From Deltaproteobacteria bacterium UBA2409 (GTDB taxonomy: Bacteria > Bdellovibrionota_C > UBA2361 > DDRT01), in the NCBI GenBank assembly GCA_002343185.1, contig DDRT01000001.1:400215-464214 (forward strand): a DNA stretch of 64,000 nucleotides. The letters run 5' to 3'. Made by a program: the position numbers and the translations under genes. Each line of letters begins with the position of its first letter. Positions within the stretch are counted from its first letter, which is position 1. Shown here piece by piece: positions 1 to 64,000 of the stretch. The notes beneath the pieces are model-generated. The model did no database searches. It had not been told where the DNA came from and saw only the letters and a program-made list of their open reading frames with translations.

Positions 1-1
1 A

Positions 2-1435
2 ATGCTAGAGATCTCGGCTAATCCGGGGATATCACTTGAGGCCTCCGGAAAATTAGCAAATAAAGTCGAATTAGCAATCTTAAAGATACCCGAGGTTGAA
101 TCCATTGGACGCAGAACTGGAAGAGCTGATGATGACGATCACTCTGCTGGAGTGCATGTTTCGGAATTTGAGATCGCCTTAAAACCGTCTGAGCGAACTA
201 GATCTGAAATATTTGCTGAAATAAGACGAGTGACTAAAGAATCTCTTCCTGAAGGTGTATATCAAAGCTTAAGCCAACCAATTACTCACCGCCTAGATCA
301 TGTTCTTTCGGGTGTTAAGGCTCAGGTGGCTATAAAAGTATTTGGCCCGGATCTTCGTATACTAAGACAGCAGGCAGCTGAGATCAGAAATGCGGTTAAG
401 GGTGTTAAGGGGGTCGTAGATCTTAGAATGGAGGGACAAGTTTTAGTCCCTCAATATAAAATTTATGCGATGAGGCCAGAGCTAAAAGAGTATGGAATAA
501 TTCCAGGAGATCTAATCGAATCTCTAGAGACAATGTTGCAAGGGGTACCGGTAACCCGACTCATAGAAAAAGATCGTGCTTTGGATGTATTTTTAAGACT
601 TGATCAGGAGTCCAGGAAAGACATAGATGCTATTCGAGATCTTCCAGTCCATGTTCTTCCAACAGGGAAGGTTGTTTCTCTAAATGAAATTACAGATATT
701 TTTGAAACCAGTGGCCCCAATCTAATTGAAAGGGAGAATTTGCAACGGCGAATTGTCGTATCCTTTAATACCTCTGGTAGAGATCTTGAATCGATTATGA
801 AAGATATTAAGAGTCGACTTGAGTCTTCAATTAAACTGCCAGAGGGTTATTACTATGACTTTGATGGTCAATATGAGAGTCAACAAAAGGCAATGCGCTT
901 AGTTTTTCTATTGGGAGCGATTTCGATAGTAGCTGTATTTATTGTCTTATTTGCTCATTTTAATTCAGCTGTAATTGCTTTACAGATAATGGTTAATATT
1001 CCGCTGGCATTAATCGGATCAGTTCTAGCTATTTGTTTGACTGACAACACCTTTTCCGTTGCTACTTTAATAGCTTTTATAACTTTATGCGGAATAGCGT
1101 CTAGAAATGGTATTATGATGATCAGTCATTATTTACATCTGATGAAGGAGGAAGGGGAATCCTTCAGTAAGGAGATGATAATTCGAGGCTCTCTTGAAAG
1201 GCTCGTGCCTGTATTAATGACAGCATTCTCGGCAATACTTGCACTTAGCCCTCTTCTCTTTGCATATGATGAACCTGGTAAGGAAATTCTTCATACAGTG
1301 GCTGTTGTTATAGTTAGTGGGTTACTATCATCTACGTTGTTGGATATTTTTGTAACACCAGCAATATTTTATAAGTTTGGTAAGAAAAGTGCCGAGAGGT
1401 ATCTTCAAAAAGATAATGCACAGATTTTAAATTAG
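2..1435 (+). CDS. RND-family efflux transporter permease, heavy-metal (CzcA/CusA-like) type, C-terminal 477 aa. The gene is truncated at the window start.
   Basis: The translation has AcrB/CzcA-like C-terminal architecture: a periplasmic porter subdomain, then a 6-TM bundle (…IALQIMVNIPLALIGSVLAICLTD…, …AFITLCGIASRNGIMMISHY…) and a cytoplasmic tail. The ORF runs off the 5' edge of the window. Confidence 0.75.
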   Translation: MLEISANPGISLEASGKLANKVELAILKIPEVESIGRRTGRADDDDHSAGVHVSEFEIALKPSERTRSEIFAEIRRVTKESLPEGVYQSLSQPITHRLDHVLSGVKAQVAIKVFGPDLRILRQQAAEIRNAVKGVKGVVDLRMEGQVLVPQYKIYAMRPELKEYGIIPGDLIESLETMLQGVPVTRLIEKDRALDVFLRLDQESRKDIDAIRDLPVHVLPTGKVVSLNEITDIFETSGPNLIERENLQRRIVVSFNTSGRDLESIMKDIKSRLESSIKLPEGYYYDFDGQYESQQKAMRLVFLLGAISIVAVFIVLFAHFNSAVIALQIMVNIPLALIGSVLAICLTDNTFSVATLIAFITLCGIASRNGIMMISHYLHLMKEEGESFSKEMIIRGSLERLVPVLMTAFSAILALSPLLFAYDEPGKEILHTVAVVIVSGLLSSTLLDIFVTPAIFYKFGKKSAERYLQKDNAQILN

Positions 1436-1449
1436 AATTAAGTAGGAGA

Positions 1450-1860
1450 ATGTATATGAGATCTAAGTTGTTTTGTTTGCTGTTTTTAGCCGGCGTTGTG
1501 TATGCAGGCGAGGGGCATAATCATGAAGCTGCTATCGAGCCTGCGCCACATGGGGGTATTTTGAGAGACTCTCCGCCATATAAAGTAGAATTAGTTTTGA
1601 ATAATGATAATGCTAAAATTTATGTTTACGACAAAAATTTAAACCCAGTACCAAATAGCGAGCTAGGGAGCACTGCAGTTGGAGCCCTTGCGTTTCCCAA
1701 GGAAAGAAAAAAGAGAGAGGTAATTTTTAAGCTAAGTGAAAGTGCCTACGAAGGTGAAATGCCTGGGATAAGCGCCGTTCATCGATACGACTTACATGTT
1801 GATATAACCATTGATGGGAAAAAGGTGATCGGAGATTTTGGAGTAGATAATATTCACTAA
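1450..1860 (+). CDS. Small secreted protein (136 aa) with a His-rich N-terminal motif. Possible periplasmic metal-binding accessory of the efflux system.
   Basis: Signal peptide MRSKLFCLLFLAGVVYA, then GEGHNHEAAIEPAPHGG. The gene is tightly spaced between the RND pump and the outer-membrane factor (14 bp and 0 bp gaps). Confidence 0.4.
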   Translation: MYMRSKLFCLLFLAGVVYAGEGHNHEAAIEPAPHGGILRDSPPYKVELVLNNDNAKIYVYDKNLNPVPNSELGSTAVGALAFPKERKKREVIFKLSESAYEGEMPGISAVHRYDLHVDITIDGKKVIGDFGVDNIH

Positions 1861-3114
1861 ATGAGACAACTGTTTCTCGTATTAGGCTTTTCTGGGGCAC
1901 TCTTTGCTGATTCAATTAGAATTAGCATTGATGATATCCCACGCCTTGTGAAAGAAAAAAATAGACATGTGGAAGGTGCGGATCTTTTAAAAAAATCAGC
2001 CCAAGCTGGAAAAGGATACTTAACCCGCTCTTATCTGCCTCAAGTTAAAGCTTTTGCTGGTCATGAGGCTTTTAAGACTGGATCACTAGAAGCCAAAGAT
2101 GAGCCCGCTGCTGGAATAGATATTAGTGTTAATGTTTTCCGTGGAGGCAGAGATACTCTTGAGGACAGAATAAGAGATCTTAAGGCTGATATTGCTTCAT
2201 TTGAATCAAGTAAGACTTATTTAGAGGAGGTTTTAAAAGCCAGATCTGCATTTTGGAATCTTGTTGCGCATCGCGAAATTTACTCAATTTTAGAGGATTC
2301 AATTAAAAGTAATCGAACTGATATAAATGCAGCTCTGAAACGGATAGATGCTGGACTAGCAACAGACACTGACAAGCTTGAATTTGAAATGTACCAGGTT
2401 GAACTTGAACAGGAGCTTGCTCGTGCAAACCTTGGGGTAAAAGGATTTGAACTTGAGCTCTTGGTGCTTTTGGGATTACCAGATGGCACTCAAATTCAGA
2501 GCCAAAATGTGGTTACTCATGATCATAACGATGAACTTTTAAATAGCACTTTTAAAGCCGAACAAAACCCTTACTTAGAGTCGATAAAGCTAAAGAGCGA
2601 GGAATCTCTTCTAACTGAAGAAGTTGCAAGAAAATGGTGGATTCCCTCGGTAGATTTTTTCGCCTCACATGGGTTAGAAACCTTTCGAGAGCGTGAGTTT
2701 GAACAACAATCAGATAGAATGGAAAGTGTTGTAGGGTTAAGAGTTGAGGCTAATATATTTGATGGACATAATTCAGAGATAGAAGCGGAACAAAAAGCTC
2801 TTGAGGCAGAAGGACTTAGAGCGCAGCATTCGCAATCACTGATGGAGCTAAAGGCTCAGGTCGAGAATGCAAAGGCTCAGTTAGTTCTTAATCATGATTT
2901 AATCCATAAATCTGAAGAAGCAATAAGAATAGCAGGGGATTATCTTGAAAAAACAATCGATGAATACTCAAAAGGAGTTAAGAACTCACCTGATATGTTA
3001 TCAGCAAGAGAGAAAATTCTAGACTTAAAATTGCGCTTTGTTGCCCTTAGGAAGGACTATCAAATAGCACGTGCACAGTTGATATCACTTATTGGTGAGA
3101 CGTTTAGTAATTAA
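1861..3114 (+). CDS. Outer-membrane efflux protein (TolC/CzcC-like OMF).
   Basis: N-terminal signal peptide, then long coiled-coil/heptad regions typical of OMF proteins, and about 417 aa length. It immediately follows the RND pump gene. Confidence 0.55.
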   Translation: MRQLFLVLGFSGALFADSIRISIDDIPRLVKEKNRHVEGADLLKKSAQAGKGYLTRSYLPQVKAFAGHEAFKTGSLEAKDEPAAGIDISVNVFRGGRDTLEDRIRDLKADIASFESSKTYLEEVLKARSAFWNLVAHREIYSILEDSIKSNRTDINAALKRIDAGLATDTDKLEFEMYQVELEQELARANLGVKGFELELLVLLGLPDGTQIQSQNVVTHDHNDELLNSTFKAEQNPYLESIKLKSEESLLTEEVARKWWIPSVDFFASHGLETFREREFEQQSDRMESVVGLRVEANIFDGHNSEIEAEQKALEAEGLRAQHSQSLMELKAQVENAKAQLVLNHDLIHKSEEAIRIAGDYLEKTIDEYSKGVKNSPDMLSAREKILDLKLRFVALRKDYQIARAQLISLIGETFSN

Positions 3115-3206
3115 TTCGCTCTAAAATAGAGTCAATAAGTTACCGTGGCTTATAGCCGATACTGATAATGTTATTACAACACGACACAAAGTTATAAAAT
3201 TAGATC

Positions 3207-3365
3207 TTAAGCGTATACGTCTAATTTCTTATCCGAGCTTTGAACTGGCTGAGAAACTAAATCTATATCTCTTGCGTCCACTTCGCCGTCCCCATTCTTA
3301 TCGAATACGCGAGGATCTGGAGTCTCGACCTTTGGCCTGTATGTAGTTACTGCTTGAACTTCCAT
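3207..3365 (-). CDS. Hypothetical 52-aa peptide with a canonical EF-hand/dockerin-type Ca-binding loop (DKNGDGEVDARD). Not in the ORF track because it is under 60 aa.
   Basis: Manual translation of the minus strand gives MEVQAVTTYRPKVETPDPRVFDKNGDGEVDARDIDLVSQPVQSSDKKLDVYA. It is the only coherent ORF in a roughly 400-bp gap with no other ORF (3115-3525). There is a weak SD (AAGGT) 11 nt upstream. Confidence 0.2.
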   Translation of the reverse strand: MEVQAVTTYRPKVETPDPRVFDKNGDGEVDARDIDLVSQPVQSSDKKLDVYA

Positions 3366-3525
3366 GTTTTACAACTACCTTTTAGAGGAAAACCTTCTCC
3401 TCTATTTATGTATATCGGTGTGGTTTTAAAAACCTTTAGAGTTTATATTCGATCTGGCGCTAGTGCTGTTAACACATTGAATTTATTGGATTATTTATTT
3501 TCATTTGGTAAGAAACGGCTAAAAT

Positions 3526-5283
3526 ATGTACTCTCAGGGCTCAATGTTAGAAGAAATTAACGAATGGATTAATCAAAGTGCAAATAGACTTACCCCTTCG
3601 AAGATCATTTGGATTGATGGGTCAGACGCTGAAACATCACGAATTAATGATGAGCTTGTAAGAGACGGAACTTTTACAAAGCTAAGTGAAAGCCAATATC
3701 CAAATAGTTTCTGGGCAATTTCAGATCCTACCGATGTGGCAAGAGTAGAGGAGAGAACCTTTATTTGCTCAAGAGATCAAAATGATTCAGGACCTACAAA
3801 TTATTGGATGGCTCCTGAGAAGGCCTATCAAAGATTAAATGCCCTTATGTATGGCTGCATGAGAGGACGAACAATGTATGTTATCCCATACTTAATGGGG
3901 CCAGTTGGATCTCCTTATTCAAGATTTGGAATTGAGCTTACAGACTCTCTTTATGTTGTAGCCAACATGAGAATTATGGCTAGAACTGGTAAGAAGGCAT
4001 TAGATCATTTCTCAAAGTTTGGAGGAACCTTTGTTAAGGGTATTCATTCAATCGGAACTCTTGATCCAGATGAAAAGTATATCTGTCACTTCCCCGAGGA
4101 TGAAACGATTATTAGTTTTAACTCAAACTATGGTGGAAATGCCCTTTTAGGAAAAAAATGCTTTGCACTTAGAATTGCTTCAAGTCTAGCCAAAAAAGAA
4201 GGGTGGCTAGCGGAGCATATGCTTATTTTAGGTATCGAAAATCCTAAAGGAGAAAAGATCTATGTAGCTGCTGCTTTTCCATCAGCCTGTGGCAAAACAA
4301 ACTTAGCGATGCTAATTCCTCCAAAGTTATACCTTGATGCTGGATGGAGGGTAACAACAGTTGGTGATGACATTGCATGGATCAACATTGGCAAAGATGG
4401 AGTTTGGAGAGCAATAAATCCAGAATCAGGATTCTTTGGAGTTGCTCCAGGAACTGCCATGGATACAAACCCAAATGCAGTAAAGACTTTCCAAGCAGGA
4501 AACACAATTTTTACAAATACTGGTCTTGATTTAGACACCATGACTCCATGGTGGGAAGGTTTTACAAAAGAAATACCTAAAAAACTAAGAGACTGGAACG
4601 GAAAAGATTGGACAGGTGAAAAGAAATGCGCTCATCCAAACTCAAGATTCACAACACCTGCTTCTCAGTGCCCTAGTATGGATAAAGATTGGGAGAGCCC
4701 AGAGGGTGTTCCGATCTCTGCAATAATATTTGGCGGAAGAAGAGCAAGAGCGGTTCCTTTAGTCTTTGAGGCTAGAGACTGGCAGCATGGAGTTTTTTTG
4801 GGTGCAACAATGGCTTCAGAAATGACTGCTGCTGCAGCTGGCACTTTAGGAGAGTTAAGACGAGATCCGATGGCTATGAAGCCATTTATCGGATATCACG
4901 TAGGTGATTATTTTCAGCACTGGCTTGACGTTGGAAAAGATGCAGCACCAAAGATATTCCATGTAAATTGGTTTAGAAAAAATTCTCAAGGAAAATTCCT
5001 TTGGCCAGGTTTTGGAGAGAATATGCGGGTTCTTGAATGGATATTTGATCGGGTAAAAGATCAAACAGAAGCAGTAAAGACGCCCTTGGGCTGGGCTCCT
5101 CAAAAAATTAACACCGAGGGACTAGATATATCTAAAGAAGATTTAGCTGAGCTGTTGTCAGTAAAATCTGAAGAGTGGGGTGATGAATTAAAATCACAGG
5201 CTGAATTCTTTGAAGAGATAGGGACGAAACTTCCTAGAGCTCTATGGTACGAGCATGAAGCGCTAAAAAAACGGCTTGGATGA
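3526..5283 (+). CDS. pckG: Phosphoenolpyruvate carboxykinase (GTP-dependent).
   Basis: GTP-PEPCK hallmarks are present: kinase-1a P-loop AAFPSACGKTNLAML, and C-terminal nucleotide-binding motifs WFRKNSQGKFLWPGFGENMRVLEWI. Length is 585 aa. The true start may be a few codons downstream. Confidence 0.9.
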   Translation: MYSQGSMLEEINEWINQSANRLTPSKIIWIDGSDAETSRINDELVRDGTFTKLSESQYPNSFWAISDPTDVARVEERTFICSRDQNDSGPTNYWMAPEKAYQRLNALMYGCMRGRTMYVIPYLMGPVGSPYSRFGIELTDSLYVVANMRIMARTGKKALDHFSKFGGTFVKGIHSIGTLDPDEKYICHFPEDETIISFNSNYGGNALLGKKCFALRIASSLAKKEGWLAEHMLILGIENPKGEKIYVAAAFPSACGKTNLAMLIPPKLYLDAGWRVTTVGDDIAWINIGKDGVWRAINPESGFFGVAPGTAMDTNPNAVKTFQAGNTIFTNTGLDLDTMTPWWEGFTKEIPKKLRDWNGKDWTGEKKCAHPNSRFTTPASQCPSMDKDWESPEGVPISAIIFGGRRARAVPLVFEARDWQHGVFLGATMASEMTAAAAGTLGELRRDPMAMKPFIGYHVGDYFQHWLDVGKDAAPKIFHVNWFRKNSQGKFLWPGFGENMRVLEWIFDRVKDQTEAVKTPLGWAPQKINTEGLDISKEDLAELLSVKSEEWGDELKSQAEFFEEIGTKLPRALWYEHEALKKRLG

Positions 5284-6200
5284 GGTTGTTTCTAAGTATA
5301 GTAAGCTGGAACAGCGAGACACACTTAAAAGTTCTCCTTCCAAAGCTTATCTCTGCTTCAAGCGGATTAGCCAAGATATTTCTATTTGATAATGCATCTA
5401 CAGATGACTCAGTAAAGATTGCAAAAGAGCTTGGAGTAGAAGTGTTCGCTTCATCAGTAAATATAGGGTTCACTGGGGGGCAGAATGAGGGGGTTAGAAG
5501 ATTTTTAGAAGATACAAGCTATGAGATTTTTTGCACAGTGAATCCCGATATTGATCTTGATAGGGAAACCCTAGTGAGATTGGCCACAATACCACACGAC
5601 GTTGTAACTCCGAAAATACTTAGACTTGATAATAATTTTGAGCGAACAAATATTATTGATGCAGCAGGAATGATCTTAAACAGTTCACTTAGGCACCTTG
5701 ATAGAGGTAGTAATGAGGTTGATCGTGGTCAGTATGATAAAGAAGAGATTGTATTTGGTGGAACAGGAGCGTTTTTTGTTTTAAAAAGGCAGGCAATCCA
5801 AAAGCTTTTGCTCGGAGTAGATAACAAAATACAACTCTTCGATGAAGCTTTTTTTGCCTACAGAGAAGATGCAGATCTTTGTTGGAGAATGAGAAGAAGA
5901 GAGATAAAAGTTCACTACACCCCTTCAGTAATAGTTTATCACCAAAGAAAAGTTCTACCAGAAAATAGAAAAGAGGTGTCAACTGATATTAATAGCATGA
6001 GTGTAAGAAACAGATTTTTACTTCAGGTAAATAATTGGATATTTCAAGACGGAGGATTTCTTCAGGGGATTATTTTTAGAAATCTACTAGTAATCATAGG
6101 AGTAATTTTATTCGAACGAAGCTCGATTAAAGGAATAAAAGAGTTCATAGGCCTACTTCCAAGGGCTTTAAAAATAAGAAAAGAGAATCTTCATGGCTAA
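5280..6200 (+). CDS. Glycosyltransferase family 2 protein.
   Basis: GT2 N-terminal signature: SIVSWNSETHL…FDNASTDDS… and a DxD-like region (NPDIDLDRE). The start overlaps the pckG stop by 4 nt. Confidence 0.6.
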   Translation: MRLFLSIVSWNSETHLKVLLPKLISASSGLAKIFLFDNASTDDSVKIAKELGVEVFASSVNIGFTGGQNEGVRRFLEDTSYEIFCTVNPDIDLDRETLVRLATIPHDVVTPKILRLDNNFERTNIIDAAGMILNSSLRHLDRGSNEVDRGQYDKEEIVFGGTGAFFVLKRQAIQKLLLGVDNKIQLFDEAFFAYREDADLCWRMRRREIKVHYTPSVIVYHQRKVLPENRKEVSTDINSMSVRNRFLLQVNNWIFQDGGFLQGIIFRNLLVIIGVILFERSSIKGIKEFIGLLPRALKIRKENLHG

Positions 6201-6933
6201 TGTAGTAATTACTGGTGCTTCGTCTGGTATTGGAGAGTTTCTAGCAAGAGAATTTAGTCGCCGTGGAGATAAAGTTCTTCTTATTGCACGTAGAGAGGAA
6301 AAGCTAAGAAAGATTTCTAAAGAAATCAACGGTGAATATAGGGTTGTCGATCTTTCAAGTGAAGAAGAAACAAAAAAATTAGCAGATTATCTAAAGACAA
6401 GACGAGTAGACATCTTAGTGAATAATGCAGGTCGTGGTTCTTTTGGTTTTTATGAAGATCAAAATGATGACCTGCTAATGATTAAGTTAAACACGATTGC
6501 ACCTACAATCTTATCTCAGGCTGTAATTCCTCAGATGAAAGAAAGAAGAAGTGGAAAAATTGTTTTTATCTCTTCAGTCTGCGCCTTTGTTCCTCTTCCG
6601 TTTATGACTACCTATGCAGCAACAAAAGCTTTCAATCTCTTTCAGGGAAGAGCGCTTAAATGTGAATTAAATCAATTTGGAGTTGGTGTTGTAACTGTGT
6701 GCCCAGGACCAGTTAATACAGAGTTTGGTGGAGTTGCAAGAGTTCCTGGCTCCATGACCGGACTTCCCCGTGACGGAGTTGAGAGTGTTGCAAAAGAAAT
6801 CTTAGAAAAAATTGATCAGGAGATTATTCTTCCCGGAGTTTGGGGTAAGTTTTTAGGAACACTAACTAGACTATCTCCGAATCTTATTTCAAGTAGAGTT
6901 GCTTACAGGTTTTTAAGGCCATTGGTTGGATAA
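6193..6933 (+). CDS. Short-chain dehydrogenase/reductase (SDR).
   Basis: TGASSGIG Rossmann motif near the N-terminus, NNAG motif, and the catalytic Y-x3-K (YAATKAF). Confidence 0.8.
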   Translation: MANVVITGASSGIGEFLAREFSRRGDKVLLIARREEKLRKISKEINGEYRVVDLSSEEETKKLADYLKTRRVDILVNNAGRGSFGFYEDQNDDLLMIKLNTIAPTILSQAVIPQMKERRSGKIVFISSVCAFVPLPFMTTYAATKAFNLFQGRALKCELNQFGVGVVTVCPGPVNTEFGGVARVPGSMTGLPRDGVESVAKEILEKIDQEIILPGVWGKFLGTLTRLSPNLISSRVAYRFLRPLVG

Positions 6934-6950
6934 AAAGAAGTCTAGTACTA

Positions 6951-7063
6951 GTCTGGTCAGTCTTTCTTGTCCCCCGTAGCTTCAGCGGTGGGGGAAGACT
7001 GACCTTAGCCTTAAGGACTGGCTAAAGCCAGTCCAGACATAGATTAAAACCTGACCAGGCAGG
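6951..7063. repeat. Family-2 palindromic intergenic element (MITE/REP-like) with terminal inverted repeats GTCTGGTCAG … CTGACCAGGC.
   Basis: It contains the hairpins GGTCAGTCTT…AAGACTGACC and GGACTGGCTAAAGCCAGTCC plus the shared core CTTCAGCG. Related copies are at 51648-51739 and 35773-35858. It lies between convergent genes. Confidence 0.6.
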
Positions 7064-7068
7064 TAAAA

Positions 7069-8151
7069 TTAAAACAAAGCGCCTCTTGCTATCACCATTC
7101 GTTGGATCTGGTTTGTTCCTTCAACAATCTGAAGCATCTTTGCATCACGCATTAACTTTTCAACTTTGTACTCTTTTATGTAACCAGCTCCACCAAGAAG
7201 TTGAACGGCATCAGTTGTAATCTTCATGCAAGAATCGGTGGCAAAACACTTTGAAGCTGAAGCTAGTAGTCTTGAGTCGCCTTTATTAGTTAGCTCTAAA
7301 GCAGCTTTTTCTGTGATGGCTTTTGAAGCTTCAAGCAGCATAATCATATCGGCAAGAATAAATTGTAGTCCTTGGAAATTTTTTAGTTTCTCTCCAAATT
7401 GAGATCTTTCGTTAAGATGAGCTTTCGCTAGCTCTATGGCACTTTCAGAAATTCCGTTCGCACAGGCTGCAATATTGATCCTTCCACCCGATAGACCTGA
7501 TAGGGCAATTTTATAACCATCACCATTTAGAAGATTTTTTGTCTTAGCATTGTTTAGAGTTAACGATGCAATTGGAGAGAGCTCGCACCCCATCTTTTTT
7601 TCTGGAGGGGATATCACTAAGCCTTCAGAGTCTTTATCAACTAAAAATGCGGAGATTTTTTCATCAAGCCTTGCGAAAACAAGATATACATCTGCAAATC
7701 CTGCACTTGTTATGTAGCATTTCTCTCCACTTAGAATGTGCAGATTATCAGATTTAATAGCTTTTGTTTTTAGATTTGAGGCATCAGAGCCAGCGCTTGG
7801 TTCGGTTAATGCAAATGCAGCTAAAAATTCCCCGCTAGCAAGCTTTGGAAGGTAATGTTTTTTTTGCTCCTCTGATCCAAAGCGTTCAATGATCCCTGAA
7901 ACCATACTGTGTACTGAAAGAAAGATCGCAGGACCTAAGTCAACTTTTGAGATCTCTTTATAGATCTCAGCGCAAACATTAGGCTTACATTCAAGACCAT
8001 TAAATTTTTCAGAGATATTTATTCCAGTAAGCCCTTGTTTAGCCATGGAATTCCAAAGCTCCTTTGGTACTGTGTTATAGTGCTCTTCAGATTGGTACTT
8101 TGGGATCTCTCTTTCAGCAAAAACTTTTGTTACTTCAATTAGCTCATCCAC
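7069..8151 (-). CDS. Acyl-CoA dehydrogenase family protein.
   Basis: ACAD fold motifs are present (…EPSAGSDASNLKTKA…, C-terminal …RDAKMLQIVEGTNQIQRMVIAR…). Length is 360 aa. Confidence 0.8.
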   Translation of the reverse strand: MDELIEVTKVFAEREIPKYQSEEHYNTVPKELWNSMAKQGLTGINISEKFNGLECKPNVCAEIYKEISKVDLGPAIFLSVHSMVSGIIERFGSEEQKKHYLPKLASGEFLAAFALTEPSAGSDASNLKTKAIKSDNLHILSGEKCYITSAGFADVYLVFARLDEKISAFLVDKDSEGLVISPPEKKMGCELSPIASLTLNNAKTKNLLNGDGYKIALSGLSGGRINIAACANGISESAIELAKAHLNERSQFGEKLKNFQGLQFILADMIMLLEASKAITEKAALELTNKGDSRLLASASKCFATDSCMKITTDAVQLLGGAGYIKEYKVEKLMRDAKMLQIVEGTNQIQRMVIARGALF

Positions 8152-8161
8152 AAAGGGTAAT

Positions 8162-8650
8162 CTAACCGTTCGGAATTAAGATTGGAATACGGCTAGATTG
8201 CTCAAGTTTCGAAGCTACATGACAAAGAGCATCAGCATGAAGAGCTATCTTTTCAAACGATACCTTGAAGGCCGAAAGATAGGCATGCTCTTCGTGAAGA
8301 GTAAGTGGGTCTGGAGAGGCTGGCCCCCATAAAGAATGGCAGAATGGATTTTCTTCTGTTGCTCTTGAAAGCTGAGAAAGCCTCTTTTCAATTAGTGAAT
8401 CTATATGTACCCAAAAATCACAATAAGGGGCGTGAATTAGAGATAAACCATGTCGCCAAAGAAATACGTTTCTTTCGGTCTCTGCTAAAAACCACAGTGG
8501 AAAAGGAGATCTTCTATCTTTTGATAAAGAAACCTCTAGAGGCTTTAGTGCATCTAATAGAATAGAGCCCAAGGGTACATTTTTGCACGCACTGTGTGCA
8601 ATTTTGTCCGTAACCTCAGAGATAACCCTTTCGGTATTAGTCTTAATCAT
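8162..8650 (-). CDS. Hypothetical protein (162 aa), apparently co-transcribed with the acyl-CoA dehydrogenase downstream.
   Basis: Clean ORF with a 10-bp gap to the next gene on the same strand. No recognisable motif. Confidence 0.35.
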   Translation of the reverse strand: MIKTNTERVISEVTDKIAHSACKNVPLGSILLDALKPLEVSLSKDRRSPFPLWFLAETERNVFLWRHGLSLIHAPYCDFWVHIDSLIEKRLSQLSRATEENPFCHSLWGPASPDPLTLHEEHAYLSAFKVSFEKIALHADALCHVASKLEQSSRIPILIPNG

Positions 8651-8735
8651 TTAATTTTATTCAGTTTTTAAACAATACAACTTGCGAGCAGCCTGTAACG
8701 AGCAACTTAGAGGCCAGTTGTGGTACAAGCTATAT

Positions 8736-9830
8736 GTGCGAATAGTTCATCTGGCAGATATTCATATAGGTTATAGAAAATACGCCAAAACTAATGCCCA
8801 AGGGATAAATGAACGAGAGGCAGATGTATCGGCCTCATTTAGAGAGGCTTGTGAAAGGATAGTTTTTTTAAACCCTGATCTTATTGTAATAGCAGGTGAT
8901 CTATTTCATACAGTAAGGCCATCGAATGCAAACCTTAGCTTTGTTTTTAGAGAATTAAAAAAGCTAACATCAAGAATAAAAGCACCAGTCGTAATTATAG
9001 CAGGAAATCATGAAACTCCTAAAAGAAACGATACTGGCTCCCCCTTATTACTTCTTAGAGAGATAGATAATGTATTTGTTGCAGAATCGAATTTAGAGTG
9101 GTTTACATTCTCTGACTTTGCTGTATGTGCACTTCCCCATGCAGCAGTAGGAACGGTTCAGGCGCACGAACTTAGAGCTAAAGACTCTTACAAGCGAAAT
9201 ATTCTGGTCTCCCATCTTCAGACAGGAGAAAGCTGGCTAAGTGATTTAGGGGGAGAAGAAAGACTTTTAAGTTCCTTAAATATTGGAGAGTGGGACTATG
9301 TTGCCTTAGGACATGTTCATTCGATGAAACAGGTTGCCTATAATGTTTTCTATTCAGGATCGCTCGAGCATACATCACTAAATATCTGGGCCGAGAATGA
9401 TTTAGCAAAAGGTTTTATTGAGTATGATCTTGATGAAAAAACCTGGAGGTTCCATGAGCTGAGCTCCCCAAGAGAAATTTTGGTCTTACCAACTATTGAT
9501 GTAACCGGGAAAAGTGTTGCAGAAACCCAAAGTGAAATCGTTGAGGCTTTATCTGTTAAAACTCTAAAAGGTAAGCTTGTAAAACTTGTGGTAAAAGGAA
9601 TAGAGCGAGAAGTTCTTCGTTCCTTAAACCATAAAGAGCTTAGACAATTTAGAGCAGAAGCCCTGCATTTACTTTTAGAATTTATTCCAGTTGGCAAAGT
9701 TGAAAGAGCAGCAGCAACTCCAGTTGGCAAACTTGAAGATGAGCTTTATAAGTTTTGTAAAAGCGAGCCACTAAAACTCCTATTTGAAAGATACTTTAAA
9801 GAGCTATCAAAAGAAGACGAGCTAAGATGA
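8736..9830 (+). CDS. sbcD: Exonuclease SbcD / Mre11-family nuclease subunit.
   Basis: Calcineurin-like phosphoesterase motifs: (V/M)RIVHLADIHIG, IAGDLFH, GNHE, GHVH. The track start (TTG 8682) is probably too far upstream. A GTG at about 8736 gives the canonical MRIVHLADIH N-terminus. Confidence 0.8.
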   Translation: MRIVHLADIHIGYRKYAKTNAQGINEREADVSASFREACERIVFLNPDLIVIAGDLFHTVRPSNANLSFVFRELKKLTSRIKAPVVIIAGNHETPKRNDTGSPLLLLREIDNVFVAESNLEWFTFSDFAVCALPHAAVGTVQAHELRAKDSYKRNILVSHLQTGESWLSDLGGEERLLSSLNIGEWDYVALGHVHSMKQVAYNVFYSGSLEHTSLNIWAENDLAKGFIEYDLDEKTWRFHELSSPREILVLPTIDVTGKSVAETQSEIVEALSVKTLKGKLVKLVVKGIEREVLRSLNHKELRQFRAEALHLLLEFIPVGKVERAAATPVGKLEDELYKFCKSEPLKLLFERYFKELSKEDELR

Positions 9831-11836
9831 AGCTTATTAAACTTGAACTTAAAAATTTCAGACAGCACAAAAATACAATACTAACTCTAAAAGATGGAGT
9901 TACAGGAATTCTTGGCCAAAATGGCTCAGGAAAGTCCTCATTAGTTGAGGCTATTTCGTTTTCACTCTACGGATCTAAATCAATCAGAGGAACGCTTGAT
10001 GAGCTTAAATCAAGAGACGAGCCAGAAGGTGTACTTAATGCAGCCCTTACTTTTGAGATCGATTCTACAGTTTATAGAGTTGAGAGAAGTCTTTCAGATG
10101 CCAAGTTTTTTGTTGGAGGAAAATTAGAAGTTAAAGGCTCAAGAGATGTAACTTCTAAAGTAGAGCATATCATAGGAATGAACTATGATGAGTTTGTTTC
10201 AACCTTTTATACAGAACAAAAAGGTTTAGAGTTCTTAAGTAGAAAAAAAGGTGGAGCAGAAAGAGAAAGATTTATAATGCGCCTTCTTGGCTATGATAAG
10301 GTAGAAAAAATTCAGGAAAAACTAAGAGACCAAAAACGTAATCTCAAATCAATGATCTCTTCACTAGAATTTGTTGACTCCTCTGAAGAAGACTTAAAGA
10401 GTGAGCTCAAAAATGAAGAGGAGATCTTAGAAGTACTTAAAAAACAGGAGAAAGGGCTTTCTATTAAGCTAAATGATGTCACTAAAGAGCAAGAGGAAGA
10501 GAAAAAAGCTCTTGAGAGAATTAGTAGTGGTAGAGAGGAGTTTTTAAAGCTTGATAAAGAGCGAAAAAGGCTTGAAGGTGTTTTAGATGAGCAAAAAAGG
10601 GCTCTTAGTAACTCAAAAATTGAAAACTTAAGAGCCTCAGAAGAGATAACTCAAGAACTTAATCAAGTCTCGAAGTTACTGGGAATAGGCGAAAAGGAAC
10701 TTTTAGATCTTGTTAAGAGAGTTTCAACAAATAAAGCTCAGCTTGAGTTAAAAAAGAATGAGAGGGACTCTAAAAGAAAAGCTCTGTTCGAAAGAAAAAA
10801 ATCAATTCTTTCAATTTCTAAGATAGAAGAGAGGTGTCCAACCTGTGGACAGAGCTTTGAAAATCTAGCAGATGCAATTTTGCACCTTGAGCAGGAAGAG
10901 AAAGTTATCGAGCAGATTATAATTGATGATTCTATAGTTAAAGAAGCCGAAAGCCTTCACAAACAAAAAAAGAAAGAGCTAGATACACTTAGATTGAAGG
11001 AAGCAACTCTTAAAACAGAGCTTCAATCGGCTCAAGAGTCAGAGAGGCTAAAAGAGATTAAAGAGAAAGCCGAACTTAGGATTAAAGAAACTAAGGGTTT
11101 TATAATTGAAATTGAAGGGAACCTTAAAAAATTAACATACTCTGAAGAAAAGTATCTCTCACAAAGAACAAGGTTAGAAGTTGTAACCTCGATCCTAACC
11201 AATTTAAGAATGGAACGATTAAAAGTTGAAGGAGACATTAAGGAGAGTCTTGGAAAAATCAATAAAATTGAAGAGATCTTAAAAAGACTTGTAGAGCAGG
11301 TTCAGATAAGAAAGTCTGGCCGAGAGGAGATGGCGCTTCTTGAGTCTGGAGATACAGTACTTTCTGAGTTTAGAAGCTACTTAACTTCAAGTATTAAACC
11401 TAGACTTTGTGAGCTTACATCTGAGTTTCTTTATGAATTAACCGATGCTCGTTATAGAGAGGCAATATTCTCAGAGGACTTTACCCCACAGATAGTCGAT
11501 GATGGAGAGGTTCTAACTGTAATGAGTGGTGGGGAGGAAGATATTCTTCATCTAAGTGTAAGGCTCGCACTATCGCAGCTTCTTGCAGAAAGAGCCGGAA
11601 GAGAGTTTTCATTATTGATTTTAGATGAGGTATTTGGCTCGCTTGATGAATTAAGAAGAAGTAATTTATTAGTTCTTCTTTCGGGACTTACAAACAGGTT
11701 TGAGCAGATATTAGTTATTTCTCACTTTGAAGATGTAAAAGATGCAGTAGATCACGTTGTTTTAATTCAAGTCGATGAAAAAACTGGTTCTAGTTTGGTT
11801 AGCTCAGCAGAGCTTGGAGTGGTGGTAAATATTTAA
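9827..11836 (+). CDS. sbcC: SbcC/Rad50-family ATPase, short 669-aa form.
   Basis: N-terminal Walker A GQNGSGKSS, central coiled coil with a CPTCGQ zinc hook, and a C-terminal signature/Walker B (LSGGEEDILHLSVRLAL…LLILDEVFGSLD). The start overlaps the sbcD stop by 4 nt. Confidence 0.75.
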   Translation: MKLIKLELKNFRQHKNTILTLKDGVTGILGQNGSGKSSLVEAISFSLYGSKSIRGTLDELKSRDEPEGVLNAALTFEIDSTVYRVERSLSDAKFFVGGKLEVKGSRDVTSKVEHIIGMNYDEFVSTFYTEQKGLEFLSRKKGGAERERFIMRLLGYDKVEKIQEKLRDQKRNLKSMISSLEFVDSSEEDLKSELKNEEEILEVLKKQEKGLSIKLNDVTKEQEEEKKALERISSGREEFLKLDKERKRLEGVLDEQKRALSNSKIENLRASEEITQELNQVSKLLGIGEKELLDLVKRVSTNKAQLELKKNERDSKRKALFERKKSILSISKIEERCPTCGQSFENLADAILHLEQEEKVIEQIIIDDSIVKEAESLHKQKKKELDTLRLKEATLKTELQSAQESERLKEIKEKAELRIKETKGFIIEIEGNLKKLTYSEEKYLSQRTRLEVVTSILTNLRMERLKVEGDIKESLGKINKIEEILKRLVEQVQIRKSGREEMALLESGDTVLSEFRSYLTSSIKPRLCELTSEFLYELTDARYREAIFSEDFTPQIVDDGEVLTVMSGGEEDILHLSVRLALSQLLAERAGREFSLLILDEVFGSLDELRRSNLLVLLSGLTNRFEQILVISHFEDVKDAVDHVVLIQVDEKTGSSLVSSAELGVVVNI

Positions 11837-11850
11837 GGCTGCTAGCATTT

Positions 11851-11882
11851 GTCTGGTCAGGCCTTCCGGCCTGACCCCCAAG
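11851..11882. repeat. Family-1 GC-rich palindromic unit (REP-like): GTCTGGTCAGGCC-TTCC-GGCCTGACCCCCAAG.
   Basis: Perfect hairpin GGTCAGGCC/GGCCTGACC. Same family as 25918, 30104, 35711, 41830 and 49657. It sits after the sbcC stop between convergent genes. Confidence 0.7.
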
Positions 11883-11914
11883 CTATTGAATTTCTCCCCA
11901 CCTCTTCTCTTGGT

Positions 11915-13111
11915 TTATGCAGCTAAGCCAGGATCGCTTCTTAGTGATCTAAGCACCGTAAGGGAATACATAAGATTTGCTGGAGACCATTCTTCTGGGA
12001 GGATAAAATGCTGATCTAGTAGTTCTTCAAATGACCGAACTGAATCTTCAAGGGCAAAAATAAGTTTATCCAAAGTATCTCCTACTGGAGCTTCAAAAAT
12101 TCTATTAAGCCTAGATACAATCGTCTCTGATTCGGTCTCACCTTCAAGTGGTACCATAAGAAGCATTCTATCTACTTTTAGTTGTTCGATAATATTCTGA
12201 GGTAGGAAATAATTAACAGCTTTGTATTTTAATATTATATCTATCGAGGCTAATAGATCGATATATAGGTTTCGGTATTCCTCAAGCAAATTTCCCTCAA
12301 ATGGTTTCTTATCTCCAAGGATATTTAGGAGGTCATGAATGCATTCTGTTATATTCCCTATCGTATGACCAAACTGTAGCACTCGTATTATTTCACCTGA
12401 ATGAGGCTTTGCCTCTATCATTACTCTAGATACAGTATCTAATAGCTCAAAATCGTTTAATATCTGAGGAGTGCGATCAATTCCACCCATGTCTGAAGCT
12501 CTCATATAAGAGTAAGAAATTACACCAAGTGAGCGGAGGAGCTTCTCTCTATATCTAAGATCATTAAATGTCGGTGGTTTTACTTTAGGAAGATTAAAAT
12601 CTTCTAATATCTGAAATGCTCCAGCGACTTTAAGATCAGAGTGAAGATCTTTAAGAATTCTAAGGGCGCAAATTCCCTTTACACTGTTAGGTAGACCGTC
12701 TAAATCTAATACAAGCTGATTGATTAGATATCTTCCTATTAGGCTCTCCCTATATGTTTGATTGGTTGTTACAAACTCATGAGGAAAAAGTTTGTCAGCG
12801 AGTTTGGCTATGTCTTGAAGATTCTCTTCAGTTGATTCTAAGTGTTCATGATCAATATCGGTGCTCATTTTTACCCGAAAACGAGTAAGCATTTTTGAAG
12901 TGTCACTAAAAATCGAAAGTACTATATTTTCGAAAACCTTAGCCTTTAAGGCAGTGCTTGCATCTTCTGAGACTGAGTCGCAGTAATTTCTAAAAGCACT
13001 GTAGGAGGCATTTACCCTTTCAACCTGCCTAGTTGCTAAATGTTTATTCTTACCAAAGGTGGAGTTATAAAGATCACCAACAATTTCTAAATTTGAAGAA
13101 ATTGAAATCAC
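11915..13111 (-). CDS. Hypothetical cytoplasmic protein (398 aa).
   Basis: Long clean ORF with no TM segments or recognisable catalytic motifs. It is upstream of queC on the same strand. Confidence 0.45.
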   Translation of the reverse strand: MISISSNLEIVGDLYNSTFGKNKHLATRQVERVNASYSAFRNYCDSVSEDASTALKAKVFENIVLSIFSDTSKMLTRFRVKMSTDIDHEHLESTEENLQDIAKLADKLFPHEFVTTNQTYRESLIGRYLINQLVLDLDGLPNSVKGICALRILKDLHSDLKVAGAFQILEDFNLPKVKPPTFNDLRYREKLLRSLGVISYSYMRASDMGGIDRTPQILNDFELLDTVSRVMIEAKPHSGEIIRVLQFGHTIGNITECIHDLLNILGDKKPFEGNLLEEYRNLYIDLLASIDIILKYKAVNYFLPQNIIEQLKVDRMLLMVPLEGETESETIVSRLNRIFEAPVGDTLDKLIFALEDSVRSFEELLDQHFILPEEWSPANLMYSLTVLRSLRSDPGLAA

Positions 13112-13183
13112 AAGGGAGTATTATATCAAGCATGATTTTCTTACTCTATTTAAGGGGTATCATGCCGAATTTACTTGATTTAT

Positions 13184-13825
13184 TTAGGCTAAGTATATTG
13201 TTGGGTCTATGATTTCTAAAAAAGCCTCTTTTCTTTCAACACAAGTTCCACATTTCCCGCAGTGAGCTTCTCCACCCTTATAGCAGCTCCAGGTAAGATC
13301 TAAGGGAGCCCCAAGCGCTAAGCCTTTCTTACAGATCTCCTTTTTTGAAAGATTTACATAAGGTGCATAGAGAGTAACTTTAAACCAATCAGAAAGTGGA
13401 AAAACATTTTTCATAGCTTCAACAAACTCTGGTCTACAGTCAGGATAGATAGTGTGGTCACCAGCATGTGCTGCATAAGCAACCCTGTCAAACTTTTCTG
13501 AGATTGCAAGACTTAACGCAATGCTTAAGAAGATCATGTTTCTGTTAGGTACTACAGTTTGTTTCATCGATAAATCTGTATAGTGGCCATCAGGTACTTC
13601 TAAAGAATCAGAAGTTAGAGCACTTTCTCCAAAAATTCCTGAGATCTCTTTTATGATATGTTTTACTCTTGCATGAGTTGCAATTTCTTTTGCAGCAGAG
13701 ATCTCTTTTTGGTGCTTTTGTCCGTAAAAAATTGAAAGCGCTAGCACTTCATCTCCTGTTGATAGAAGATCATAAAGCAGGGTTGTTGAGTCTAGGCCAC
13801 CAGATAGAAGAAGCACCGATTTCAT
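13184..13825 (-). CDS. queC: 7-cyano-7-deazaguanine synthase QueC.
   Basis: PP-loop SGGLDSTT at the N-terminus and a C-terminal Zn motif CYKGGEAHCGKCGTCVERK. The likely start is the ATG giving MKSVLLLSGG. The track ORF start at 13867 is an upstream GTG. Confidence 0.85.
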   Translation of the reverse strand: MKSVLLLSGGLDSTTLLYDLLSTGDEVLALSIFYGQKHQKEISAAKEIATHARVKHIIKEISGIFGESALTSDSLEVPDGHYTDLSMKQTVVPNRNMIFLSIALSLAISEKFDRVAYAAHAGDHTIYPDCRPEFVEAMKNVFPLSDWFKVTLYAPYVNLSKKEICKKGLALGAPLDLTWSCYKGGEAHCGKCGTCVERKEAFLEIIDPTIYLA

Positions 13826-13989
13826 TCGGCATACGGTCTCAAAGACGGCGATGAAATTAAAGAGCACGCTCTAACATGCTGAAGATATTGCAATTTATTG
13901 GGCTGATTTCTTTAAGGTACTTTAAATTGAACGACGGTTCATTTTTAGATGATTAAGGAAACTTTTTTAAGTAATCTCCGATTAGAACT

Positions 13990-15894
13990 ATGCGTATGCA
14001 GCAGCGAGGGGCTGGCACACTTTTACTAATGGCGATCTTGGTTCCTGTTTTATTTTATGGAACCACGGTTGTGCTGTCGCTGTATAATATAAATGTTAGA
14101 AGGGGAGACTTACAAAGTACCCTAGAGCGAGCTCTGATGAAGGGAGCAAGATATCTTCCAGATTCAAGCGAGGCCGTTAGAGTTGCAAAAGAAGATCTTA
14201 GAAATAAATTTGGAGATTCATTACAAGTCATCGAAAAGAATAGATCTCCTTACACTATAGCCTTAGCAGTCCAGCAAACAACAAATAGAAAATTTGCAGT
14301 ACCTCTTTTTAAGACCGAAAGAGAGGTTAATTATAAAGAAGCAGCGCAAGCAAGAGTTACTGCTCAACCTAAAGATGTTTACATCTTCTTTGAGAACAGT
14401 AGCTATCTTGCTCCTCCGATTGAAAATGTTGGAACATCTAGTGCTTTCTATTGGGGGCAATCTGTAAAAAGAAATACGGAGAATGGGAAGTGGACTAGAA
14501 GGAATGATTTTGGTTACTTCGATACATTTATTGGCGTCACCTCTGCAAAACTTTTAGAGTATAACTCTAGAGGCAGATACGGATTCTCAACTGGTCAAAA
14601 CGGGCTACGCCAATTAATGTCAGTAATAACCCCTCACTGGCAATCAGCAGATCTATTTAAAGACCAGTCATTAAGAGCTGGCAGATTAAGAACAGTCTTA
14701 CGAACTAATAATGCGATCTCCCAAGCAGTTTTTACCCAATCTTGCTTTAACCCTATTCTTTCTTCGTTAAAAAAAGCATCGATTCACCTTTTAGATCATT
14801 TCTCAAGCTTTGAATTAAACCAGGTAGCAGTTGAAAGTGGACCAATATCTGGAGCTTCTCCTGGGCAGGATAGACTTGGAATACACGCCGATTCTGGTAA
14901 GCCCTTTACAATTCAAGAGATGACACAAGGTGGAGATCCTCAGCGAGTTGGGATAGCGAACCTAGAAAATAATAGAGGTGAGAAAATCGCTCATAACCGA
15001 AATGTTGAAGATAATCATAGGCTAAGAGTCAGAGATCAAGAATGTTGGGCTGCTCACGAGGTTGCTACAAGAAGGTGGACTCAGAATCAGACTCAGTCAT
15101 TTTTAGGTTCTGGAGAGATTGGGTCTACTATTTACGCAATTCCAAAACTCCCTAACTATTTCCGAAATACAGGTCTTGGAGGAGTTGGAACTAATATTTC
15201 AACGCCAATTCTTAGAGAAAGAAGATATGGAAGTAGACCAGTTAAATTTCATTATGAACTTGAAAGAGGGTCTATAAATAATCTTAAAACGAGGGAAGCT
15301 ATTTGGTCACGCAGTGTTGCTGAAGATTACAATAATGATACTAGAACCTCTCATGATACGATTAATTTTGAGCGTATTGTTAATAGGATTATTAATAAGC
15401 TTGTAGAAGCAAACCCTTCTGGTAATTTAGTAAGTCGAAGAAAGCTTGCAGGAAAGGCATTAGAAAAAAAAGCATTTATTCTTCTAGGCGACACTCCTCA
15501 CCTTAACATTGGCAACGGAAGACTTGATAATCTAAGGAGTGCCGGAACCAATAAAGACAGGTATTTCGAGGCTCTAAGAGAACAGCTAGTTAGATTAAGA
15601 GATTCAATGAGGGGAAGAAGCGGACGACTTAGTGTTTTAATTGTTATTCCAAGACATGAGGGAAGTTATTCTCAGGAGGTCTGTACTAACAACTGGACGT
15701 TCCCAGGAGAGCTTGTTTGTCAGGCATTTAGATCGGATATGGCTTTACTTCGAGATGAGATCTCTTCATGGACAAGAAACTGGAACAAGGTAGAAGTCAC
15801 AACAATTCCAGCAACTGATGTTGGAACGCTTGCTCTTGATTTGCTTTCATCATTAATCTCAAGTGGACAAAACTATGTATTATCGGATGTATAG
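13990..15894 (+). CDS. TadG-like (Flp-pilus-assembly / pseudopilin-like) large protein, 634 aa.
   Basis: The N-terminus has a short polar leader, then G-x-hydrophobic helix (RGAGTLLLMAILVPVLFYGTTVVLSLYN), typical of TadE/TadG-family proteins. It is followed by two TadE-like genes. Confidence 0.4.
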   Translation: MRMQQRGAGTLLLMAILVPVLFYGTTVVLSLYNINVRRGDLQSTLERALMKGARYLPDSSEAVRVAKEDLRNKFGDSLQVIEKNRSPYTIALAVQQTTNRKFAVPLFKTEREVNYKEAAQARVTAQPKDVYIFFENSSYLAPPIENVGTSSAFYWGQSVKRNTENGKWTRRNDFGYFDTFIGVTSAKLLEYNSRGRYGFSTGQNGLRQLMSVITPHWQSADLFKDQSLRAGRLRTVLRTNNAISQAVFTQSCFNPILSSLKKASIHLLDHFSSFELNQVAVESGPISGASPGQDRLGIHADSGKPFTIQEMTQGGDPQRVGIANLENNRGEKIAHNRNVEDNHRLRVRDQECWAAHEVATRRWTQNQTQSFLGSGEIGSTIYAIPKLPNYFRNTGLGGVGTNISTPILRERRYGSRPVKFHYELERGSINNLKTREAIWSRSVAEDYNNDTRTSHDTINFERIVNRIINKLVEANPSGNLVSRRKLAGKALEKKAFILLGDTPHLNIGNGRLDNLRSAGTNKDRYFEALREQLVRLRDSMRGRSGRLSVLIVIPRHEGSYSQEVCTNNWTFPGELVCQAFRSDMALLRDEISSWTRNWNKVEVTTIPATDVGTLALDLLSSLISSGQNYVLSDV

Positions 15895-16744
15895 TAGAGG
15901 AGCAACAATCCTTGAGATCTGTATGGGAATGATGATCATTCTCCCTGCATTTGCAGTAATAGTTGCAATTTCAGCGTATCTCTCATCTGTGAAAAGTGCC
16001 CGGAATATCTCCTTGGAACTAACAAGAAGCGTTGATATGTCAATGCTTGTTACTACAATGGGAAATCAGGATGCCTTTGTTAATCCATCAAAACTTGTCT
16101 GGGAAGATGAACTTCCTATTTTAGCTGAAAAAGTTTTTAGGCAGATGGATAATTTCTCAATCCCTGAAGGAGCAAAAAAAGCAGTTGTATTTGTTGCGTT
16201 TGATATTGCTGTTCATAACCAAACAGGTGTAGCAAAATCGGCAGACCTTCAAATTCCCTGGGATACCCTTAAGACGATGGATGGTAAAAGACCAACCATT
16301 GTTCCTCATGGAGATAGAGAGCTTTTTCGAGGGTCAGAGCTTGATAGAACTCTTCTGCCGATTAAAAGTCTAGTTGATACAATGAGAACACAGTATCTAA
16401 CTACAAAACTTGGGCATGTTTTTAGATTTGCAATTCCAGCAGGCGTTAGAGGTGTTGAGCAAGTTGCATATTATGGCTCTTCTCACATTTATCGTCCTGA
16501 TCATGGAACAGGTGAAGGTTGGTCTAACTTAGATGTCCACTCAAACTATCTTAGAAAAGCTCCTATAGTAGCAGTGACTGTACAGATCGATTTAACGGAA
16601 ACAAGAACCGGGAAACTTTTATCGACCGTTGGTAACCTAGGGTGTTCAATAATTGGAGTTGATGCTAATGATTGCAGAGTTCGCTTACCATTAAATCTGC
16701 GAGTTGGATCTTCAAAGTTTATTGAACCTAGAAATGTTCTTTAG
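15875..16744 (+). CDS. TadE-like protein (about 290 aa).
   Basis: N-terminus SRGATILEICMGMMIILPAFAVIVAISAYL resembles the TadE N-terminal domain. The track start at 15863 overlaps the upstream gene, so an internal Met start is likely. Confidence 0.4.
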   Translation: MYYRMYSRGATILEICMGMMIILPAFAVIVAISAYLSSVKSARNISLELTRSVDMSMLVTTMGNQDAFVNPSKLVWEDELPILAEKVFRQMDNFSIPEGAKKAVVFVAFDIAVHNQTGVAKSADLQIPWDTLKTMDGKRPTIVPHGDRELFRGSELDRTLLPIKSLVDTMRTQYLTTKLGHVFRFAIPAGVRGVEQVAYYGSSHIYRPDHGTGEGWSNLDVHSNYLRKAPIVAVTVQIDLTETRTGKLLSTVGNLGCSIIGVDANDCRVRLPLNLRVGSSKFIEPRNVL

Positions 16745-17232
16745 TTGAAATCATCGTCATCTACGCCGTTGCCGTCGTAGTCTTTTTGTTTAAAATATGA
16801 TTTTGCTTTTAATGCTGAGTGGGCATCTTCAATAGTTACCTGAGCAGATCTTGTAACTGTGTAGCTTTCAGCAAAAATAACCCCATTAATAACTCCAGTT
16901 CCAATGAGCCGAGCAAGCTCTCTTCCTTGAATGGTTTCTCTAGTAATTGTCACATCAAAACAGGGGATCTTCCCATCAGAGCAGCTAAATGCAGCAGATG
17001 GAAGAAGTTTATTTAAAGACCGATATGCAGCCTGTCTTGCTTCAAGAATTCTCGAATCCTCAGAGTGAGATGAGCTAGAGGCTGGTCTTCTGTAATAATC
17101 ACTTGCTATCTCAATAGCGGTTTGGATTGCACTTGATGCTTTATAGAATCTAAATATCTCCACCATCCCAACAGATAGAACAATTAATGGGACAGCTACT
17201 AGAGCGGTTTCAAGTACGGCAAAGCCACGCAT
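16741..17232 (-). CDS. TadE-like pseudopilin (163 aa).
   Basis: N-terminus MRGFAVLETALVAVPLIVLSVGMVEIF matches the TadE-family G-A-x-x-E-x-A-L-x-x-P pattern. It is convergent with the previous gene (4-nt overlap of stops). Confidence 0.5.
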   Translation of the reverse strand: MRGFAVLETALVAVPLIVLSVGMVEIFRFYKASSAIQTAIEIASDYYRRPASSSSHSEDSRILEARQAAYRSLNKLLPSAAFSCSDGKIPCFDVTITRETIQGRELARLIGTGVINGVIFAESYTVTRSAQVTIEDAHSALKAKSYFKQKDYDGNGVDDDDFN

Positions 17233-17314
17233 TACCCCATAATTCTAACACCTTTTTGGTGCTAACCAAGCAAAATCGGAAAGCCTTTTATTTTACCCTT
17301 CTAGGTCGTAAGCT

Positions 17315-17662
17315 ATGGCGGATATGACTATTTTCTCTAAGATTATAGCTAAAGAGATACCTGCTGATATTCTTTACGAGGACGAAGAGGTGCTTGCCTT
17401 TAAAGATATTAACCCTAAAGCACCTATCCATGTACTTATAATTCCAAAAAAACCTCTTAAAGATATAGGTGAGGCAACAGCTGAAGATGCGGCAGTTTTA
17501 GGTAGATGTATGTTAGTAGCTGGTAAGCTTGCTAAGAACTTAGGGGTTGCTGAGAGTGGATATAGACTAGTAACAAATAAGGGAGAAGCTGCTGGCCAGA
17601 CAGTTTTTCATCTACACTTTCACCTACTTGGGGGAAGGGATTTTTCATGGCCACCTGGTTGA
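17315..17662 (+). CDS. HIT-family (histidine triad) nucleotide hydrolase.
   Basis: Histidine triad HLHFHLLGG near the C-terminus. Length is 115 aa. Confidence 0.8.
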   Translation: MADMTIFSKIIAKEIPADILYEDEEVLAFKDINPKAPIHVLIIPKKPLKDIGEATAEDAAVLGRCMLVAGKLAKNLGVAESGYRLVTNKGEAAGQTVFHLHFHLLGGRDFSWPPG

Positions 17663-17677
17663 AGGTAGTATTGAAAT

Positions 17678-18448
17678 ATGGAAGATACAGTTAGATATAA
17701 AAGAGATGATATCTCAGTAATTACAATCTATAGAGCAGAGCAGCTTAATGCTTTAAATGCAGATGTTCTAAAAGGGTTACTTGAAGCATTCGATAAAGTT
17801 GAAGATGGGTCAAAAGTAATAATTCTAAAAGGAGACGGTGAAAAGGCATTTGTAGCAGGAGCTGATATAACCTCAATGTCATCTTTAGGTGAAGGTGCAA
17901 TTAGGGACTACATAGAGCTCGGTCAGAAAGTAATGAGAAGGATTGAGACAGCTTCAGTTCCAGTGATTGCTCAAGTCCAAGGTTTTGCCTTAGGTGGAGG
18001 ATTAGAGTTAGCACTTGCTTGTGATCTAATTGTTGCTTCTGAAAAAGCTAAAGTAGGGCAACCTGAAGTAAATTTAGGAATAATTCCAGGATTTGGTGGA
18101 ACTGCAAGATTAATTCAAAGAGCAGGTGTAGGGGTAGCAAGAAGACTAATCTATACTGGAGATCTTATTACTGCTTCTGAAGCCCATAATTATGGAGTCG
18201 TAGATATTGTTACCCCTCATGAGGAGCTTGAAAGTACTGTCGCAGCGTTAGCAAAACGCATCTCAGAAAAAGGGCCATTAGCAGTTAAAAAAGCAAAAGC
18301 TGTTATCAGATCGATCTTTGAGCCGACACTTCATAATGGATTAAGATCTGAGGTTGAAGGATTTGTAGATCTTTTTGATTCAAAAGACAGAGAAGAAGGG
18401 ATGAGAGCTTTCTTACAAAAACGAGCACCTGTTTTTGAGGGTAAATAA
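17678..18448 (+). CDS. Enoyl-CoA hydratase/isomerase (crotonase family).
   Basis: Crotonase-fold motifs: AFVAGADI and the oxyanion region ALGGGLELALACDL. Length is 256 aa. Confidence 0.85.
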   Translation: MEDTVRYKRDDISVITIYRAEQLNALNADVLKGLLEAFDKVEDGSKVIILKGDGEKAFVAGADITSMSSLGEGAIRDYIELGQKVMRRIETASVPVIAQVQGFALGGGLELALACDLIVASEKAKVGQPEVNLGIIPGFGGTARLIQRAGVGVARRLIYTGDLITASEAHNYGVVDIVTPHEELESTVAALAKRISEKGPLAVKKAKAVIRSIFEPTLHNGLRSEVEGFVDLFDSKDREEGMRAFLQKRAPVFEGK

Positions 18449-18451
18449 TTC

Positions 18452-19612
18452 ATGAGCTGGGAGGATGGAATAAGTTTTGGCCTTTCTGAGGAAGTCATCG
18501 CTGTTAGAGAAACGGCTAGAAAGTTTGCCCTAGATGAAGTCCTACCACTTGCCGGGAAAATAGATCAGGAGCACTGGTTTCCTAGTGAGATAGTAAAAAA
18601 ACTTGGTAATTTAGGTTTCATGGGTGCCTGTATACCCAGTAAGTATAATGGTTCCGAGCTTTCGCAGGTAGCATATTGCTTAATAATTGAGGAGCTTGCA
18701 GCAGCTTGCGCATCTACTTCTATTATTGTGAGTGCACATCACTCACTTTGTAGCATCCCAATTTTAGATTATGGAACTGAAGATCAAAAAGAGCGATTTC
18801 TGAAACCGCTAGCATCTGGGGAGAAATTAGGGTGTTTTGCTCTTTCTGAACCAGGCTCAGGAAGTGATGCCGCCAGTATGACCTGTAAGGCAGAAAAGAA
18901 AGGGGATAGATTTATCATAAATGGAACAAAGAATTGGATAACTAATGGACCTCAAGCAAATACAGCTGTTCTCTTTGCAACAATAGATACAACAGCCGGC
19001 CATAAAGGAGTTACTGCCTTTGTTCATGATCTCAATATGCCAGGAATTTCAAGAGGAAAGTCTGAAGATAAGCTTGGTATCAGAGGCTCAGGAACTTGCT
19101 CATTAACGTACGACAACGTTGAGTTAAGAGCAGAGAATGTTTTAGGTGAGGTTGGTCGCGGGTTTAAAGTTGCAATGACCACTCTTAATGGAGGAAGAAC
19201 AGGAGTAGCAGCTCAAGCTGTAGGGATTGCTAGGGCTGCCCTAAGAGATGCCTTACAGTATTCAAAAGAAAGAAAAGCATTTGGAAGGGTTATTAACGAG
19301 TTTCAATCTATACAAAATTATTTGGCAGAGATGGTGAACCAGGTTGATGCAGCAAGATATTTAACAATTAGTGCAGCAGCAAAAAAAGATGCTGGCCTTG
19401 AATATGCTAGAGAAGCTGCACAGGCAAAACTTTTTGCATCCGAAGCAGCGATGTTTTGCGCGAATAAAGGAATTCAGATTCATGGAGGATATGGATACGT
19501 TACTGAGTATCCAGCTGAAAGGCATCTTAGAGATGCAAAGATCACAGAGATTTATGAAGGGACAAGTGAGATTCAAAAGTTTGTAATAGCATCAAATTTG
19601 GTGAAGGAATGA
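18452..19612 (+). CDS. Acyl-CoA dehydrogenase (short/branched-chain type).
   Basis: ACAD motifs [14 protein letters not shown] and a C-terminal [14 protein letters not shown]. Length is 386 aa. Confidence 0.85.
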
Positions 19613-21246
19613 GAAGATATTCTGATTGGTTTCAAAATAGATATAAGGCTCAAAAAGAAAGAAAGTCTAAGTTTGAGTCGATAAGCTTTAGAGAACAGCC
19701 TCCGATCGTGACTAATGAGCACCTAAACGGATTTTCTTATGATGAAAAGCTAGGACTTCCTGGGGAATTTCCTTATACACGTGGGATTCAACCAACCATG
19801 TATCGAGGAAAAATCTGGACAATGCGTCAATTTGCTGGGTTTGGAGGACCAGAAGATACAAATAAAAGATTTAAGTATTTACTTTCACATGGACAAACAG
19901 GACTTTCAACAGCTTTCGATATGCCTTGTCTCATGGGCTATGACCCAGATCATCCGATGAGTAAAGGTGAAGTTGGAAGAGAGGGGGTAAGTGTAGCCTC
20001 AATAGAAGATATGGATAGATTATTTGAGGGGATACCTCTTGATCAGGTTACGACTTCTATGACTATTAACTGCACTGCCACTGTTACACTTGCTTTTTAC
20101 TTTGCTATAGCAAAAAGAAGATCAATATCATTTGATAAAATTGGCGGCACAATTCAAAACGATATGTTTAAGGAGTTTATCGCTCAAAAAGAGTGGATCT
20201 CTCCACCGGCTCCATCAGTGAAACTTGTTTGTGATGTTATAGAATATTGCGCTGAGCTTGCTCCAAAGTTTAACCCTGTAAGTATCTCCGGGTATCACAT
20301 ACGAGAAGCAGGAGCGACAGCAGTTCAAGAGCTTGCATTTACCCTTGCTGATGGACTTGGATATGTTGAGCACTGCATTGGTCGTGGAATGGATGTTGAT
20401 AGTTTTGCACCACAGCTCTCATTCTTTTTTGATGTTCATAATGATTTCTTTGAAGAGATCGCTAAATTTCGAGCTGCAAGAAGGCTTTGGGCTCGAATGA
20501 TGAAAGAGAGATACAATGCCAAAAAACCAAAATCACTCATGCTTAGAACTCATGCACAAACTGCTGGTGTTAGCTTAACAGCCCAGCAACCGGTTAATAA
20601 CGTAGCCAGAGTTACAATGCAGGCTCTTGCAGCTGTTCTTGGAGGAGTTCAAAGTCTTCATACAAACTCCATGGATGAGACTCTATCTCTTCCAACAGAA
20701 GAAGCTGTAAAAGTAGCACTTAGAACTCAGCAGATAATAGCAGAGGAGAGTGGCGTTACTAACACAATAGATCCTCTTGGGGGTTCCTATTACATTGAAA
20801 AGCTTACTGATGAGATTGAAGCAGAAGCTTATTCTTATATCAAAAAAATTGATGAAATGGGTGGTATGCTAAAAGCAGTAGAGCTCGGGTATCCTCAAAA
20901 AGAGATCGCTGAATCATCCTATCAATTTCAGCTAAAAGTTGACTCAAAAGAAGAGGTTATGGTTGGGGTAAATAAGTATCAGGATGAGGAAGAGACACCG
21001 ATTCCGCTTCATGCAATTGATCCTGATGTTGAAAGGCTTCAAATTGAACGGACTAAAGCCCTTAAAGCTTCAAGAAATAAAGAGCTTTGGGAAAAGAGTT
21101 TTAAGGCTATCAAGCAGGCCTGTAAGGAAAATAGAAATGTTATGCCAAGTCTTGTTGATGGCGTAGAGCATGGAGTTACTTTGGGTGAGGTTAGTGACAT
21201 TTACCGAGAAGTTTTCGGTGTTTATCGGGATCCAGGGCTGGTATAG
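19609..21246 (+). CDS. Methylmalonyl-CoA mutase family, catalytic (N-terminal, TIM-barrel) subunit of a split enzyme.
   Basis: MCM-family substrate-barrel motifs: [32 protein letters not shown] and [13 protein letters not shown]. It ends before the B12-binding domain, which is encoded separately at 23830. Confidence 0.85.
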
Positions 21247-21291
21247 CAGTCTAGCTATCTTAAGAATTTAATTTCGTTAATATATACGGCT

Positions 21292-22398
21292 GTGATTGAT
21301 ACTGAAGAAACCCTATTTCGAATTGGCTTAGACGTAGCAAGGCAGAGGGTATTTACTACCTGGTACGATTCACCGGCTGTATTAATGGAGAATTTTCTAG
21401 CGCTGACCCATTTTTCTAAGTTCGGCGGTATGAATGGAAAAGGCATTCCATTCGATAGAGCCTGTCTTGATTCTGCTCCAAAGTACACAGACTGTAGGGA
21501 AATTTTAGGAGCGATTAATGAAGATCCATTAAACTTTGCATTCACCCCTGAAGAATCAATAAAGGCCATTAGAGATTGGTTTGAAACGATAGGCTCAAGA
21601 ACTGATATGAGCGTATCTGATGTTGCTAGAATTAGGTATGAGGCGAAGGCTATTCTTAATCACATAGATATCGTTGCTGTCTCTGAGGTGGATCTATATA
21701 GACCAGCTGTTAATAGAGTCTATCAGATGTTTAGCTATGAGCTTGATAGGCGATCTGAACCCTTTAAAAGCTTGCTAGAAAATCGTACTACGCCAGCAGA
21801 GTTTTTAGCCTATTTTGAATCATTTCCTAAGAGTCAGGATCCTTGGCAGCTTGATGATTTAGATATAATTGTGAGACATGTTCTAATTCGAGATAGTCAT
21901 TGTCGTACTTCAAATCGATCTAGAGGAAGACATGAGCGTGAATTTTCACAGACTCCTGTTAGAACTATTGTTCAATTTTTAAGGGACAATCCAGAGCTTG
22001 CTCCAAACTCTAATAGCTACTTAATTGATATAGGATCAGGTTGCGGAGTATCAACAGCAGTTTTTTCGCTTCTTACAGGATGTAAAGCCAAGGGGATTGA
22101 GATCGATCCTAGTTTACATAAAGTGGCAACTCGAATCTCAAAGTTTTTACCGATTGAGTTTTTAAATATAGATGCTCTTGACGCAGATTTTCAAGGCGCA
22201 ACGCATGTGTACTTTGCTTCTTCGCTTATATACTCGGCTACTCAGAAGTTGTTTAGACGCATAAGAGAAGCTAATATCGACGATGTTTCGCTACTTGTAT
22301 ACTGGGATATAAACACAGCACTTAGGGCCGATAAATCTTCCTCTAGAGAGATTCATCAGTACTCTTTGAATGATGTAGTCGAGCGGTTAAGAAAGTAG
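21292..22398 (+). CDS. Hypothetical protein with a C-terminal class-I SAM-dependent methyltransferase fold (368 aa).
   Basis: Motif I LIDIGSGCGVSTAVF, then an acidic post-I residue (KGIEID) and a motif-II-like ATHVYFASS. The layout loosely resembles DOT1-type methyltransferases. The N-terminal ~220 aa are unassigned. Confidence 0.45.
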   Translation: MIDTEETLFRIGLDVARQRVFTTWYDSPAVLMENFLALTHFSKFGGMNGKGIPFDRACLDSAPKYTDCREILGAINEDPLNFAFTPEESIKAIRDWFETIGSRTDMSVSDVARIRYEAKAILNHIDIVAVSEVDLYRPAVNRVYQMFSYELDRRSEPFKSLLENRTTPAEFLAYFESFPKSQDPWQLDDLDIIVRHVLIRDSHCRTSNRSRGRHEREFSQTPVRTIVQFLRDNPELAPNSNSYLIDIGSGCGVSTAVFSLLTGCKAKGIEIDPSLHKVATRISKFLPIEFLNIDALDADFQGATHVYFASSLIYSATQKLFRRIREANIDDVSLLVYWDINTALRADKSSSREIHQYSLNDVVERLRK

Positions 22399-22402
22399 CA
22401 GC

Positions 22403-23743
22403 CTAAAACCTAGCTCTAGTTCCTGTATCGGTAGTATTAGTTTTATGAATTGGAATTTGATGAACATGTATCCCTCTTGCCCTTAACTCACGAACCCAAG
22501 GATATTTAGTTAGCTTTTTTGGGAGTGCTGAGTATCTGTAAAATACAACCTGATTACTTGGAAAGTTAATATCTTCAGGAAATCTCACCCCAGAGATAAT
22601 AATTTTTGAGCCCGCTCTTAATTGAGATAACTTTTCTAATCTTGATTCTTTTGTGTCCCTTCCAGTAATCACAACTGGAAAATCATGAAAAATGTCGTTG
22701 GCTAATGAATCTAAAACGGCTTGTATTCTTTTAAGGTCTGTTTTTACATTTTTTGAGTAAACAATATGGATAGCATCAGGTCTTGAAATTTGATTCTCAA
22801 TTATAAGCCTTTTTAGAGTTAATTCTTTGGGGCTAAAATCACCTAAGATTTCATTGGTTTTTTGATGAGCCTCGTAGCTTATTACATTTTTAAGACCTTC
22901 ATCGCTTTTATGTTCTTCTAACCAGTTATTATCAAATGAAAAGAAATAATCTAGCTCTGGAAGAAGTGATTTTGCGGTTCGAATACAGAATGATCTTTGA
23001 TCGAAATATAAGGCCTTTCTAAAATCTCTTGGATCTAAGAGAGCTTCTAGTTTGTTATCAATGATGTATTTTATGAAGCCTCTTACATCCTCTTTCCCAA
23101 GAAACTCTTGAAGTTTATGAGATTCCATAACAAAGCTAGTTCTTTCACGAAGAGTTTTTAGTGACTTATCATCATGAGAGTCGATAATTTCCAGGGCTTT
23201 ATGTAGGCAATTTGCAAATGTAAATCCTAGTGCAGAGACACTTCTTTTGAATCTTGCTTCTCTTACATGCTCAGGAAGTTTGGCTTCAAAATCCCATGTC
23301 TCAATAGCACTATTTCCAGTTTGATAGAGCCATCTTGCCCAAGCATGTATAAGCCTTGTTGGATCAAAATCGGGTAATTTATTGTCTCGCTTGGCCCTGA
23401 GATACTCAATCAACTGATCTCTAAGATCATCGCTTGGCTCTAATTCAAATTTTTTTGGGACTACACTTCTTTTATCAATTCTGGTTAAGGCTTCTAAATC
23501 GCTCCACTTCCCTGGAATAATAGCCTTTATAACTGCCTCAAGTTCTCTAGGCTTTTGCTTTAAATGATCCTTTAGCCTCTCTATAACTTCATCCAAGATA
23601 GTCTCGGGCGAATCTTTAGGGAAAAGTGGCCTAAGAGCGCCGATCGCTCCCTTAGTGAGTTCTGTTCTCTCGTAAACAAACGGCTCGCCACGAACAAGTG
23701 ATACCCCATGGGTTGCTTTTCCTGTGACAACAGCAGTTTCCAT
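22403..23743 (-). CDS. Hypothetical protein (446 aa), convergent with the methyltransferase-fold gene.
   Basis: Long clean ORF ending 4 nt from the stop of the previous gene. No P-loop or other recognisable motif. Confidence 0.45.
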   Translation of the reverse strand: METAVVTGKATHGVSLVRGEPFVYERTELTKGAIGALRPLFPKDSPETILDEVIERLKDHLKQKPRELEAVIKAIIPGKWSDLEALTRIDKRSVVPKKFELEPSDDLRDQLIEYLRAKRDNKLPDFDPTRLIHAWARWLYQTGNSAIETWDFEAKLPEHVREARFKRSVSALGFTFANCLHKALEIIDSHDDKSLKTLRERTSFVMESHKLQEFLGKEDVRGFIKYIIDNKLEALLDPRDFRKALYFDQRSFCIRTAKSLLPELDYFFSFDNNWLEEHKSDEGLKNVISYEAHQKTNEILGDFSPKELTLKRLIIENQISRPDAIHIVYSKNVKTDLKRIQAVLDSLANDIFHDFPVVITGRDTKESRLEKLSQLRAGSKIIISGVRFPEDINFPSNQVVFYRYSALPKKLTKYPWVRELRARGIHVHQIPIHKTNTTDTGTRARF

Positions 23744-23829
23744 TAGAGGCCTAAAATTACTTCAATTTTGAGTGCTACTCTACTCCCCCCTTGATAACTT
23801 TTTAACTTAAGGCTTCAATAGGGTCTAAG

Positions 23830-24231
23830 ATGGAGCGCCCCCTTCGTATAATGATAGCTAAGCCTGGCCTTGATGGGCATGATAGGGGCGCAAAGGTTAT
23901 TGCTAGAGCGCTAAGAGATGCAGGAATGGAGGTTATCTATACAGGGCTCCATCAAACAGCAGATACGATCGTTCAAAGCGCAATTCAGGAAGATGTGGAT
24001 GCTATAGGTGTTAGTATTCTCTCTGGGGCTCATATGACCCAGTTTCCTGAGATTTTAAGCAGACTAAAAGAGCAAGGTGCTGAAGATATTCCAGTTTTTG
24101 GTGGCGGAATAATACCTAAAGAAGATATTGATAAGTTAAAATCCCTTGGTGTTAAAGAGATATTTATCCCAGGCACCTCCACTCAGGCAGTGATTGATTG
24201 GATTAAGTCCAACGTGCGTGCTAATCCTTAA
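23830..24231 (+). CDS. Methylmalonyl-CoA mutase family, B12-binding (C-terminal domain) subunit, 133 aa.
   Basis: Canonical cobalamin-binding DxHxxG motif ([11 protein letters not shown]) and a Rossmann-like B12 domain (GVSILSGAH…, FGGGIIP). Confidence 0.85.
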
Positions 24232-24258
24232 GAAACAAATTAAACTATTAGAATTCTA

Positions 24259-25917
24259 GTGGATAACTTAATAAAATTATCGGCACCAGCCGAGTATCAT
24301 CTATCTGTGTATGGTCCCGATGGTAGAATCTTTCGGAATCCATATCCTGCAGATGATTGTATATTAGAGAAAGACCACCAATATTATGCTGAGGCACGTA
24401 GAGCCGCATCATTTTATAAAGCTGCTCAGAGTAAGGCCATTGAAGGAATCAAGAAGATTCGAGGAACAATTTTTGGGGCAATTCCAAGTAGTGCAACAAT
24501 CGATAAAGTTGAGTCAAAAGAGTTTTTAGAAAACGTTATTAAAGAGGCAATTGAAAAAAATAAGGACAGGATCATAAATCTATTATCAGGAATAGACGAG
24601 ATTCAAGCGGATGATCTTACTTCCTTTGCAGCGCGAGTACTTCAGCTTGCCTTTTATGATATTAATCCTCAGCGAAAATTAAGGGTAAGAGTTGGGCGAG
24701 AACTAAGAGAGGAGCTCTTAGCGCACAGAGAAAATTATAAAGACAACGTTGGAGGGCTCAGCACTTTTTTAGGAGCGTTCCTGTCAAGGCTAGGTTTTAG
24801 AGCTAGGTGCTTTATATCGACTTCTTCTCACCATGATCTAAAGCAGGTATTTGAATCGATGCCTGGAGTTGAATTTGTTCAATCAGGAAGGGTAGTTGAT
24901 CCAAAAAATGTAACTCTTGACCGAGATGAACCAGGAAATATCGTCTGTAAAACAGAGTCGATAAATTTCTTAAATTTTTTCAGTGTGGAGGATCTAAGAC
25001 AGATCCCAGAACCTTTAAATGGCTCAACGCTTTCTGTCGATATAGTTGTTTCTAGAGATGAAGGAATTCCGAGTATTGATGATTGCTCGCGCGAGTTCTT
25101 AGAGGAGCTCTCGAAAGATATACCAGTCTATTTTCTTTCATCAGTCAACAAAGCTAGAACAGCAGAGGAGTTAAATAATTTTTTTGATAATATTAATGGG
25201 ATTCACTCAAGATTTTCCTGGGCATTTTCTTCTTTTATTCATTGGGATACTTTTGGAGCAGGTGTTCCACGGTTTAGAGAGAGGATCACCACTTTCTCTC
25301 TTAATACCGCTGAACTTCTAGATATAGTTAGAAAATTTGATACATGGTTCCCCTCTCTTCCTTGCTCAGTATCTAACAAATCTGAGATCAAAGAGCTTTT
25401 TACACCTCTCTGCGAAGGTGAGCCACATATTCAAAGCTCCGAGTGGATGGTTAATGGTGTCAGAGCCTTAGAGGCTTTATTCGGAAAAGAGGTAAATATC
25501 GTCCTTAGGGGTCACCATATTCATATTGCTAGTTATGCTAGCGCAGACAGATTTACAGAAGAAGAATGTGAACATTTAAGAGATATAAATATGTTCTCAC
25601 GAGCACTTGCTGCTCAGAAGGTTTTCTTTAAAGATGGACTTCCAAAATCTATCGATGAAGTTGGAATAATTGACTTTCCACTTACAGATGATGCGATTCA
25701 TTCATTTACAAGAGCAGCCAGACTCTTTGGTTATGAGGGGGAATTAAGGGAGAAATATTGGGTTAAAACAGATGAAGCTAGGCTAATAGTTTTAATTCCA
25801 ACCATGCCTTTTCTTGTAAGAAGTGGAACTGCTGGAGCAGGGGATAGTATGGACCTAGGTAGAGTTCTAGCAACTCAAGCTCTCCTCGGCGATAGGGTGG
25901 ATGTTAGGTTGATCTAG
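24259..25917 (+). CDS. Hypothetical protein (552 aa) with ribokinase-superfamily-like motifs. Possible sugar/nucleoside kinase related to ADP-dependent kinases.
   Basis: A GG-containing N-proximal motif (DNVGGLSTFLGAFLSRLG) and a C-terminal anion-hole-like GTAGAGDSMDLGRVLA, reminiscent of the GAGD motif of the PfkB/ADP-dependent kinase fold. It has a GTG start 28 nt after the B12 subunit stop. This call is tentative. Confidence 0.3.
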   Translation: MDNLIKLSAPAEYHLSVYGPDGRIFRNPYPADDCILEKDHQYYAEARRAASFYKAAQSKAIEGIKKIRGTIFGAIPSSATIDKVESKEFLENVIKEAIEKNKDRIINLLSGIDEIQADDLTSFAARVLQLAFYDINPQRKLRVRVGRELREELLAHRENYKDNVGGLSTFLGAFLSRLGFRARCFISTSSHHDLKQVFESMPGVEFVQSGRVVDPKNVTLDRDEPGNIVCKTESINFLNFFSVEDLRQIPEPLNGSTLSVDIVVSRDEGIPSIDDCSREFLEELSKDIPVYFLSSVNKARTAEELNNFFDNINGIHSRFSWAFSSFIHWDTFGAGVPRFRERITTFSLNTAELLDIVRKFDTWFPSLPCSVSNKSEIKELFTPLCEGEPHIQSSEWMVNGVRALEALFGKEVNIVLRGHHIHIASYASADRFTEEECEHLRDINMFSRALAAQKVFFKDGLPKSIDEVGIIDFPLTDDAIHSFTRAARLFGYEGELREKYWVKTDEARLIVLIPTMPFLVRSGTAGAGDSMDLGRVLATQALLGDRVDVRLI

Positions 25918-25983
25918 TGGGGGTCAGGCCGGGAGGCCTGACCAGGCAACTGCTAGCTTAGGCCTCCCGGCCTGACCCCCAAG
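25918..25983. repeat. Family-1 palindromic element, inverted dimer: GGGGGTCAGGCCGGGAGGCCTGACCAGG … AGGCCTCCCGGCCTGACCCCCAAG.
   Basis: Two hairpin units in inverted orientation form a roughly 65-bp super-palindrome immediately after the 552-aa ORF stop. Confidence 0.75.
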
Positions 25984-26036
25984 AATCCCTTTAGGGCTTT
26001 TCGCTTTAACGATTACCTCGTATTCTTAAAAGTACT

Positions 26037-26327
26037 GTGGAAAATTTTAATCCATTTAGTATTTTTCTGATCTGGCTTTTTGCAGGTGCAATCGTAGCTT
26101 TAGGCTTAAAGGAGCTACACACTATGCATGGTCAAAGAGCAGGGGTAAGTCAGGTTGAAGTAGACAGCCTTGTTAATAAACTTAAAGGCAATCAAAAGGT
26201 AATAAGACCTCAGTCTGGTGAGAGAGCTTCGTATGTTCCAGAAGAAAAAGTTCAAGAAACAGCCGACGGAGTTAGCAGCAAGGCTAAAGATATTATAAAT
26301 AAGATATTTCCAGGGCAGAAGCAGTGA
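26037..26327 (+). CDS. Small membrane-anchored hypothetical protein (96 aa).
   Basis: N-terminal TM helix (FSIFLIWLFAGAIVALGL). Followed by two lipoprotein genes with overlapping ends. Confidence 0.35.
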   Translation: MENFNPFSIFLIWLFAGAIVALGLKELHTMHGQRAGVSQVEVDSLVNKLKGNQKVIRPQSGERASYVPEEKVQETADGVSSKAKDIINKIFPGQKQ

Positions 26328-26764
26328 GAATTTTAGTCTTAGGGTTAGTAATACTATCAGGGTGTATCCTTGCCCCAGTAATGAAAGGTGTTCAAGACGC
26401 TGGGATCACTAAAAACGACAGAGCAGTAAAATTAGGTGAAAATCTCCGTGAATTTAAAGAAGCCCTTTACTGGGGGCAAACGCTAAGACTAAACAGCTAT
26501 CTACTTGAAGAAGGAAAGGAGTCCTTTACTACTGCCTATAAAGGAGTTGGTCGAACAGAAAGGCTTACCGAAACCAAAGTCGAAGAAACCGAAATTTCAG
26601 AGGATGGTTACTCAGCTAAGGTGCGAATGATGGTTAGATATTATAGGATCCCTCACTATACTGTAGTAGAACGAGTTGATACTCATGATTGGAAATATGA
26701 AGATGGTTGGAAAATCGCCTCAGTTGCAGTTGGTGACGAAGGTAACACTTCTCCTCTTCGTTAG
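26324..26764 (+). CDS. Lipoprotein (146 aa).
   Basis: Lipobox LVILSGC following a short basic N-terminus. The start overlaps the previous stop by 4 nt. Confidence 0.45.
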   Translation: MRILVLGLVILSGCILAPVMKGVQDAGITKNDRAVKLGENLREFKEALYWGQTLRLNSYLLEEGKESFTTAYKGVGRTERLTETKVEETEISEDGYSAKVRMMVRYYRIPHYTVVERVDTHDWKYEDGWKIASVAVGDEGNTSPLR

Positions 26765-27410
26765 TTTTTTAGGCTGCTCCGTAAAGACTGAGCAGAGTGA
26801 GGATGCTCCTGTTTCGTTAAGTGTACTTGAGGAGTTTAGAAATCAAGACACGCTTTCTATAAGAGCCTCTCTTGATTCAAAAGTAGATCCAGCACCTCAG
26901 GTTGCAGTGACACTAAAAACTCTTAACAAGGCAGAGATCGTTGGGGAGTCTCTTTATCCAATCAAGCAGCAAAGTTATCCATATGAGTTTACAATCTCGG
27001 CCTCAGCAAAAGATATGACTGATTATCAGCTTGGTCTTTTTTGGGGGGATGAGGCTGATGAATTTTTTCTTCGAGATGAGACTGTAAAAGAAGAGGAGAA
27101 AAAGGTTGAAGCACCAGAATTAAAGGTTGAAGTGGTGTCAACTAGTCCAAGCCCACTTCAATGTAGGGCTGGAAGCTGCGAAGGAGGGATAGAGATTAGT
27201 GGTCTTCTTAAAGGAGTTGGAAGTAATATAACTCTTTCAGTAGTTCTTATGGACGCAGATGGGGAGGAGGCTACTGAACCTGCAGAGGTAGATTTAGGAG
27301 AGCTTATAGTCGATGGAGAGGCTCCATTTGAACTAGGGATAGATCTTCCGTCTGGCGTTTCAGGCCATGATTTAACCGCAAAAGTTACAGTAGTTGATTT
27401 TACCCCTTAG
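26697..27410 (+). CDS. Acidic lipoprotein (about 235 aa).
   Basis: Lipobox VSFLGCS. The remainder is strongly acidic (many D/E). The true start is uncertain: the track start at 26676 overlaps the upstream gene by 88 nt, and several in-frame starts exist. Confidence 0.4.
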   Translation: MKMVGKSPQLQLVTKVTLLLFVSFLGCSVKTEQSEDAPVSLSVLEEFRNQDTLSIRASLDSKVDPAPQVAVTLKTLNKAEIVGESLYPIKQQSYPYEFTISASAKDMTDYQLGLFWGDEADEFFLRDETVKEEEKKVEAPELKVEVVSTSPSPLQCRAGSCEGGIEISGLLKGVGSNITLSVVLMDADGEEATEPAEVDLGELIVDGEAPFELGIDLPSGVSGHDLTAKVTVVDFTP

Positions 27411-27487
27411 AATTTGCGAAAACATTGCTTCGTTTGCCCTAAAACCTTCTATACTCAAAACTGATTTGCGTTTAGTATACGCAGTTC

Positions 27488-28813
27488 GTGAAAAAGGGGC
27501 TGTATATAAAAACTTACGGTTGTCAGATGAATGAATATGACACCCTTAAGCTCGAGAAAATTCTCGAACAAGACTATCAAAGTGTGCCCTGCCCAGAGAA
27601 TGCCGATTTAGTGCTGATCAATACCTGTAGTGTAAGAGAAAAGCCCGAGCAGAAGCTTTATAGTTTATTAGGGGAGCTCAGTGATCTTAAAAAAGCAAAA
27701 CCAGATCTTAAAATTGGTGTTTGTGGATGTGTTGCTCAACAAGAGGGCGAGCGAATAATTAAGCGAAGTAAAGCTGTTGATATTGTATTTGGAACGCATA
27801 ATCTATCTTTAGTCCCATCACTACTAAAGCAAAGAGAGTTAGGAGCTCCTCCTCAGGTTGCTGTAAATTACAGAGAGGATTGGGAGGATCTCCCTTTAGG
27901 CTTTTCTGAAACAGATAAAGTTTCAGTTTTTGTCTCTATAAGTAGAGGCTGTAATAAAAATTGCACCTATTGCATTGTGCCAACCACCAGAGGAAAGGAA
28001 GTTTCAAGATCTCTAGATGAGATAGAAAGAGAGGTGAAAATTGCAGTTTTTAGAGGTGCTAAAGAAGTTACTCTTTTAGGTCAAACGGTAAATAGTTACG
28101 GAAAAGATTTTACTCCAAGGCAGTCTTTTGCATCACTACTTGAGAGATTATCAAAAATTGATGGATTAGAACGTATCAGATTTACGAGTCCACATCCTCA
28201 AGAGGTAAAAGAGGATTTTATCGATCTTGTGACTAATAATCCAAAAGTTTGTAAGCATATTCATATGCCACTTCAATCTGGTAGTGACAGAATTCTAAAA
28301 CTAATGAATAGAAATTATAGGAAGAAGAGGTACTTAGAGATCATCCACGGCCTAAAAGAAAAAGTTCCTGATATATCTATAACAACCGATATTATTGTTG
28401 GTTTCCCAGGTGAAACTGAAAGCGATTATCAAGAAACATTAGAAGTGATGCGAGAAGTTGAATTTGATAATAGCTATTCTTTTATGTTTTCACCGAGACC
28501 AGGAACAAAAGCAGCTGAGATGAAAGAAGAGATATCTCAAAAAGAAAAGCTTTCAAGACTTCAAAATCTTCAATCTTTACAGTTTGAGATAACAAAGAAG
28601 AGGCTTGATTCTTGGGTTGGAAAACGTGGTGAGGTACTTGTTGAGGGAGTTAGTCCCTATCAAAATGATGATAAAGACACAGTTTATTATGGTCGCTTAA
28701 GTCAAAATATTACTGTCAATTTTCTTGGTTCAGAAGTTAAAACTGGTTCTATTCTTGATGTCGATATAACAGGAGCTTCAAAGTTTACCCTAAAAGGGGC
28801 GGTTTGCATTTGA
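27488..28813 (+). CDS. miaB: tRNA-i6A37 methylthiotransferase MiaB (radical SAM MTTase).
   Basis: N-terminal MTTase motif YIKTYGCQMNEYD, radical-SAM CNKNCTYC and a C-terminal TRAM region. GTG start. Confidence 0.85.
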   Translation: MKKGLYIKTYGCQMNEYDTLKLEKILEQDYQSVPCPENADLVLINTCSVREKPEQKLYSLLGELSDLKKAKPDLKIGVCGCVAQQEGERIIKRSKAVDIVFGTHNLSLVPSLLKQRELGAPPQVAVNYREDWEDLPLGFSETDKVSVFVSISRGCNKNCTYCIVPTTRGKEVSRSLDEIEREVKIAVFRGAKEVTLLGQTVNSYGKDFTPRQSFASLLERLSKIDGLERIRFTSPHPQEVKEDFIDLVTNNPKVCKHIHMPLQSGSDRILKLMNRNYRKKRYLEIIHGLKEKVPDISITTDIIVGFPGETESDYQETLEVMREVEFDNSYSFMFSPRPGTKAAEMKEEISQKEKLSRLQNLQSLQFEITKKRLDSWVGKRGEVLVEGVSPYQNDDKDTVYYGRLSQNITVNFLGSEVKTGSILDVDITGASKFTLKGAVCI

Positions 28814-28853
28814 ATAGACTGAAAACCCCTGTTGCTGTTATACTGAAGCTAGA

Positions 28854-29402
28854 ATGACAAAAGAGCCTGAGGCTATAGAGATGTTTGTTGGGGGTTTGGT
28901 GCTTGATCCAAATACACAGGCTCCAGTGGTGGTTTTAAAAGATGAAAGTGGCAGTATATCCCTTCCAATTTGGATAGGTGTTGCAGAGGCTACCTCCATT
29001 GCCAGTGTTCTTAAGCAGGTTCCCATGGCTAGACCTCTCACCCATGATCTTATGTCTGTCATGATTCATGAGCTAGGAGGAAGAGTTGAGCGGGTAATCA
29101 TTACGGAGCTAAAAGATTCAACTTACTTTGCAGAGATCTTATTAGCAGTGGGAGATAAAGCTTTCATACTCGATGCTAGACCCAGTGACGCCATTGGGAT
29201 GGCTCTTAGAGAACAGGCTCCAATCTATGTAAGCCAGGAAGTAATAAAACAGGCACAGGTTAAGTTTGAACCCCCTCCTCAGGAGGCTTCAGAGCCAACT
29301 CCAGAAGAAGAGCCTAAACAGGATCTTCAAGGGGTAGAGCGGGATAAATGGGGCGAAATACTAGAAGACCTCGATCCTGATGACTTTAAGTATAAGCAGT
29401 AG
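28854..29402 (+). CDS. Bifunctional-nuclease-domain (DUF151/BFN) protein.
   Basis: Motif ESGSISLPIWIGVAEATSIA matches the conserved LPIWIG…AEA core of the DUF151 family. It has an acidic C-terminal tail. Confidence 0.55.
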   Translation: MTKEPEAIEMFVGGLVLDPNTQAPVVVLKDESGSISLPIWIGVAEATSIASVLKQVPMARPLTHDLMSVMIHELGGRVERVIITELKDSTYFAEILLAVGDKAFILDARPSDAIGMALREQAPIYVSQEVIKQAQVKFEPPPQEASEPTPEEEPKQDLQGVERDKWGEILEDLDPDDFKYKQ

Positions 29403-29441
29403 CATAGACTTCCAGCCTCTTTTCGCGGTAAAAAGATTTTA

Positions 29442-30062
29442 ATGTCATTACTAGGTGAAATTAAAGGCCGTTACGAAGAGCAATTAACTGAAGATCCCGT
29501 TTTACAATGGTTTGAAAAAAACGGAAAAGCTATTTTTTATGGAATTCTGGCTATATGGGCTGCCTTTTATCTTTGGGGTCTCTATCAGGATACAGAAAAA
29601 AAATCTGCTAGAGAAAGAGCTGATAGCTTTGCAGAAGTACAAACACTTTACGATTCTTGGAGATCAGCAACGGAGGATAAGGATAAAAAGCTTGGTGAAC
29701 TAAAAGCTGCAATTTCAGCGATGAACAAGAACCCTTATCGAGCGATTGCACCTTTATATGAAACTCTAATAGCAATCGAAGAGAAAAAGCCAGCTAATCC
29801 TGCCAAGGCAGCGCCAAGTGAAATAAATACATTTTCAGAAGAGCTCCAACGTCTTGCAATAGCAAGATCTAAAATTGATCTTTCACGAGAAGAAGCAATT
29901 AAAGATTTAACAGAGCTTGCAAAAAGCTCAAAGTTTATAAGAGGAAATGCAGTAGCAATTCTAGAAGAGATTGCAGCTACAGAAGGCGAGAAAAATCTTG
30001 CTGCCGATCTTAAAAAGTCCTTACTAGAGGTGGAACCCTTTCAGAGTGCTGTGATTAGGTAG
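29442..30062 (+). CDS. Hypothetical membrane-associated protein (206 aa).
   Basis: One predicted TM helix (AIFYGILAIWAAFYLWGL) followed by a helical/charged domain. Confidence 0.4.
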   Translation: MSLLGEIKGRYEEQLTEDPVLQWFEKNGKAIFYGILAIWAAFYLWGLYQDTEKKSARERADSFAEVQTLYDSWRSATEDKDKKLGELKAAISAMNKNPYRAIAPLYETLIAIEEKKPANPAKAAPSEINTFSEELQRLAIARSKIDLSREEAIKDLTELAKSSKFIRGNAVAILEEIAATEGEKNLAADLKKSLLEVEPFQSAVIR

Positions 30063-30103
30063 GGTTGGGTTTTTTTAGGAAACTTCCCTCTCGCTGCTAT
30101 TTA

Positions 30104-30153
30104 CTTGGGGGTCAGGCCGGAAGGCCTGACCAGGCAAGGACTAGACTGGTCAG
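30104..30153. repeat. Family-1 palindromic element (one full unit plus a degenerate inverted partner).
   Basis: CTTGGGGGTCAGGCCGGAAGGCCTGACCAGG … CTGGTCAGGCTCCCCAAG. It lies between convergent genes. Confidence 0.7.
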
Positions 30154-30172
30154 GCTCCCCAAGTACTAACGA

Positions 30173-31450
30173 CTACCCTCTCGAAGATCTTAGCTCTGCT
30201 TTAATTGATCTTGATTCCAATCTTTCTTTTATTTTTTTAGCATGACGCTCATCTCTTACTTCTACAAGAAAACTAATGTTCGTATTTCCAGGTAAGTCGC
30301 AATAAACTCGATCATGAATAGTTTCGATAATTGAAGCGCCATTTTCTGCTAAAACAGTTGCAATTTTGGCTAAACTGCCTGGTCTATCAGGAACAGATAC
30401 TTTGAATGTTACAAGCCTGTTTCTTAAACCTAGATCTCTTGAGATTAGCCTTGAGAGCGAAGAAACATCAATGTTTGATCCGCAGATAAAAATACAGACT
30501 TTTTTTATTTTTTTAGGGAGTTCTCCAGTTAAAAGTGGAACTAGACTTGCTGAGCCGGCTCCTTCAACCAGCGTTCTTTCAAGTTCAAGTAAAGTGATTA
30601 CTGCATTTGCTATATGTGTTTCAGAAGCAATGAATGTTTTGTCTACCAGCTTTTTGATTAACTTTTCAGTTAGCATACCTCGAGTCTTTACAGCTATTCC
30701 ATCTGCGATAGAGGATGGCATGAGCATCCGCTTTGGGTCCGCAACCTCTTTTAACTGCGCATTGACTGCCCACTCTGATCTCACACCATAAAGTGGAATT
30801 TTTCCATTAAGTGCCAATCCAGTTCCAGAGATATATCCGCCACCACCAATTGGAACTATAAAACAATCAAAATCCTCTTTTTCTTCAAGAACCTCTAAAG
30901 CCGAAGTACCTTGTCCGGCGATAACTCTTGGGTCATCAAAAGCATGAATAATCGGAAGTGAGCGGTTTTTTGAAAGCTCCTGCACATGAGCTTGAGCTTC
31001 ATGAAACGTATCCCCAGAGAGTATCACTTCGGCTCCATGTTCAATTGAACGACGTACTTTAACGACCGGTGCAGTTCTAGGCATTATTAGGGTACAAGGT
31101 ATATCGAGCTTCCCTGCGTAGTAGCTTACGGCTAGTGCATGATTCCCAGCGCTAGCAGCGCACACCCCTTTTTTCTTTTCACTTTTTGATAGCTGAAGCA
31201 GGGTATTTAGAGCGCCTCTTTCTTTAAAAGAACCAGTTCTAAGTTTGTTGTCCCATTTACAGTAAACTTCCTTACCTGTTAGCTCACTTAAAAGGGGGCT
31301 GTAAGTTAAAGGAGTTGGTGTAATAAAATCGCGAATACGCTTTGATGCTTCAATTACATCTTTTTTAGATAGCATATACCTAAGATTATCGGTAAGAAGG
31401 GTTCGCGCATACTCTTTTTTTTCGGTATGATTTCTTTGTGGGAATTCCAA
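30173..31450 (-). CDS. ilvA: Threonine dehydratase (PLP-dependent, with a C-terminal ACT-like regulatory domain).
   Basis: PLP-lysine motif TGSFKERGALN, glycine-rich loop IVPIGGGGYISG, and a roughly 80-aa C-terminal ACT-like domain. Confidence 0.85.
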   Translation of the reverse strand: MEFPQRNHTEKKEYARTLLTDNLRYMLSKKDVIEASKRIRDFITPTPLTYSPLLSELTGKEVYCKWDNKLRTGSFKERGALNTLLQLSKSEKKKGVCAASAGNHALAVSYYAGKLDIPCTLIMPRTAPVVKVRRSIEHGAEVILSGDTFHEAQAHVQELSKNRSLPIIHAFDDPRVIAGQGTSALEVLEEKEDFDCFIVPIGGGGYISGTGLALNGKIPLYGVRSEWAVNAQLKEVADPKRMLMPSSIADGIAVKTRGMLTEKLIKKLVDKTFIASETHIANAVITLLELERTLVEGAGSASLVPLLTGELPKKIKKVCIFICGSNIDVSSLSRLISRDLGLRNRLVTFKVSVPDRPGSLAKIATVLAENGASIIETIHDRVYCDLPGNTNISFLVEVRDERHAKKIKERLESRSIKAELRSSRG

Positions 31451-32316
31451 AAGAGGTAAAAATAAGAGAAGTTGGCCCCAGAGAAGGCTTTCAGATCCTT
31501 CCTTTTGTTGTTGATACTGATAAAAAACTTGAGCTTCTCGGTGGCCTTGAAAAAACAGGGGTTTCTTATATTGAAGCCTGTTCTTTCGTAAGAGCCGATT
31601 TGGTCCCTCAACATGCAGATGCAGAAGAAGTAGTTAAAAGACTAAAAACTAAAGGCTTATTTGGGGCTCTTTGTTTAAATCAGTTTGGATATAAAAAAGC
31701 AAGAAATTTCTCGATTCTTGTTCATGAACCGTGGATTCATACATCTGTCTGTGAGGAGTTTTTGATTAAGAACTCCGGTAAAGATTTCAATAAAGAGAAA
31801 GAAACCTTCCCGGATTGGAGAGAGTTATTTAAAGAATTTCCTGGTGTTAAACTTATGGTTTCAATGTCATTTGGATCCCCAAAGCTGGGAACTATAAATC
31901 CTGATGATGCTTTTGTACGAATCAAAGATGTAGCATCACATTTCAAGGTCGAGGAAATATGCTTAGCAGATACAATCGGCATTGGAACTCCAAATCAGGT
32001 CTCTGAACTTGTTGAACTCTGTAAATCGCAATTTGATAAAGTTTCACTTCATCTTCATGATACAAACGGAGTAGGTATTGCTAATGCCTATGCTGGGCTT
32101 CTTTGCGGAGTTGATACCTTCGAGGCTTCAATTGGTGGATTAGGAGGGTGTCCTTTCACTAAAGGGGCAAGTGGTAATATCGCGACAGAGGAATTATTAT
32201 TTTTACTTGAAGGACTTGGTATTAAAACTGGAGTTAGTTTAAACGCCTACCGTGACCTCCTCCCTCTTGTGGCATCAATAACAAAAAAAGATCTTAAATC
32301 TTCCTTTTATCGTTGA
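31438..32316 (+). CDS. Hydroxymethylglutaryl-CoA lyase-like (DRE-TIM aldolase family) protein.
   Basis: N-terminal VKIREVGPREGFQ, and catalytic region ICLADTIGIGTP … HLHDTNGVGIANAYAGLLCG … GGLGGCPF. The GTG start overlaps the ilvA start divergently by about 13 nt. Confidence 0.7.
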   Translation: MGIPKEVKIREVGPREGFQILPFVVDTDKKLELLGGLEKTGVSYIEACSFVRADLVPQHADAEEVVKRLKTKGLFGALCLNQFGYKKARNFSILVHEPWIHTSVCEEFLIKNSGKDFNKEKETFPDWRELFKEFPGVKLMVSMSFGSPKLGTINPDDAFVRIKDVASHFKVEEICLADTIGIGTPNQVSELVELCKSQFDKVSLHLHDTNGVGIANAYAGLLCGVDTFEASIGGLGGCPFTKGASGNIATEELLFLLEGLGIKTGVSLNAYRDLLPLVASITKKDLKSSFYR

Positions 32317-32397
32317 AATATCGTTATTTCGTCCTTATAGAGGGGTTTGTTGAGATTGAAATTTTTATAGTATACTAAAATCACTTTTTAGAGGTTT

Positions 32398-32682
32398 ATG
32401 GCTAATTTATTTGCTCCATATAAAGGTTCTCGCCCAAAAGTGGTTGAGATAAAGGGTAATAGATTGATTATCGTAGCAAGAGATGAAGAGGTCTTTGATG
32501 CTGATTCTCTTGAAGCAATCGGTGCTGATGGGGTAAAGCGAGTTCGCGTGGATGGCCCAGAGGAGTATGCGCTTTTTAAACTTTGCTCTAGATATAATAG
32601 TGGAGTGATAGTTGCGTCTTCAGATATTGAACTGTCTCAGGTTTTAAGCGGACTCAAAACTGAACTTCCGTGGATTCAGTAG
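32398..32682 (+). CDS. Hypothetical small protein (94 aa).
   Basis: Clean ORF with no motif. Its stop overlaps the folK stop region (convergent). Confidence 0.3.
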   Translation: MANLFAPYKGSRPKVVEIKGNRLIIVARDEEVFDADSLEAIGADGVKRVRVDGPEEYALFKLCSRYNSGVIVASSDIELSQVLSGLKTELPWIQ

Positions 32683-33167
32683 ATTACACACTTTGATTTA
32701 ACCAATGATAATAGTTCCAAGACAGTTTTATTATGACTTGGGTGAATGAAATTAGGTGCGATCTCAGCTAAAGGTGCCAATACAAAATCTCGATTTATAA
32801 TCTCAGGGTGTGGAACTTTGCAATTTTCCTGATCGATGATCTGGTCCTGATAAAAAAGAAGATCAAGATCTATTAACCTTGACCCCCATTTTTCTATTCT
32901 TATTCTACCTAGCCTGGTTTCAATACTTAAAAGGGATTTTACTATTTCAGTGGGAGGCAATTCTGTTTTTACTTCTATAGCACTATTAATAAACTCAGGC
33001 TCAAATTGACTTACTCCATCTTTTGTCAGTGCCAGAGATTTGAACCATTTTGAGGCACTTATAATTATACCTACCTCATCTGAAATAAGTTTTAAGCACT
33101 GGAAAATAGCCTCAGGAGTTTCTGCTAAATTCCCCCCAATTCCTATAAAAACCTTCCCTTCCCTCAT
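32676..33167 (-). CDS. folK: 2-amino-4-hydroxy-6-hydroxymethyldihydropteridine pyrophosphokinase (HPPK).
   Basis: HPPK motifs: VFIGIGGNL, and GRIRIEKWGSRLIDLDLLFY … PHP. The likely start is the internal Met (MREGKVFIG). The track ORF carries a low-complexity N-terminal extension that is probably not translated. Confidence 0.7.
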   Translation of the reverse strand: MREGKVFIGIGGNLAETPEAIFQCLKLISDEVGIIISASKWFKSLALTKDGVSQFEPEFINSAIEVKTELPPTEIVKSLLSIETRLGRIRIEKWGSRLIDLDLLFYQDQIIDQENCKVPHPEIINRDFVLAPLAEIAPNFIHPSHNKTVLELLSLVKSKCVIY

Positions 33168-33192
33168 ATATTGGGTGGATAATAATCGATGT

Positions 33193-33855
33193 ATGACCAA
33201 AGAGATACTAGGGCTAGAAATTGGAGCTAAAGTCAAAGATGGCGAAGTGCTAGGTGTAGGCACCGGCTCAACTGTTGATGCAGCTATAATAGCAATCGGC
33301 GAAAGAATCAAAAAAGATAAGATAAAGGTTTTCGGAGTCACCTCGTCAAGAGAATCAAGCTTAAGATGCAGAGAAGTTGGTATTACCGTGTTAGAGCTTG
33401 GGGTTTCTATCGATTGGGGTTTTGATGGGGCTGATTTTGTTACACAGAAGCTTGAGTGCCTGAAAGGAAAAGGAGCTGCACTTTTAAGGGAAAAAATATT
33501 AGCCCACTCTCTTAATAAGTTTATAGTTATCGCTGACGATTCAAAATTAGTTTCAACTCTAGATAATCATCCAATTCCTGTCGAAGTGCTTCCTCCAGCT
33601 GAACTTTTAGTAAAAGCAGCTCTTAAAGAGCTTGGTGCTGCAGAGATAAAGCTTAGAGAAGGGACAGGAAAGTTTGGAGGAGTTGTTACTGAATTTGGTA
33701 ATATAATTTTAGATGTCAAATTTCCTAAAGTTTCAGAAGTTCTTTCAAAAGAGATCAAATGTATTACTGGAGTTGTGGATCACGGCCTATTTTTAAATGA
33801 AGCCTCTGAAGTTTGGATCGGCACTAAGAGTGGTGTACGAAAGTTTACGAGATGA
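33193..33855 (+). CDS. rpiA: Ribose-5-phosphate isomerase A.
   Basis: RpiA motifs [13 protein letters not shown] and [12 protein letters not shown]. The likely start is [12 protein letters not shown]. The track start at 33040 overlaps folK. Confidence 0.8.
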
Positions 33856-35711
33856 ACGACTATCTACTAGATGAAGAAGGTTATCAGGAACTTTATGAGA
33901 GATCCGTCAGGGATCCAGAAAATTTCTGGTCAGAGCAGGCTAGTTTGTTTTTAAGCTGGTTCAAGCCTTGGGAAAATGTTCTTAGATGGGATTATAAAAA
34001 AGGTCTTATTAAGTGGTTTGAGGGTGGAAAATTAAATGTTTGTTACAATTGTGTAGACAGGCATTTACCTAAAAGGGCCAATCAAGTTGCTATTCTTTGG
34101 GAGGGAAATGAACCTGGCGAAAATCGCTCAATCACTTATTTAGAGCTTAGTAAACTTGTTCAGAGATTTTCGAACGTTCTAAAAGATCACGGGGTTAAGA
34201 GAGGTGATCCAGTAATAATTTACATGCCAATGGTTCCTGAAGCAGCAATGGCAATGCTAGCTTGTGCCAGGATTGGCGCGGTGCATTCTGTGGTGTTTGC
34301 AGGGTTTTCTGCAGAGGCACTTAAAGATAGAATTTCAGATTCTGGAGCAAAACTTGTTATCACTGCCAACGAAGGACTTAGAGGAGATAAGGTAATTCCT
34401 TTAAAAAAGACTGTCGATGAGGCCAACCCCAAAAGAGTTTTAGTTTATAAAAGAACAAATTCTCCATGTGAAATGAAAGAAGGCAGGGATTTTTGGCTTG
34501 ATCTTGATTCCGCAAAAGATGGTTGTATGCCTGAAGAAATGGAGTCAGAGGATCCTTTATTTATTCTTTACACATCCGGCTCTACAGGTAAACCAAAAGG
34601 AGTGCTCCACACTCAGGCAGGTTATTTACTTTATACGGCGATGACCTTTAGATATGTGTTTGACTATAAGGATAGAGATATCCACTTTTGTGCTGCCGAT
34701 GTAGGTTGGATTACTGGACATAGCTATGTCGTGTATGGCCCCCTGGCTAATGGTGCAACGACTGTGATGTTTGAATCTATTCCAACGTATCCAGATCCAG
34801 GCCGATATTGGGATACAATAGAAAGGTTAAAAGCTAACACATTCTACACTGCTCCAACTGCTATAAGAGCGATTGCAAAAGAAGATAATAGCTTTGTAAC
34901 AAGGTACGATAGATCCTCTTTGAAAGTATTAGGCTCAGTCGGAGAGCCAATAAATAAAGACGCCTGGGAGTGGTATTCAGATGTTGTTGGTGAAGGGAGA
35001 TGTCCTGTGGTTGATACATGGTGGCAAACAGAGACGGGTGGAATATTAATTAGCCCATTACCTGGAGCGATTAAAACTAAACCTGGCTCTGCTACAAAGC
35101 CATTTTTCGGTATTAGACCAGCTTTACTTAAAGAAAATGGAGATCAGGTTTTAAACCCTGGTGAGGCGGGACGTCTTTGCATTGAATATCCATGGCCAGG
35201 TCAGGCAAGAACCGTTTGGGGAGATCATGAGAGATTTGTCTCTACTTATTTTTCTAGTTTCCCAGGATTTTATTTTACAGGTGATGCCGCAAAATTTGAT
35301 GAAGATGGTTATTTCTGGATCTCAGGACGAGTGGATGATGTTTTGAATGTGTCTGGTCATAGAATTGGAACAGCCGAGATTGAAAGTGCGATCGTTGCTT
35401 CTGGGATTGTTGCTGAAGCTGCAGTAGTTGGATTTCCACATGCAGTTAAAGGGGAGGGGATCTGTGCTTTTTGTATTCCAAAAGGAGAAGGAGACATTAA
35501 AGTTGTTATAGATTCCGTTGGAAAATTTATAGGAGGCTTTGCAAAACCTGATAAGGTAGTTTTTGTTTCAGGGCTACCTAAAACTAGATCGGGTAAGATT
35601 ATGAGGAGAATTTTGAGAAAGATTGCTTCTGGTGAAACTGAATCTTTAGGAGACACTTCAACTTTAGCTGATCCGTCAGTTGTTGAGGAATTACTCTGCA
35701 ATGTAAGTTAG
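33852..35711 (+). CDS. acs: Acetyl-CoA synthetase (AMP-forming acyl-CoA synthetase).
   Basis: AMP-binding signature [12 protein letters not shown], and later [13 protein letters not shown] and C-terminal [10 protein letters not shown]. Length 619 aa. Substrate (acetate versus propionate) is not resolvable by eye. Confidence 0.85.
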
Positions 35712-35886
35712 GGGTCAGGCTAGTTGAGGGTCAGGGCGAGAGGATAATGCCTGAGCAGGTTTTTAGACTTTAGGGACTGGTTTCCTACTTCGCCAACTTG
35801 TCCTTCGAAGCTTCAGCGAAGTAGGAGGCTATATAGGACAAGAAAGCCAGTCCAGACAAATTCTAGACTCTCCCGGCCTGACCCCC
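35711..35886. repeat. Composite repeat: a family-2 element (35773-35858) nested inside a split family-1 unit (GGGGTCAGGC … CTCCCGGCCTGACCCCC).
   Basis: Family-1 half-sites flank a core (GGGACTGG…CTTCGAAGCTTCAGCGAAGTAGGAGG…CCAGTCCAGACA) that matches the 6951 and 51648 elements. Confidence 0.65.
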
Positions 35887-35900
35887 ACAAGTAAGCGAAA

Positions 35901-36374
35901 CTAGTTATCTAGCTTTGACATTATTAGATCTGTAATATCCCCGTTCCCCTCACCAAAAAGTACAGGGCCTCTTGGCTGCTCACCTTTGTAAAGGACAAGA
36001 TCTATATCTTCTGATTTTGCATACGCCTCAATCTCTTTCATCGCTTTTTTTGTAAGCTCTTCGTTGAAGGCTGCAACCTGAGACTGGATAGAGTTTTCCG
36101 TTTCTTGAAAAAATTTACTCATTGCTCGTTGCTTCTCTTTAAAGGCTTTTATATCAGCTTCTTGTTTTGATTCACGCGCCTTCTTTTCTAGGGCAATTAA
36201 GGTAGCATTATCTTTCTCAAGCGAGGTTGTTGCAGCAGCAGATTTTTTATCAATCTCGGCACGCTTTACTTTCGCCTCTTTTGATTCATTTAAGATTCTA
36301 TTTATATCGACCGTAACAATCTTGTATTCGGCTAGTGAAAGGGTTGTTAACAGTAATAATGCAAGTATTCTCAT
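35901..36374 (-). CDS. skp: Skp/OmpH-like periplasmic chaperone.
   Basis: Signal peptide MRILALLLLTTLSLA, 157 aa, and a coiled-coil-rich K/E composition typical of OmpH. Confidence 0.55.
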   Translation of the reverse strand: MRILALLLLTTLSLAEYKIVTVDINRILNESKEAKVKRAEIDKKSAAATTSLEKDNATLIALEKKARESKQEADIKAFKEKQRAMSKFFQETENSIQSQVAAFNEELTKKAMKEIEAYAKSEDIDLVLYKGEQPRGPVLFGEGNGDITDLIMSKLDN

Positions 36375-36457
36375 ATGGCCATGGATTTTGTTCTATTTAA
36401 CAAGTTAGAGCAAGAGGAGGGGGGAGGAGTAAGGATTTGAGTAATATTCGGGGCACC

Positions 36458-36760
36458 TCACCCCTTTCTTGATTGAATAAGTTTATAGAGATGAGCTGCT
36501 AGTTTGTCTAATAGCTCAATAGTGTCTGTATTTGGATAGCTTAAGTCTAAAATAGCCTGACACTCTCTAAGAGAACCAAAAGCTATAGAGTAGAATCTTC
36601 TTTGATCAGGCCTTGTTTCTCTTCCTACCCCTTCAGCCAGATTAAGCACAATGCTAGAGGCAGCCCTTTTTAGCTGGTCAGCTAGATGTCTTGGAAGTGG
36701 CATAGCGGTTGCTTTTCGGTAAAACAAAACGGCGAGATTGTAAGTTCTAAAGTTTTTCAT
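36458..36760 (-). CDS. Four-helix-bundle protein ('23S rRNA intervening sequence protein' family; Avd-like).
   Basis: The 100-aa protein MKNFRTYNLAV…LNLAEG…FYSIAFGSLRECQ matches the conserved pattern of the TIGR02436/PF05635 family. Confidence 0.7.
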   Translation of the reverse strand: MKNFRTYNLAVLFYRKATAMPLPRHLADQLKRAASSIVLNLAEGVGRETRPDQRRFYSIAFGSLRECQAILDLSYPNTDTIELLDKLAAHLYKLIQSRKG

Positions 36761-36770
36761 AGTTTATAGA

Positions 36771-36821
36771 CTCCTTTTCAAAAAAAGTTCCTGCCCGGAT
36801 GAGAACTTTTTTTGAAAAGGA
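36771..36821. promoter_or_regulatory. Perfect 51-bp inverted repeat (20-bp arms, 11/12-nt loop) between the divergent four-helix-bundle genes. The outer arms are the two Shine-Dalgarno sequences.
   Basis: CTCCTTTTCAAAAAAAGTTC-ctgcccggatga-GAACTTTTTTTGAAAAGGAG. AAAAGGAG is 10-11 nt upstream of each start codon. Confidence 0.6.
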
Positions 36822-36833
36822 GATTCCTTGTTT

Positions 36834-37133
36834 ATGAAAAACTTTAGAACTTACAATTTATCCGTTTCATTCTACCGAAGTGCAACAGCAATGCCACTTC
36901 CAAGCCCTCTTAAAGACCAGCTTAAAAGGGCTGCTCTGTCAGTGCCATTAAATCTGGCAGAAGGTAGAGGGAGAAGAACCAGAGCTGATCAGATAAGATT
37001 CTTCAGTATAGCGTTTGGATCAGTCAGAGAGTGCCAGGCTCTATTTGACATAGCTGATCTCAAAGATACAGATACTTATAGACTATTAGATAGCCTTGCA
37101 GCATCACTATATAAGCTAATCAAGAAGGGGTGA
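36834..37133 (+). CDS. Four-helix-bundle protein (paralog of 36458-36760, same family).
   Basis: MKNFRTYNLSV…LNLAEGRGRRT…FFSIAFGSVRECQ is roughly 60% identical to the divergent neighbour. The start is taken at the second Met after the SD. Confidence 0.7.
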   Translation: MKNFRTYNLSVSFYRSATAMPLPSPLKDQLKRAALSVPLNLAEGRGRRTRADQIRFFSIAFGSVRECQALFDIADLKDTDTYRLLDSLAASLYKLIKKG

Positions 37134-37254
37134 GAATCCCCTTAGCTTTTCAGCTATCGGCTTTCAGCAAACGGCTCACGGCTTACGGAGATACGGAGAA
37201 CGGAGAGACAGATAACAGGGATAGACACACAAATAATTACGAATTTTAAACTAC

Positions 37255-38781
37255 CTAGCCCTCTTCCGGAATCCCACCTGGTAAATCAGGTAATTTTTGG
37301 TTTAAGAGTTCAACTACGGCACGAAAGACTCTTCGTGCTTCGAATGATACTGATCCGTTGTTGCCGCAATCTGCATATAAAGCAACTGGAGAATCATGGG
37401 CAGCTTCGATGGGAGAAACAGCAAAGCTCTTACTACCAAATGGGGAGTGAGCACTTTTCTTGCTTCCAAAACTTTGTACTTTGGTAAAACACTGAGCAAG
37501 TGGGGAGAGAGGATCAGTGATATCAAGTGATAACCCTTTTTCGACAACAGGGCCTCGTGCTGCAACAACTTTTGCAGTTCTTTTATCTGGGGAAACTACA
37601 ATCAGGGCAGATTTTTCAAATAAACCATCTTGAAGAAGTATAGATAAAAGAGAGCTTAAAAGTTCTTCACTAGACTGAACTGAGCTTAGTGAATCGAAAA
37701 GTGCTCCTACAATCTTATTACCTCTATTTCCTGGCATCTGTGGAGGTATCACCATCGAAGGTTTTGAAGAAGGTGGAGGCGCTGGTGGAAATTCAACCTC
37801 TGTAGTTACAACGGTAGTATCTGAGAGAAGTCCAAAAATCTCATCTTCAAGTGATGGAATAGATTGAGCTTCTATGGATCCCATTGATTGCTCTCTCAGT
37901 AAATCGGCTTTCTTTTTCTCTTCTATCATTCTTACCTGATAGAGGTATTCACTTGCTCTTTCGTAAACTTTTAAGTACTGGCCATCTGTCATTTGAAGTA
38001 GTCTTAAATGACTCTTTGAAGATAAAGTTTTTCCTGGAGCAAGCCTTTCCCATTTGTTATTATCAAAAGCATCAACCATTTCAGCCGCTGAGTTTACAAG
38101 TGGCTTCATAATTGCTCTTTCTGGAGCCCTGTTCATTGCTTCCCGATCTAGTGCAAAAAGAAGTGCCTCAGGTATTCCGTTTCTTCTAAGATATAATAAA
38201 CCCATTCTTTCAACATCAAATTTTGATTCTTGAGCCAGCCTGTAGTTAATCCCAGATCTACTAAGCTCTTCTGCTAATTCAACGTATTTTTCCTGAAAGA
38301 ATCCAACTGCAAGAAGTTCGCCCATTCCTACTAAGAGCCCAGCTGCCTGGCAGTCATCGCTAAGTTGCTTTGCTAGGGCTTCGGAAAGTATTCTTGATAC
38401 TATCGCTGTTCTTTTCATTCTGCTTCTATGTAGATTAACCCAGTGTTGAACCTCTTCGTTGTCAAATTGTGGACGATCCAAAAGACTCTCAAGGAGTTCC
38501 CTGACAACCTGAGAGCCAAGTCTAACTATAGCTGTTGTGGTAGATGTAATAGGAGGTCGTCCGCCAGAGAAATAAAGTGCGTTTGCCTGTTTAAGAAGTT
38601 CAATAACAAGAATAGGATCTTGAAGGCAACAAGTTGCTAAGTCTTCGACTCTCACTTTTGTGTCAGCGACTAGTTTTCTAGCCTCGGCCCAAATTAAACT
38701 GTCTGGAGGAAAATGTAGAGTAAGGGCACCTGATAGTCCTTTGACCCCTTCTGTCTGAACTTCGGATTCCTCGTCCTTCAT
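37255..38781 (-). CDS. HDOD-domain signalling protein (508 aa).
   Basis: The N-terminal ~250 aa resemble the HDOD (HD-related output) domain. The C-terminal half is unassigned. Confidence 0.5.
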   Translation of the reverse strand: MKDEESEVQTEGVKGLSGALTLHFPPDSLIWAEARKLVADTKVRVEDLATCCLQDPILVIELLKQANALYFSGGRPPITSTTTAIVRLGSQVVRELLESLLDRPQFDNEEVQHWVNLHRSRMKRTAIVSRILSEALAKQLSDDCQAAGLLVGMGELLAVGFFQEKYVELAEELSRSGINYRLAQESKFDVERMGLLYLRRNGIPEALLFALDREAMNRAPERAIMKPLVNSAAEMVDAFDNNKWERLAPGKTLSSKSHLRLLQMTDGQYLKVYERASEYLYQVRMIEEKKKADLLREQSMGSIEAQSIPSLEDEIFGLLSDTTVVTTEVEFPPAPPPSSKPSMVIPPQMPGNRGNKIVGALFDSLSSVQSSEELLSSLLSILLQDGLFEKSALIVVSPDKRTAKVVAARGPVVEKGLSLDITDPLSPLAQCFTKVQSFGSKKSAHSPFGSKSFAVSPIEAAHDSPVALYADCGNNGSVSFEARRVFRAVVELLNQKLPDLPGGIPEEG

Positions 38782-38906
38782 CAGTAATACAGTCGGCAGA
38801 TCGCCCTAAAAACTTTACGTAGAAAATATGAGTTTAGAGCAGCTAACCCACTGATTTTATTGATCCCTTGCAGGTAGCTCTTTTCGTAGGTACTCTCATT
38901 TTCGCT

Positions 38907-40298
38907 ATGAATACAAGAATTGAAAAAGACTCGATGGGTGAAATGGAAGTACCAAATGATGCACTTTGGGGAGCTTCAACGGAAAGAGCAGTCAGAAATT
39001 TCCCGATTAGCTCACTAAGATTCCAAGGCGCTTTTATATCTAGCTTAGGAACTATCAAGGCCGCAGCAGCTGAAGCAAATCAAAAACTGTCCTTGCTGGA
39101 TCCTGAAAGAGGTGGGCTTATTATTAAAGCAGCAGAAGAAGTTATCGAAGGAAAACTAAGTAATCACTTCGTGTTAGATATTTTTCAGACTGGCTCTGGA
39201 ACTTCTACAAACATGAACGCAAACGAAGTAATTGCAAACAGGGCACTTGAGATCTCAGGTAAAGGAAGAGGGGAGAGGAATTACATTCACCCTAATGATC
39301 ATGTAAATATGAGCCAGTCTTCAAATGATGTCATTCCTACTGCCATATCGGTTTCAGCATTATGCGAAGTAAAGAAAAATCTTTTGCCATCTTTAAAGGA
39401 GCTACATAAAGAGCTTGATTCGTGCTCAAGAAAATTTTCTGACGTGATTAAATCTGGAAGAACACACTTGCAGGATGCAACTCCTATTACTTTAGGACAA
39501 GAATTTTCAGGATATGCAGCTCAGATTGAACTTGGAATTGAGAGAATCGAGAGAGCTTTTGAGAGGCTTTCTGAGCTTGCTCTTGGCGGAACAGCCGTAG
39601 GGACTGGTTTAAACACACATCCAGATTTTCCAAAACTTGCGATTGAAGCGATCAGTAGAAGAACAGGGATAACTTTTAAAGAGACAAGAAATCACTTTCA
39701 AGCTCAAGCTGCACAGGAAAATAGCGTTGAGCTTAGTGGTAGCTTACGAGCTACAGCACTTTCTCTTCTAAAAATTGCAAATGACATCAGGATGCTTGGC
39801 TCAGGACCAAGATGTAACATCTTCGAACTTCAGCTTCCTGAGATTCAACCTGGTTCAAGCATTATGCCTGCCAAAGTTAATCCAGTTGTTTGTGAATCAG
39901 TTATGATGGGGGCTGCACACGTTGTTGGGTGTGACGCTGCTATAGTAGTTGGGGCTCAACATGGAAACTTCGAACTAAATACAATGCTTCCAGTTATTGG
40001 ATATAATCTCCTTTGTTCGATTGAAGTTTTAGCTGGAATTTCAAGAAACTTTGCACGTAAGTGCATCTCAGGTCTTGAGGCAAATAGGGATAAGTGTCTT
40101 GAGTACGCTGAGAAAAGCTTAGCCACCTGCACATCACTAGCTCCAATAATTGGATATGATGCGGCAGCTAAAGTAGCTAAACAGGCATATCTTGAAGATA
40201 AAACTGTGAGACAGGTCGTTGAAGAGCTTGGGCTTCTTGATAAGGATAAAGCTGCCCAAGCACTGAATCTTATGAATATGACAAAACCTGGGCTTTAA
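38907..40298 (+). CDS. fumC: Class-II fumarate hydratase / aspartate ammonia-lyase family enzyme (FumC-like).
   Basis: N-terminus EKDSMGEMEVP…LWGAST, signature FQTGSGTSTNMNANEVIANRA, and SS-loop GSSIMPAKVNPVVCES. The N-terminal motifs are FumC-like while the SS-loop is closer to AspA, so substrate assignment is ambiguous. The likely start is the internal Met (MNTRIEKD). Confidence 0.75.
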   Translation: MNTRIEKDSMGEMEVPNDALWGASTERAVRNFPISSLRFQGAFISSLGTIKAAAAEANQKLSLLDPERGGLIIKAAEEVIEGKLSNHFVLDIFQTGSGTSTNMNANEVIANRALEISGKGRGERNYIHPNDHVNMSQSSNDVIPTAISVSALCEVKKNLLPSLKELHKELDSCSRKFSDVIKSGRTHLQDATPITLGQEFSGYAAQIELGIERIERAFERLSELALGGTAVGTGLNTHPDFPKLAIEAISRRTGITFKETRNHFQAQAAQENSVELSGSLRATALSLLKIANDIRMLGSGPRCNIFELQLPEIQPGSSIMPAKVNPVVCESVMMGAAHVVGCDAAIVVGAQHGNFELNTMLPVIGYNLLCSIEVLAGISRNFARKCISGLEANRDKCLEYAEKSLATCTSLAPIIGYDAAAKVAKQAYLEDKTVRQVVEELGLLDKDKAAQALNLMNMTKPGL

Positions 40299-40759
40299 TG
40301 AACCATCCCACTTGCGCGGGCAACTTTTGGACCCTCATCAATAAAAGTGATTGATGTATCATCAAATCTGTTTCTTCGTCGTCTAATTTCATCGTGGAGT
40401 GTTCTTGCAAGGCGCATCCTAAAAAGTGCTCCGTGATAGTATGAATAAAGTGCTAAGCCTGACCCAAAAAGTGCAGTTGCAGATAAAAGTATAAGAATAG
40501 AAGCAAAGTATGGAAGTCTTATTAGTGAAGCTACTAATATGCAGGCCAGGCTAGTAGCAATCAAAGGGATATAAGTTGCATGAGAAAATCGCTTTCTATT
40601 TAAAAAAAGTGGGAATCTTGATGGTGAAGTAGAAAGAAGATCTTCTAAATATGACTCGAGGATTTCAACTGGAATAAATGAAACAGCTACTCTAAATCTA
40701 TTCGGATTTCCGTCACATGAAACTAAAGATGTGCCGATTACTTTGTATTGATCCCGCAT
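40295..40759 (-). CDS. Hypothetical membrane protein (154 aa, two TM helices).
   Basis: Central hydrophobic pair (LIATSLACILVASLI / ASILILLSATALFGSGLALY). Confidence 0.4.
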   Translation of the reverse strand: MRDQYKVIGTSLVSCDGNPNRFRVAVSFIPVEILESYLEDLLSTSPSRFPLFLNRKRFSHATYIPLIATSLACILVASLIRLPYFASILILLSATALFGSGLALYSYYHGALFRMRLARTLHDEIRRRRNRFDDTSITFIDEGPKVARASGMVH

Positions 40760-40922
40760 AACTTAGGAGATTGTACTTAATTCTTAAATCTTAGTCGAAG
40801 CGGAAACTTGGAAAATCGTAAGTAGCTGAAAAGATTAAGGGAGCCTTTTTAAGAGCTCCCTTAAACGCTGCGATACCCAGCAGCATGGGGTGTGTGTTGA
40901 GGGAAGTGTAAAACCTAAAAAC

Positions 40923-41267
40923 TTATGCAGCCTCCTTTATTTCGCTTCTCATTAAATACCATGGGGCAAGTCTGCTTTCTCCCCGTTTTGGCATGGCTTT
41001 AATCTGTTTGCTAATCTCTGTCTGATCTAAATCCAGCTGTTCGCATACCCAAGGAAACGAGAACTCTGGGTAAGGAGTCTCTGTTGGAGGATTAAATATC
41101 CAAGCCTCTGCTTCCTCAGAGTCCTTTCTATTGTTGCCAGCAAGATCGAGCATGGCGCGCTCTAGAACAGCTAGAATAAGCCTTCGTTCTGGAGAGCCAG
41201 TAGCATTTGGCTCATCATATGTGTCATCTTCGTTAGAAAACATAATTTCAAACCTTTCTCTCTTCAT
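40923..41267 (-). CDS. Hypothetical acidic protein (114 aa).
   Basis: Clean ORF. A hairpin (AAGGGAGC…GCTCCCTT) downstream at about 40838-40868 is a likely terminator. Confidence 0.35.
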   Translation of the reverse strand: MKRERFEIMFSNEDDTYDEPNATGSPERRLILAVLERAMLDLAGNNRKDSEEAEAWIFNPPTETPYPEFSFPWVCEQLDLDQTEISKQIKAMPKRGESRLAPWYLMRSEIKEAA

Positions 41268-41300
41268 ATCTTTAATGTTTATATAGACGAAGGAAGTAAG

Positions 41301-41825
41301 ATGTTATTCAACAATTTTCGAATATTTTTTTTCTTAAGTCTTTTCATGATGTTACAGAATGGCTTTTGTCAAAAGAAAGAAGAGCCTCCTAAGGAGCCTG
41401 AAGTTAAGCCATCTATAGCGGTTTGTAGAAGCGAAGTTAGGTATACATGGAAGCCAACAGGGGATGCTAAGGATTCCCCAGGCCTAGACGTTAGCTACGC
41501 CATAGTGGAAGCAAGAGGAGACTCGGAGGAAGAGGCTAAAGTAGCCCTTTCAAGGAGAGTAGCTGGGGAGAGAAGTGCGGCTTCAAATAGATGTCGTCAT
41601 ACTCATGAGAATCTAGCAGGATGTATCTCTACAAAGTACGCCTCAATGACGTCTATATTAAATGCTTTAAGTTTTGGTGCTCGTGGGGAACTTGAAAAAG
41701 CAATAGCTCAGGATTGCGGTAAGCAAACAGGAAGATGTCTTACCACTGCAAGCTCAGAGCCTGAGTGTTCAAAAGAAGAGATTATTGCTGAAGCCTCGGA
41801 GGCTGCTGCTGAGGAGAAGAAGTAG
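41301..41825 (+). CDS. Secreted hypothetical protein (174 aa).
   Basis: Signal peptide, then a Lys/Glu/Pro-rich region. Several Cys residues. Confidence 0.4.
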   Translation: MLFNNFRIFFFLSLFMMLQNGFCQKKEEPPKEPEVKPSIAVCRSEVRYTWKPTGDAKDSPGLDVSYAIVEARGDSEEEAKVALSRRVAGERSAASNRCRHTHENLAGCISTKYASMTSILNALSFGARGELEKAIAQDCGKQTGRCLTTASSEPECSKEEIIAEASEAAAEEKK

Positions 41826-41829
41826 CAAG

Positions 41830-41934
41830 CGGGGGTCAGGCCGCCCTATTGTTGCTTCATCCGCTGGCGCGGATGATAGAACCCTGACCAGGCAAGCATT
41901 ACGTCTGGTCAGGCCTTCCGGCCTGACCCCCAAG
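41830..41934. repeat. Family-1 palindromic element, dimer with an extra internal hairpin (CATCCGCTGGCGCGGATG).
   Basis: GGGGGTCAGGCC…CCTGACCAGG … CTGGTCAGGCCTTCCGGCCTGACCCCCAAG. It overlaps the last ~9 codons of the convergent 376-aa ORF. Confidence 0.7.
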
Positions 41935-43039
41935 TAGAACTCGTTGCACCAAGAAAATTTTCAAGAACAACTAGCTCACTAGAATGTTGTATTGCCTTAG
42001 AACCTGTCACTAGGTTCTCACCCTCTTTAATAATTGTTCCATCTTTTCTGATAAAACATGGCATTAGAGGTGGCAGTTTTCTGAGTTCATCCAGTATTGC
42101 AATCATAATGGAATCATCAGGATCTTTTAGTTTTAATGCCTTTCTTCGGAGTTCTAAAACATAATAAAGACCCTCTTGGAAAAGTTCTCGTATTGAGTTG
42201 CTTGAACTAGCTTTTTCAAGAGCAATGTTAATGCAGCCTACTATAAACTCTTCACCGATTTTTATCTGTTCAATCTCATAAAAGGGCAGATTAAAATGTA
42301 CGACCAAAGCATTTAAAATAAGTGCCAATTCTTCTCGGTCATCATCCTTAAAGTTAACAAGGAGACCTGCACTAGCTTTAAGTTCAGATTTTGGTTCTTT
42401 AAATTTATCAATTTTTTTCGGGCTTATAACTTCGGATGCAAACTCAAGATCTGGGATTCCTTCCGCAGCGAGCCTTTTTAGTTTGTCCTGGTAGCTATCC
42501 TCTTCTAATGCACTGGGGGTTGAAACTGTTGGTATACTCAAAACTTGATAAAAAACTTCAGGACTTGTTTCAAATAGAAGAGCTAAAATTCGACCTAAGG
42601 CAAAAAACTTATCAGGGTCTTCATGAGAGATTAAAATCCATGTGTGTCCCTGATCTGGTGTGTAAAAGCCTGGTGCCGGCGGAGCATCCGTAGGTTCTTC
42701 GTTCGTTTCTACAGTAACGTAAGCCGATAGGATTAAAGACAGAACTTTAAGATCAATAACTTTCAGTATTTTTTGGAGGATTGAAAGCCCACCTTCATCA
42801 TCGTCTAAGAGTAGCCATGAAAAGAAATTTTCTTCGCTAACTTTATCTTTATTCCATAAATCTAAGTCCAAAAAAGTTCTGGTCTGCTCCAGAGTTGCGA
42901 GCATTATAAGCTCTACTGAGCTCTCAAGCCCTTGATCTTTTATGCAATAATATAGTGTCTGAGCAGGTAGCGATTTTACAACCACCTCTGGAGCTTCAGC
43001 TGAATAGATAGTGGTTATTAGATCTTTTGATTTTATCAT
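41909..43039 (-). CDS. Hypothetical protein (376 aa), translationally coupled downstream of infC.
   Basis: The start overlaps the infC stop by 1 nt. No recognisable motif. The C-terminal codons lie inside the repeat element. Confidence 0.45.
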   Translation of the reverse strand: MIKSKDLITTIYSAEAPEVVVKSLPAQTLYYCIKDQGLESSVELIMLATLEQTRTFLDLDLWNKDKVSEENFFSWLLLDDDEGGLSILQKILKVIDLKVLSLILSAYVTVETNEEPTDAPPAPGFYTPDQGHTWILISHEDPDKFFALGRILALLFETSPEVFYQVLSIPTVSTPSALEEDSYQDKLKRLAAEGIPDLEFASEVISPKKIDKFKEPKSELKASAGLLVNFKDDDREELALILNALVVHFNLPFYEIEQIKIGEEFIVGCINIALEKASSSNSIRELFQEGLYYVLELRRKALKLKDPDDSIMIAILDELRKLPPLMPCFIRKDGTIIKEGENLVTGSKAIQHSSELVVLENFLGATSSTWGSGRKA

Positions 43040-43617
43040 TACTTCTTGCTTTGCTTAGCTGGAGCAAGAACTATATGAATCTGTTTTCCTTGAGTTGGAG
43101 AACGCTCATCAACCTGAGCAACATCAGCTAGGCGTTCGATTATCTCATTAAACTTCTTAACTCCAAGATCTACATACATAGCCTCACGGCCACGAAAGCG
43201 CATTGAAAACTTAACTTTATCGCCATCTCCCAAGAACTCTCGGGCATGCTTTAACTTAGTTTCAAGATCTCCAACATCAGTTCTGTATCTGATCCTTAAC
43301 TCTTTGACAGTGTTGTCGGTTCTCTTCTTTCTAGCCTCAGCCTCTTTCTTCTGCTCTCGATATTTGAACTTTCCATAGTCCATCAGCTTACAAACAGGGG
43401 GTTTGGCACCTGGTGCTACCTCGACTAAGTCCAAGCCTAAGGAATCAGCCTCCCTTAGTGCCTGAGCTATTCCGACTACTCCTAACTGCTCACCCTGAGC
43501 CCCAATGAGCCTCACCTCTCTAGCAGTTATTCTGTTATTTATTCTGTGTTGCTCATCTTGCTGAGCTGGGGGTCTGTTGCCCCTTGGACGCCCGCCGCCA
43601 CTTTGGTTACTAAACAA
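43039..43617 (-). CDS. infC: Translation initiation factor IF-3.
   Basis: Strong similarity to IF3 throughout (…EVRLIGAQGEQLGVV…DLVEVAPGAKPPVCKLMDYGKF…RFRGREAMY…IHIVLAPAKQ). It carries a basic Gly/Arg/Pro N-terminal extension. The true start codon may be non-ATG, as is typical for infC. Confidence 0.85.
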   Translation of the reverse strand: MFSNQSGGGRPRGNRPPAQQDEQHRINNRITAREVRLIGAQGEQLGVVGIAQALREADSLGLDLVEVAPGAKPPVCKLMDYGKFKYREQKKEAEARKKRTDNTVKELRIRYRTDVGDLETKLKHAREFLGDGDKVKFSMRFRGREAMYVDLGVKKFNEIIERLADVAQVDERSPTQGKQIHIVLAPAKQSKK

Positions 43618-43664
43618 ATATACCTCTCATAGATTCTCTATTGAACATTAACATGAAAAACAAA

Positions 43665-44633
43665 TCAATTGTTGACCATTCTTTCTATCGGCTCACTGGA
43701 AAGTTCCCTTAAGACCTCTAACCCCTTTACCCCACTATGAAACTTAATTCTATGTAGAAGGACACATGGCAAAAGGGTAACCAGATCATCCTCTGTAGCA
43801 TAGTCTCTGCCCTCAATCAGTGCCCAGGATCTTATTGCTCTTTGAAGCATTAGGGCTGCTCTTGTAGAGGCTCCAAATTGTATTAGGGGGTGAGATCTAG
43901 TTCGCTGAACGATATCCACAATTGCTTCCTGTATAGAGGGGTGTACCTTAACTGACCTAGCAAGCTTTTGAAGATCGAGAACCTCTAATCTTGAGGTAAC
44001 AGGATCTATATTCGATGCGTTATTTATTATTGCCTCTTCATTTTCAAGGATCTCCTTTTCGGTCTTTGGATCTACATAAGACATCGGGATCTTTAGAAGA
44101 AACCTATCTAACTGAACAGAAGGCAGAGGATGAGTGCCTGCAACGTCAAGAGGATTTTGGGTTCCTACAACAAAGAATAAGCTATCTAATGGATATGTAA
44201 CTGAATCGATCGTTACCTGTTTCTCAGCCATGCACTCTAAGAATGCTGCCTGGACTTTAGGACCTGTACGATTAATCTCATCCGCTAAAACTATATGTGC
44301 AAAAACTGGCCCATAAACGAATCTAAAATCCCCAGTTCTTGGTTCAAAAATATTTACTCCAAGAACATCACCTGGGAGAAGATCCGGTGTGAACTGGATT
44401 CTTCTAAATGGGGCTATGTAATCTTTTACCCCCTGTCCCTGAGAGATTAGCCTTCCAAGTGTTTTGCAAAGTGTCGTTTTTCCAGAGCCTGGGTAGTCTT
44501 CGAGTAATACATGACCGTCAGCAATTAGCCCACAAACAACGAGGGCGACTGTATCATCTCTGCCTCTTATGACGCTTTTTAGCCCTGATAGTATTTTATT
44601 AACAACAAGTTGACCCTGTTCGAAGCTTTCCAT
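43665..44633 (-). CDS. MoxR-family AAA+ ATPase.
   Basis: Walker A YPGSGKTT, Walker B LLADEINR, and MoxR-specific C-terminal helical region. Length 322 aa. Confidence 0.85.
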   Translation of the reverse strand: MESFEQGQLVVNKILSGLKSVIRGRDDTVALVVCGLIADGHVLLEDYPGSGKTTLCKTLGRLISQGQGVKDYIAPFRRIQFTPDLLPGDVLGVNIFEPRTGDFRFVYGPVFAHIVLADEINRTGPKVQAAFLECMAEKQVTIDSVTYPLDSLFFVVGTQNPLDVAGTHPLPSVQLDRFLLKIPMSYVDPKTEKEILENEEAIINNASNIDPVTSRLEVLDLQKLARSVKVHPSIQEAIVDIVQRTRSHPLIQFGASTRAALMLQRAIRSWALIEGRDYATEDDLVTLLPCVLLHRIKFHSGVKGLEVLRELSSEPIERMVNN

Positions 44634-44712
44634 GTATTTGGTGAAACTACAGTATATCAGCCTATTATAACAAGATATAGCTCTAGAAATATTACTTGGA
44701 TTAGGGGAGAAT

Positions 44713-45882
44713 TTGAATGATATGAAAGAATCAATAGTACTTTGTAGCCCTAAAAGAACCCCGATCGGAAGCTTTCTAGGATCGCTTTCTAGCCTTTCAG
44801 CTGTAGACTTAGGAGTCTCCTGTGTGAAGAGTGTTTTAGAAGAGAGTAAACCTTCAAAAGTTGATGAGTTAATTGCAGGCTGTGTCCTTCAAGCAGGTAC
44901 CAAGCAGGCTCCAGCTAGACAAATTGTGAAGGGAGTAGGGCTCCCAGATTCAACTCAAGCGATGACAATAAATAAGGTTTGTAGCTCAGGACTTAGGGCG
45001 GTTCAGTTAGCTGTGCAGAGTATTTTAGCAGGATCCAGTGAGATCATTATCGCTGGTGGAATGGAGAGTATGTCTCAGGCTCCTTATATTTTAAGAGGCA
45101 TGAGATCAGGCGCAAGACTTGGGCACTCAGAAGCTCAAGATGTAATTCTAATTGATGGCCTTTTAGATGCGTTTGATGGATCTCATATGGGGCTATGTGC
45201 AGAAGCATGTGCAGCAAAGTATGAATTCTCAAGAGAAGCACAAGATCGGTATGCGATTAACTCCTACAGGAAAGCTCAAAGTGCAAACTTTGAAGGTGAG
45301 ATTTCTCCTGTAGAGATCAAAGGTAAGAAGGGATCAGAGTTTATAAAAACTGATGAAGAGCCTACCAAAGTAAACTTTGAAAAAATTCCAGAGCTAAGAC
45401 CAGCTTTTGATAAGGCTGGAACAGTGACTGCTGCAAATGCATCATCAATAAATGATGGAGCATCTTTTATGATTGTAACAACTGAGAGTGTTGCTAAAAG
45501 AGAAGGGTTAACTCCTGTTGCAAGGGTTCTATCGATTGGTTGGTATGGACAAGAACCTAAATGGTTTACTACTGCTCCTGTTGGAGCAGTAAATATGGCT
45601 TTATCAAAAGCAGCCCTAAAGCTAAGTGATATAGATCTTTTTGAGATTAATGAAGCATTCTCTGTGGTAGCCCTTGCATGTCAAAAAGAGCTAGGCATTC
45701 CAGATGAAAAGCTAAACATTAATGGAGGAGCTGTAGCACTAGGGCACCCAATAGGAGCTTCTGGGGCACGAATTCTTACTACCCTGATCCATTCATTAAA
45801 GAGAACCGGAAAGAAAAGAGGAGCCGTAGGTATTTGTAATGGTGGGGGTGAGGCTACCAGTATTATCGTCGAAATAGCTTAA
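44713..45882 (+). CDS. Acetyl-CoA C-acetyltransferase (thiolase II).
   Basis: Thiolase signatures: active-site Cys region INKVCSSGLRAV, and C-terminal NGGAVALGHPIGASGARIL and GICNGGG. Confidence 0.85.
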   Translation: MNDMKESIVLCSPKRTPIGSFLGSLSSLSAVDLGVSCVKSVLEESKPSKVDELIAGCVLQAGTKQAPARQIVKGVGLPDSTQAMTINKVCSSGLRAVQLAVQSILAGSSEIIIAGGMESMSQAPYILRGMRSGARLGHSEAQDVILIDGLLDAFDGSHMGLCAEACAAKYEFSREAQDRYAINSYRKAQSANFEGEISPVEIKGKKGSEFIKTDEEPTKVNFEKIPELRPAFDKAGTVTAANASSINDGASFMIVTTESVAKREGLTPVARVLSIGWYGQEPKWFTTAPVGAVNMALSKAALKLSDIDLFEINEAFSVVALACQKELGIPDEKLNINGGAVALGHPIGASGARILTTLIHSLKRTGKKRGAVGICNGGGEATSIIVEIA

Positions 45883-45946
45883 TAATCCCTTATAGTTAGC
45901 ATAGTTTAAGAGCACTAGGAACTTTAACTCATACAATTGTTCTGTT

Positions 45947-46705
45947 TTGCCGATAGTCATATCCATGACAGATGCTCTGCCTACTCTATTTGTGTCTACA
46001 AGCAGACTTACTTGTAACAGCATGATAGAGGCTTTAAAGCCCGAATATCCATGTTCTCCAGTTTTGGTTGTGAATTCATTAGCAGAAGGATTTCAGCAGC
46101 ACTTGGAGCAAGAATTTAGATTATGTTTCGTCTTTGAAGGATTTGAATCAGAGTACTCTGCATTTTTTAGAGATATCAAAGCGATGGGACGGGATAAGAC
46201 CTGTCATTTTATTCTTGTAACAGAAACTGAAAAATTTAATCCGATATCAGAAGAGCTAAAAGAAACAGGATTTGCAGGTTGGATATGTAATCAGGTAACA
46301 AAAGGAGACAAGCAAACTGTTTGGGAACTTTTTGAAAGAGAAAGACAGGTAGAAGTTATAAAAGAGCGATGCGTCGATATGACTGAGACTGTAAGAGCTG
46401 CACTTCGAACGGTTGATACAGCTGCTAAACATTTGAAGCGCGGTAGATTTAAAAGAGTGGATCAGGTTCTTAAAACCTTTATTAAAGGAAGTACAAAACT
46501 TGATGATTCCGTGATGGAATCTTATCTTAAGGCTCTACAGCTTCAAAGTGACGAGGCTTCTCCATTTAAAAATCTTCATATGAAGGTTCCTGAGCCATGG
46601 AAGCAAAAACTTCCTGAGATGGAAGATGATGGTTACAAGGGTGTTAGTAACCGAACCTGGGAGAGACTCAGAAAGAGATGGGGTAAGCCTGGGGAAGAGA
46701 AGTAG
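45947..46705 (+). CDS. Hypothetical protein (252 aa).
   Basis: Clean ORF with no motif. Confidence 0.35.
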   Translation: MPIVISMTDALPTLFVSTSRLTCNSMIEALKPEYPCSPVLVVNSLAEGFQQHLEQEFRLCFVFEGFESEYSAFFRDIKAMGRDKTCHFILVTETEKFNPISEELKETGFAGWICNQVTKGDKQTVWELFERERQVEVIKERCVDMTETVRAALRTVDTAAKHLKRGRFKRVDQVLKTFIKGSTKLDDSVMESYLKALQLQSDEASPFKNLHMKVPEPWKQKLPEMEDDGYKGVSNRTWERLRKRWGKPGEEK

Positions 46706-46720
46706 GATGGCCTAACCTCA

Positions 46721-47302
46721 TCAATTCAACTGAAACTCAACTGGAATCAAAAGTGAGATCTGTTCTTGTTTAAATCCCTCAGGAAAATTTGGAAATGGTG
46801 CAGCTCTTTCTGCCATAAGTATAACTTCTGAATCAAGAACATCGTAACCAGAAGATTTTGAAAGCTCTGATTTTAAAAGACTCCCTGTATCTCCAATCGT
46901 GATTGATAGAATTGCGGTACCAGTAATCCCTCTTTTTTGTGCTGATCTTGGATAACGTTTTTTAGACTCAATACTTGAAAGAACTATCTGTTCGTAACTT
47001 GCAGAACCTAATTTAGATTCTTCCGATCTTACTTGAGGAGCTTCTACGGAAGCTGTTCTGGTACCAAAAGTATTTTCAGAAACTGGTTTAGAGGCTGTTA
47101 TCTTTTTAGAATTTATTTTAGTTGATTTGATTTTAGGTTTTTCCGTTGGAAGATCTTTTATAGGGATAGAAGGGGGTACCTTTTCCTCAAAGACAAGAGC
47201 AACATCTATTAGTTTCGTATGGGAAGTCTTTGCGGTGTCTAAATTGAAAATTATGGCTGCGTGAACGATAGTTGAGATAATAATTGACGCAAACCACTTC
47301 AT
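46721..47302 (-). CDS. TonB C-terminal-domain protein.
   Basis: N-terminal TM anchor, Pro/Lys-rich spacer, and a C-terminal TonB domain (…KRYPRSAQKRGITGTAILSITI…). Divergent from the TonB-dependent receptor gene. Confidence 0.6.
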   Translation of the reverse strand: MKWFASIIISTIVHAAIIFNLDTAKTSHTKLIDVALVFEEKVPPSIPIKDLPTEKPKIKSTKINSKKITASKPVSENTFGTRTASVEAPQVRSEESKLGSASYEQIVLSSIESKKRYPRSAQKRGITGTAILSITIGDTGSLLKSELSKSSGYDVLDSEVILMAERAAPFPNFPEGFKQEQISLLIPVEFQLN

Positions 47303-47470
47303 ATATTGCTTATATCATTTCATTGCTTGGCATATCAATTTAATCACTGGGTATTAATACTGAATAATATCAATAAGTTGCAAATATGATTGATGCGTAG
47401 GTTATATGTTTGACATATCGAGCAAGCATATTATACAAGATGCATTTAGTGAGTAACTAAAGGGAGTATT

Positions 47471-49657
47471 ATGTATAGAGTATTAGTAATTTTAATTATT
47501 TTAGCCTCTTCATTGATTGCAGAGGAGAAGAAAGACGAAAAGAAGTCAACAAATAGAATTTTGGTCTTATCTGATAAGGATCTTCTAAAAGTTGCTGGAG
47601 GTTCTGCAACACTGCTTGATGAGGAAGATCTTAAAGAAACAAAAGGAAGTGGTGATGATGTTCATCAGACACTAAAAAAAGTTCCTGGTGTTAACATCCT
47701 TGAAGAAGAAGGATATGGGCTAAGACCAAACATTAGTTTTAGAGGAACTCCACCTGAAAGAAGCAGAACAGTAACAATTATGGAAGATGGAGTTTTAAAG
47801 TCACCAGCTCCTTATACAGCACCATCAGCATACATTTTTCCAACATTTGGCCGAATGGAAGGACTTGAAATTCTAAAAGGGGCCTCTCAAATTAAGTATG
47901 GCCCTCAAACAATTGGCGGAAGTTTGAATATGCTCTCTGCAAAGATCCCTGAGGATCAGAGAATTTTTGCTCGCATTGAAGGTGGCGAAGATAGCTTCTT
48001 AAATGCTCATGCAAAATTTGGACAAGGATATGAAAACGGAGGATTCCTGCTTCAAGCATACGACACTCAAACTGATGGATTTAAAAAATTAGATAGCGGC
48101 GGTGACACAGGATTTGATCTAACTGACTTAATGGGTAAGTTTCAGATTAATACAGATAAGGCTGCTGATGTTTATCAGGAGCTTGAGTTTAAAGTTAACG
48201 ATATGACTCAAGATTCAGATGAGACATATCTTGGTCTTACAGAGAATGATTTTAGAGATGATCCATATAGACGTTATTCAGCAACTCAAAACGATAAGCT
48301 AGATATAAGTCAAGAATCATATCAATTAAGGCACTATATCCAGCCAAATGAATTAGTTGATCTAACAACTGTACTTTACAGAACAAAGTCTGCTCGTAAC
48401 TGGTACAAGTTAGATAAGGTTGGTGGAATAGGGCTCTCTGATATTATGAAGGATCCTTTAACTTATGCAGATCCATATTCTTGGATAACAGGAATGACTA
48501 GTCCTGATGATTCACTAGTAATTCGTGGAAATAACAGAAGATACGACTCAAAAGGCATACAATCTGTTCTTGGTGTTGAATTTGATACCGGATCAGTCGG
48601 CCATACAGTTGAGTTTGGTGCTAGGTATCACGAAGACGAAGAAGATCGTTTTCAAGCTGAGGACTCCTATAGAATGGAAAATGGCACTATGATCAGAACA
48701 AAACTTGGTGCTCCTGGTTCGCAGGAAAATCGTATTGGTGATGCACAGGCATGGGCATTCTTTCTTCAAGATACTCTTAAGCTAGATAAACTAACCCTGA
48801 CCCCTGGAGTTCGTTATGAACTTATCGACTACAGAAACCGTGATTTTGGAAAGCTTGATCCAACAAGAAGTGGATCAGCACTTACGACTTCAGAATCAGA
48901 AGTTGACGTAGTAGTGCCTGGGCTTGGCGCAACTTATGTTTTGACTGATTCTGTTTTACTTGTTGGTGGTGTTCATAAAGGGTTTGCCCCTCCAGGACCA
49001 CAGGCAACAAGTGATATTAAAGAGGAGGAAAGTGTAAATTATGAGGCAGGCCTTCGTTATGATAATCAGAGCTTATCTGGATCTTTAATCGGGTTTTTGA
49101 ACGATTATGACAATCTCTTAGGTGCTGATACTCTTGCTGCTGGTGGAACAGGTTCTGGAAATCTGTTTAACGCAGGTGAAGCAAGAAGCTACGGTGTTGA
49201 GACAGGCATTGGATACGATATTGGTAAATCTGCTAAACTTTCAGTAGGGCTGCCAGTATATGTTAGCTATACCTACACAAATGCTGAATTTAGAGATTCC
49301 TTTAATAGCTCACTTTTTGGCTCAGTTACTTCAGGAGATAAGCTGCCCTATATAGCTGAGAATCTTGTTTCAGTAGGAGTTGGGGTTGATTATCAGAAGT
49401 TCAAAGTTAGACTTGATGGACATTTCACTGATGAGATGCCTGTTATAGCTGGTCAAAGTGGACTTAGAACTGATGAGAAAACTGATGACAATTGGGTGTT
49501 TGACTTAGGTGCTTCATACGAAGTAGCTGAAGGAACAAGAGTTTTCTCAAAAGTAAGAAATCTCTTCGATGAAGAGTATGTTGCAGCTCGTCGACCTGCT
49601 GGAGCAAGACCAGGGCTTCCAACAACTGTGTTTGCAGGGATTGAGATAGACCTGTAG
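47471..49657 (+). CDS. TonB-dependent outer-membrane receptor.
   Basis: Signal peptide, plug domain (…VPGVNILEEEGYGLRPNISFRG…), and a long β-barrel region rich in alternating aromatic/Gly residues. Length 728 aa. Confidence 0.7.
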   Translation: MYRVLVILIILASSLIAEEKKDEKKSTNRILVLSDKDLLKVAGGSATLLDEEDLKETKGSGDDVHQTLKKVPGVNILEEEGYGLRPNISFRGTPPERSRTVTIMEDGVLKSPAPYTAPSAYIFPTFGRMEGLEILKGASQIKYGPQTIGGSLNMLSAKIPEDQRIFARIEGGEDSFLNAHAKFGQGYENGGFLLQAYDTQTDGFKKLDSGGDTGFDLTDLMGKFQINTDKAADVYQELEFKVNDMTQDSDETYLGLTENDFRDDPYRRYSATQNDKLDISQESYQLRHYIQPNELVDLTTVLYRTKSARNWYKLDKVGGIGLSDIMKDPLTYADPYSWITGMTSPDDSLVIRGNNRRYDSKGIQSVLGVEFDTGSVGHTVEFGARYHEDEEDRFQAEDSYRMENGTMIRTKLGAPGSQENRIGDAQAWAFFLQDTLKLDKLTLTPGVRYELIDYRNRDFGKLDPTRSGSALTTSESEVDVVVPGLGATYVLTDSVLLVGGVHKGFAPPGPQATSDIKEEESVNYEAGLRYDNQSLSGSLIGFLNDYDNLLGADTLAAGGTGSGNLFNAGEARSYGVETGIGYDIGKSAKLSVGLPVYVSYTYTNAEFRDSFNSSLFGSVTSGDKLPYIAENLVSVGVGVDYQKFKVRLDGHFTDEMPVIAGQSGLRTDEKTDDNWVFDLGASYEVAEGTRVFSKVRNLFDEEYVAARRPAGARPGLPTTVFAGIEIDL

Positions 49658-49756
49658 GTAAGCTGACTTGGGGGTCAGGCCGGGAGGCCTGACCAGACGT
49701 AGTGCTTGACTGGTCAGGCCTCCCGGCCTGACCCCCAAGTAGCCTGACCCCCAAAG
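49657..49756. repeat. Family-1 palindromic element, perfect inverted dimer plus an extra half-site.
   Basis: CTTGGGGGTCAGGCCGGGAGGCCTGACCAG-acgtagtgcttga-CTGGTCAGGCCTCCCGGCCTGACCCCCAAG-tag-CCTGACCCCCAAAG. It lies between convergent genes. Confidence 0.8.
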
Positions 49757-49757
49757 A

Positions 49758-51569
49758 CTAATTTATTTGTTCTTTAAAAATACTATCCACTAAGCTTCGC
49801 ATTACTGCCTCTTCATCTTGCCCGGATGCTCTTGAATTTTGAGTAGTTGGTCTAGAAGATACAAAACTTATTTCTAAAGTGTCGTCAGCTTTTTCAAATG
49901 AGATACTAAATAGCGAATCATCTGATACTTTAAATGGAGTTCTTGAAATCAACTGCCTAGTCCATCTCTCATTAGGAATTAATTTTACAGGCAGTCTATG
50001 ACCGTGATTTCTAAAGATAGCAGGAGATCGATTAAAAAGAAGTTGTCTGTACTCTTCCGAATTGTCAGCAAGAATATTTAATGCTTCTGTTCTTAGTAAC
50101 TCATCATATTTTGGCCTAAGCTTTGAGAGTACCTCATAAGTTAAAGCCTCATCTTCATTAATCTTAGCTTCATAGAGGTTATAAAAAGCTTGAGCATGAG
50201 CTCTTTGATCCAGGACTTTTTGTTTCTCTAATCTTGGAAGAATAAATGAACGTGGAATTGAGCTTAATAATCCTCCAAGTGTTGGGTACTCAAGCATTGA
50301 ATCAGTGTTTCTTATTTTCAGATCCTCAAAATCTCTAAGTGTTTCAATTAAAATCTGCTTTGCTTCACGTTCTAACCAATAGGCTCTTATGGATCTTTTT
50401 AAGTTGGCCCAAATCTCACTGGCTCTCTCAAGAATTGTGAGTTTGGTAGTTTTCACAATATTATTTTTGGCTCTTAAACTTTGGGCAAGTGATTGCATTA
50501 CCCCAGCCTGTAGATCTTCGATTGAAGTACCAATTTTCCCAAACCACTGCTTTTTTTCTAATGCCGCCTCAAAATGTTTTATGGCTCCATCAACATCACC
50601 TGAATAAAGTGCAACTCTTCCACGAGCTAGATGCACAAATGCTCTATGCTCTTCGCCATTTCTAAGTGGAAACTGAGCTACGCAGGCCTCAAAGTTATCA
50701 ATTGCTTTTTTTGCTCCCAGAAGATTTAGCTGATCCATATAGAGAAGTGCTAAATTCAATGCTGGTAAAATATGCTCACATCCATCCTGTTTACCTAAAG
50801 CTCTTGTGTAGGCGATCTCAGCATTTTTATCATCAAACATCTCCTCATAAACTTCACCCATATTGTTAAGCGGAGTAGCAGGATTTCCTAAACGTCCAAG
50901 TGATTCTTCAAGATCAATTGCAGCTTCAAAAATTGAAATAGATTCTTTTGGTTGCTGGTTCATTGAAAGTAGAATACCAAGCATATTTAAAGTTCTCCCG
51001 GGCTCAGCGCCTGACATAACTCCAGCTCTAGCAACTCTTATCGCATCTTGAATGTTTCCTAGTTTCATCATTATCCAGCTTCGTGAAGCAGGGTACCAGG
51101 CAGCCATATATCCATGTCTTGCAAACTCATCGAGCACCTCGAGCGCTTCTTGATAGAGATCTAAGTTTAGCTTCGATTGTGATCTAAGATTATAAAGGTG
51201 CATGTGAGTAGATTCTGTGAAGCTATCGTAATAGGGGGGTTCCCCAAACTGCTCATAAAATAAACTAAAAGCCTTTTCTACGTATCTTTCAGCAAGTCTA
51301 AAGTGTCCAACATAAGCCATATAATAGTGACCTAATAGACTATGTGCGCGGATATTCCTTGGATCTTTTTTGATAGCTTGAATAAGTCTGCTTCTCGCAT
51401 CAAGTGGTCTTTCATCCTGAAGAAGTGTAATTGCATCTAATAGAAGCTCATCAGCTGTTTTATCTTCAACAGGGATATTTTCATCAAAGCTTAAGTCAAA
51501 AGGATCAAATGGATCTTGGCAGAATCCATGAATGGTAAAAAGAAGAATCAGAATAACTTTTTTCACCAT
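49758..51569 (-). CDS. Secreted TPR-repeat protein (603 aa), last gene of the DUF58-transglutaminase operon.
   Basis: Signal peptide MVKKVILILLFTIHGFC, and multiple TPR-like helical repeats (AxxYxxLG…). The start overlaps the upstream gene stop by 7 nt. Confidence 0.5.
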   Translation of the reverse strand: MVKKVILILLFTIHGFCQDPFDPFDLSFDENIPVEDKTADELLLDAITLLQDERPLDARSRLIQAIKKDPRNIRAHSLLGHYYMAYVGHFRLAERYVEKAFSLFYEQFGEPPYYDSFTESTHMHLYNLRSQSKLNLDLYQEALEVLDEFARHGYMAAWYPASRSWIMMKLGNIQDAIRVARAGVMSGAEPGRTLNMLGILLSMNQQPKESISIFEAAIDLEESLGRLGNPATPLNNMGEVYEEMFDDKNAEIAYTRALGKQDGCEHILPALNLALLYMDQLNLLGAKKAIDNFEACVAQFPLRNGEEHRAFVHLARGRVALYSGDVDGAIKHFEAALEKKQWFGKIGTSIEDLQAGVMQSLAQSLRAKNNIVKTTKLTILERASEIWANLKRSIRAYWLEREAKQILIETLRDFEDLKIRNTDSMLEYPTLGGLLSSIPRSFILPRLEKQKVLDQRAHAQAFYNLYEAKINEDEALTYEVLSKLRPKYDELLRTEALNILADNSEEYRQLLFNRSPAIFRNHGHRLPVKLIPNERWTRQLISRTPFKVSDDSLFSISFEKADDTLEISFVSSRPTTQNSRASGQDEEAVMRSLVDSIFKEQIN

Positions 51570-53674
51570 CTTCTTTTAAACCACCAGTTGAAAATAGATT
51601 TTAGGTTGAACAGAGATCTAAATGTTTCAAATTTTGAAAGATTGAGACCTGTCTGGACTGGCTTTCCTATCCTACGTAGTTTTAGCGAAGTAGGAAGCCT
51701 GTCCTTAGTAAAGGTCAGTCTAAAGACTGACCAGACAGGATTTTTGTTTTTATACTTTTCTTCATTCAATAATTTTATAAACTCTTCGAGATCGGAACCA
51801 TGAGATTTACGAACTCTTTTAATAAAGTTTAAGCGAGTTTCCCCATAGTTTCGTTTAAATCCTATGTCCATAAGTTTAGCAAAGACTCCAATTTTAAGAA
51901 GGGATGGGAATAGTAAATACCCCTTCAGTAATAAGATCTTAGATAAAACAACAAAGAAGAATAATGTCGCAAACATGATTACTAATGCTGGCTTTAGCCA
52001 GGCAAATGAAAACGAAGTACTTTCGGAGTCTTTTTTAGCTGGAAGTTCAGGAACTAGCTCTTCAGCAGGGTTAACAAGATTCATAAGCTCTTCAAGTAAA
52101 CCTTGATCGACCTCAGTATCAGCATGGCTTTCAACCTGAAGGGGCTGTGTATCAAAGGCTATCCACCCATAGTCTTGAAAATAAACTTCGGCCCATGCGT
52201 GTCTGTCGCTCATTCTAAGTAATATATGTCCATCTTTAGCTTGGCTTAAGTCAGTAAGGTATCCAGTAGCGATTCTAGATGGAATTCCAATTGCACGAAG
52301 CAGATAAACAGTTGCATGGGCAATATGAACGCAGTACCCACGACCATCCCCAAAAAGATAAGGTGCAACTGGATCGTCCGATGCAGGATGGTTTGGAGTA
52401 AGAGTATAAATTGTAAACTGTGCAAGGTAATCCACGATTCTTTTAATAGAATCAAACGGAGTAGGGGAGTCAGCAGTAATTTTTTTTGCTAGCTCGTGAT
52501 ACCTGGGATCTGTGTGTGCTGCTAAGTAGTTTGCACGTTTATTGTTGTCCCAAAGTGGATCTCCGACTGGTGTGTTTCTTAGAGTTTCAAGCTTTAAGCC
52601 TAACGAAAATGAGAGTGCTCTATAGGCGCCACCTTTAAATCTTCCAGGATTAGGATTTTTGAGCGGGGTTAAAAGTTTTGGATAATCAATCGCAAATGGA
52701 TTTTTATGATCTGCTAAAAGATAGATCTCTTGGGTTAACTCAGATCTACTTATCACTTCCTTTCTAACTTGAGAAAATGAAACGCTTGGCGAATCTCGGC
52801 TTATATCATCGTCAATGCCACTTAAAACAAGCTCTTTACCATTATACTTTGAAAGTGCTGACTCTCTTAGATAAAGCATAGGCGATGTAGGGTTCATCGT
52901 ATAATCACTTTCAAGCCTTACAAGTCCTGCTGGTTGATTTGTGCTGCCTAAAGCTGATTCAAATGTTAGTGGGCTTAACCCTTCTTCTGAGCCTTGGCCA
53001 ACACCGTTACTAAAAAAGGCTTCTCCTTTTTCCTGATAGTATCTTGAGATTCCAAAGAATGAGAGATAGCCGATAAGTAGAAAAATAAATGTTGATAAGA
53101 AGATTCCAAATATTGAAAGTCGCTTGGAAATAGCAGCTCTTTGGTCATTAAATTGTCTAACAGAAAGCGCTCCATATATGACAGCTAGTAATGCCACGAT
53201 AACTCCAAATGCTGAAAATGTTGTTAGTGGAGAAACTCCTAACTGCCAGGAGAGATCATTTATAATTTTCGGCATATCAAGTTGTAGATTTCTGTGAGTA
53301 GCTAAAGAGCCAACTACAACCGTCAGTATCAGTCCAAGCTCTACTAAAAATGCAGCTCTATATTTTTTAACTGCCCAAGTTAGAATGAAAGTTAAAAAGA
53401 AGATAAACATTACTGCTTGAAGATGTAAGAATATGGAGTATGACTTTAAACTTGAATTTCCAAAGAGAGCTAAGATTAGGCCAACCAAGTTGATTGATAG
53501 GGCTCCTCCGATTGTTGTTATTAACAAAACACCAAGTAATTTTAGGTTAGAGGCTCTGCTGCCAACTATAACTCCACCTAAGATTCCAATCGATAGAATG
53601 GCAGGGTGAGTCCCGAATGGAAGCACAAAGTCCACTGCAACTATTGCCATTGTTAGAAGGAGAAAGCGCATCAC
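51563..53674 (-). CDS. Transglutaminase-like membrane protein (DUF3488 / TGase core architecture).
   Basis: Multi-TM N-terminus, and a TGase catalytic triad context (GRGYCVHIAHATVYLLRAIGIP … DRHAWAEVYF … WIAFD). The last ~60 codons run through the family-2 repeat at 51648-51739. Confidence 0.7.
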   Translation of the reverse strand: MMRFLLLTMAIVAVDFVLPFGTHPAILSIGILGGVIVGSRASNLKLLGVLLITTIGGALSINLVGLILALFGNSSLKSYSIFLHLQAVMFIFFLTFILTWAVKKYRAAFLVELGLILTVVVGSLATHRNLQLDMPKIINDLSWQLGVSPLTTFSAFGVIVALLAVIYGALSVRQFNDQRAAISKRLSIFGIFLSTFIFLLIGYLSFFGISRYYQEKGEAFFSNGVGQGSEEGLSPLTFESALGSTNQPAGLVRLESDYTMNPTSPMLYLRESALSKYNGKELVLSGIDDDISRDSPSVSFSQVRKEVISRSELTQEIYLLADHKNPFAIDYPKLLTPLKNPNPGRFKGGAYRALSFSLGLKLETLRNTPVGDPLWDNNKRANYLAAHTDPRYHELAKKITADSPTPFDSIKRIVDYLAQFTIYTLTPNHPASDDPVAPYLFGDGRGYCVHIAHATVYLLRAIGIPSRIATGYLTDLSQAKDGHILLRMSDRHAWAEVYFQDYGWIAFDTQPLQVESHADTEVDQGLLEELMNLVNPAEELVPELPAKKDSESTSFSFAWLKPALVIMFATLFFFVVLSKILLLKGYLLFPSLLKIGVFAKLMDIGFKRNYGETRLNFIKRVRKSHGSDLEEFIKLLNEEKYKNKNPVWSVFRLTFTKDRLPTSLKLRRIGKPVQTGLNLSKFETFRSLFNLKSIFNWWFKRRW
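51648..51739. repeat. Family-2 palindromic element with perfect terminal inverted repeats CCTGTCTGG … CCAGACAGG. It is embedded in the 3' end of the transglutaminase-like ORF.
   Basis: It shares the GGACTGG…AGCGAAGTAGGA…GGTCAGTCT…AGACTGACC architecture with the 6951 and 35773 elements. Confidence 0.65.
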
Positions 53675-54801
53675 TCTACTATTGTAGTTTCAAAACCTGC
53701 CTGTCTACAAACTGTAGCTAGCTCTACAGTTGGCTCTTCAATAATTTGGGTTTCCGAGTCAAATAGAAATCTGGCAAACCCTGATTCGCCAAAGCTCTTA
53801 AAGCTCTTTGATGGCAGGAATATATGAAGATTAGATATTCCCACCAGCTTTTCAACTTCATTACTTATAAACAAAGCCACAATTGCAGCATCTCCTATAA
53901 AATCTCTTAACTCTGTTACTAAGCTAGCCTCATCAGATTTGAAACTTGAACCAATTAAGCCAAGCTCAAAGCTTTCTGCTGTTTCAAAGGTTTCCTTTGA
54001 TCCGAGGCAGCCTGCACGAATTTTAGTTCCCGTAGCTTCAACTTCATAGGCATACTTTAAGGCAAGGCCTGCTAGATAATCATCATTTTTTCTAGCTGCA
54101 CAAAAAATAAGCACCTCGCCCTCTGGCGCATGAGAAAACTCAGGTTGTCTAGTTATTAACTCTCCACTCTTAGCAAATGTTTTCCAAAGAATTCGTTTCA
54201 TTGAGTCACCAGGTTGATATGGCCTTAAATCAAATGGCTCACCAAGTCTTTCTGTTGAAAGTGGGTAGGCGTCTCCTGGGATGATAGAAGACGAAAGTAT
54301 TGGGAGTGGACGAGTTTCAACTGAAGGAACTCTAGAGATTACTGAAGTTTTTATAGGAACAGATACTGTAGCACTAAAAAGCCTAAGTTTGTCTTGAATT
54401 TCAAAATAAACTCCATCAAGGAGCCACTCCCCTCTATGAGGGGTAAAAATAGTGAATTGGAGTATCTCTGATTCAGGGGAAATTCTTGTTTTATTTTCTA
54501 ACTTGTATGGGATATTTATATTCAGTCTTAAAAAAACATCAAATAGAAAGAAACTGGGAATCTCAACTTTAAAAGAAATTTTAGGAGGATTGATCGACGT
54601 TCCCTCAACAAGATCGTTAGCTAGCTCAATTTTAGGATAATATTTAATCTTAGTTATAAGTAGGTAGGAGCCAATTATAATAAAGCTCAGTAAAAGTGTT
54701 AAAAGAATCCCTGTAGTAATTAGATCCGAGTAGAACCATGATGGTACGATCAGGGTAACCAATCCAAGTAAAACTAAAAATCCAATACTACTAAGGCGCA
54801 T
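53671..54801 (-). CDS. DUF58-family protein (MoxR-associated vWA-like).
   Basis: DUF58 motif DLRPYQPGDSMKRILWK, N-terminal 2-TM anchor, and 4-nt overlap with the downstream transglutaminase gene. Confidence 0.65.
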   Translation of the reverse strand: MRLSSIGFLVLLGLVTLIVPSWFYSDLITTGILLTLLLSFIIIGSYLLITKIKYYPKIELANDLVEGTSINPPKISFKVEIPSFFLFDVFLRLNINIPYKLENKTRISPESEILQFTIFTPHRGEWLLDGVYFEIQDKLRLFSATVSVPIKTSVISRVPSVETRPLPILSSSIIPGDAYPLSTERLGEPFDLRPYQPGDSMKRILWKTFAKSGELITRQPEFSHAPEGEVLIFCAARKNDDYLAGLALKYAYEVEATGTKIRAGCLGSKETFETAESFELGLIGSSFKSDEASLVTELRDFIGDAAIVALFISNEVEKLVGISNLHIFLPSKSFKSFGESGFARFLFDSETQIIEEPTVELATVCRQAGFETTIVE

Positions 54802-55020
54802 AAGATCTCACTATAACAGAACGCCAGCTAAAGATGCTATCTTGCCAAGTATCGGTTCCCTATAAGCTCAGTATGTCTTTAGAGGCAAGTTTTACCGATA
54901 CTTTGTCTAGTTTATTTGTTGGGGATTTATTTGACCCGAGTGCTAAACTAGTAAGGGAGATAGTTTTGATGAGTAGTCTTTTTGAAGTTTAAAGCAAATT
55001 TCTACAGAGTCGACTTACGC

Positions 55021-56769
55021 TCAAGTGCCAAGCCCATTCATTTTCAATAAATCCCTAACCCTCTTTTTAAGAGGTAAAGATTCTTTAAAAACTCTTATTT
55101 TGCCCCCAGTTTCATTAGATTCAAAAACAGTAATGATAACTTTTCTATGAGATGGCATAACATCTTTAAAAGTCACAAAGCTCTTATTTTTAAATGACTT
55201 TTTTTGGATAGCTAGTGTTCGGATTTTAATCTCAGCATGCAAACCCTTAGCTAAATGGTTCGATCTAACAATCTGAATTCTGCCTGCTCTCTTTAGACTG
55301 CTGAATTTTAATCTTACCTCGAATGGATCGGCATGGATGGTTGGAGTCGGAATAGGAGAATTGGTATATGTTGGTGAATTGGTGGGGGTCGGTGAGCTGG
55401 ATGGTGTTGGGGAGTTGGTGGGTGAAACCGAGGTCGGAGTATTAGTAGGAGTTGACGTAGAAGTTGCTGGAAGATTAGTAGGGGTTGCTGTTCTGGTATG
55501 GGTTGGCGTTCTAGTAGGAGTAGCCGTTGCTGGAAGAATTGTTGGAGTTGGGGTTGCTGTAGCTGGAAGAGTTGTTGGAGTTGGAGTCGCTGTTGGCGTC
55601 CCCTCGCTTACACTTGCAAGACAAGAGCTATAGTTGTTATCCGCTAAAAACGAATTCCATGCATTCAAGCTCGCAGTGCTATATTCTCGGTCATTTCCAG
55701 TTGCTCCTGGAGACATTACGTATTGAGTTGGCTCTGAGTCGTGTCCACCAGTGCTTGCATTATATGCACTTAGAGTGTGAAACATTTCATGTTCGATAAT
55801 ACTAGCATTTCCAGCAATCGTACTGTAGTAGGTTATACTTCCTCCGCTGTTTGAACCAGTTTCTTGAACATGGCATACCATGGACATCGAATTAAATGGT
55901 AACCAAGTCATTAGCGCATAACCGATTGGCCCACTGCTGTAGTTTCCAAGTATAATGTGATTCAGATCTGAGATAATATTATATGTTGAAATATAGGATT
56001 TAAGAGAATTTACATTGGCAGTTATGTCCGTTCCTCCTGTAAAAGGTGAAGTAGTCGGGTTGAATGTTATCGAAAGGACATTAATTGTTGCTCCCAATCT
56101 TGTACGAATTCGCGCATCAACATGATTGATATATTGAAGCAGTAAATTTTCTGAATCTTGTCCCCATCGTTGATGATATTCAGGGGTGGTAAAAAATCTC
56201 ATTTCAATCTCTCTTAGATCGCCCCCATTCATTGTAGAAAAACCAGGATTGATATGAACATGATTATAGTTAGGGAGGCTCTCTGGGGAGTCAGATACAG
56301 GAACGTTCAAGGGGTGAGAAATAACTTTAATTTTGTCGATATGATTTTTTTTACTCAGCTTTTTATTTTCTGCAAACTTGATCGTAATTTGGCATACTCT
56401 ACTTTTGTTGCACCCTTCGTAGCTTGTTGTAATCCTGTATCCTTTCTTGCGCTTCTCAATAGCAATCCCAACGGGATAGTATTTCTTTTCTCTCCCTATT
56501 CTCTTAATAACTAAACCTTGAGCTAGGGCGATGTTTTCAATCGAACGAATCGTCGAGAAACGATTTGCTTCTATTGTTATATTGCCTCTCCCAGAAAATC
56601 TTTTTAATTTTCTATTACGTCCTAGTACTTTCATCAAAAGGGAAGTTGAGTTTGCTGATACAGTGTTTGTCCGCTCAAGTTTGCTTTTTAGGTTGGGGCT
56701 GATTAGTACTATCGGATCAGCATGGGCAACTAGTGAAAACATTAGCAGCACTACAAAGACTTGCCTCAT
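55021..56769 (-). CDS. Secreted zinc metallopeptidase (HExxH) with a Thr/Pro-rich linker and a C-terminal domain.
   Basis: Signal peptide [17 protein letters not shown], zincin motif [10 protein letters not shown], roughly 90-aa linker ([20 protein letters not shown]…), and a C-terminal ~100-aa basic domain. Confidence 0.5.
55340..55615. repeat. Low-complexity tandem-like codon repeats encoding the Thr/Pro linker.
   Basis: Reiterated ACN-CCN codon units. The + strand antisense reads as a spurious Gly/Val ORF. Confidence 0.6.
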
Positions 56770-56916
56770 TTAACTAAATTCGACACATGCTCCCCTTAAC
56801 CTAAGCACCAAAGGCTGAATTGTCGGAGGTTTTTCTAGGAATTTTTCCTATTAGACATTGAATTGTCCATCTTGAAGCACTTAGTTGCTCAAATGAGAGC
56901 GGGTCAATTGAATATT

Positions 56917-58575
56917 CTATCGAACCAAGTATGGCTCATTCTCAGCTGTGTCGTCAGCACTTGGGAATACCTTGGATCTGCAATCGATGCGTGCTCTGAC
57001 TAGATTGCACGGCCTTACTGATTCAGCAGGTGTTGTAAAAGAAAAAGGATTTTGAGTGCTCGGATTAAAGTCTTCTTGTATAAGCCCGGCGCAAGATCTA
57101 AGCTCTTCGCTCGTTGAGGATATACTTGGAAGTGAAGCTACACTCCCAATATCGAAATCATAAATGTAAGCAGTGATAAATCCTACAATCTTGTACTCTG
57201 TGCTTGCAGAGACTGTCCCAGAACAGCCTTCACTGGAAGCAATTATCGGAACTCTAGCTTTCCAAACATTCGAATCAGGCATAATTCCTAAATCTGGTGA
57301 GCAGCCACCATTTGATTCAAGGGCTACCCCTTGAAAATGATTCCAATCTGTTCCCCATCCGGTTCTAGCAGAGCCGCATACTCCAAATTGGTTTATTCGA
57401 GGTCTTCTTACATCCTCAGAACAAAAACTCTGATCTCTATCACTTATAAAAGATCTATTTGTAAATTGAATTATATCGGACTCTAAAGATCGAAAATTCA
57501 CACTACTTTCATTATGGCCCATTACTAGGTTAGAGAGCCTGTCTTTTAAGCTGATATCAGTTAATCCATTTTTTAAAACTCCAAAGGAGTCTCCGATTTT
57601 TGTATCTCCAAGGCAGCCATTTTCAGAATTAAGAATAGGAAGAACTGCGTCGATTGATGCTTCACCGACTACACCTGGAGCTCCGACTACCCCAAAATTT
57701 TGACTTGGAACCTCATAACTTGGTGATAGATAAGAGCAGCTATTTATGCTTAGCCCCTGAGGGGTTTCAATCGGCCCCGGCCCCCAGTTTAAATAATCCC
57801 AGTGCTCTACGTTTAGTGCAGTCATGACGTCCATCACATTTGGAATGAGAGAGTAATTAAAATCAGGAATGACGTTACAGTTTTCTCCTGGAGGACAGTA
57901 TCTATTTGATTCAGTAAAAAGCCTGTCAGCCCTACAGATCATTTTTTGGTCGAACCCTCCATCTTGGTCAAGCATTGAGCATAGTGGAATTGCAAAAGGA
58001 GCTGAGCATTCTCCTTTTGATGGTGGCTTTGCAACTGAAATACTTTCTGATGAAACCGAAAGTGCTCCATAAAGAAATGAGGGTAAGAAAGAGAGAATTG
58101 ATTCTCGCTCTAGACTTATTTTTAAAGCATTGTAAACCATAAAGTTTGGAGTGCCCGGGTTTAGCTCTTGCCACTCATGTTCAAGAACTTCAAATGAATC
58201 AATCCATCTGCCTCGCTCGATTTTTATTTTTACCCCTTCAGTCTCCCATTCAGTTGAATTTTGAGCCTCATCAAGACTTCCTTCGGACCCTGTTAGTTCT
58301 CGCTCTATATATCTTAGTGCTGTAATTCTTGATTTATTGAAACATTCTTTAGAAGAGCATGTCTCTCTAGCTCCAATTTTTGCAGAAATATCAGAAAGCG
58401 TTTGATACTTTACATCAAGGTATTTAATGTAAAGTAAAGATACTGCAAACGCTATAACAACTAAAAATACAGGAAGTATTATAACAAGGTATGGAAGAAC
58501 AATTCCATTATGTGCAGCCGACGGGGTTTTCAATTTTTCCAACAAAGCTCTTTTTAACCTGAGAAAGTGTTCCAA
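56917..58575 (-). CDS. TadG-like large pseudopilin-related protein (552 aa).
   Basis: N-terminal hydrophobic helix (IVLPYLVIILPVFLVVIAFAVSLLYI) after a short polar leader. It follows two TadE-like genes on the same strand. The start may be downstream of 58575 (overlap with the upstream ORF). Confidence 0.35.
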   Translation of the reverse strand: MEHFLRLKRALLEKLKTPSAAHNGIVLPYLVIILPVFLVVIAFAVSLLYIKYLDVKYQTLSDISAKIGARETCSSKECFNKSRITALRYIERELTGSEGSLDEAQNSTEWETEGVKIKIERGRWIDSFEVLEHEWQELNPGTPNFMVYNALKISLERESILSFLPSFLYGALSVSSESISVAKPPSKGECSAPFAIPLCSMLDQDGGFDQKMICRADRLFTESNRYCPPGENCNVIPDFNYSLIPNVMDVMTALNVEHWDYLNWGPGPIETPQGLSINSCSYLSPSYEVPSQNFGVVGAPGVVGEASIDAVLPILNSENGCLGDTKIGDSFGVLKNGLTDISLKDRLSNLVMGHNESSVNFRSLESDIIQFTNRSFISDRDQSFCSEDVRRPRINQFGVCGSARTGWGTDWNHFQGVALESNGGCSPDLGIMPDSNVWKARVPIIASSEGCSGTVSASTEYKIVGFITAYIYDFDIGSVASLPSISSTSEELRSCAGLIQEDFNPSTQNPFSFTTPAESVRPCNLVRARIDCRSKVFPSADDTAENEPYLVR

Positions 58576-58861
58576 GATATGGGGAAAAATTTACAGTAAA
58601 CTCTAAGAAAAGACCATCATTTCCAAACCTCTCCCCCTCAATCAATACAGAATCTCCGAGGTTTTGGTCTATATTCTCTCTAGCAACCTCAAGACATTCT
58701 CCTTCTTCTGCGATAGTGGTTTCTCTAAAGGCATTGAGCATAGCAAGTTCAATCTCTGATTTTTTAACCCAGCATGCTGTATAAATGAGGCTTCCAAAGA
58801 TTAAAGTAAGTATTATTGGAATTATGATAGTAGCCTCAAGTAGCACATTACCCCGTTGCAT
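58508..58861 (-). CDS. TadE-like pseudopilin.
   Basis: MQRGNVLLEATIIIPIILTLIFGSLIY matches the TadE N-terminal pattern. The start is set at the internal Met. The track ORF extends to 58966. Confidence 0.5.
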   Translation of the reverse strand: MQRGNVLLEATIIIPIILTLIFGSLIYTACWVKKSEIELAMLNAFRETTIAEEGECLEVARENIDQNLGDSVLIEGERFGNDGLFLEFTVNFSPYLGTLSQVKKSFVGKIENPVGCT

Positions 58862-59276
58862 GACGTATCCCCCTAGTATTGCAGCTCGATGTATTATTAA
58901 TAAGTCCACTCTTAAGAACTGCGGTTGATGAAACTTTGACGGGTAAAAGATTAAAAGCCCCACCATCTTTATTAATCTTAATATTTAGTCGTGCAGGGTT
59001 AGAAGAGGTGAGATTAATCTCAACATTTAATTCGGAGACCGGAATATGATCTGCCGACAAACTACTATATATTATGTCTCTTGTCTGTTGGCAGACAGTC
59101 TCATCTATGTTGCCGATTTTCATCACCTCAAATGAAGATCTTCTTAACGAATCTTGGATTGTTATCATTTGGTTTAAATTAAAAAGGGTATTAAGTGTCG
59201 TAAAGGTAAGGAAAATTAAAAGAGGTAGCCCAATAGCTGCCTCAATTAATGCTGCACCTTTTTGTGATGACACCAT
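58848..59276 (-). CDS. TadE-like pseudopilin (142 aa).
   Basis: N-terminus SQKGAALIEAAIGLPLLIFLTF. Confidence 0.5.
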   Translation of the reverse strand: MVSSQKGAALIEAAIGLPLLIFLTFTTLNTLFNLNQMITIQDSLRRSSFEVMKIGNIDETVCQQTRDIIYSSLSADHIPVSELNVEINLTSSNPARLNIKINKDGGAFNLLPVKVSSTAVLKSGLINNTSSCNTRGIRHATG

Positions 59277-59348
59277 GTTCAGATATCCAATAATGGATAA
59301 ATTCTGTGTCCTATAATCTTATTAATTTACTCAATATCCAAAGTATTC

Positions 59349-60707
59349 CTAGTTCCTCCTCCCTGTATTTCTTAGTAATCCTAAAGCAATTTGTGGCTGA
59401 TTATTAGCTTGAGCAAGAACAGAAGCCCCAATATTTTGGAGAATCTGTTTTCTTACTAGCTCTGCTGATTCATCAGCAATATCTGCATCCTTAATTCTGC
59501 TTTCTGCTGCTATTGTGTTTTCTCTGGCAGAGAATACCTGATTAAGAGCAACTCCAAGTCTACTCATCATCGCTCCAAATGTGCCTCTTAGAGTGTTAAG
59601 GCTATCTAGCCTGTTTCTTAGTATTGTTAAGCTGTCTCTACTACGCTGGGCGGTTTCAACTCCCGTAAAGTCTAAGGCGGTTTGGGTAGACTGATCCTGG
59701 TTTACTGAGAATGTAAGGCCACTAAAATCTAGATCTAAGTCAGCTGATGCACCATCCATTGTGAGACCTACATTGTAGGAAGTGCCAGAATTTGAAGATG
59801 TGCCAATCACTCTCCCTGTAGATTCATCGAAAGTAACAGTAAAGTCGTTACCGGAACCGAAAACACCTCCATCTGATACGGTAGCATAATCCCACTGACC
59901 ATTTTGGTTCTTAAAGAAAAGCGCAAAAGAGACAGCAACCTGACCTGAATTGGTATAAGAACTTCCAAAGCTTCCATCATCGCTATAATCGAAAGCCGCG
60001 ATTGCTATTTCATAGGAACGCCCATCACTTCCAGCAACGGTAGTATAGAAAACACCGCTAAAAACTGAAGAAGGATCTCCCCCACTTACAGCAGAAATTA
60101 TCGCATCAAAATCTGCCGCATCTAATTCGCCATCAACGTTTGAACCGTAGGTTCCGGATCGAATGGTACTAAGATTAAAATGCCCACTTAAAAAAGAAGT
60201 ATCACCAGTTCTAACACTTAAAAGTGAATTAGAAGCACCAGTAATTCCAGCTTGAAGTGTGAGTTCTCTTAGTCCATCAGATCTGTCTCCTCGAAGGAGT
60301 TTTAATCCATTAAAGATGGTTGAATCAGCTATTCTTGCAAATTCTTTCTGTAAGGCGCGGTACTCATTTTGAAGACTAGCCCTTTGGGTAGTTGAATAAG
60401 TTCCATTTGCTGATTGTTCAGCAAGTTCTAAAAGTCTTGTAACGATACCAGTTTGGCTACCTAGAGCTGAGTCAGCGATGTTTAAAAGCGATAGCCCATC
60501 ACTTATATTTCTTGAGGCTGTGCTATATAGCCTTGAATCAGCATTAAGAGATGTTGCAACTGCAAGACCTGCCGCATCATCGCTTGCTCTATTAATTCTC
60601 ATTCCAGAAGAGAGTCGTTCGTAGGTGCGCTCAAGCGAGCTTGTAGTATCGCTTAATCTTCTTTGAGCCCCTAGTGAGGGTATGTTTGCACCAATCCTTA
60701 TGCTCAA
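59349..60707 (-). CDS. fliC: Flagellin.
   Basis: Conserved flagellin N-domain (…LSSGMRINRASDDAAGLAVA…SRNISDGLSLLNIADSAL…) and C-domain (…LVRKQILQNIGASVLAQANNQPQIALGLL). TTG start preceded by AAGGAG. Confidence 0.85.
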   Translation of the reverse strand: MSIRIGANIPSLGAQRRLSDTTSSLERTYERLSSGMRINRASDDAAGLAVATSLNADSRLYSTASRNISDGLSLLNIADSALGSQTGIVTRLLELAEQSANGTYSTTQRASLQNEYRALQKEFARIADSTIFNGLKLLRGDRSDGLRELTLQAGITGASNSLLSVRTGDTSFLSGHFNLSTIRSGTYGSNVDGELDAADFDAIISAVSGGDPSSVFSGVFYTTVAGSDGRSYEIAIAAFDYSDDGSFGSSYTNSGQVAVSFALFFKNQNGQWDYATVSDGGVFGSGNDFTVTFDESTGRVIGTSSNSGTSYNVGLTMDGASADLDLDFSGLTFSVNQDQSTQTALDFTGVETAQRSRDSLTILRNRLDSLNTLRGTFGAMMSRLGVALNQVFSARENTIAAESRIKDADIADESAELVRKQILQNIGASVLAQANNQPQIALGLLRNTGRRN

Positions 60708-60735
60708 TCTGGCTCTCCTTAGCCGTTGCGTAAAA

Positions 60736-60763
60736 GAATCGGGATTAAGTTAGTGAGCTTTAG
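60736..60763 (-). promoter_or_regulatory. Candidate sigma-28 (FliA)-type promoter for the flagellin gene.
   Basis: Minus-strand reading: TAAAG-N14-CCCGATTC, versus consensus TAAA-N15-GCCGATAA. It lies about 30 nt upstream of the flagellin start. Confidence 0.35.
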
Positions 60764-60834
60764 CAATTTATGATTTTTCCAAAGTTTGATGTGAGCAAAT
60801 TCAAGTACTTAGCATATAAAAATGATTAAAGAAG

Positions 60835-60864
60835 ACGAAAAAACTTGCACAAAAAATTGTGCAG
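60835..60864 (-). terminator. Rho-independent terminator-like hairpin for the upstream (disrupted) gene.
   Basis: Minus strand: CTGCACAA-tttt-TTGTGCAAG followed by TTTTTTCG. Confidence 0.4.
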
Positions 60865-60899
60865 TTGGTTGAAGAAATTGAGCGATTAACAGATCGATC

Positions 60900-61680
60900 T
60901 TAGTGAGGGACTAATCCTTAAGTTTACTCATTAGCTCTTCTCTAAAGCTATCAATCCAATATTGTTTTACGTTCTCATCAAGATGTAAGACTGACCCTTC
61001 CCCATGTTTTTCTTTTAGATATGCTCTTTATCCCTCAAACATAAGATCCCCAACTCGATTAACTTCGGCTTCGACTGCCTCAATCCCGTTATTGTCCTTT
61101 GTACCGGGCAGAGTATAGTAATCCTTACCAGTCACAAGTTTAAAAGCGGTGTCATAGCACCTTGAGCTATTTGTTATTGTCATTTTATGGACTGGACCTT
61201 CATGAGTTTCGATAATAGCGGATTCATCCGGCCGGTCGCTAACATCTTTTATCTTGGCTCTACGTAGATCGTTTGCATAATTTATAGCTTTTTTAACATA
61301 TAATTCATCAATATCGTTTCCGAGCCCTGAAGAAGATCTAAAGATCTCGATATTCCGATCATCAATTTTTTTGACTTCTTCTACTAACCTATCTTTAATA
61401 CTTGGGACACGAGCAACAAAAATACGCTCTTCCTCTGATAGAGATCCTCCACCTGTTTCAAGGCGAGCATGCAGTGAAGTAAGTCTCTCTTGAATTAATT
61501 CACGAAGGTCAAGAATCTGCTCTTTTTTGTTTTAGTAGAGTCTGACTCTCCCCCAGCAACTTCTCTTAGTACTTTTATAACCGCATCTAGTTTTTCAACG
61601 TCTAAAGTAATGAGAGAGTAATCTCCCATGCACTTAGCTAGATCAGTAACTTTAGGAGTATTCTCTATCATGGTCCTCTA
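60900..61680 (-). pseudogene. Coding remnant interrupted by at least two frameshifts. No intact ORF of 60 aa or more, although protein-like translation continues across three frames.
   Basis: Manual translation, minus strand: MIENTPKVTDLAKCMGDYSLITLDVEKLDAVIKVLREVAGGESDSTKTKK then a frame change (at the A-run AAAACAAAAAAG), then NKKEQILDLRELIQERLTSLHARLETGGGSLSEEERIFVARVPSIKDRL…EAEVNRVGDLMFEG then another frame change, then RAYLKEKHGEGSVLHLDENVKQYWIDSFREELMSKLKD*. The upstream 62-aa track ORF (61652-61840) may be part of the same unit. Confidence 0.4.
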
Positions 61681-61935
61681 AGCATATGAGCTCGATAAAT
61701 CGCTCTAAGTTCTCTATCTCATTAATGGCGATTAGAATTTTTTGTATATCCTCATCCACTTTAGATGATATGCTCAAAAAATCTATATCAGTGTCTTTAA
61801 AGGATAAAACTTTCCCAATTTGAGAGTTTTTCTTATACACCCCTACTGTAGCTCTAAGTATAACTAGGAAAATCTTCTACACCTTACTAATCACTTTCAT
61901 CATTTTGAAAGTCTCAAGCGCTTAAATGTTCAGGT

Positions 61936-62493
61936 ATGGCAGTATTAGGCCGACAAAACCAACTAAGAATGAGTCAACGTGGCACCACAAGTAGTGTTTT
62001 TATAACTCAATGCCTAGTATTCATTGCAGCTTCCTTTTTAGTTACCTCAGCAAGAGAACAAGATCAAAGAATACAAAATCTGGATGCTTTGTTGCGAGTT
62101 GGTGGTGTCGGTAGTCTATATAGAGGGGAAAATGACCCGTCTCTTCCTAGCTCATTTGGTGGAGAGGGGCTTTGTTTTGCAGAAGTATTTGTTGATGATG
62201 CGACAAAGGATATAAGTATCGAGAGAACACAAGGCACTTGCCCTCAGTCAGAGTTAATTGAGGATCTGGTTATACAAAGAGTTTTAGAGTTTCCACACGG
62301 CCACTCTATGTTAGTTTTTGATCAAACTTTAGGGGTCCATACTGGTTTAATATTAGAGATGGCAGGGAGCATAAGTCAGAGATTAGTTGGACAGATGAGT
62401 GGAGCAATCGCTCTGCCAGGTGGCAATGTGTATCCAGGAGGAGGCCAGCAGATCCAAAACCCAGGGGAGGCTATACCTGGAATACCATCTTGA
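61936..62493 (+). CDS. Hypothetical secreted/membrane-anchored Gly-rich protein (185 aa).
   Basis: N-terminal hydrophobic segment VFITQCLVFIAASFLVTSA. The C-terminus is Gly/Pro-rich. Confidence 0.35.
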   Translation: MAVLGRQNQLRMSQRGTTSSVFITQCLVFIAASFLVTSAREQDQRIQNLDALLRVGGVGSLYRGENDPSLPSSFGGEGLCFAEVFVDDATKDISIERTQGTCPQSELIEDLVIQRVLEFPHGHSMLVFDQTLGVHTGLILEMAGSISQRLVGQMSGAIALPGGNVYPGGGQQIQNPGEAIPGIPS

Positions 62494-62495
62494 GA

Positions 62496-62729
62496 TTACT
62501 CAGGGCAAAGCTCAGGATCGCAATTTGATTCACATTTAAGACATAAATCAGAGCCTGAAAAAGTTTCACGAACATTTTCTTCTCTTCTTTGAAAAGCACC
62601 AAATAAAAACAAAGCTGCTAATGTCATCACTACAAGAATAAGTACAAATGCTAAAACTGATTCTGGAATAACAGCGCCGAGTTGTTTATCCGACTGGAGT
62701 GGCTTTATTGTCCCCCGTAGTTTTTTCAC
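62496..62729 (-). CDS. Small single-pass membrane protein (77 aa). Candidate Flp-family pilin-like protein with a Cys-rich C-terminal tail.
   Basis: Leader MKKLRGTIKPLQSDKQLG, then AVIPESVLAFVLILVVMTLAALFLFGAF (Gly before a hydrophobic helix, with Glu at +5 as in Flp/type-IV pilins), then CLKCESNCDPELC. 4-nt ATGA overlap with the upstream 409-aa gene. Confidence 0.3.
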   Translation of the reverse strand: MKKLRGTIKPLQSDKQLGAVIPESVLAFVLILVVMTLAALFLFGAFQRREENVRETFSGSDLCLKCESNCDPELCPE

Positions 62730-63955
62730 AATACTTGCATCGTATAAGTTAGATAGTTTCTGTAAAAGTTTAACGCCCTATCGTAAATATTAGGCTTAAT
62801 ATCAGGATTATATAAAAGATCCCGCCAAAATCTATTTACCTCGCTAGGTTTATACTCTCCTGTGCCAGGGTCGTAGCTATTCTGACAGTAGCTAGGATAT
62901 ATGAACTCTCCAGATTCATTTCTTTCACATGGTTCAATACTTAAGACTGAATTTAAACCAGGTCTACCAAGTTGATTATTTTCAAGGAGATCTTTGAGCT
63001 CAGTTGCTTCACTTAATTTTGTCATGCTGTATGGGAAGAGCACTAACCTGATAGGTCTTATTGGTCCTGCACTTCCGACAATGTTAGGAGTGCTAGTTTG
63101 GTACCATTCTCCAAGCTCTCTTACTAATCTAGAGGTTAGGTTGTGAGCAACTAAGATCAAGATTGGAAAATCGTTAATTCTATCTAGTTTATCCTGACCC
63201 TCAAATATTGAAATACTACCAGGCGCGACTGGGCCAAGAGCTCCAGGGTTACTAAGAGCCGATCCCCCTGACCAATACTGGGCTAGTCCTTTTATATCAG
63301 GGTCTATTCGTACGTCTTGTGTTTCTTTGCAGAACATATCTAAAAGAGAGCTGCGGTAAGGGCATAATCTAAGAGCACCTATCTGTGATAAGAGCTCCGA
63401 TGCTGTTACAGGAGGTATAATTTCTCCATCATATTGCCAGGAAATCTCAGATTGATTGATCTCAAACTCGGTTGCAGCGTTAAAGTTTGTAGGCTCTGTG
63501 ATTCTAGATACAGAGTATGGGGAGTTAAAAGGTTTGCCCCCACTAGCATAGAGATGAGTACACTGAGGGATCTGAGCTAATGTTAAAGCTCGAACCTCTT
63601 CGGCTCCTGTTGCTGCTGTAAGATTACCTCCAAGGCTTATTTTATTTAAAATCCCATTGATTTCATAATCATAACCTGAAACTTTGAACCCTCTGTAGTT
63701 AATGAGCGAGTACGGTGCTCTAAATGATTGTTTTGTTAAGTCCATGCCCTTCTCTACTGCCAAAGTTGGTGGCACGTTAAAGTCACCACTTTCTCCATCG
63801 ACTGTACTGTTTACAAACAGGACTTCAGTCGAATGTCTAAATCGTCCATCTCGGGCCAAAATTTCCATTAATGCAGATAGAAATGCATTTCTAACCATTG
63901 CAACTGGGTTAAGGCACGATTCTTTTCTGGCTGTAACTTCCGGAGGTTCTCCCAT
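62726..63955 (-). CDS. Hypothetical protein (409 aa or more; the N-terminus may extend beyond the annotated start toward the window end).
   Basis: Long clean ORF with no recognisable motif. Co-directional with, and overlapping, the small Cys-tail membrane protein. Confidence 0.45.
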   Translation of the reverse strand: MGEPPEVTARKESCLNPVAMVRNAFLSALMEILARDGRFRHSTEVLFVNSTVDGESGDFNVPPTLAVEKGMDLTKQSFRAPYSLINYRGFKVSGYDYEINGILNKISLGGNLTAATGAEEVRALTLAQIPQCTHLYASGGKPFNSPYSVSRITEPTNFNAATEFEINQSEISWQYDGEIIPPVTASELLSQIGALRLCPYRSSLLDMFCKETQDVRIDPDIKGLAQYWSGGSALSNPGALGPVAPGSISIFEGQDKLDRINDFPILILVAHNLTSRLVRELGEWYQTSTPNIVGSAGPIRPIRLVLFPYSMTKLSEATELKDLLENNQLGRPGLNSVLSIEPCERNESGEFIYPSYCQNSYDPGTGEYKPSEVNRFWRDLLYNPDIKPNIYDRALNFYRNYLTYTMQVL

Positions 63956-64000
63956 ATAACCTGTGGATTTTCTTGTTGTGAGGCTTGGAAGAGTAAGTTC

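What the first reader, a model, noticed from the sequence alone, without database searches (positions are those of the whole stretch)
41909..44633. infC (IF3) sandwiched between a MoxR ATPase and a 376-aa orphan, with translational coupling
On the minus strand the order is MoxR (43665-44633), a 47-bp gap, infC (43039-43617), and a 376-aa unknown protein whose start overlaps the infC stop by 1 nt. infC is normally followed by rpmI-rplT. Here the ribosomal partners are absent and an orphan is coupled instead. The MoxR gene's usual partners (DUF58 and transglutaminase-like genes) are 7-10 kb away at 51563-54801, without an ATPase of their own. Either this is an unusual rearrangement of two conserved modules, or the 376-aa protein is a lineage-specific translation-associated factor.
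Basis: seen in the sequence. Interest (0 to 1): 0.5.

Follow-up and report, generated by a model that had tools for sequence, protein, structure and literature searches.

The report
Clade-wide infC–DUF6178 operon, rewired IF3 locus
In a large group of uncultured Bdellovibrionota, the gene for translation initiation factor IF3 lacks its usual ribosomal-protein partners and its usual odd start codon. Instead it is tightly coupled to a conserved protein of unknown function (DUF6178), which is therefore a candidate new partner or regulator of IF3.

Summary
In detail: MoxR, a 47-nt gap, infC, then a 376-aa gene whose ATG overlaps the infC stop (TAATG). No rpmI or rplT is present in the window. The 376-aa protein is not an orphan. 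It is a short form of Pfam DUF6178, a family of about 2,300 clusters.

The conserved unit is the infC→DUF6178 pair, not MoxR–infC. The pair is present in 71 of 74 informative loci from about 70 species-level MAGs. Stop and start overlap in 22 of them, and the median gap is 11 nt. The pair stays intact through at least three flank arrangements.

MoxR is the last gene of a DUF58–TGase–TPR–MoxR block that is contiguous in relatives. In this sub-lineage a roughly 5-kb insertion splits it.

In-clade infC uses a conserved SD plus UUG start (64 of 71) and carries an N-terminal Arg/Gly-rich tail. Out-of-clade infC uses AUC or AUA (74 of 78) and is followed by rpmI–rplT (41 of 53, none with DUF6178).

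DUF6178 is acidic, cytoplasmic and mostly helical. It resembles only the MgtE N domain, and only weakly.

Best reading (inferred): an IF3-linked protein partner or regulator. Main rival: an unrelated gene riding on the infC transcript.

The parts
43039..43617 (-). infC (IF3), 192 aa, with a clade-specific N-terminal Arg/Gly/Pro-rich extension
   Evidence: IF3_N 8.3e-33 and IF3_C 2.3e-27; TIGR00168 equivalog 202.6 bits against a cutoff of 60; 61-92% identical to IF3 in 70 related loci
43615..43628 (-). infC translation start: SD-like GAGAGG (43628-43623), 5-nt spacer, TTG start codon (43617-43615)
   Evidence: Sequence read. There is no in-frame ATT/ATC/ATA between the upstream TGA and the TTG. 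GGAGG + T-rich spacer + TTG is conserved in 64-68 of 71 clade loci. ATC or ATA is used in 74 of 78 out-of-clade loci
43037..43041 (-). TAATG stop/start overlap between infC and the DUF6178 gene (1 nt shared)
   Evidence: Overlaps in 22 of 71 clade loci (19 ATGA, 3 TAATG); median gap 11 nt
41909..43039 (-). Short-form DUF6178 protein, 376 aa, acidic (pI 4.7), no signal peptide or TM segment
   Evidence: PF19676 E=3.7e-42; AF2 pLDDT 86.7 and pTM 0.79; hhalign to the long form 99.8%; dN 0.18 with dS saturated against L167
41827..41846 (.). GC-rich hairpin between the convergent DUF6178 and p174 genes; possible bidirectional terminator (weak)
   Evidence: The number of terminator-like sites is not above the shuffle expectation, so this is only suggestive
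43665..44633 (-). MoxR-type AAA+ ATPase. An upstream neighbour, not part of the conserved unit
   Evidence: AAA_3 2.7e-51 and AAA_lid_2. Within 8 kb of infC in only 8 of the 68 genome loci; adjacent only in the window, L167/L168 and L069
44713..49657 (.). ~5-kb four-gene insert (thiolase +, 252-aa +, TonB-C -, TonB-dependent receptor +) that separates MoxR from its TPR/TGase/DUF58 partners
   Evidence: ORFs. The same insert is present in the closest relative L167/L168 and absent in L081 and L069, where the block is contiguous
49758..54801 (-). DUF58-like (53671-54801), transglutaminase-like membrane protein (51563-53674) and TPR protein (49758-51569): the rest of the MoxR module
   Evidence: Pfam. 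Order DUF58>TGase>TPR>MoxR in L081 and L069
38868..41825 (.). Conserved lineage-specific neighbour block: fumC (38868-40298 +), p154 (40295-40759 -), p114 (40923-41267 -), secreted p174 (41301-41825 +)
   Evidence: p174 and p114 lie next to the pair in 58-59 of the loci, on either side and in either orientation. No Pfam, NCBIfam or PADLOC hits

Best explanation
SHOWN. The locus is one instance of a clade-wide bicistronic unit, infC->DUF6178(short form), in a deep and diverse lineage of uncultured Bdellovibrionota. In this lineage three things set the infC locus apart from infC elsewhere. (1) rpmI-rplT do not follow infC, and a DUF6178 gene occupies that position. It usually lies within 0-30 nt or overlaps the infC stop (ATGA or TAATG), so the two genes are almost certainly co-transcribed and often translationally coupled. 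(2) infC starts at a conserved UUG behind a strong Shine-Dalgarno sequence, instead of the AUU/AUC/AUA that is the target of IF3 autoregulation in other bacteria. (3) IF3 carries an extra 15-20-residue Arg/Gly/Pro-rich N-terminal tail. MoxR is merely the last gene of a neighbouring DUF58-TGase-TPR-MoxR block, which an insertion splits in this sub-lineage.

INFERRED. DUF6178(short) is a cytoplasmic, acidic, mainly alpha-helical protein-binding factor with an MgtE-N/FliG-like N-terminal superhelix. It is made in a fixed ratio to IF3. It most likely acts on IF3 itself, possibly on its basic tail, or on the 30S initiation step. It may thereby supply control of IF3 activity that the lost start-codon autoregulation no longer gives. 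Its biochemical activity is unknown.
Confidence: 0.42

Rival explanations
1. Hitch-hiker. DUF6178(short) has a function unrelated to translation. It sits behind infC because that gives strong constitutive expression, and the pair persists through operon inertia and the cost of breaking an overlapping stop/start.
For: DUF6178 long forms and three divergent short forms have other neighbours: acyl-CoA carboxylase/asd, FliM, PrmA, DUF2254. infC-gshB adjacency in other lineages shows that infC tolerates unrelated downstream genes. DUF6178 has no translation-related fold or domain. About a quarter of out-of-clade infC loci also lack rpmI-rplT.
Against: The pair is retained across very deep divergence (DUF6178 down to ~30% identity, GC 28-63%) while everything else around it is shuffled, including an inversion whose breakpoints flank the pair. 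Its presence coincides perfectly with two other IF3-specific changes, the UUG start and the N-terminal tail.
Confidence: 0.35
2. Specialised paralogue pair. The infC here is a second, specialised IF3 copy that works with DUF6178, while a canonical AUH-infC-rpmI-rplT operon exists elsewhere in these genomes.
For: The atypical start codon, extra N-terminal tail and missing rpmI-rplT would all be unsurprising for a diverged paralogue. I could not inspect a complete genome.
Against: The protein scores as a full IF3 equivalog, 202.6 bits against a cutoff of 60, and is highly conserved (median 68% identity). The 120 best IF3 relatives in a 5.8-billion-protein database are all of this type. No canonical infC turned up within 1.16 Mb of lineage sequence, although that sequence was sampled around this locus only.
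Confidence: 0.1
3. DUF6178 works with the conserved small neighbours (secreted p174, p114, p154) rather than with IF3, for example in an envelope-related function.
For: p174 and p114 accompany the pair in 58-59 of ~75 loci.
Against: Their side and orientation relative to DUF6178 vary: upstream of infC in type A, convergent downstream in type B, a third order in L070/L071. They are absent from about 15 loci that keep the pair. DUF6178 has no signal peptide or TM segment.
Confidence: 0.08
4. MoxR-infC-DUF6178 is one functional module, with the MoxR chaperone acting on IF3 or DUF6178.
For: There is a 47-nt gap and no promoter-like site on the minus strand between MoxR and infC in the window. The same adjacency occurs in L167/L168 and L069.
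Against: No MoxR lies within 8 kb in ~60 of 68 loci. Where present it is separated from infC by 0.1-9 kb of variable genes. In relatives MoxR is the terminal gene of a DUF58-TGase-TPR-MoxR block, and MoxR with DUF58 and TGase is a known triad (PMC8430577).
Confidence: 0.03

Closest known systems
Canonical infC-rpmI-rplT operon (E. coli; B. subtilis, PMC1865079)
   Same: infC is the promoter-proximal gene and is followed immediately, often with coupling, by co-expressed partner genes. IF3 itself is a standard two-domain IF3.
   Different: The downstream partner is DUF6178, not L35 and L20. There is no L20 leader and no other Rfam element. The start codon is UUG with a strong SD instead of AUU/AUC/AUA, so the classical IF3 start-codon autoregulation and the L20 feedback are both absent from this locus.
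Pfam DUF6178 (PF19676), long form of Myxococcota/'Deltaproteobacteria' (~550-650 aa)
   Same: Homologous over the whole short form (hhalign 99.8%, E=6e-30). Shared motifs are LDLDxW, TPD and LEEE..R..RL.
   Different: The short form lacks the C-terminal ~170 residues. The long form is never next to infC in the loci examined; its neighbours are a Big_1/Invasin_D3 protein, acyl-CoA carboxylase and asd.
MgtE N-terminal domain / FliG-type helical superhelix
MoxR-DUF58-transglutaminase modules (e.g. the bifidobacterial PFNA cluster, PMC8430577)
   Same: The window holds MoxR, a DUF58-like protein and a transglutaminase-like membrane protein. In relatives they form one block.
   Different: The order is DUF58-TGase-TPR-MoxR, with the ATPase last. 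In this sub-lineage a 5-kb TonB/thiolase insert separates MoxR from the rest. This concerns the neighbour only, not the infC unit.
infC followed by gshB in other (high-GC) lineages
   Same: This is another case where rpmI-rplT are replaced behind infC by a single conserved gene on the same strand.
   Different: There infC keeps its ATC start, and the partner is a known metabolic enzyme with no translation role. It is a warning against over-reading context.

Membership tests
IF3 / infC (TIGR00168) | Both IF3_N and IF3_C domains; equivalog score above cutoff | tested here: met
   PF05198 8.3e-33 and PF00707 2.3e-27; TIGR00168 202.6 bits against a cutoff of 60
IF3 / infC (TIGR00168) | Non-canonical AUU/AUC/AUA start codon, the target of IF3 autoregulation | tested here: not met
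   TTG in the window and in 64 of 71 clade loci. ATC or ATA in 74 of 78 out-of-clade loci. Literature statement in PMC5499595
Canonical infC-rpmI-rplT operon | rpmI (L35) and rplT (L20) immediately downstream of infC | tested here: not met
   No L20 or L35 in the window or in 1.16 Mb of related loci. The same queries find them in 41 of 53 control loci
Canonical infC-rpmI-rplT operon | L20-responsive leader RNA | tested here: not met
   No Rfam family reaches its gathering score in the window. Only 47 nt separate MoxR and infC
IF3 / infC (TIGR00168) | Single housekeeping copy in the genome | not testable with these tools
   No whole genome of the lineage could be read; only +-8-10 kb around each locus was available
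Pfam DUF6178 (PF19676) | Score above the gathering threshold | tested here: met
   144.9 bits against 25.5; all 16 aligned homologues match
Pfam DUF6178 (PF19676) | Full-length architecture (561-position profile) | tested here: not met
   The window protein covers profile positions 22-235. The short subfamily aligns to positions 21-442 of 609 in the long form. It is a C-terminally truncated subfamily
MgtE_N / FliG-like domain | Fold match of the N-terminal helical domain | tested here: inconclusive
MgtE_N / FliG-like domain | Sequence-profile match to PF03448 or the FliG families | tested here: not met
   No Pfam family other than DUF6178 at E<=10 in more than one member. No PDB sequence hit at E<=10
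MoxR AAA+ module | AAA_3 ATPase core plus AAA lid | tested here: met
   PF07726 2.7e-51 and PF17863 1.2e-17
MoxR AAA+ module | Adjacent DUF58/vWA-type partner gene | tested here: not met
   The partners are 5-10 kb away in the window. The block is contiguous in L081 and L069
Known translation or ribosome-associated factors | Sequence or fold similarity of the 376-aa protein to any described factor | tested here: not met

The most novel reading that the evidence does not exclude
DUF6178(short) is a dedicated IF3-binding regulator: an acidic adaptor that grips the clade-specific Arg/Gly-rich N-terminal tail of IF3 or the IF3-30S complex. It would have replaced start-codon autoregulation and L20-linked control of infC in this Bdellovibrionota lineage. 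That would make it a previously unknown protein-level layer of control over bacterial translation initiation.
Probability: 0.2. Interest if true: 0.8.

Novelty: new variant of a known kind. Interest (0 to 1): 0.55.

Why it matters
IF3 sets the fidelity of start-codon selection and keeps ribosomal subunits apart. Its gene is a textbook case of autoregulation through a non-canonical start codon, and of linkage to rpmI-rplT.

In this whole lineage both features are gone and a conserved protein of unknown function is translationally coupled to IF3 instead. If that protein acts on IF3 or the 30S subunit, it would be a new kind of initiation regulator and would give a first function to a Pfam DUF of more than 2,000 clusters.

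If it does not, the locus still documents a clear exception to the claim that infC uses AUU or AUC in all bacteria. It also shows how far the infC operon can be remodelled.

Tried and rejected
- A single-protein scan of genome contigs found nothing. The alignment-based scan worked.
- The afdb50 fold library was unavailable.
- Pfam at E<=10 across 16 members gave no second family. NCBIfam and PADLOC found nothing for DUF6178, p114, p174 or p154.
- I looked for natural IF3-DUF6178 fusions among representatives with N-terminal extensions. There are none.
- The apparent 178-nt read-through overlap in L028 and L052 was a script artefact. Both are ordinary ATGA overlaps.
- No paper in the library mentions DUF6178.
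- The promoter and terminator scan was uninformative, with counts at or below the shuffle expectation.
- dN/dS could not be computed because dS is saturated.
- I considered modelling an IF3-linker-DUF6178 fusion with AF2.
- I could not locate rpmI-rplT in the lineage or count infC copies, because no whole genome was accessible.
- I rejected a defence-system reading (no PADLOC hit), horizontal acquisition (GC of the pair equals its surroundings) and an assembly artefact (the same order appears in many independent assemblies).
Full report
**1. The observation**

- 43665-44633 is a MoxR-type AAA+ ATPase (AAA_3 2.7e-51, AAA_lid_2 1.2e-17).
- 43039-43617 is a standard two-domain IF3 (IF3_N 8.3e-33, IF3_C 2.3e-27; TIGR00168 202.6 bits against a cutoff of 60).
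- 41909-43039 encodes 376 aa.

The MoxR-infC gap is 47 nt. The infC stop and the next ATG form TAATG and share one base. The transglutaminase-like gene (51563-53674) and the weakly DUF58-like gene (53671-54801) are also as described.

No L20 or L35 gene is found in the window, even at E<=10.

One correction is needed. The 376-aa protein is not an orphan. It matches Pfam DUF6178 (PF19676, E=3.7e-42), although only positions 22-235 of the 561-position profile.

**2. What is conserved**

Homologues of the 376-aa protein come from uncultured Bdellovibrionota and 'Oligoflexia' MAGs. A profile search of 1.84 billion representatives finds 2,332 clusters at E<=1e-3 and 251 at E<=1e-30. Nearly all of the best 150 are 400-450 aa.

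An alignment-driven scan of one genome per species returned 68 loci, all MAGs labelled Bdellovibrionota, Bdellovibrionales or 'delta/Proteobacteria'. One of them is a complete 2.28-Mb genome.
- IF3 lies directly upstream on the same strand in 64 of the 68 loci.
- One locus has too little upstream sequence to tell.
- Three loci, the most divergent at 28-36% identity, lack infC upstream.

Adding other loci gives 71 of 74 informative loci with the pair.

I also tested from the IF3 side. The 120 best IF3 relatives are all 65-86% identical. All four long contigs chosen through IF3 carry DUF6178 immediately downstream. So does L087, the one in-clade IF3 found in the metagenome scan.

The junctions are tight:

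| Junction type | Loci |
|---|---|
| ATGA overlap | 19 |
| TAATG overlap (including the window) | 3 |
| Gap of 0-30 nt | 29 |
| Gap of 31-100 nt | 12 |
| Gap over 100 nt | 8 |

The median gap is 11 nt.

The clade is deep. DUF6178 identity to the window ranges from 28% to 76%, IF3 identity from 61% to 92%, and locus GC from 28% to 63%.

**3. The flanks are not conserved as a unit**

Clustering all neighbouring ORFs shows only four other recurrent families: fumC, and three small lineage-specific proteins (p154, p114 and the secreted p174). They occur in at least three arrangements.
- Type A: fumC> p154> <p114 p174> infC> DUF6178>.
- Type B (the window's type): infC> DUF6178> <p174 p114> <p154 <fumC.
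- A third order in L070 and L071.

Types A and B differ by an inversion whose breakpoints flank the infC-DUF6178 pair. The pair therefore moved as one piece.

MoxR lies within 8 kb upstream in only a minority of loci, and variable genes covering 0.1-9 kb separate it from infC. In L081 and L069 the order is DUF58> TGase> TPR> MoxR, contiguous, with infC next.

The window has the same block, but a ~5-kb insert lies between TPR and MoxR. The insert holds thiolase, a 252-aa protein, a TonB C-terminal domain protein and a TonB-dependent receptor. The closest relative shares the insert (L167/L168).

It also shows that the MoxR-infC adjacency is incidental. The MoxR/DUF58/TGase triad is a known association (PMC8430577).

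**4. The infC locus itself is rewired**

A metagenome scan with the window's IF3 mostly returned out-of-clade IF3s at 42-57% identity. These served as controls.

| Feature | In-clade loci | Out-of-clade loci |
|---|---|---|
| Downstream of infC | DUF6178 in 71 of 74; no rpmI or rplT | rpmI+rplT in 41 of 53; neither in 12; DUF6178 in 0 |
| Best-SD in-frame start codon | TTG in 64 of 71 | ATC 42, ATA 32, CTG 2, none called 1; the one TTG is L087, which is in-clade |
| Start position upstream of the conserved HRIN motif | median 26 codons | about 8 codons |

The seven in-clade exceptions in the start-codon count are ties. They are caused by GGAGG-like codons inside the Gly/Arg-rich tail.

Inspection shows a conserved layout of GGAGG, a T-rich spacer, then TTG. 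In the window this reads GAGAGG-TATAT-TTG, and no in-frame AUH codon is available. The earlier start gives IF3 an extra 15-20-residue Arg/Gly/Pro/Phe-rich tail.

He et al. [quoted passage not shown] They also state that IF3 accepts only AUG, GUG and UUG as canonical. On that basis (inference), classical start-codon autoregulation should not operate in this clade. L20-linked control (PMC1865079) cannot operate at this locus either.

Uncoupling from rpmI-rplT is not rare in itself. Of the 12 control loci that lack them, six have glutathione synthetase behind infC. Those keep the ATC start.

**5. The protein**

- All 16 aligned members are acidic, with pI 4.6-5.2. Reading the sequence shows no signal peptide or hydrophobic segment.
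- The alignment has 33 invariant columns rich in Asp and Glu, including the motifs LDLDxW, TPDxGxTW and LEEE.
- Against the closest relative, dN is 0.18 while dS is saturated. This is consistent with purifying selection.
- AF2 gives a confident model (pLDDT 86.7, pTM 0.79): mostly helices plus a small beta element.
- Foldseek against the PDB finds nothing.
- No sequence-level link to MgtE_N or FliG exists.

I therefore call the N-terminal domain an MgtE-N/FliG-like helical superhelix, with low confidence. In those families this domain mediates protein contacts.

The short form aligns end to end with the first ~70% of the long Myxococcota form (hhalign 99.8%). The long form sits in unrelated contexts.

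**6. Interpretation**

What is shown:
- a clade-wide, tightly coupled infC-DUF6178 operon;
- co-occurrence with a UUG start, an N-terminal tail on IF3 and the absence of rpmI-rplT;
- incidental MoxR adjacency.

What is inferred: DUF6178(short) is functionally tied to IF3 or to the initiation step. The most likely form is an acidic protein-binding partner or regulator made in a fixed ratio to IF3.

I give this about 0.4. The main rival, at about 0.35, is an unrelated gene riding on the infC transcript. It is supported by the infC-gshB precedent and by DUF6178 homologues that live elsewhere. A specialised second IF3 copy cannot be excluded without whole genomes (about 0.1).

**7. Novelty**

No paper in the searchable library mentions DUF6178. 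I found no description of an infC operon with this partner or of a clade-wide UUG start for infC. It is a new variant of a known kind, the infC operon and its regulation, with a partner protein whose function is open.

Noticed in passing
window 43615-43630 (-); L001-L083, L167: infC in this clade starts at a conserved TTG behind a strong GGAGG, whereas out-of-clade infC loci use ATC or ATA. IF3 also gains a 15-20-residue Arg/Gly/Pro-rich N-terminal tail. This contradicts the published generalisation that infC uses AUU or AUC in all bacteria.
   Followed up: yes
window 44713-49657: A four-gene insert (thiolase, 252-aa protein with no family, TonB C-terminal domain protein, TonB-dependent receptor) splits the DUF58-TGase-TPR-MoxR block. 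The closest relative L167/L168 shares it. There the TPR/TGase/DUF58 genes are not upstream of the receptor at all; FixG, FixH and DCC1 genes are.
   Followed up: partly
window 40295-41825: Three small lineage-specific proteins (p154, p114, secreted p174) with no hit in Pfam, NCBIfam or PADLOC travel with the infC-DUF6178 pair in most species, on either side of it. p154 is inverted relative to fumC in the window and L167 compared with all other loci.
   Followed up: partly
L104, L106, L112, L114, L115, L124: In some high-GC out-of-clade lineages infC (ATC start) is followed on the same strand by glutathione synthetase instead of rpmI-rplT. This is a second recurrent alternative infC neighbour.
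   Followed up: partly
L076 6876-9254: In one divergent Bdellovibrionales MAG the DUF6178 homologue (30% identity) lies ~100 nt downstream of fliM rather than infC. This is curious given the weak FliG/MgtE-N-like fold signal. In L077 it is divergent from prmA (L11 methyltransferase).
   Followed up: no
L007/L008, L084/L085, L086: Long-form DUF6178 genes of Myxococcota-type MAGs recur next to a divergently transcribed acyl-CoA carboxylase pair. In two lineages they overlap by 4 nt with an upstream Big_1/Invasin_D3 protein and are followed by asd and an amino-acid kinase.
   Followed up: no
window 55021-56769 (-): A 582-aa secreted protein with a HEMFH zinc-protease-like motif and a ~90-residue Pro/Thr-rich low-complexity linker. 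An artefactual Val/Gly-rich ORF lies on the opposite strand (55337-55633).
   Followed up: no
L088 1948-6345: The nearest out-of-clade IF3 (57% identity, 'Deltaproteobacteria' MAG) has the fully canonical order: a 671-aa ORF where thrS would sit (not checked), then infC (ATC), rpmI, rplT and pheS. The switch to the UUG/DUF6178 arrangement is therefore sharp in IF3 sequence space.
   Followed up: partly

What the first reader, a model, noticed from the sequence alone, without database searches (positions are those of the whole stretch)
49657..49756. Family-1 GC-rich palindromic repeats (REP/BIME-like) scattered through the window, often as inverted dimers forming ~75-bp super-palindromes
The motif CTTGGGGGTCAGGCC-GGGA-GGCCTGACCAG(G) recurs at 11851, 25918, 30104, 35711, 41830 and 49657. 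Several loci carry two units in inverted orientation: unit, short spacer, inverted unit ending CCCCCAAG. Each forms a hairpin, and the dimer could extrude as a cruciform. The units are GC-rich islands in an AT-richer genome and sit almost exclusively between convergent gene ends. This is the behaviour of REP/BIME-type elements, which act as terminators, mRNA stabilisers and RAYT substrates. No RAYT/IS200-like transposase is in the window, so the mobilising activity, if any, lies elsewhere. Seven or more copies in 64 kb implies hundreds genome-wide.
Basis: seen in the sequence. Interest (0 to 1): 0.6.

Follow-up and report, generated by a model that had tools for sequence, protein, structure and literature searches.

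The report
REP/REPIN-like palindromic repeats between genes
The GC-rich palindromes are a real, many-copy family of short hairpin repeats, mostly inverted pairs wedged just after gene ends, in an uncultured sludge bacterium; this is an ordinary known kind of bacterial repeat (REP/REPIN/BIME-like), but the enzyme that spreads it was not found.

Summary
A 30-nt oriented unit, CTTGGGGGTCAGGCC-GGRA-GGCCTGACCAG, occurs at six intergenic sites in the window. Chance expects none. The same unit occurs at 57 further loci of what is probably the same organism, in metagenome assemblies.

- **Element:** the usual form is a ~78-nt inverted doublet that folds into one long hairpin (-81 kcal/mol as RNA, -47 as DNA).
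- **Mosaics:** doublets combine with a second covarying hairpin module and a ~100-nt third repeat family, giving BIME-like mosaics.
- **Position:** 93% of classifiable sites lie downstream of a gene end, at a median of 25 nt from the stop codon. Some units supply the stop codon.
- **Insertion signature:** there are no target-site duplications, no U-tracts and no GTAG/CGTC tag.
- **Relatives:** relatives at 75-77% nucleotide identity have empty orthologous sites. An 83% relative has different elements at the same sites.
- **Assemblies:** short-read contigs break at these repeats.
- **Transposase:** no RAYT/IS200-type transposase was found in about 0.5 Mb sampled, so that link stays untested.

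Verdict: this is a lineage-specific REP/REPIN-like repeat family, a new member of a known kind. Interest is low to moderate.

The parts
49664..49741 (.). The focal element. It is a near-perfect family-1 doublet: S unit 49667-49696 (+), 13-nt spacer, S unit 49710-49739 (-), with flanking TGA/TA bases. It lies between the stop codon of a TonB-dependent receptor gene (49657) and the stop codon of a TPR gene (49758).
   Evidence: Sequence. Inverted repeat I6. It folds as a single hairpin of about 31 bp: -81.4 kcal/mol as RNA and -47 as DNA, z about -12.
49743..49756 (-). An extra partial 'head' copy (CCTGACCCCCAAAG) directly repeated 3 nt outside the doublet.
   Evidence: By eye, the same kind of partial head duplication appears at roughly a dozen or more of the 68 sites listed; no formal count was made.
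41831..41891 (+). A long-loop ('L') family-1 unit. GGGGGTCAGGCC and CCTGACCAG enclose a 40-nt module that contains the H2 hairpin CATCCGC-TGGC-GCGGATG (41858-41875).
   Evidence: Relative to the commonest variant CGTCTGC..GCAGACG, this stem carries two compensatory changes.
41905..41934 (-). A short-loop ('S') family-1 unit that partners the L unit as a heterodimer. It supplies the last 7 codons (WGSGRKA) and the TGA stop of the DUF6178 gene (41909-43039, minus strand).
   Evidence: The orthologue in relative L097 ends ...QATQIKQSKR* and has a 7-nt intergenic gap with no element.
35708..35761 (+). Degenerate family-1 material: a partial head (TTAGGGGTCAGGC) plus a decayed unit, forming the left flank of a nested insertion.
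   Evidence: (I11).
35762..35868 (.). A family-2 element (~100 nt) nested inside the family-1 doublet.
   Evidence: (D7, I7, I20). In relative L102 the orthologous Acs and OmpH genes overlap with no element between them.
35869..35892 (-). The right half of the interrupted family-1 doublet (CTCTCCCGGCCTGACCCCCACAAG).
30102..30165 (.). A family-1 doublet: full S unit 30104-30133 (+), 12-nt spacer, and an internally deleted partner 30146-30163 (CTGGTCAGGCTCCCCAAG). It lies between a TPR_21 gene and ilvA, which converge.
25916..25983 (.). A family-1 doublet with an 8-nt spacer and a degenerate second unit (GCTTAGGCC arm). It starts at the stop codon of the upstream 552-aa ORF, in a co-directional gene context.
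   Evidence: (I16).
11838..11882 (-). A single S unit (11853-11882) with a spacer remnant (GCTGCTAGCATTTGT). It starts 2 nt after the sbcC-like stop codon and faces a convergent gene.
6939..7050 (.). A family-2 element (a separate ~100-nt structured repeat) between convergent genes. It shares the GTCTGGTCAG motif with family 1.
51648..51742 (.). A family-2 element.
   Evidence: z = -6.1.
62694..62723 (.). A partial family-2 copy.
   Evidence: (D6).

Best explanation
These are members of a lineage-specific family of REP-type palindromic repeats. The replicating form is most likely an inverted doublet of two 30-nt units, a REPIN-like element of about 78 nt.

**Shown.**
- The unit has an unpaired G-rich head (CTTGGGGG), a 9-bp stem, a GGRA loop and a CCAG tail.
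- Two units sit tail-to-tail around an RCA-NNN-GCTAGC-NNN-TGY spacer. The whole element is one long hairpin.
- The elements are dispersed at about one site per 10-12 kb.
- They lie almost always just downstream of stop codons.
- They carry no target-site duplication.
- They combine with a second covarying hairpin module and a third repeat family into BIME-like mosaics.
- They are absent from orthologous sites in related lineages.

**Inferred.**
- The elements spread as single-stranded hairpins through a trans-acting, structure-specific HUH/Y1-type enzyme. This would be a RAYT-like transposase or a functional analogue, encoded once elsewhere in the genome.
- That mechanism leaves no duplication. 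It tolerates stem changes if pairing is kept.
- Insertions survive mainly in the dispensable space after gene ends.
- As parts of 3' UTRs, the very stable hairpins probably impede 3' exonucleases and read-through between convergent genes. This is a by-product or a co-opted role, not the reason the elements exist.
For: **Non-random, oriented repeat.**

**Wider occurrence.** A metagenome scan with the asymmetric pattern returned 57 further loci (445 kb, 39.9% GC). All come from two assemblies that are 100% identical where they overlap. Together with the window they hold 98 units at 68 sites, 29 of them clean doublets. About three quarters of units carry conserved partner and spacer sequence.

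**Structure.**
- The doublet folds as one long hairpin with z about -12.
- Of the 22 doublets with the standard 18-nt spacer, the loops of the two halves are complementary in 16. About 9 would be expected from the loop frequencies (my count).

**Position.**
- Sites split 29 convergent, 22 co-directional and 4 divergent. The remaining intergenic regions split 51, 237 and 70 (chi-square p about 1e-10).
- The median distance to the stop codon is 25 nt. In 8 of 80 gene ends the stop lies inside the element.
- One gene's C-terminus was rewritten by a unit.

**Insertion signature.** No direct-repeat flanks were found at any boundary offset.

**Nesting and mosaics.**
- Nested and composite arrangements are common.
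- The H2 module has 41 copies. 99% of stem cells are paired and 5 of 7 pairs show two-sided changes.

**Comparative evidence.**
- Orthologous sites are empty in lineages at 75-77% nucleotide identity (L097, L102, L112).
- In an 83% lineage the same sites hold variant or family-2 elements.

**Assemblies.** Short-read contigs end inside the repeats.

**Literature.** The architecture matches published REP/REPIN descriptions (PMC3337134, PMC3733652).
Against: - No RAYT/IS200-like ORF was found in the window, in 8 kb of extra flank, or in 445 kb of repeat-bearing loci. The tests were motif regexes and phmmer with E. coli RayT plus an IS200 TnpA sequence recalled from memory. Pfam scans of 10 ORFs at five paired-site loci found only housekeeping domains.
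- The unit lacks the GTAG tag typical of RAYT-associated REPs (PMC3733652).
- No closely related empty site (above 95% identity) was available, so recent movement and exact insertion boundaries are not shown.
- The loci were selected by the repeat pattern, so copy statistics are biased.
- RNA-level function is untested.
- Gene contexts rest on a crude ORF caller.
Confidence: 0.75

Rival explanations
1. The doublets are MITEs derived from a DDE-transposase insertion sequence. Their terminal inverted repeats would be the two units, and the parent IS would move them by cut-and-paste.
For: The whole doublet is a terminal inverted repeat. About half of the heads are preceded by TA or A, which loosely recalls the TA targets of IS630/Tc1-type MITEs. 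A different MITE-like insertion with a ~12-bp duplication exists in locus L087, so DDE elements are active in this genome.
Against: No consistent direct-repeat flank was found. At most 4 of 29 doublets show a match of 3 bp or more at any boundary offset. TA is not obligatory. No multi-copy sequence longer than 500 nt, meaning no candidate parent IS, occurs among 445 kb of loci. Single units, half units and 54-nt tandem periods are hard to produce by cut-and-paste of a TIR element.
Confidence: 0.06
2. The hairpins are primarily host-selected functional sites. They would act as bidirectional terminators, mRNA 3'-end stabilisers or protein-binding sites, spread and homogenised by recombination or gene conversion rather than by transposition.
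For: There is strong enrichment downstream of genes and between convergent genes, with few sites upstream of genes. The hairpins are extremely stable. Pairing is maintained by compensatory changes in the H2 module. REPs are known to be co-opted for such roles (PMC3337134, PMC3733652).
Against: There is no U-tract after the hairpins, and the terminator scan does not pick them up beyond chance. Orthologous sites in relatives are empty, or carry an ordinary unrelated hairpin (L097 downstream of the receptor gene). Elements are nested within one another and intrude into coding 3' ends. Partial and decayed copies are common. These points fit proliferation followed by decay better than selected sites. 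This rival is compatible with secondary co-option under the main explanation.
Confidence: 0.12
3. The repeats are a chance pattern or an assembly artefact.
For: None beyond the generic risk that metagenome assemblers collapse or chimerise repeats. One Logan contig end does run into a different copy.
Against: Shuffles gave 0 matches. Independent JGI assemblies give identical sequence across the sites, and ENA assemblies carry dozens of further copies.
Confidence: 0.01

Closest known systems
REPINs (REP doublets forming hairpins) of Pseudomonas and enterobacteria, mobilised by RAYTs (Bertels & Rainey 2011; PMC3116915, PMC3337134)
   Same: - Two short palindromic units lie in inverted orientation around a short spacer, giving an element of about 80-90 nt that folds into one long hairpin.
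- There are tens to hundreds of copies.
- The copies are extragenic.
- Many singlets look like decayed doublets.
- There is no target duplication.
- Occupancy differs between related genomes.
   Different: - No RAYT was found in about 0.5 Mb sampled.
- The unit has no GTAG tag.
- Each unit's own stem is perfect, long (9 bp) and GC-rich, with a G5 head.
- The host appears to be an uncultured Bdellovibrionota/Oligoflexia-like bacterium, not a gamma-proteobacterium. This rests only on the names of 50-65% identical homologues.
BIMEs (bacterial interspersed mosaic elements) of E. coli and the REP dimers/clusters catalogued by Di Nocera et al. 2013 (PMC3733652)
   Same: - The mosaics are built from REP units in alternating orientation plus other conserved short motifs.
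- Heterodimers form between units with short and long loops.
- The spacers are structured.
- Clusters contain tandemly reiterated pieces.
- Location is mainly between co-directional and convergent ORFs, downstream of coding regions.
   Different: - The sequences are unrelated.
- The long-loop variant here contains a complete second hairpin module. That module also exists on its own and shows many compensatory stem variants.
- The GTAG/CGTC end tags that define the two published superfamilies are absent.
IS200/IS605-family and other HUH single-strand transposition systems
   Same: By inference only: hairpin-defined ends, no target duplication, tolerance of compensatory stem changes, and a conserved short sequence (CAAG/CTTG) at the element boundary that could be a cleavage site.
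   Different: No transposase gene was found associated with the elements. Cleavage sites were not determined. The resemblance of the CTTG/CAAG boundary to IS91-type targets comes from memory and was not tested.

Membership tests
REP (repetitive extragenic palindrome), generic | Short (20-40 bp) imperfect palindrome forming a stem-loop | tested here: met
   The 30-nt unit has a 9-bp stem and a 4-nt loop.
REP (repetitive extragenic palindrome), generic | High copy number, dispersed around the chromosome | tested here: met
   There are 6 sites in 64 kb. A further 57 loci lie on at least 15 contigs of two assemblies. Short-read contigs break at the copies.
REP (repetitive extragenic palindrome), generic | Extragenic, predominantly downstream of coding regions (convergent and co-directional gene pairs) | tested here: met
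   51 of 55 classifiable sites lie downstream of a gene end, p about 1e-10 against the background. The ORF calling was crude.
BIME-like mosaic | REP units in alternating orientation combined with other conserved motifs; heterodimers with different loop lengths; clusters | tested here: met
   S-S and S-L dimers, the H2 module, 54-nt tandem periods and nested family-2 elements are all present. The protein-binding features of E. coli BIMEs (IHF, gyrase) were not tested.
REPIN-RAYT system | Inverted REP doublet with a short spacer forming one long hairpin | tested here: met
   29 clean doublets, mostly with 18-nt spacers. Fold energies are -81.4 kcal/mol as RNA and -47 as DNA.
REPIN-RAYT system | A single-copy RAYT (Y1/HUH, PF01797) gene flanked by the same REPs | tested here: inconclusive
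   None was found in the window, in 8 kb of flank or in 445 kb of loci. Tests were motif regexes and phmmer with E. coli RayT and IS200 TnpA, plus Pfam on 10 ORFs at five loci that carry two repeat sites. Most of the genome could not be searched.
REPIN-RAYT system | Insertion without target-site duplication | tested here: met
   The test used the boundaries as defined here, since no empty site from a near-identical strain was available.
REPIN-RAYT system | Observed excision or transposition | not testable with these tools
   This needs population sequencing reads or experiments.
GTAG- or CGTC-tagged REP superfamilies (Di Nocera 2013) | Conserved unpaired GTAG or CGTC motif at one end of the stem-loop | tested here: not met
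   The position table of 94 units shows a CTTGGGGG head and a CCAG tail. The G needed to complete a GTAG is present in only 17 of 94 units. In the H2 module, CGTC is part of the paired stem and varies (CATC, CAAC, TGTC).
DDE-type MITE | Terminal inverted repeats plus a fixed-length target-site duplication; a parent IS with matching ends | tested here: not met
   There is no consistent duplication. No multi-copy sequence above 500 nt occurs in the sample.
Intrinsic (Rho-independent) terminator | GC-rich hairpin immediately followed by a U-tract | tested here: not met
   The flanks after the hairpin read AAGTA or are variable, and T-runs appear only occasionally. The scan in the 40-52 kb region does not call the intact elements and finds no excess over shuffles.

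The most novel reading that the evidence does not exclude
The genome may truly lack a RAYT. In that case this untagged three-module repeat system (family-1 units, the covarying H2 hairpin and family 2, which share the GTCTGGTCAG and CCCCC|G junctions) would be spread by a different, undescribed structure-specific enzyme in a Bdellovibrionota-like lineage. The half-unit stutters, 54-nt tandem periods and partial head duplications would then be footprints of its cleavage and rejoining chemistry.
Probability: 0.15. Interest if true: 0.55.

Novelty: new member of a known kind. Interest (0 to 1): 0.27.

Why it matters
**Modest value in itself.** The finding extends REP/REPIN-like mosaic repeats to an uncultured, low-GC lineage that is probably Bdellovibrionota/Oligoflexia-like.

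**Practical consequences.**
- The repeats explain why short-read assemblies of this organism fragment at gene ends.
- They flag annotation artefacts, such as stop codons and C-terminal tails supplied by repeats.

**What would raise the interest.**
- If a complete genome shows a cognate RAYT, this is a clean new REPIN-RAYT pair with an untagged REP.
- If it shows none, the family joins the CGTC-type REPs as evidence that some REP populations use another mobilising activity.

Tried and rejected
1. **Genome-contig scan.** I used the symmetric pattern GGGGTCAGGCCN4GGCCTGACC. One group is an Oxalobacteraceae/Pseudoduganella repeat with AACCGGTAA flanks; the rest are singleton hairpins.
2. **Organism name.** A literature search for the BioProject found nothing.
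3. **RAYT search.** Regex and phmmer searches were negative. Pfam scans of 10 ORFs at five loci carrying two repeat sites found only housekeeping domains.
4. **Walking along the 560-kb contig.** The look-up tool only accepts window proteins, so I gained 8 kb upstream. The look-up meant to extend the downstream side failed.
5. **Doublet orientation from the spacer.** I first thought spacer asymmetry gave the doublet a fixed orientation. The NNN triplets turned out to be simply variable, so I dropped the idea.
6. **Rfam and tRNA scans.** Both found nothing.
7. **Viral contig scan.** It returned 0 hits.
8. **Other kinds considered and rejected on anatomy.**
   - CRISPR arrays: the 'spacers' in the 54-nt periods are identical.
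   - Integron attC sites: these elements are scattered, not in arrays.
   - DNA uptake sequences: those are far shorter and denser.
Full report

Yes. At 49664-49741 the window reads TGA-CTTGGGGGTCAGGCCGGGAGGCCTGACCAG-ACGTAGTGCTTGA-CTGGTCAGGCCTCCCGGCCTGACCCCCAAG-TA. The core palindrome GGTCAGGCC-N4-GGCCTGACC occurs 7 times with at most 2 mismatches. None appeared in 100 dinucleotide-preserving shuffles. The 9-nt arm occurs 15 times against 0.21 expected.

The repeat finder and direct reading place copies at six sites:
- 11853-11882
- 25916-25983
- 30104-30163
- 35708-35892
- 41831-41934
- 49667-49739

The window is 39-40% GC and the unit is about 73% GC. Two JGI metagenome assemblies are 100% identical to the window over 22 kb, including two of the sites. 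The repeats are therefore not an assembly artefact.

**2. Anatomy**

The unit is oriented, not merely palindromic. It has a head CTTGGGGG, a stem GGTCAGGCC, a loop GGRA, the returning stem GGCCTGACC and a tail AG. A position table of 94 units shows the head, stem and tail nearly invariant. The loop reads GGRA relative to the head in 89 of 94 units. Conservation stops 1-2 nt outside the head.

Conservation continues about 30 nt beyond the tail in roughly three quarters of units. This is because the usual element is a tail-to-tail inverted doublet:
- Layout: unit, then the spacer RCA-NNN-GCTAGC-NNN-TGY (18 nt, sometimes 12-13), then an inverted unit.
- Fold of the focal doublet: one hairpin of about 31 bp, -81.4 kcal/mol as RNA and -47 as DNA, z about -12.
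- Other window sites are also strongly structured.
- Loop pairing: of the 22 doublets with the standard 18-nt spacer, 16 have complementary loops in the two halves. About 9 would be expected from the loop frequencies (my count). This fits the doublet being copied as a unit.

**3. Mosaic partners**

*The H2 module.* A second hairpin module has the form TTGCTTC, a 7-bp stem, a YNRC loop, the returning stem, then GAYAGAT. A structure-blind nhmmer search found 41 distinct copies in the sampled DNA. 99% of stem cells are paired. Five of seven pairs show changes on both sides (CG/UA, GC/AU, UA/AU and others), well above the shuffled and slid controls. One caveat applies: the seed sequences were chosen with perfect stems.

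H2 occurs in three settings:
- alone or in clusters;
- between the head of a family-1 unit and a following half unit, sometimes as 2-3 tandem 54-nt periods;
- inside the loop of a family-1 unit, producing a long-loop 'L' unit.

The window site 41831-41934 is such an L-S heterodimer. Its H2 stem, CATCCGC..GCGGATG, differs from the commonest variant by two compensatory changes.

*Family 2.* A third, ~100-nt structured repeat lies at 6939-7050, 51648-51742 and 62694-62723. A further copy is nested inside the family-1 doublet at 35708-35892. At least nine more copies occur elsewhere in the genome sample.

*Partial head copies.* By eye, roughly a dozen or more of the 68 sites carry a 13-14-nt partial head copy just outside a unit, as at 49743-49756. 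No formal count was made.

This is BIME-like mosaicism as described for E. coli and other REP families (PMC3733652).

**4. Copy number and specificity**

A metagenome scan with the asymmetric pattern GGGGGTCAGGCCN4GGCCTGACCAG returned 57 loci. All come from two ENA assemblies. These loci total 445 kb at 39.9% GC, are 100% identical where they overlap, and do not overlap the window.

With the window they hold 98 units at 68 sites. In the unselected 72 kb (the window plus 8 kb of flank) there is about one family-1 site per 12 kb. A genome of a few Mb would then carry a few hundred units.

Short-read (Logan) contigs of this organism start or end inside these repeats (L003 and L108 at both ends, L111 at one). 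Contigs of its sister lineage (L094, L095/96, L100) do the same. This is what a multi-copy repeat does to such assemblies.

The pattern is absent from viral contigs. My earlier symmetric scan of reference genomes only hit unrelated GC-rich palindromes.

**5. Position relative to genes**

I used a simple longest-ORF gene model. Of 55 classifiable sites:
- 29 lie between convergent genes;
- 22 lie between co-directional genes;
- 4 lie between divergent genes.

The remaining intergenic regions split 51, 237 and 70 (chi-square p about 1e-10). So 93% of sites lie downstream of at least one gene.

The median distance from a stop codon to the element is 25 nt. In 8 of 80 gene ends the stop codon lies inside the element.

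In the window, the DUF6178 gene ends ...WGSGRKA*, with those residues and the TGA stop read from the repeat unit. Its orthologue in a relative ends differently and abuts the neighbouring gene with a 7-nt gap.

The elements are not followed by U-tracts. The terminator scan does not call them.

**6. Comparative evidence**

| Lineage | Identity to the window | What was seen |
|---|---|---|
| L097/98 | 75-77% nt (receptor protein 82%) | 21 kb of synteny with no family-1, family-2 or H2 copy; both orthologous sites empty; an unrelated ordinary hairpin sits downstream of the receptor gene |
| L112/113 | 75-77% nt | no family-1, family-2 or H2 copy in 14-18 kb; DUF6178 site empty |
| L102 | about 77% nt (Acs protein 87%) | the Acs and OmpH genes overlap, whereas the window has a 190-nt composite element there |
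| L094, L100 | 83% nt | the same three sites are occupied by a divergent unit (GGTCAGG-TTTTCAA-CCTGACC) or by family-2/H2 material; contigs break there |

Occupancy and sequence type therefore change between related lineages. This argues for proliferation and turnover rather than conserved functional sites.

No pair of near-identical strains with filled and empty sites was available. Recent movement and exact boundaries are therefore not shown.

**7. Mechanism**

No direct-repeat flank of 3 bp or more is shared by more than 4 of 29 doublets at any boundary offset. No multi-copy sequence longer than 500 nt exists among the loci. These two results argue against a DDE-type MITE.

Three features fit the single-strand, hairpin-recognising HUH/Y1 chemistry proposed for REPINs and IS200/IS605 (PMC3337134):
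- the absence of duplications;
- dependence on structure, shown by compensatory stem changes;
- the doublet acting as the unit.

The defining partner was not found. No RAYT/IS200-like ORF appears in the window, in 8 kb of flank or in 445 kb of loci. The tests were motif regexes and phmmer with E. coli RayT (fetched) and IS200 TnpA. ORFs at loci carrying two repeat sites are housekeeping genes such as FBPase, a hybrid sensor kinase and YceI.

The unit also lacks the GTAG tag typical of RAYT-linked REPs, and it lacks the CGTC tag (PMC3733652). That paper notes that CGTC REPs have no known dedicated transposase, so REP families without an identified RAYT are already on record.

I estimate mobilisation by a RAYT-like enzyme encoded elsewhere at a little under even odds. 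The class assignment (a REP/REPIN/BIME-type interspersed palindromic repeat) I put at about 0.9.

**8. Source organism**

The sequence comes from a bioreactor sludge metagenome (record name). The same sequence is present in JGI, ENA, Logan and NCBI sources.

The nearest named homologues are MAGs labelled Bdellovibrionales, Oligoflexia or Deltaproteobacteria, at 50-65% identity.

**9. Verdict**

Three claims need correction:
- The convergent-gene preference is not exclusive genome-wide.
- Terminator or stabiliser function is untested.
- The RAYT link is untested.

This is a new, lineage-specific member of a well-known kind of element, with an attractive mosaic structure. Nothing so far falls outside known REP biology.

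Noticed in passing
window 6939-7050, 35762-35868, 51648-51742, 62694-62723: A second, ~100-nt structured repeat family (family 2; terminal hairpin GGACTGGCTnnAGCCAGTCC) shares the GTCTGGTCAG motif with family 1. At least nine more copies occur in the metagenome loci. Similar hairpins sit at contig ends of related lineages (L095/L096, L100), so this family seems older or wider than family 1.
   Followed up: partly
window 41843-41882; loci L037-L093: The H2 hairpin module (TTGCTTC, 7-bp stem, YNRC loop, returning stem, GAYAGAT) has 41 copies and at least 9 stem variants, all keeping pairing. 99% of cells are paired and 5 of 7 pairs carry compensatory changes. It stands alone, sits in clusters (L037 8614-8736), or sits inside or beside family-1 units.
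   Followed up: yes
window 36458-37133: Two divergently oriented ~100-aa paralogous genes of Pfam family PF05635 (23S rRNA intervening-sequence protein, a four-helix bundle) form a 102-nt inverted repeat that is 83% complementary. The pair is absent in relatives, where OmpH directly neighbours the HDOD gene (L103). Two assemblies break here (L106, L107). A similar pair is in L089.
   Followed up: partly
window 8682-11836: An sbcD-like (Metallophos) and sbcC-like (SMC_N/SbcC Walker B) gene pair ends 2 nt before a family-1 repeat remnant. SbcCD cleaves long DNA hairpins in E. coli (PMC3733652 discussion). Its coexistence with hundreds of ~31-bp perfect palindromes is worth a thought.
   Followed up: no
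window 41909-41934 (DUF6178 gene, 41909-43039, minus strand): The last seven codons (WGSGRKA) and the stop codon of this gene are encoded by the repeat unit. In the wider sample, 8 of 80 adjacent gene ends stop inside an element, six of them at the same in-unit TGA.
   Followed up: yes
L087 about 20-215 (minus-strand reading): A ~190-nt MITE-like insertion has terminal inverted repeats AATGCCACTTAC.../...GTAAGTGGCATT and a ~12-bp duplication (GATAGATCCTCCC / GACAGATCCTCCC). It sits inside an H2/family-1 composite, showing that a different, duplication-making transposon family is also present.
   Followed up: no
L037 9754-10170: A LAGLIDADG homing-endonuclease ORF (Pfam E = 1.5e-23) lies in a region dense with H2 hairpins. 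I did not examine the context; it could be an intron or an rRNA region.
   Followed up: no
L006, L009, L010, L013, L017, L021-L023, L030, L035 (Oxalobacteraceae MAG) and L012, L014, L019 (Pseudoduganella): A GC-rich betaproteobacterial repeat family has the same 11-nt arm as a perfect palindrome (GGGGTCAGGCC-CTWG-GGCCTGACCCC), usually between AACCGGTAA and TTACCGGTT flanks. It looks like an independent REP family that shares the core by chance or convergence.
   Followed up: partly
L112 16325-16471 and L113 12737-12883: In one related lineage the acetyl-CoA synthetase gene next to OmpH is reduced to a 48-aa C-terminal fragment. This is a gene loss at the locus where the window carries the composite repeat.
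   Followed up: no

What the first reader, a model, noticed from the sequence alone, without database searches (positions are those of the whole stretch)
51648..51739. Second repeat family with perfect terminal inverted repeats (MITE-like), one copy embedded in the 3' coding end of the transglutaminase-like gene
Elements at 6951-7063, 35773-35858 and 51648-51739 share the architecture GGACTGG…CTTCAGCG/AGCGAAGTAGGA…GGTCAGTCT…AGACTGACC. The 51648 copy is bounded by perfect TIRs CCTGTCTGG / CCAGACAGG. It lies inside the last ~60 codons of the 703-aa transglutaminase-like ORF (minus strand), so the annotated C-terminal tail (…LNLSKFETFRSLFNLKSIFNWWFKRRW) is encoded by repeat DNA. This suggests an insertion at the TGase/TPR gene junction that created or replaced the C-terminus and produced the overlap with the downstream TPR gene. 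That would be a non-autonomous mobile element remodelling an operon junction.
Basis: partly seen in the sequence, partly recalled or inferred. Interest (0 to 1): 0.6.

Follow-up and report, generated by a model that had tools for sequence, protein, structure and literature searches.

The report
Palindromic repeat inserted in-frame in a gene
A 92-base hairpin-forming repeat that normally sits just after genes has landed inside the end of a transglutaminase-like gene, where it adds about 30 disordered amino acids without altering the conserved C-terminus; this kind of event is already known in other bacteria.

Summary
The repeat is real. Window 51648-51739 has perfect 9-nt terminal inverted repeats and folds into a Y shape (z about -5 to -6). 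It belongs to a modular hairpin family with three more copies in the window and ten in a related metagenome organism.

The tail LNLSKFETF...FNWWFKRRW lies outside the repeat, on 51566-51646. It is conserved in orthologs that lack the element and, more loosely, in homologs of about 40% identity. The 4-7 nt TGase/TPR overlap is also present without the element.

What happened is an in-frame insertion of about 90 nt (30 codons, residues 647-676) into a length-variable linker. AlphaFold2 predicts that linker as disordered.

The insertion is old. A lineage 25% diverged in protein shares the same junction, orientation and frame. A sister ortholog reads the same DNA in a different frame, and another has lost most of the element.

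Eleven of 13 other copies lie 5-68 nt after the stop of a codirectional ORF. This is the only one of 14 copies spanned by a long (at least 80-aa) ORF.

The closest analogues are intragenic REPs and Rickettsia palindromic elements. I rate it a new member of a known kind, of modest interest.

The parts
51648..51739 (+). Repeat element, oriented by its module 1; it is antisense to the host gene. It runs from inverted repeat to inverted repeat and is translated on the minus strand as residues about 646-676 of the TGase-like protein.
51648..51656 (.). Left terminal inverted repeat CCTGTCTGG. The family consensus is (Y)TGTCTGG.
51655..51704 (+). Module 1 hairpin, GGACTGGCTTTCCTATCCTACGTAGTTTTAGCGAAGTAGGAAGCCTGTCC. 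This is the conserved core of the family.
   Evidence: nhmmer E = 1e-17. The consensus structure has 17 pairs, 5 of them with compensatory changes across 8 copies.
51713..51732 (.). Hairpin A, GGTCAGTCT-AA-AGACTGACC. It encodes WSVFRLT on the minus strand.
51731..51739 (.). Right terminal inverted repeat CCAGACAGG.
51563..53674 (-). Host gene: a TgpA-like membrane transglutaminase-like protein of 703 aa.
   Evidence: Pfam Transglut_core 8e-25 and a weak TgpA_N match; 521 homologs.
51566..51646 (-). Conserved native C-terminal tail LNLSKFETFRSLFNLKSIFNWWFKRRW. It is not repeat DNA.
   Evidence: Conserved in P0002-P0005 and loosely at 40% identity. Predicted helices 681-689 and 692-698.
51563..51569 (-). 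ATGGTGA overlap of the TGase stop codon and the TPR start codon.
   Evidence: The same 7-nt overlap occurs in element-free L001 and in L008; a 4-nt overlap occurs in L004 and L007.
49758..51569 (-). Downstream TPR gene, 603 aa.
6949..7067 (+). Intergenic family copy: module 1 variant, GGACTGGCTAAAGCCAGTCC hairpin and linker module. It starts 20 nt after the stop of a codirectional ORF, in a convergent intergenic region.
35772..35858 (-). Intergenic family copy, the long form of module 1. It is nested between arms of the G+C-rich repeat family and starts 46 nt after the stop of a codirectional ORF.
62692..62723 (+). Truncated copy, comprising the 5' half of module 1.
   Evidence: (D6).

Best explanation
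A copy of a REP/MITE-like family of modular, nested palindromes landed inside the 3' part of the TgpA-like transglutaminase gene. The family has (Y)TGTCTGG/CCAGACA(R) ends, a roughly 50-nt module 1 hairpin and smaller GGTCAG...CTGACC hairpins. Its usual place is the untranslated DNA just after stop codons. The insertion was about 90 nt (30 codons) and carried no stop codon in the frame used. It hit a linker of variable length between conserved C-terminal helices, so it was tolerated as a disordered loop. The native C-terminus and the translationally coupled junction with the TPR gene stayed intact. The event predates the split of lineages that now differ by about 25% in this protein. Since then the insert has been remodelled by indels. 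One ortholog keeps only hairpin A and the ends. One keeps only a vestige. One reads module 1 in another frame and carries an extra linker module. Shown: the family, its structure and covariation, the empty and filled sites, the conserved tail and overlap, the shared junction, the frame difference and the predicted disorder. Inferred: that the family is or was mobile, by an unknown transposase; that the insert is translated; and that it is essentially neutral passenger sequence.
For: Family and structure: (5 of 17 pairs with compensatory changes). Usual location: 11 of 13 other copies lie 5-68 nt downstream of a codirectional ORF's stop, and this is the only copy of 14 spanned by a long (at least 80-aa) ORF. 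Insertion versus empty site, conserved tail and overlap. Same junction, orientation and frame in the window and P0003, and a different frame in P0002. Age: in the shared 13 codons, 12 amino acids are identical with 5 synonymous codon changes, against 54% codon change at identical residues gene-wide; the three lineages are about 25% apart. Disorder: pLDDT is below 50 for residues 643-646 and 648-674, flanked by confident helices. The frame used is the only open one on the coding strand. The sequence is identical in two independent assemblies. Intragenic REPs encoding 20-30 aa and RPE in-frame fusions are documented (PMC3733652, PMC10969869).
Against: No target-site duplication could be defined. 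No transposase was found among 20 window ORFs scanned, so mobility is inferred from dispersal and the empty site only. The empty site comes from a lineage 25% diverged whose linker also differs on the upstream side, so the insertion boundaries are good only to a few nucleotides. The trichotomy (window+P0002, P0003+P0004, P0005) does not show whether P0005 is pre-insertion or a clean loss. Translation of the insert is not demonstrated.
Confidence: 0.8

Rival explanations
1. The linker is a hot spot that took independent insertions, or gene conversion from other genomic copies, in different lineages rather than one ancestral insertion.
For: P0002, the window's sister at 90% identity, has a different module make-up. 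It carries an extra linker-type module like those beside module 1 in L131, L135, L136 and window copy A. Its hairpin A is decayed and module 1 is in another frame. P0003 and P0004 are 93% identical yet differ by 19 aa here.
Against: The downstream junction CCAG(A/G)CA + NNN + ...TCAAAATT(T/C)GAA is shared by the window, P0002 and P0003, and the orientation is the same in all. The window and P0003 share frame and peptide, with synonymous divergence close to the gene-wide level. Indels within a single insertion explain the data more simply.
Confidence: 0.12
2. The insert has been co-opted. Either the peptide WSVFRLTF(T/S)KDRL is functional, or the stable mRNA hairpin about 80 nt upstream of the TPR start tunes the relative expression of the TGase and TPR genes. 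This is compatible with the main explanation of its origin.
For: Between lineages 25% diverged there is 1 amino-acid change against 5 synonymous changes in 13 codons, while the gene as a whole differs at 25% of residues. Hairpin A pairs are 17 of 18 conserved. The mRNA-sense fold is -42 kcal/mol, z = -6.4.
Against: The sample is only 13 codons and the test was chosen after seeing the data. P0002 has destroyed hairpin A and shifted the frame of module 1. P0004 and P0005 do without it. The insert is predicted disordered. The peptide has no relatives among 1.84 billion cluster representatives.
Confidence: 0.15
3. One reading: the insertion created or replaced the C-terminal tail by read-through and generated the overlap with the TPR gene.
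For: Only the position of the element near the 3' end of the ORF.
Against: The tail and the overlap are conserved in orthologs without the element and in distant homologs. The tail is not repeat DNA.
Confidence: 0.02
4. Chance similarity or an assembly artefact.
For: None.
Against: There are 4 pattern hits against 0.00 expected. Ten more copies occur in another organism. Pairs covary. The sequence is identical in two assemblies.
Confidence: 0.01

Closest known systems
Intragenic REPs (GTAG- and CGTC-tagged palindromic repeats; Di Nocera et al. 2013, PMC3733652)
   Same: They are short palindromic repeats, mostly next to the 3' ends of ORFs in convergent or unidirectional intergenic regions. 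They are often grouped or dimeric. A minority lie wholly inside ORFs and encode 20-30 extra amino acids. All of this is seen here.
   Different: The defining unpaired GTAG or CGTC tag at one end of the stem is not evident. A GTAG occurs here in the apical part of module 1, not at the hairpin foot. The units are longer and more nested. No RAYT gene is in view.
Rickettsia palindromic elements (RPE; Ogata et al. 2000, as summarised in PMC10969869)
   Same: A palindromic repeat is inserted in-frame in a protein-coding gene, giving a translational fusion that leaves the host fold intact. The insert sits in a loop-like region.
   Different: RPEs are about 150 bp, carry a conserved open reading frame, and nearly half of the copies are intragenic. 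Here 1 of 14 copies is spanned by a long (at least 80-aa) ORF. Most copies have stops in most frames. The same DNA is read in two different frames in sister orthologs. Sequence similarity to RPEs was not compared directly.
Modular bacterial MITE-like repeats (BOX, ERIC, Correia/NEMIS; BIME mosaics of E. coli). This comparison rests on general knowledge and PMC10969869.
   Same: They are small non-autonomous repeats with inverted-repeat ends and strong hairpins. Their modular or mosaic composition varies between copies. Occasional intragenic copies contribute peptides.
   Different: There is no sequence relationship: no Rfam hit and no plasmid or phage hit. No target-site duplication and no parent insertion sequence were identified.
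REPINs (inverted REP doublets mobilised by RAYTs; Bertels & Rainey 2011, from general knowledge)
   Same: The companion G+C-rich family in the window occurs as inverted doublets that fold into one long hairpin, for example 49657-49754. It shares the CTGGTCAG/CCAGAC junction motif with this family.
   Different: The RAYT association cannot be tested on 79 kb of this genome.

Membership tests
MITE (classical) | Terminal inverted repeats | tested here: met
   A perfect 9-nt inverted repeat in this copy. A (Y)TGTCTGG / CCAGACA(R) consensus across copies.
MITE (classical) | Target-site duplication flanking the inverted repeats | tested here: not met
   No consistent direct repeat flanks 14 copies. 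The flanks of this copy, CC/GG, extend the inverted repeat rather than forming a direct repeat.
MITE (classical) | Small, non-coding and present in multiple dispersed copies | tested here: met
   Elements are 60-130 nt. There are 4 copies in 64 kb and 10 more in a related organism. Most frames are closed.
MITE (classical) | A parent autonomous insertion sequence with the same inverted repeats | not testable with these tools
   Only 79 kb of the genome was reachable. No transposase was found among 20 ORFs scanned. There were no plasmid, phage or viral matches.
REP / REPIN | Short imperfect palindromes forming hairpins, with selection on pairing | tested here: met
   Fold z-scores of -3.2 to -6.4. 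Five of 17 pairs show compensatory changes.
REP / REPIN | Extragenic location, mostly just 3' of ORFs in convergent or unidirectional spacers | tested here: met
   Eleven of 13 extragenic copies lie 5-68 nt after the stop of a codirectional ORF.
REP / REPIN | An unpaired GTAG (or CGTC) tag at one end of the stem | tested here: not met
   CGTAG is conserved but lies in the apical region of module 1, not at the foot of a stem. Some G+C-rich units end in AAGTAG on the 3' side, which is not the canonical 5' position.
REP / REPIN | An associated RAYT (Y1 transposase) gene flanked by the repeats | not testable with these tools
   None was found in the window ORFs scanned. The rest of the genome is not available.
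Rickettsia palindromic elements (RPE) | In-frame insertion in a protein-coding gene with the host protein kept intact | tested here: met
Rickettsia palindromic elements (RPE) | The element carries a conserved ORF or peptide and is frequently intragenic | tested here: not met
   One of 14 copies is spanned by a long (at least 80-aa) ORF. Stops occur in most frames. Two frames are used in sister orthologs. The peptide has no relatives elsewhere.
Rickettsia palindromic elements (RPE) | Sequence homology to RPE-1 to RPE-10 | not tested
   No RPE sequences were at hand. There was no Rfam hit at gathering or E <= 1.

The most novel reading that the evidence does not exclude
The element-derived segment is no longer a passenger. 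The peptide WSVFRLTF(T/S)KDRL, or the stable hairpin it encodes in the mRNA about 80 nt before the coupled TPR start, has been under purifying selection since before lineages 25% diverged split, and contributes to the function or expression of the DUF58-TGase-TPR operon. A related hint is that the same reading frame of module 1 also supplies the first 12 codons (KKLRGTIKPLQS, compare KLRRIGKPVQT) of a putative 77-aa membrane protein at 62496-62729(-). The family may therefore repeatedly donate coding sequence.
Probability: 0.12. Interest if true: 0.5.

Novelty: new member of a known kind. Interest (0 to 1): 0.3.

Why it matters
It adds a clean, datable example of a palindromic intergenic repeat being absorbed into a coding sequence. 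The organism is an uncultured lineage, possibly Oligoflexia-like. The empty, full, partly deleted and frame-shifted states are all preserved in related genomes. That series shows how such inserts are tolerated: they sit in a disordered linker, keep the length a multiple of three and avoid stop codons. It also shows how they decay.

The practical value is for annotation. The tail and the operon junction are native. The extra 30 residues are repeat-derived and should not be mistaken for a domain. The repeat family itself is undescribed in Rfam but is of a familiar type.

Tried and rejected
1. The genome-contig scan with GGTCAGTCTN{2,30}AGACTGACC was a poor choice.

2. The peptide search in the word-indexed protein database failed twice on parameters and then returned 'no candidate', although P0001 contains the query. 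This is uninformative.

3. The HMMER search of the 36-aa insert against 1.84 billion representatives found only P0001, the representative of the window protein's own cluster, and three unrelated repeat proteins.

4. Organism identification was attempted by cluster look-up and with methylmalonyl-CoA mutase homologs. The only name was 'Oligoflexia bacterium' at 75% identity, which is a weak hint only.

5. Rfam gave nothing at gathering threshold or at E <= 1. Plasmids, phages and viral contigs gave nothing.

6. Edge-walking with two window-edge ORFs found no record. Two other ORFs added 15 kb with no new module 1 copy.

7. No consistent target-site duplication was found.

8. No intrinsic terminator was found in the coding direction of the element.

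9. I considered and rejected three ideas: that the tail is read-through of repeat DNA, that the element produced the gene overlap, and that this is an assembly artefact.

Full report
**Observation**

CCTGTCTGG and CCAGACAGG are perfect 9-nt terminal inverted repeats. They close a Y-shaped structure of two hairpins:
- Module 1 lies at 51655-51704.
- Hairpin A, GGTCAGTCT..AGACTGACC, lies at 51713-51732.

The 111-nt stretch folds at -44.2 kcal/mol on the + strand and -42.2 on the - strand. The z-scores are -5.4 and -6.4, and no shuffle of 200 folds as well.

The copies at 6951-7063 and 35773-35858 share the architecture. I derived a 27-nt pattern from the conserved 5' part of module 1: CTGGWSWGKYTTTMNTRTCCNNCGTAG. 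It hits four places in the window against 0.00 expected by shuffling. Two independent JGI assemblies are identical to the window over 4.1 kb around the element, so it is not an assembly artefact.

**The family**

The same pattern found ten exact matches in metagenome contigs of assemblies ERZ761607 and ERZ761602. The flanking genes of those loci show no nucleotide similarity to the window. Only the repeats match, at 80-97% identity, and both this family and the window's G+C-rich family are present.

The elements are mosaics of hairpin modules, each bounded by CTGG(A/T)C(A/T)G ... C(A/T)G(A/T)CCAG. The modules seen are:
- module 1, about 50 nt;
- small GGTCAGGTT-GAAA-AACCTGACC or GGTCAGTCT-type hairpins;
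- a TCCGCTGGCGCGGA hairpin nested in loops;
- a recurrent linker, CCTGGTCAGGTTTTAATCTATGTCTGG.

The outer ends are (Y)TGTCTGG / CCAGACA(R).

Eight short-form module 1 copies give a consensus hairpin of 17 pairs, 5 of which show compensatory double changes. An example is CCTCC/GGAGG, CCTAC/GTAGG and CCCCC/GGGGG. The pairing itself is therefore under constraint, as expected for REP- or MITE-type repeats.

Rfam has nothing at gathering threshold or at E <= 1. The annotated plasmid and phage collections and the viral contigs have nothing either.

**Where the copies sit**

All ten metagenome copies are outside ORFs. Of the 13 copies other than the TGase copy, 11 have the 5' end of module 1 only 5-68 nt downstream of the stop codon of a codirectional ORF. 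Many of these lie in convergent spacers.

The TGase copy is the only one of 14 spanned by a long (at least 80-aa) ORF, and it is antisense to that ORF. Intergenic copies carry stop codons in most frames. The TGase copy is open in only one frame on the coding strand, and that is the frame used.

The 703-aa ORF 51563-53674(-) is a TgpA-like membrane transglutaminase-like protein (Transglut_core 8e-25). It lies in a DUF58-TGase-TPR arrangement.

Protein homologs at 86, 74, 74 and 74% identity (P0002 to P0005), and many at about 40%, were aligned. The tail ...LSKFE..FN.KS.FNWWFKRRW is conserved in P0002-P0005. A looser NPxSVF...RW tail persists at 40% identity.

The repeat encodes (P)VWSVFRLTFTKDRLPTSLKLRRIGKPVQTG, residues about 646-676. 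The 27-residue tail is encoded by the following non-repeat DNA at 51566-51646.

The overlap of the TGase stop with the TPR start is also independent of the element:

| Locus | Element state | Overlap |
|---|---|---|
| L001 (P0005) | none | 7 nt |
| L008 (P0002) | present, remodelled | 7 nt |
| L004 (P0004) | vestige | 4 nt |
| L007 (P0003) | partial | 4 nt |

**What did happen**

Codon-level comparison shows a linker of variable length between the conserved LNE.KY and LSKFE motifs. Measured from the conserved Y to KFE, its length and element content are:

| Protein | Linker length (aa) | Element content |
|---|---|---|
| Window | 39 | Full element |
| P0002 | 43 | Module 1 in a different frame, decayed hairpin A, extra linker-type module |
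| P0003 | 39 | Same ends, hairpin A in the same frame (IWSVFRLTFSKDRL), interior of module 1 deleted |
| P0004 | 20 | Short vestige only |
| P0005 | 14 | None (empty site) |

In P0005 the site reads AAT CCT | AAA | TTA AAA TTC TCT AAA. In the window it reads AAT CCT | 30 codons GTC TGG ... ACA GGT | CTC AAT CTT TCA AAA. This is an in-frame insertion of about 90 nt.

P0003 has the same downstream junction, CCAGACA + NNN + T(C/T)T... TCAAAATT(T/C)GAA, and the same orientation as the window. P0004 is 93% identical to P0003.

P0002 is the window's sister at 90% identity. It reads GGA CTG GCT TCC... where the window reads GAC AGG CTT CCT.... Its extra module resembles those beside module 1 in L131, L135, L136 and window copy A.

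The gene tree has three lineages about 25% apart: window+P0002, P0003+P0004, and P0005.

**Age and constraint**

Between the window and P0003, 54% of codons for identical residues differ across the whole gene, and 25% of residues differ. In the shared 13 element-derived codons, 12 residues are identical and 5 of those codons carry synonymous changes.

Synonymous divergence in the insert is therefore about that of the gene. This argues that the insert was already present in the common ancestor. It has evolved like constrained coding sequence in these two lineages.

Thirteen codons examined post hoc are too few to claim function. P0002, P0004 and P0005 show that the segment is dispensable or freely remodelled.

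**Structural context**

An AlphaFold2 model built from a 58-sequence alignment has mean pLDDT 77.9. It gives pLDDT below 50 for residues 643-646 and 648-674, which is the insert. Confident helices flank it at 630-641, 681-689 and 692-698. The insert is thus a disordered loop in the C-terminal region after the last predicted long helices.

A HMMER search of the 36-aa insert against 1.84 billion cluster representatives found only P0001, the representative of the window protein's own cluster, and three unrelated repeat proteins. The peptide is not a recurrent protein module.

**Mechanism and its limits**

The most likely account is that a REP/MITE-like palindromic repeat, normally tolerated just 3' of genes, was once inserted into this linker. 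It survived because its length kept the frame, the frame was open and the site was structurally permissive.

Mobility is inferred from three things: dispersal, presence in two organisms and the empty site. No target-site duplication could be defined. No transposase was found among the 20 window ORFs scanned. Only 79 kb of this genome could be reached.

Whether the strong hairpin in the mRNA, about 80 nt before the coupled TPR start, has any effect is untested. There is no terminator-like U-run in the coding direction.

**Comparison with known systems**

Intragenic REPs that encode 20-30 amino acids are documented in several phyla. So is the strong preference of REPs for the 3' side of ORFs (PMC3733652). 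Rickettsia palindromic elements are the classic case of in-frame fusions (PMC10969869).

This element behaves like those, but I do not file it as a GTAG/CGTC REP because no tag lies at the stem foot. I do not file it as an RPE either: there is no conserved ORF, intragenic copies are rare, and two reading frames are used. I do not file it as a classical MITE, because no target-site duplication or parent insertion sequence was found.

**Verdict**

It is a new member of a known kind. The finding is real, but the more dramatic reading (a new C-terminus and a remodelled operon junction) is wrong. Interest is 0.3.

The only hint is 'Oligoflexia bacterium' at 75% identity for a housekeeping enzyme. 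The single genome-contig scan was wasted on an unspecific palindrome pattern.

Noticed in passing
window 11851-11882, 25918-25983, 30102-30165, 41831-41938, 49657-49754: A companion G+C-rich repeat family, GGGGGTCAGGCC-NNNN-GGCCTGACC. It often occurs as inverted doublets that fold into one long hairpin, like REPINs. All copies lie in spacers at gene 3' ends. The family shares the CTGGTCAG / CCAGAC junction motif with the family studied and co-occurs with it in the ERZ761607 organism.
   Followed up: partly
window 35700-35905: The 35772-35858 copy is nested between arms of the G+C-rich family (GGGGTCAGGC...GGGTCAGGGCGAGAGG ... CTCTCCCGGCCTGACCCCCA). The repeats therefore insert into, or recombine with, each other.
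   Followed up: no
window 35772-35858; L128 5673-5757; L130 7025-7111: A long form of module 1 looks like a forward-reverse-forward inverted triplication of the short form. It gives two interleaved, mutually exclusive stems: CTTGTCCTTCGTAGCT/AGCTACGAAGGACAAG and CCTACTCCGCTAA/TTAGCGGAGTGGG. The MFE and centroid folds choose different ones.
   Followed up: partly
window 62496-62729 (-), truncated repeat at 62692-62723: A 77-aa ORF with a clear hydrophobic helix starts at a GTG overlapping the stop of the upstream gene. Its first roughly 12 codons (KKLRGTIKPLQS) are encoded by the truncated module 1, in the same frame as the TGase insert (KLRRIGKPVQT). The gene is called in the JGI annotation. 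This may be a second case of the repeat contributing coding sequence, or a mis-called start.
   Followed up: partly
window about 60800-64000 and beyond (L139 8900-12900) versus L140: The block carrying the 185-aa, 77-aa and 694-aa genes lies between the flagellin gene and the CDP-alcohol phosphatidyltransferase neighbourhood. It has no called counterpart at the syntenic position in the P0002 organism, judged from the called-gene tables only. It is therefore a strain- or species-specific indel, with the truncated repeat inside it.
   Followed up: no
window 36458-36760 (-) and 36828-37133 (+): Two divergent paralogous genes of the '23S rRNA-intervening sequence protein' family (PF05635, E about 1e-16 each). 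They form a 102-nt, 83% complementary inverted repeat with 71 nt between the arms (I1, 51).
   Followed up: partly
window 51740-51751 (+): On the + strand, antisense to the TGase gene, the closing stem of the element is followed directly by ATTTTTGTTTTT. This gives a terminator-like look. On the coding strand the same bases are the Lys/Asn codons AAA AAC AAA AAT. P0003 also has an A-run (GGC AAA AAA AAT) at this position.
   Followed up: no
window 55445-55573: Three roughly 33-nt direct repeats (70-76% identical) lie inside ORF 55021-56769(-), which has a weak Reprolysin_5 metallopeptidase match (D4, 29).
   Followed up: no
L020, L023, L040, L048, L057, L080 (Ilumatobacter sp. MAG OFTM217): Six different contigs of one MAG matched the GGTCAGTCT...AGACTGACC palindrome pattern in the otherwise random genome scan. 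This suggests an unrelated high-copy palindromic repeat in that genome.
   Followed up: no
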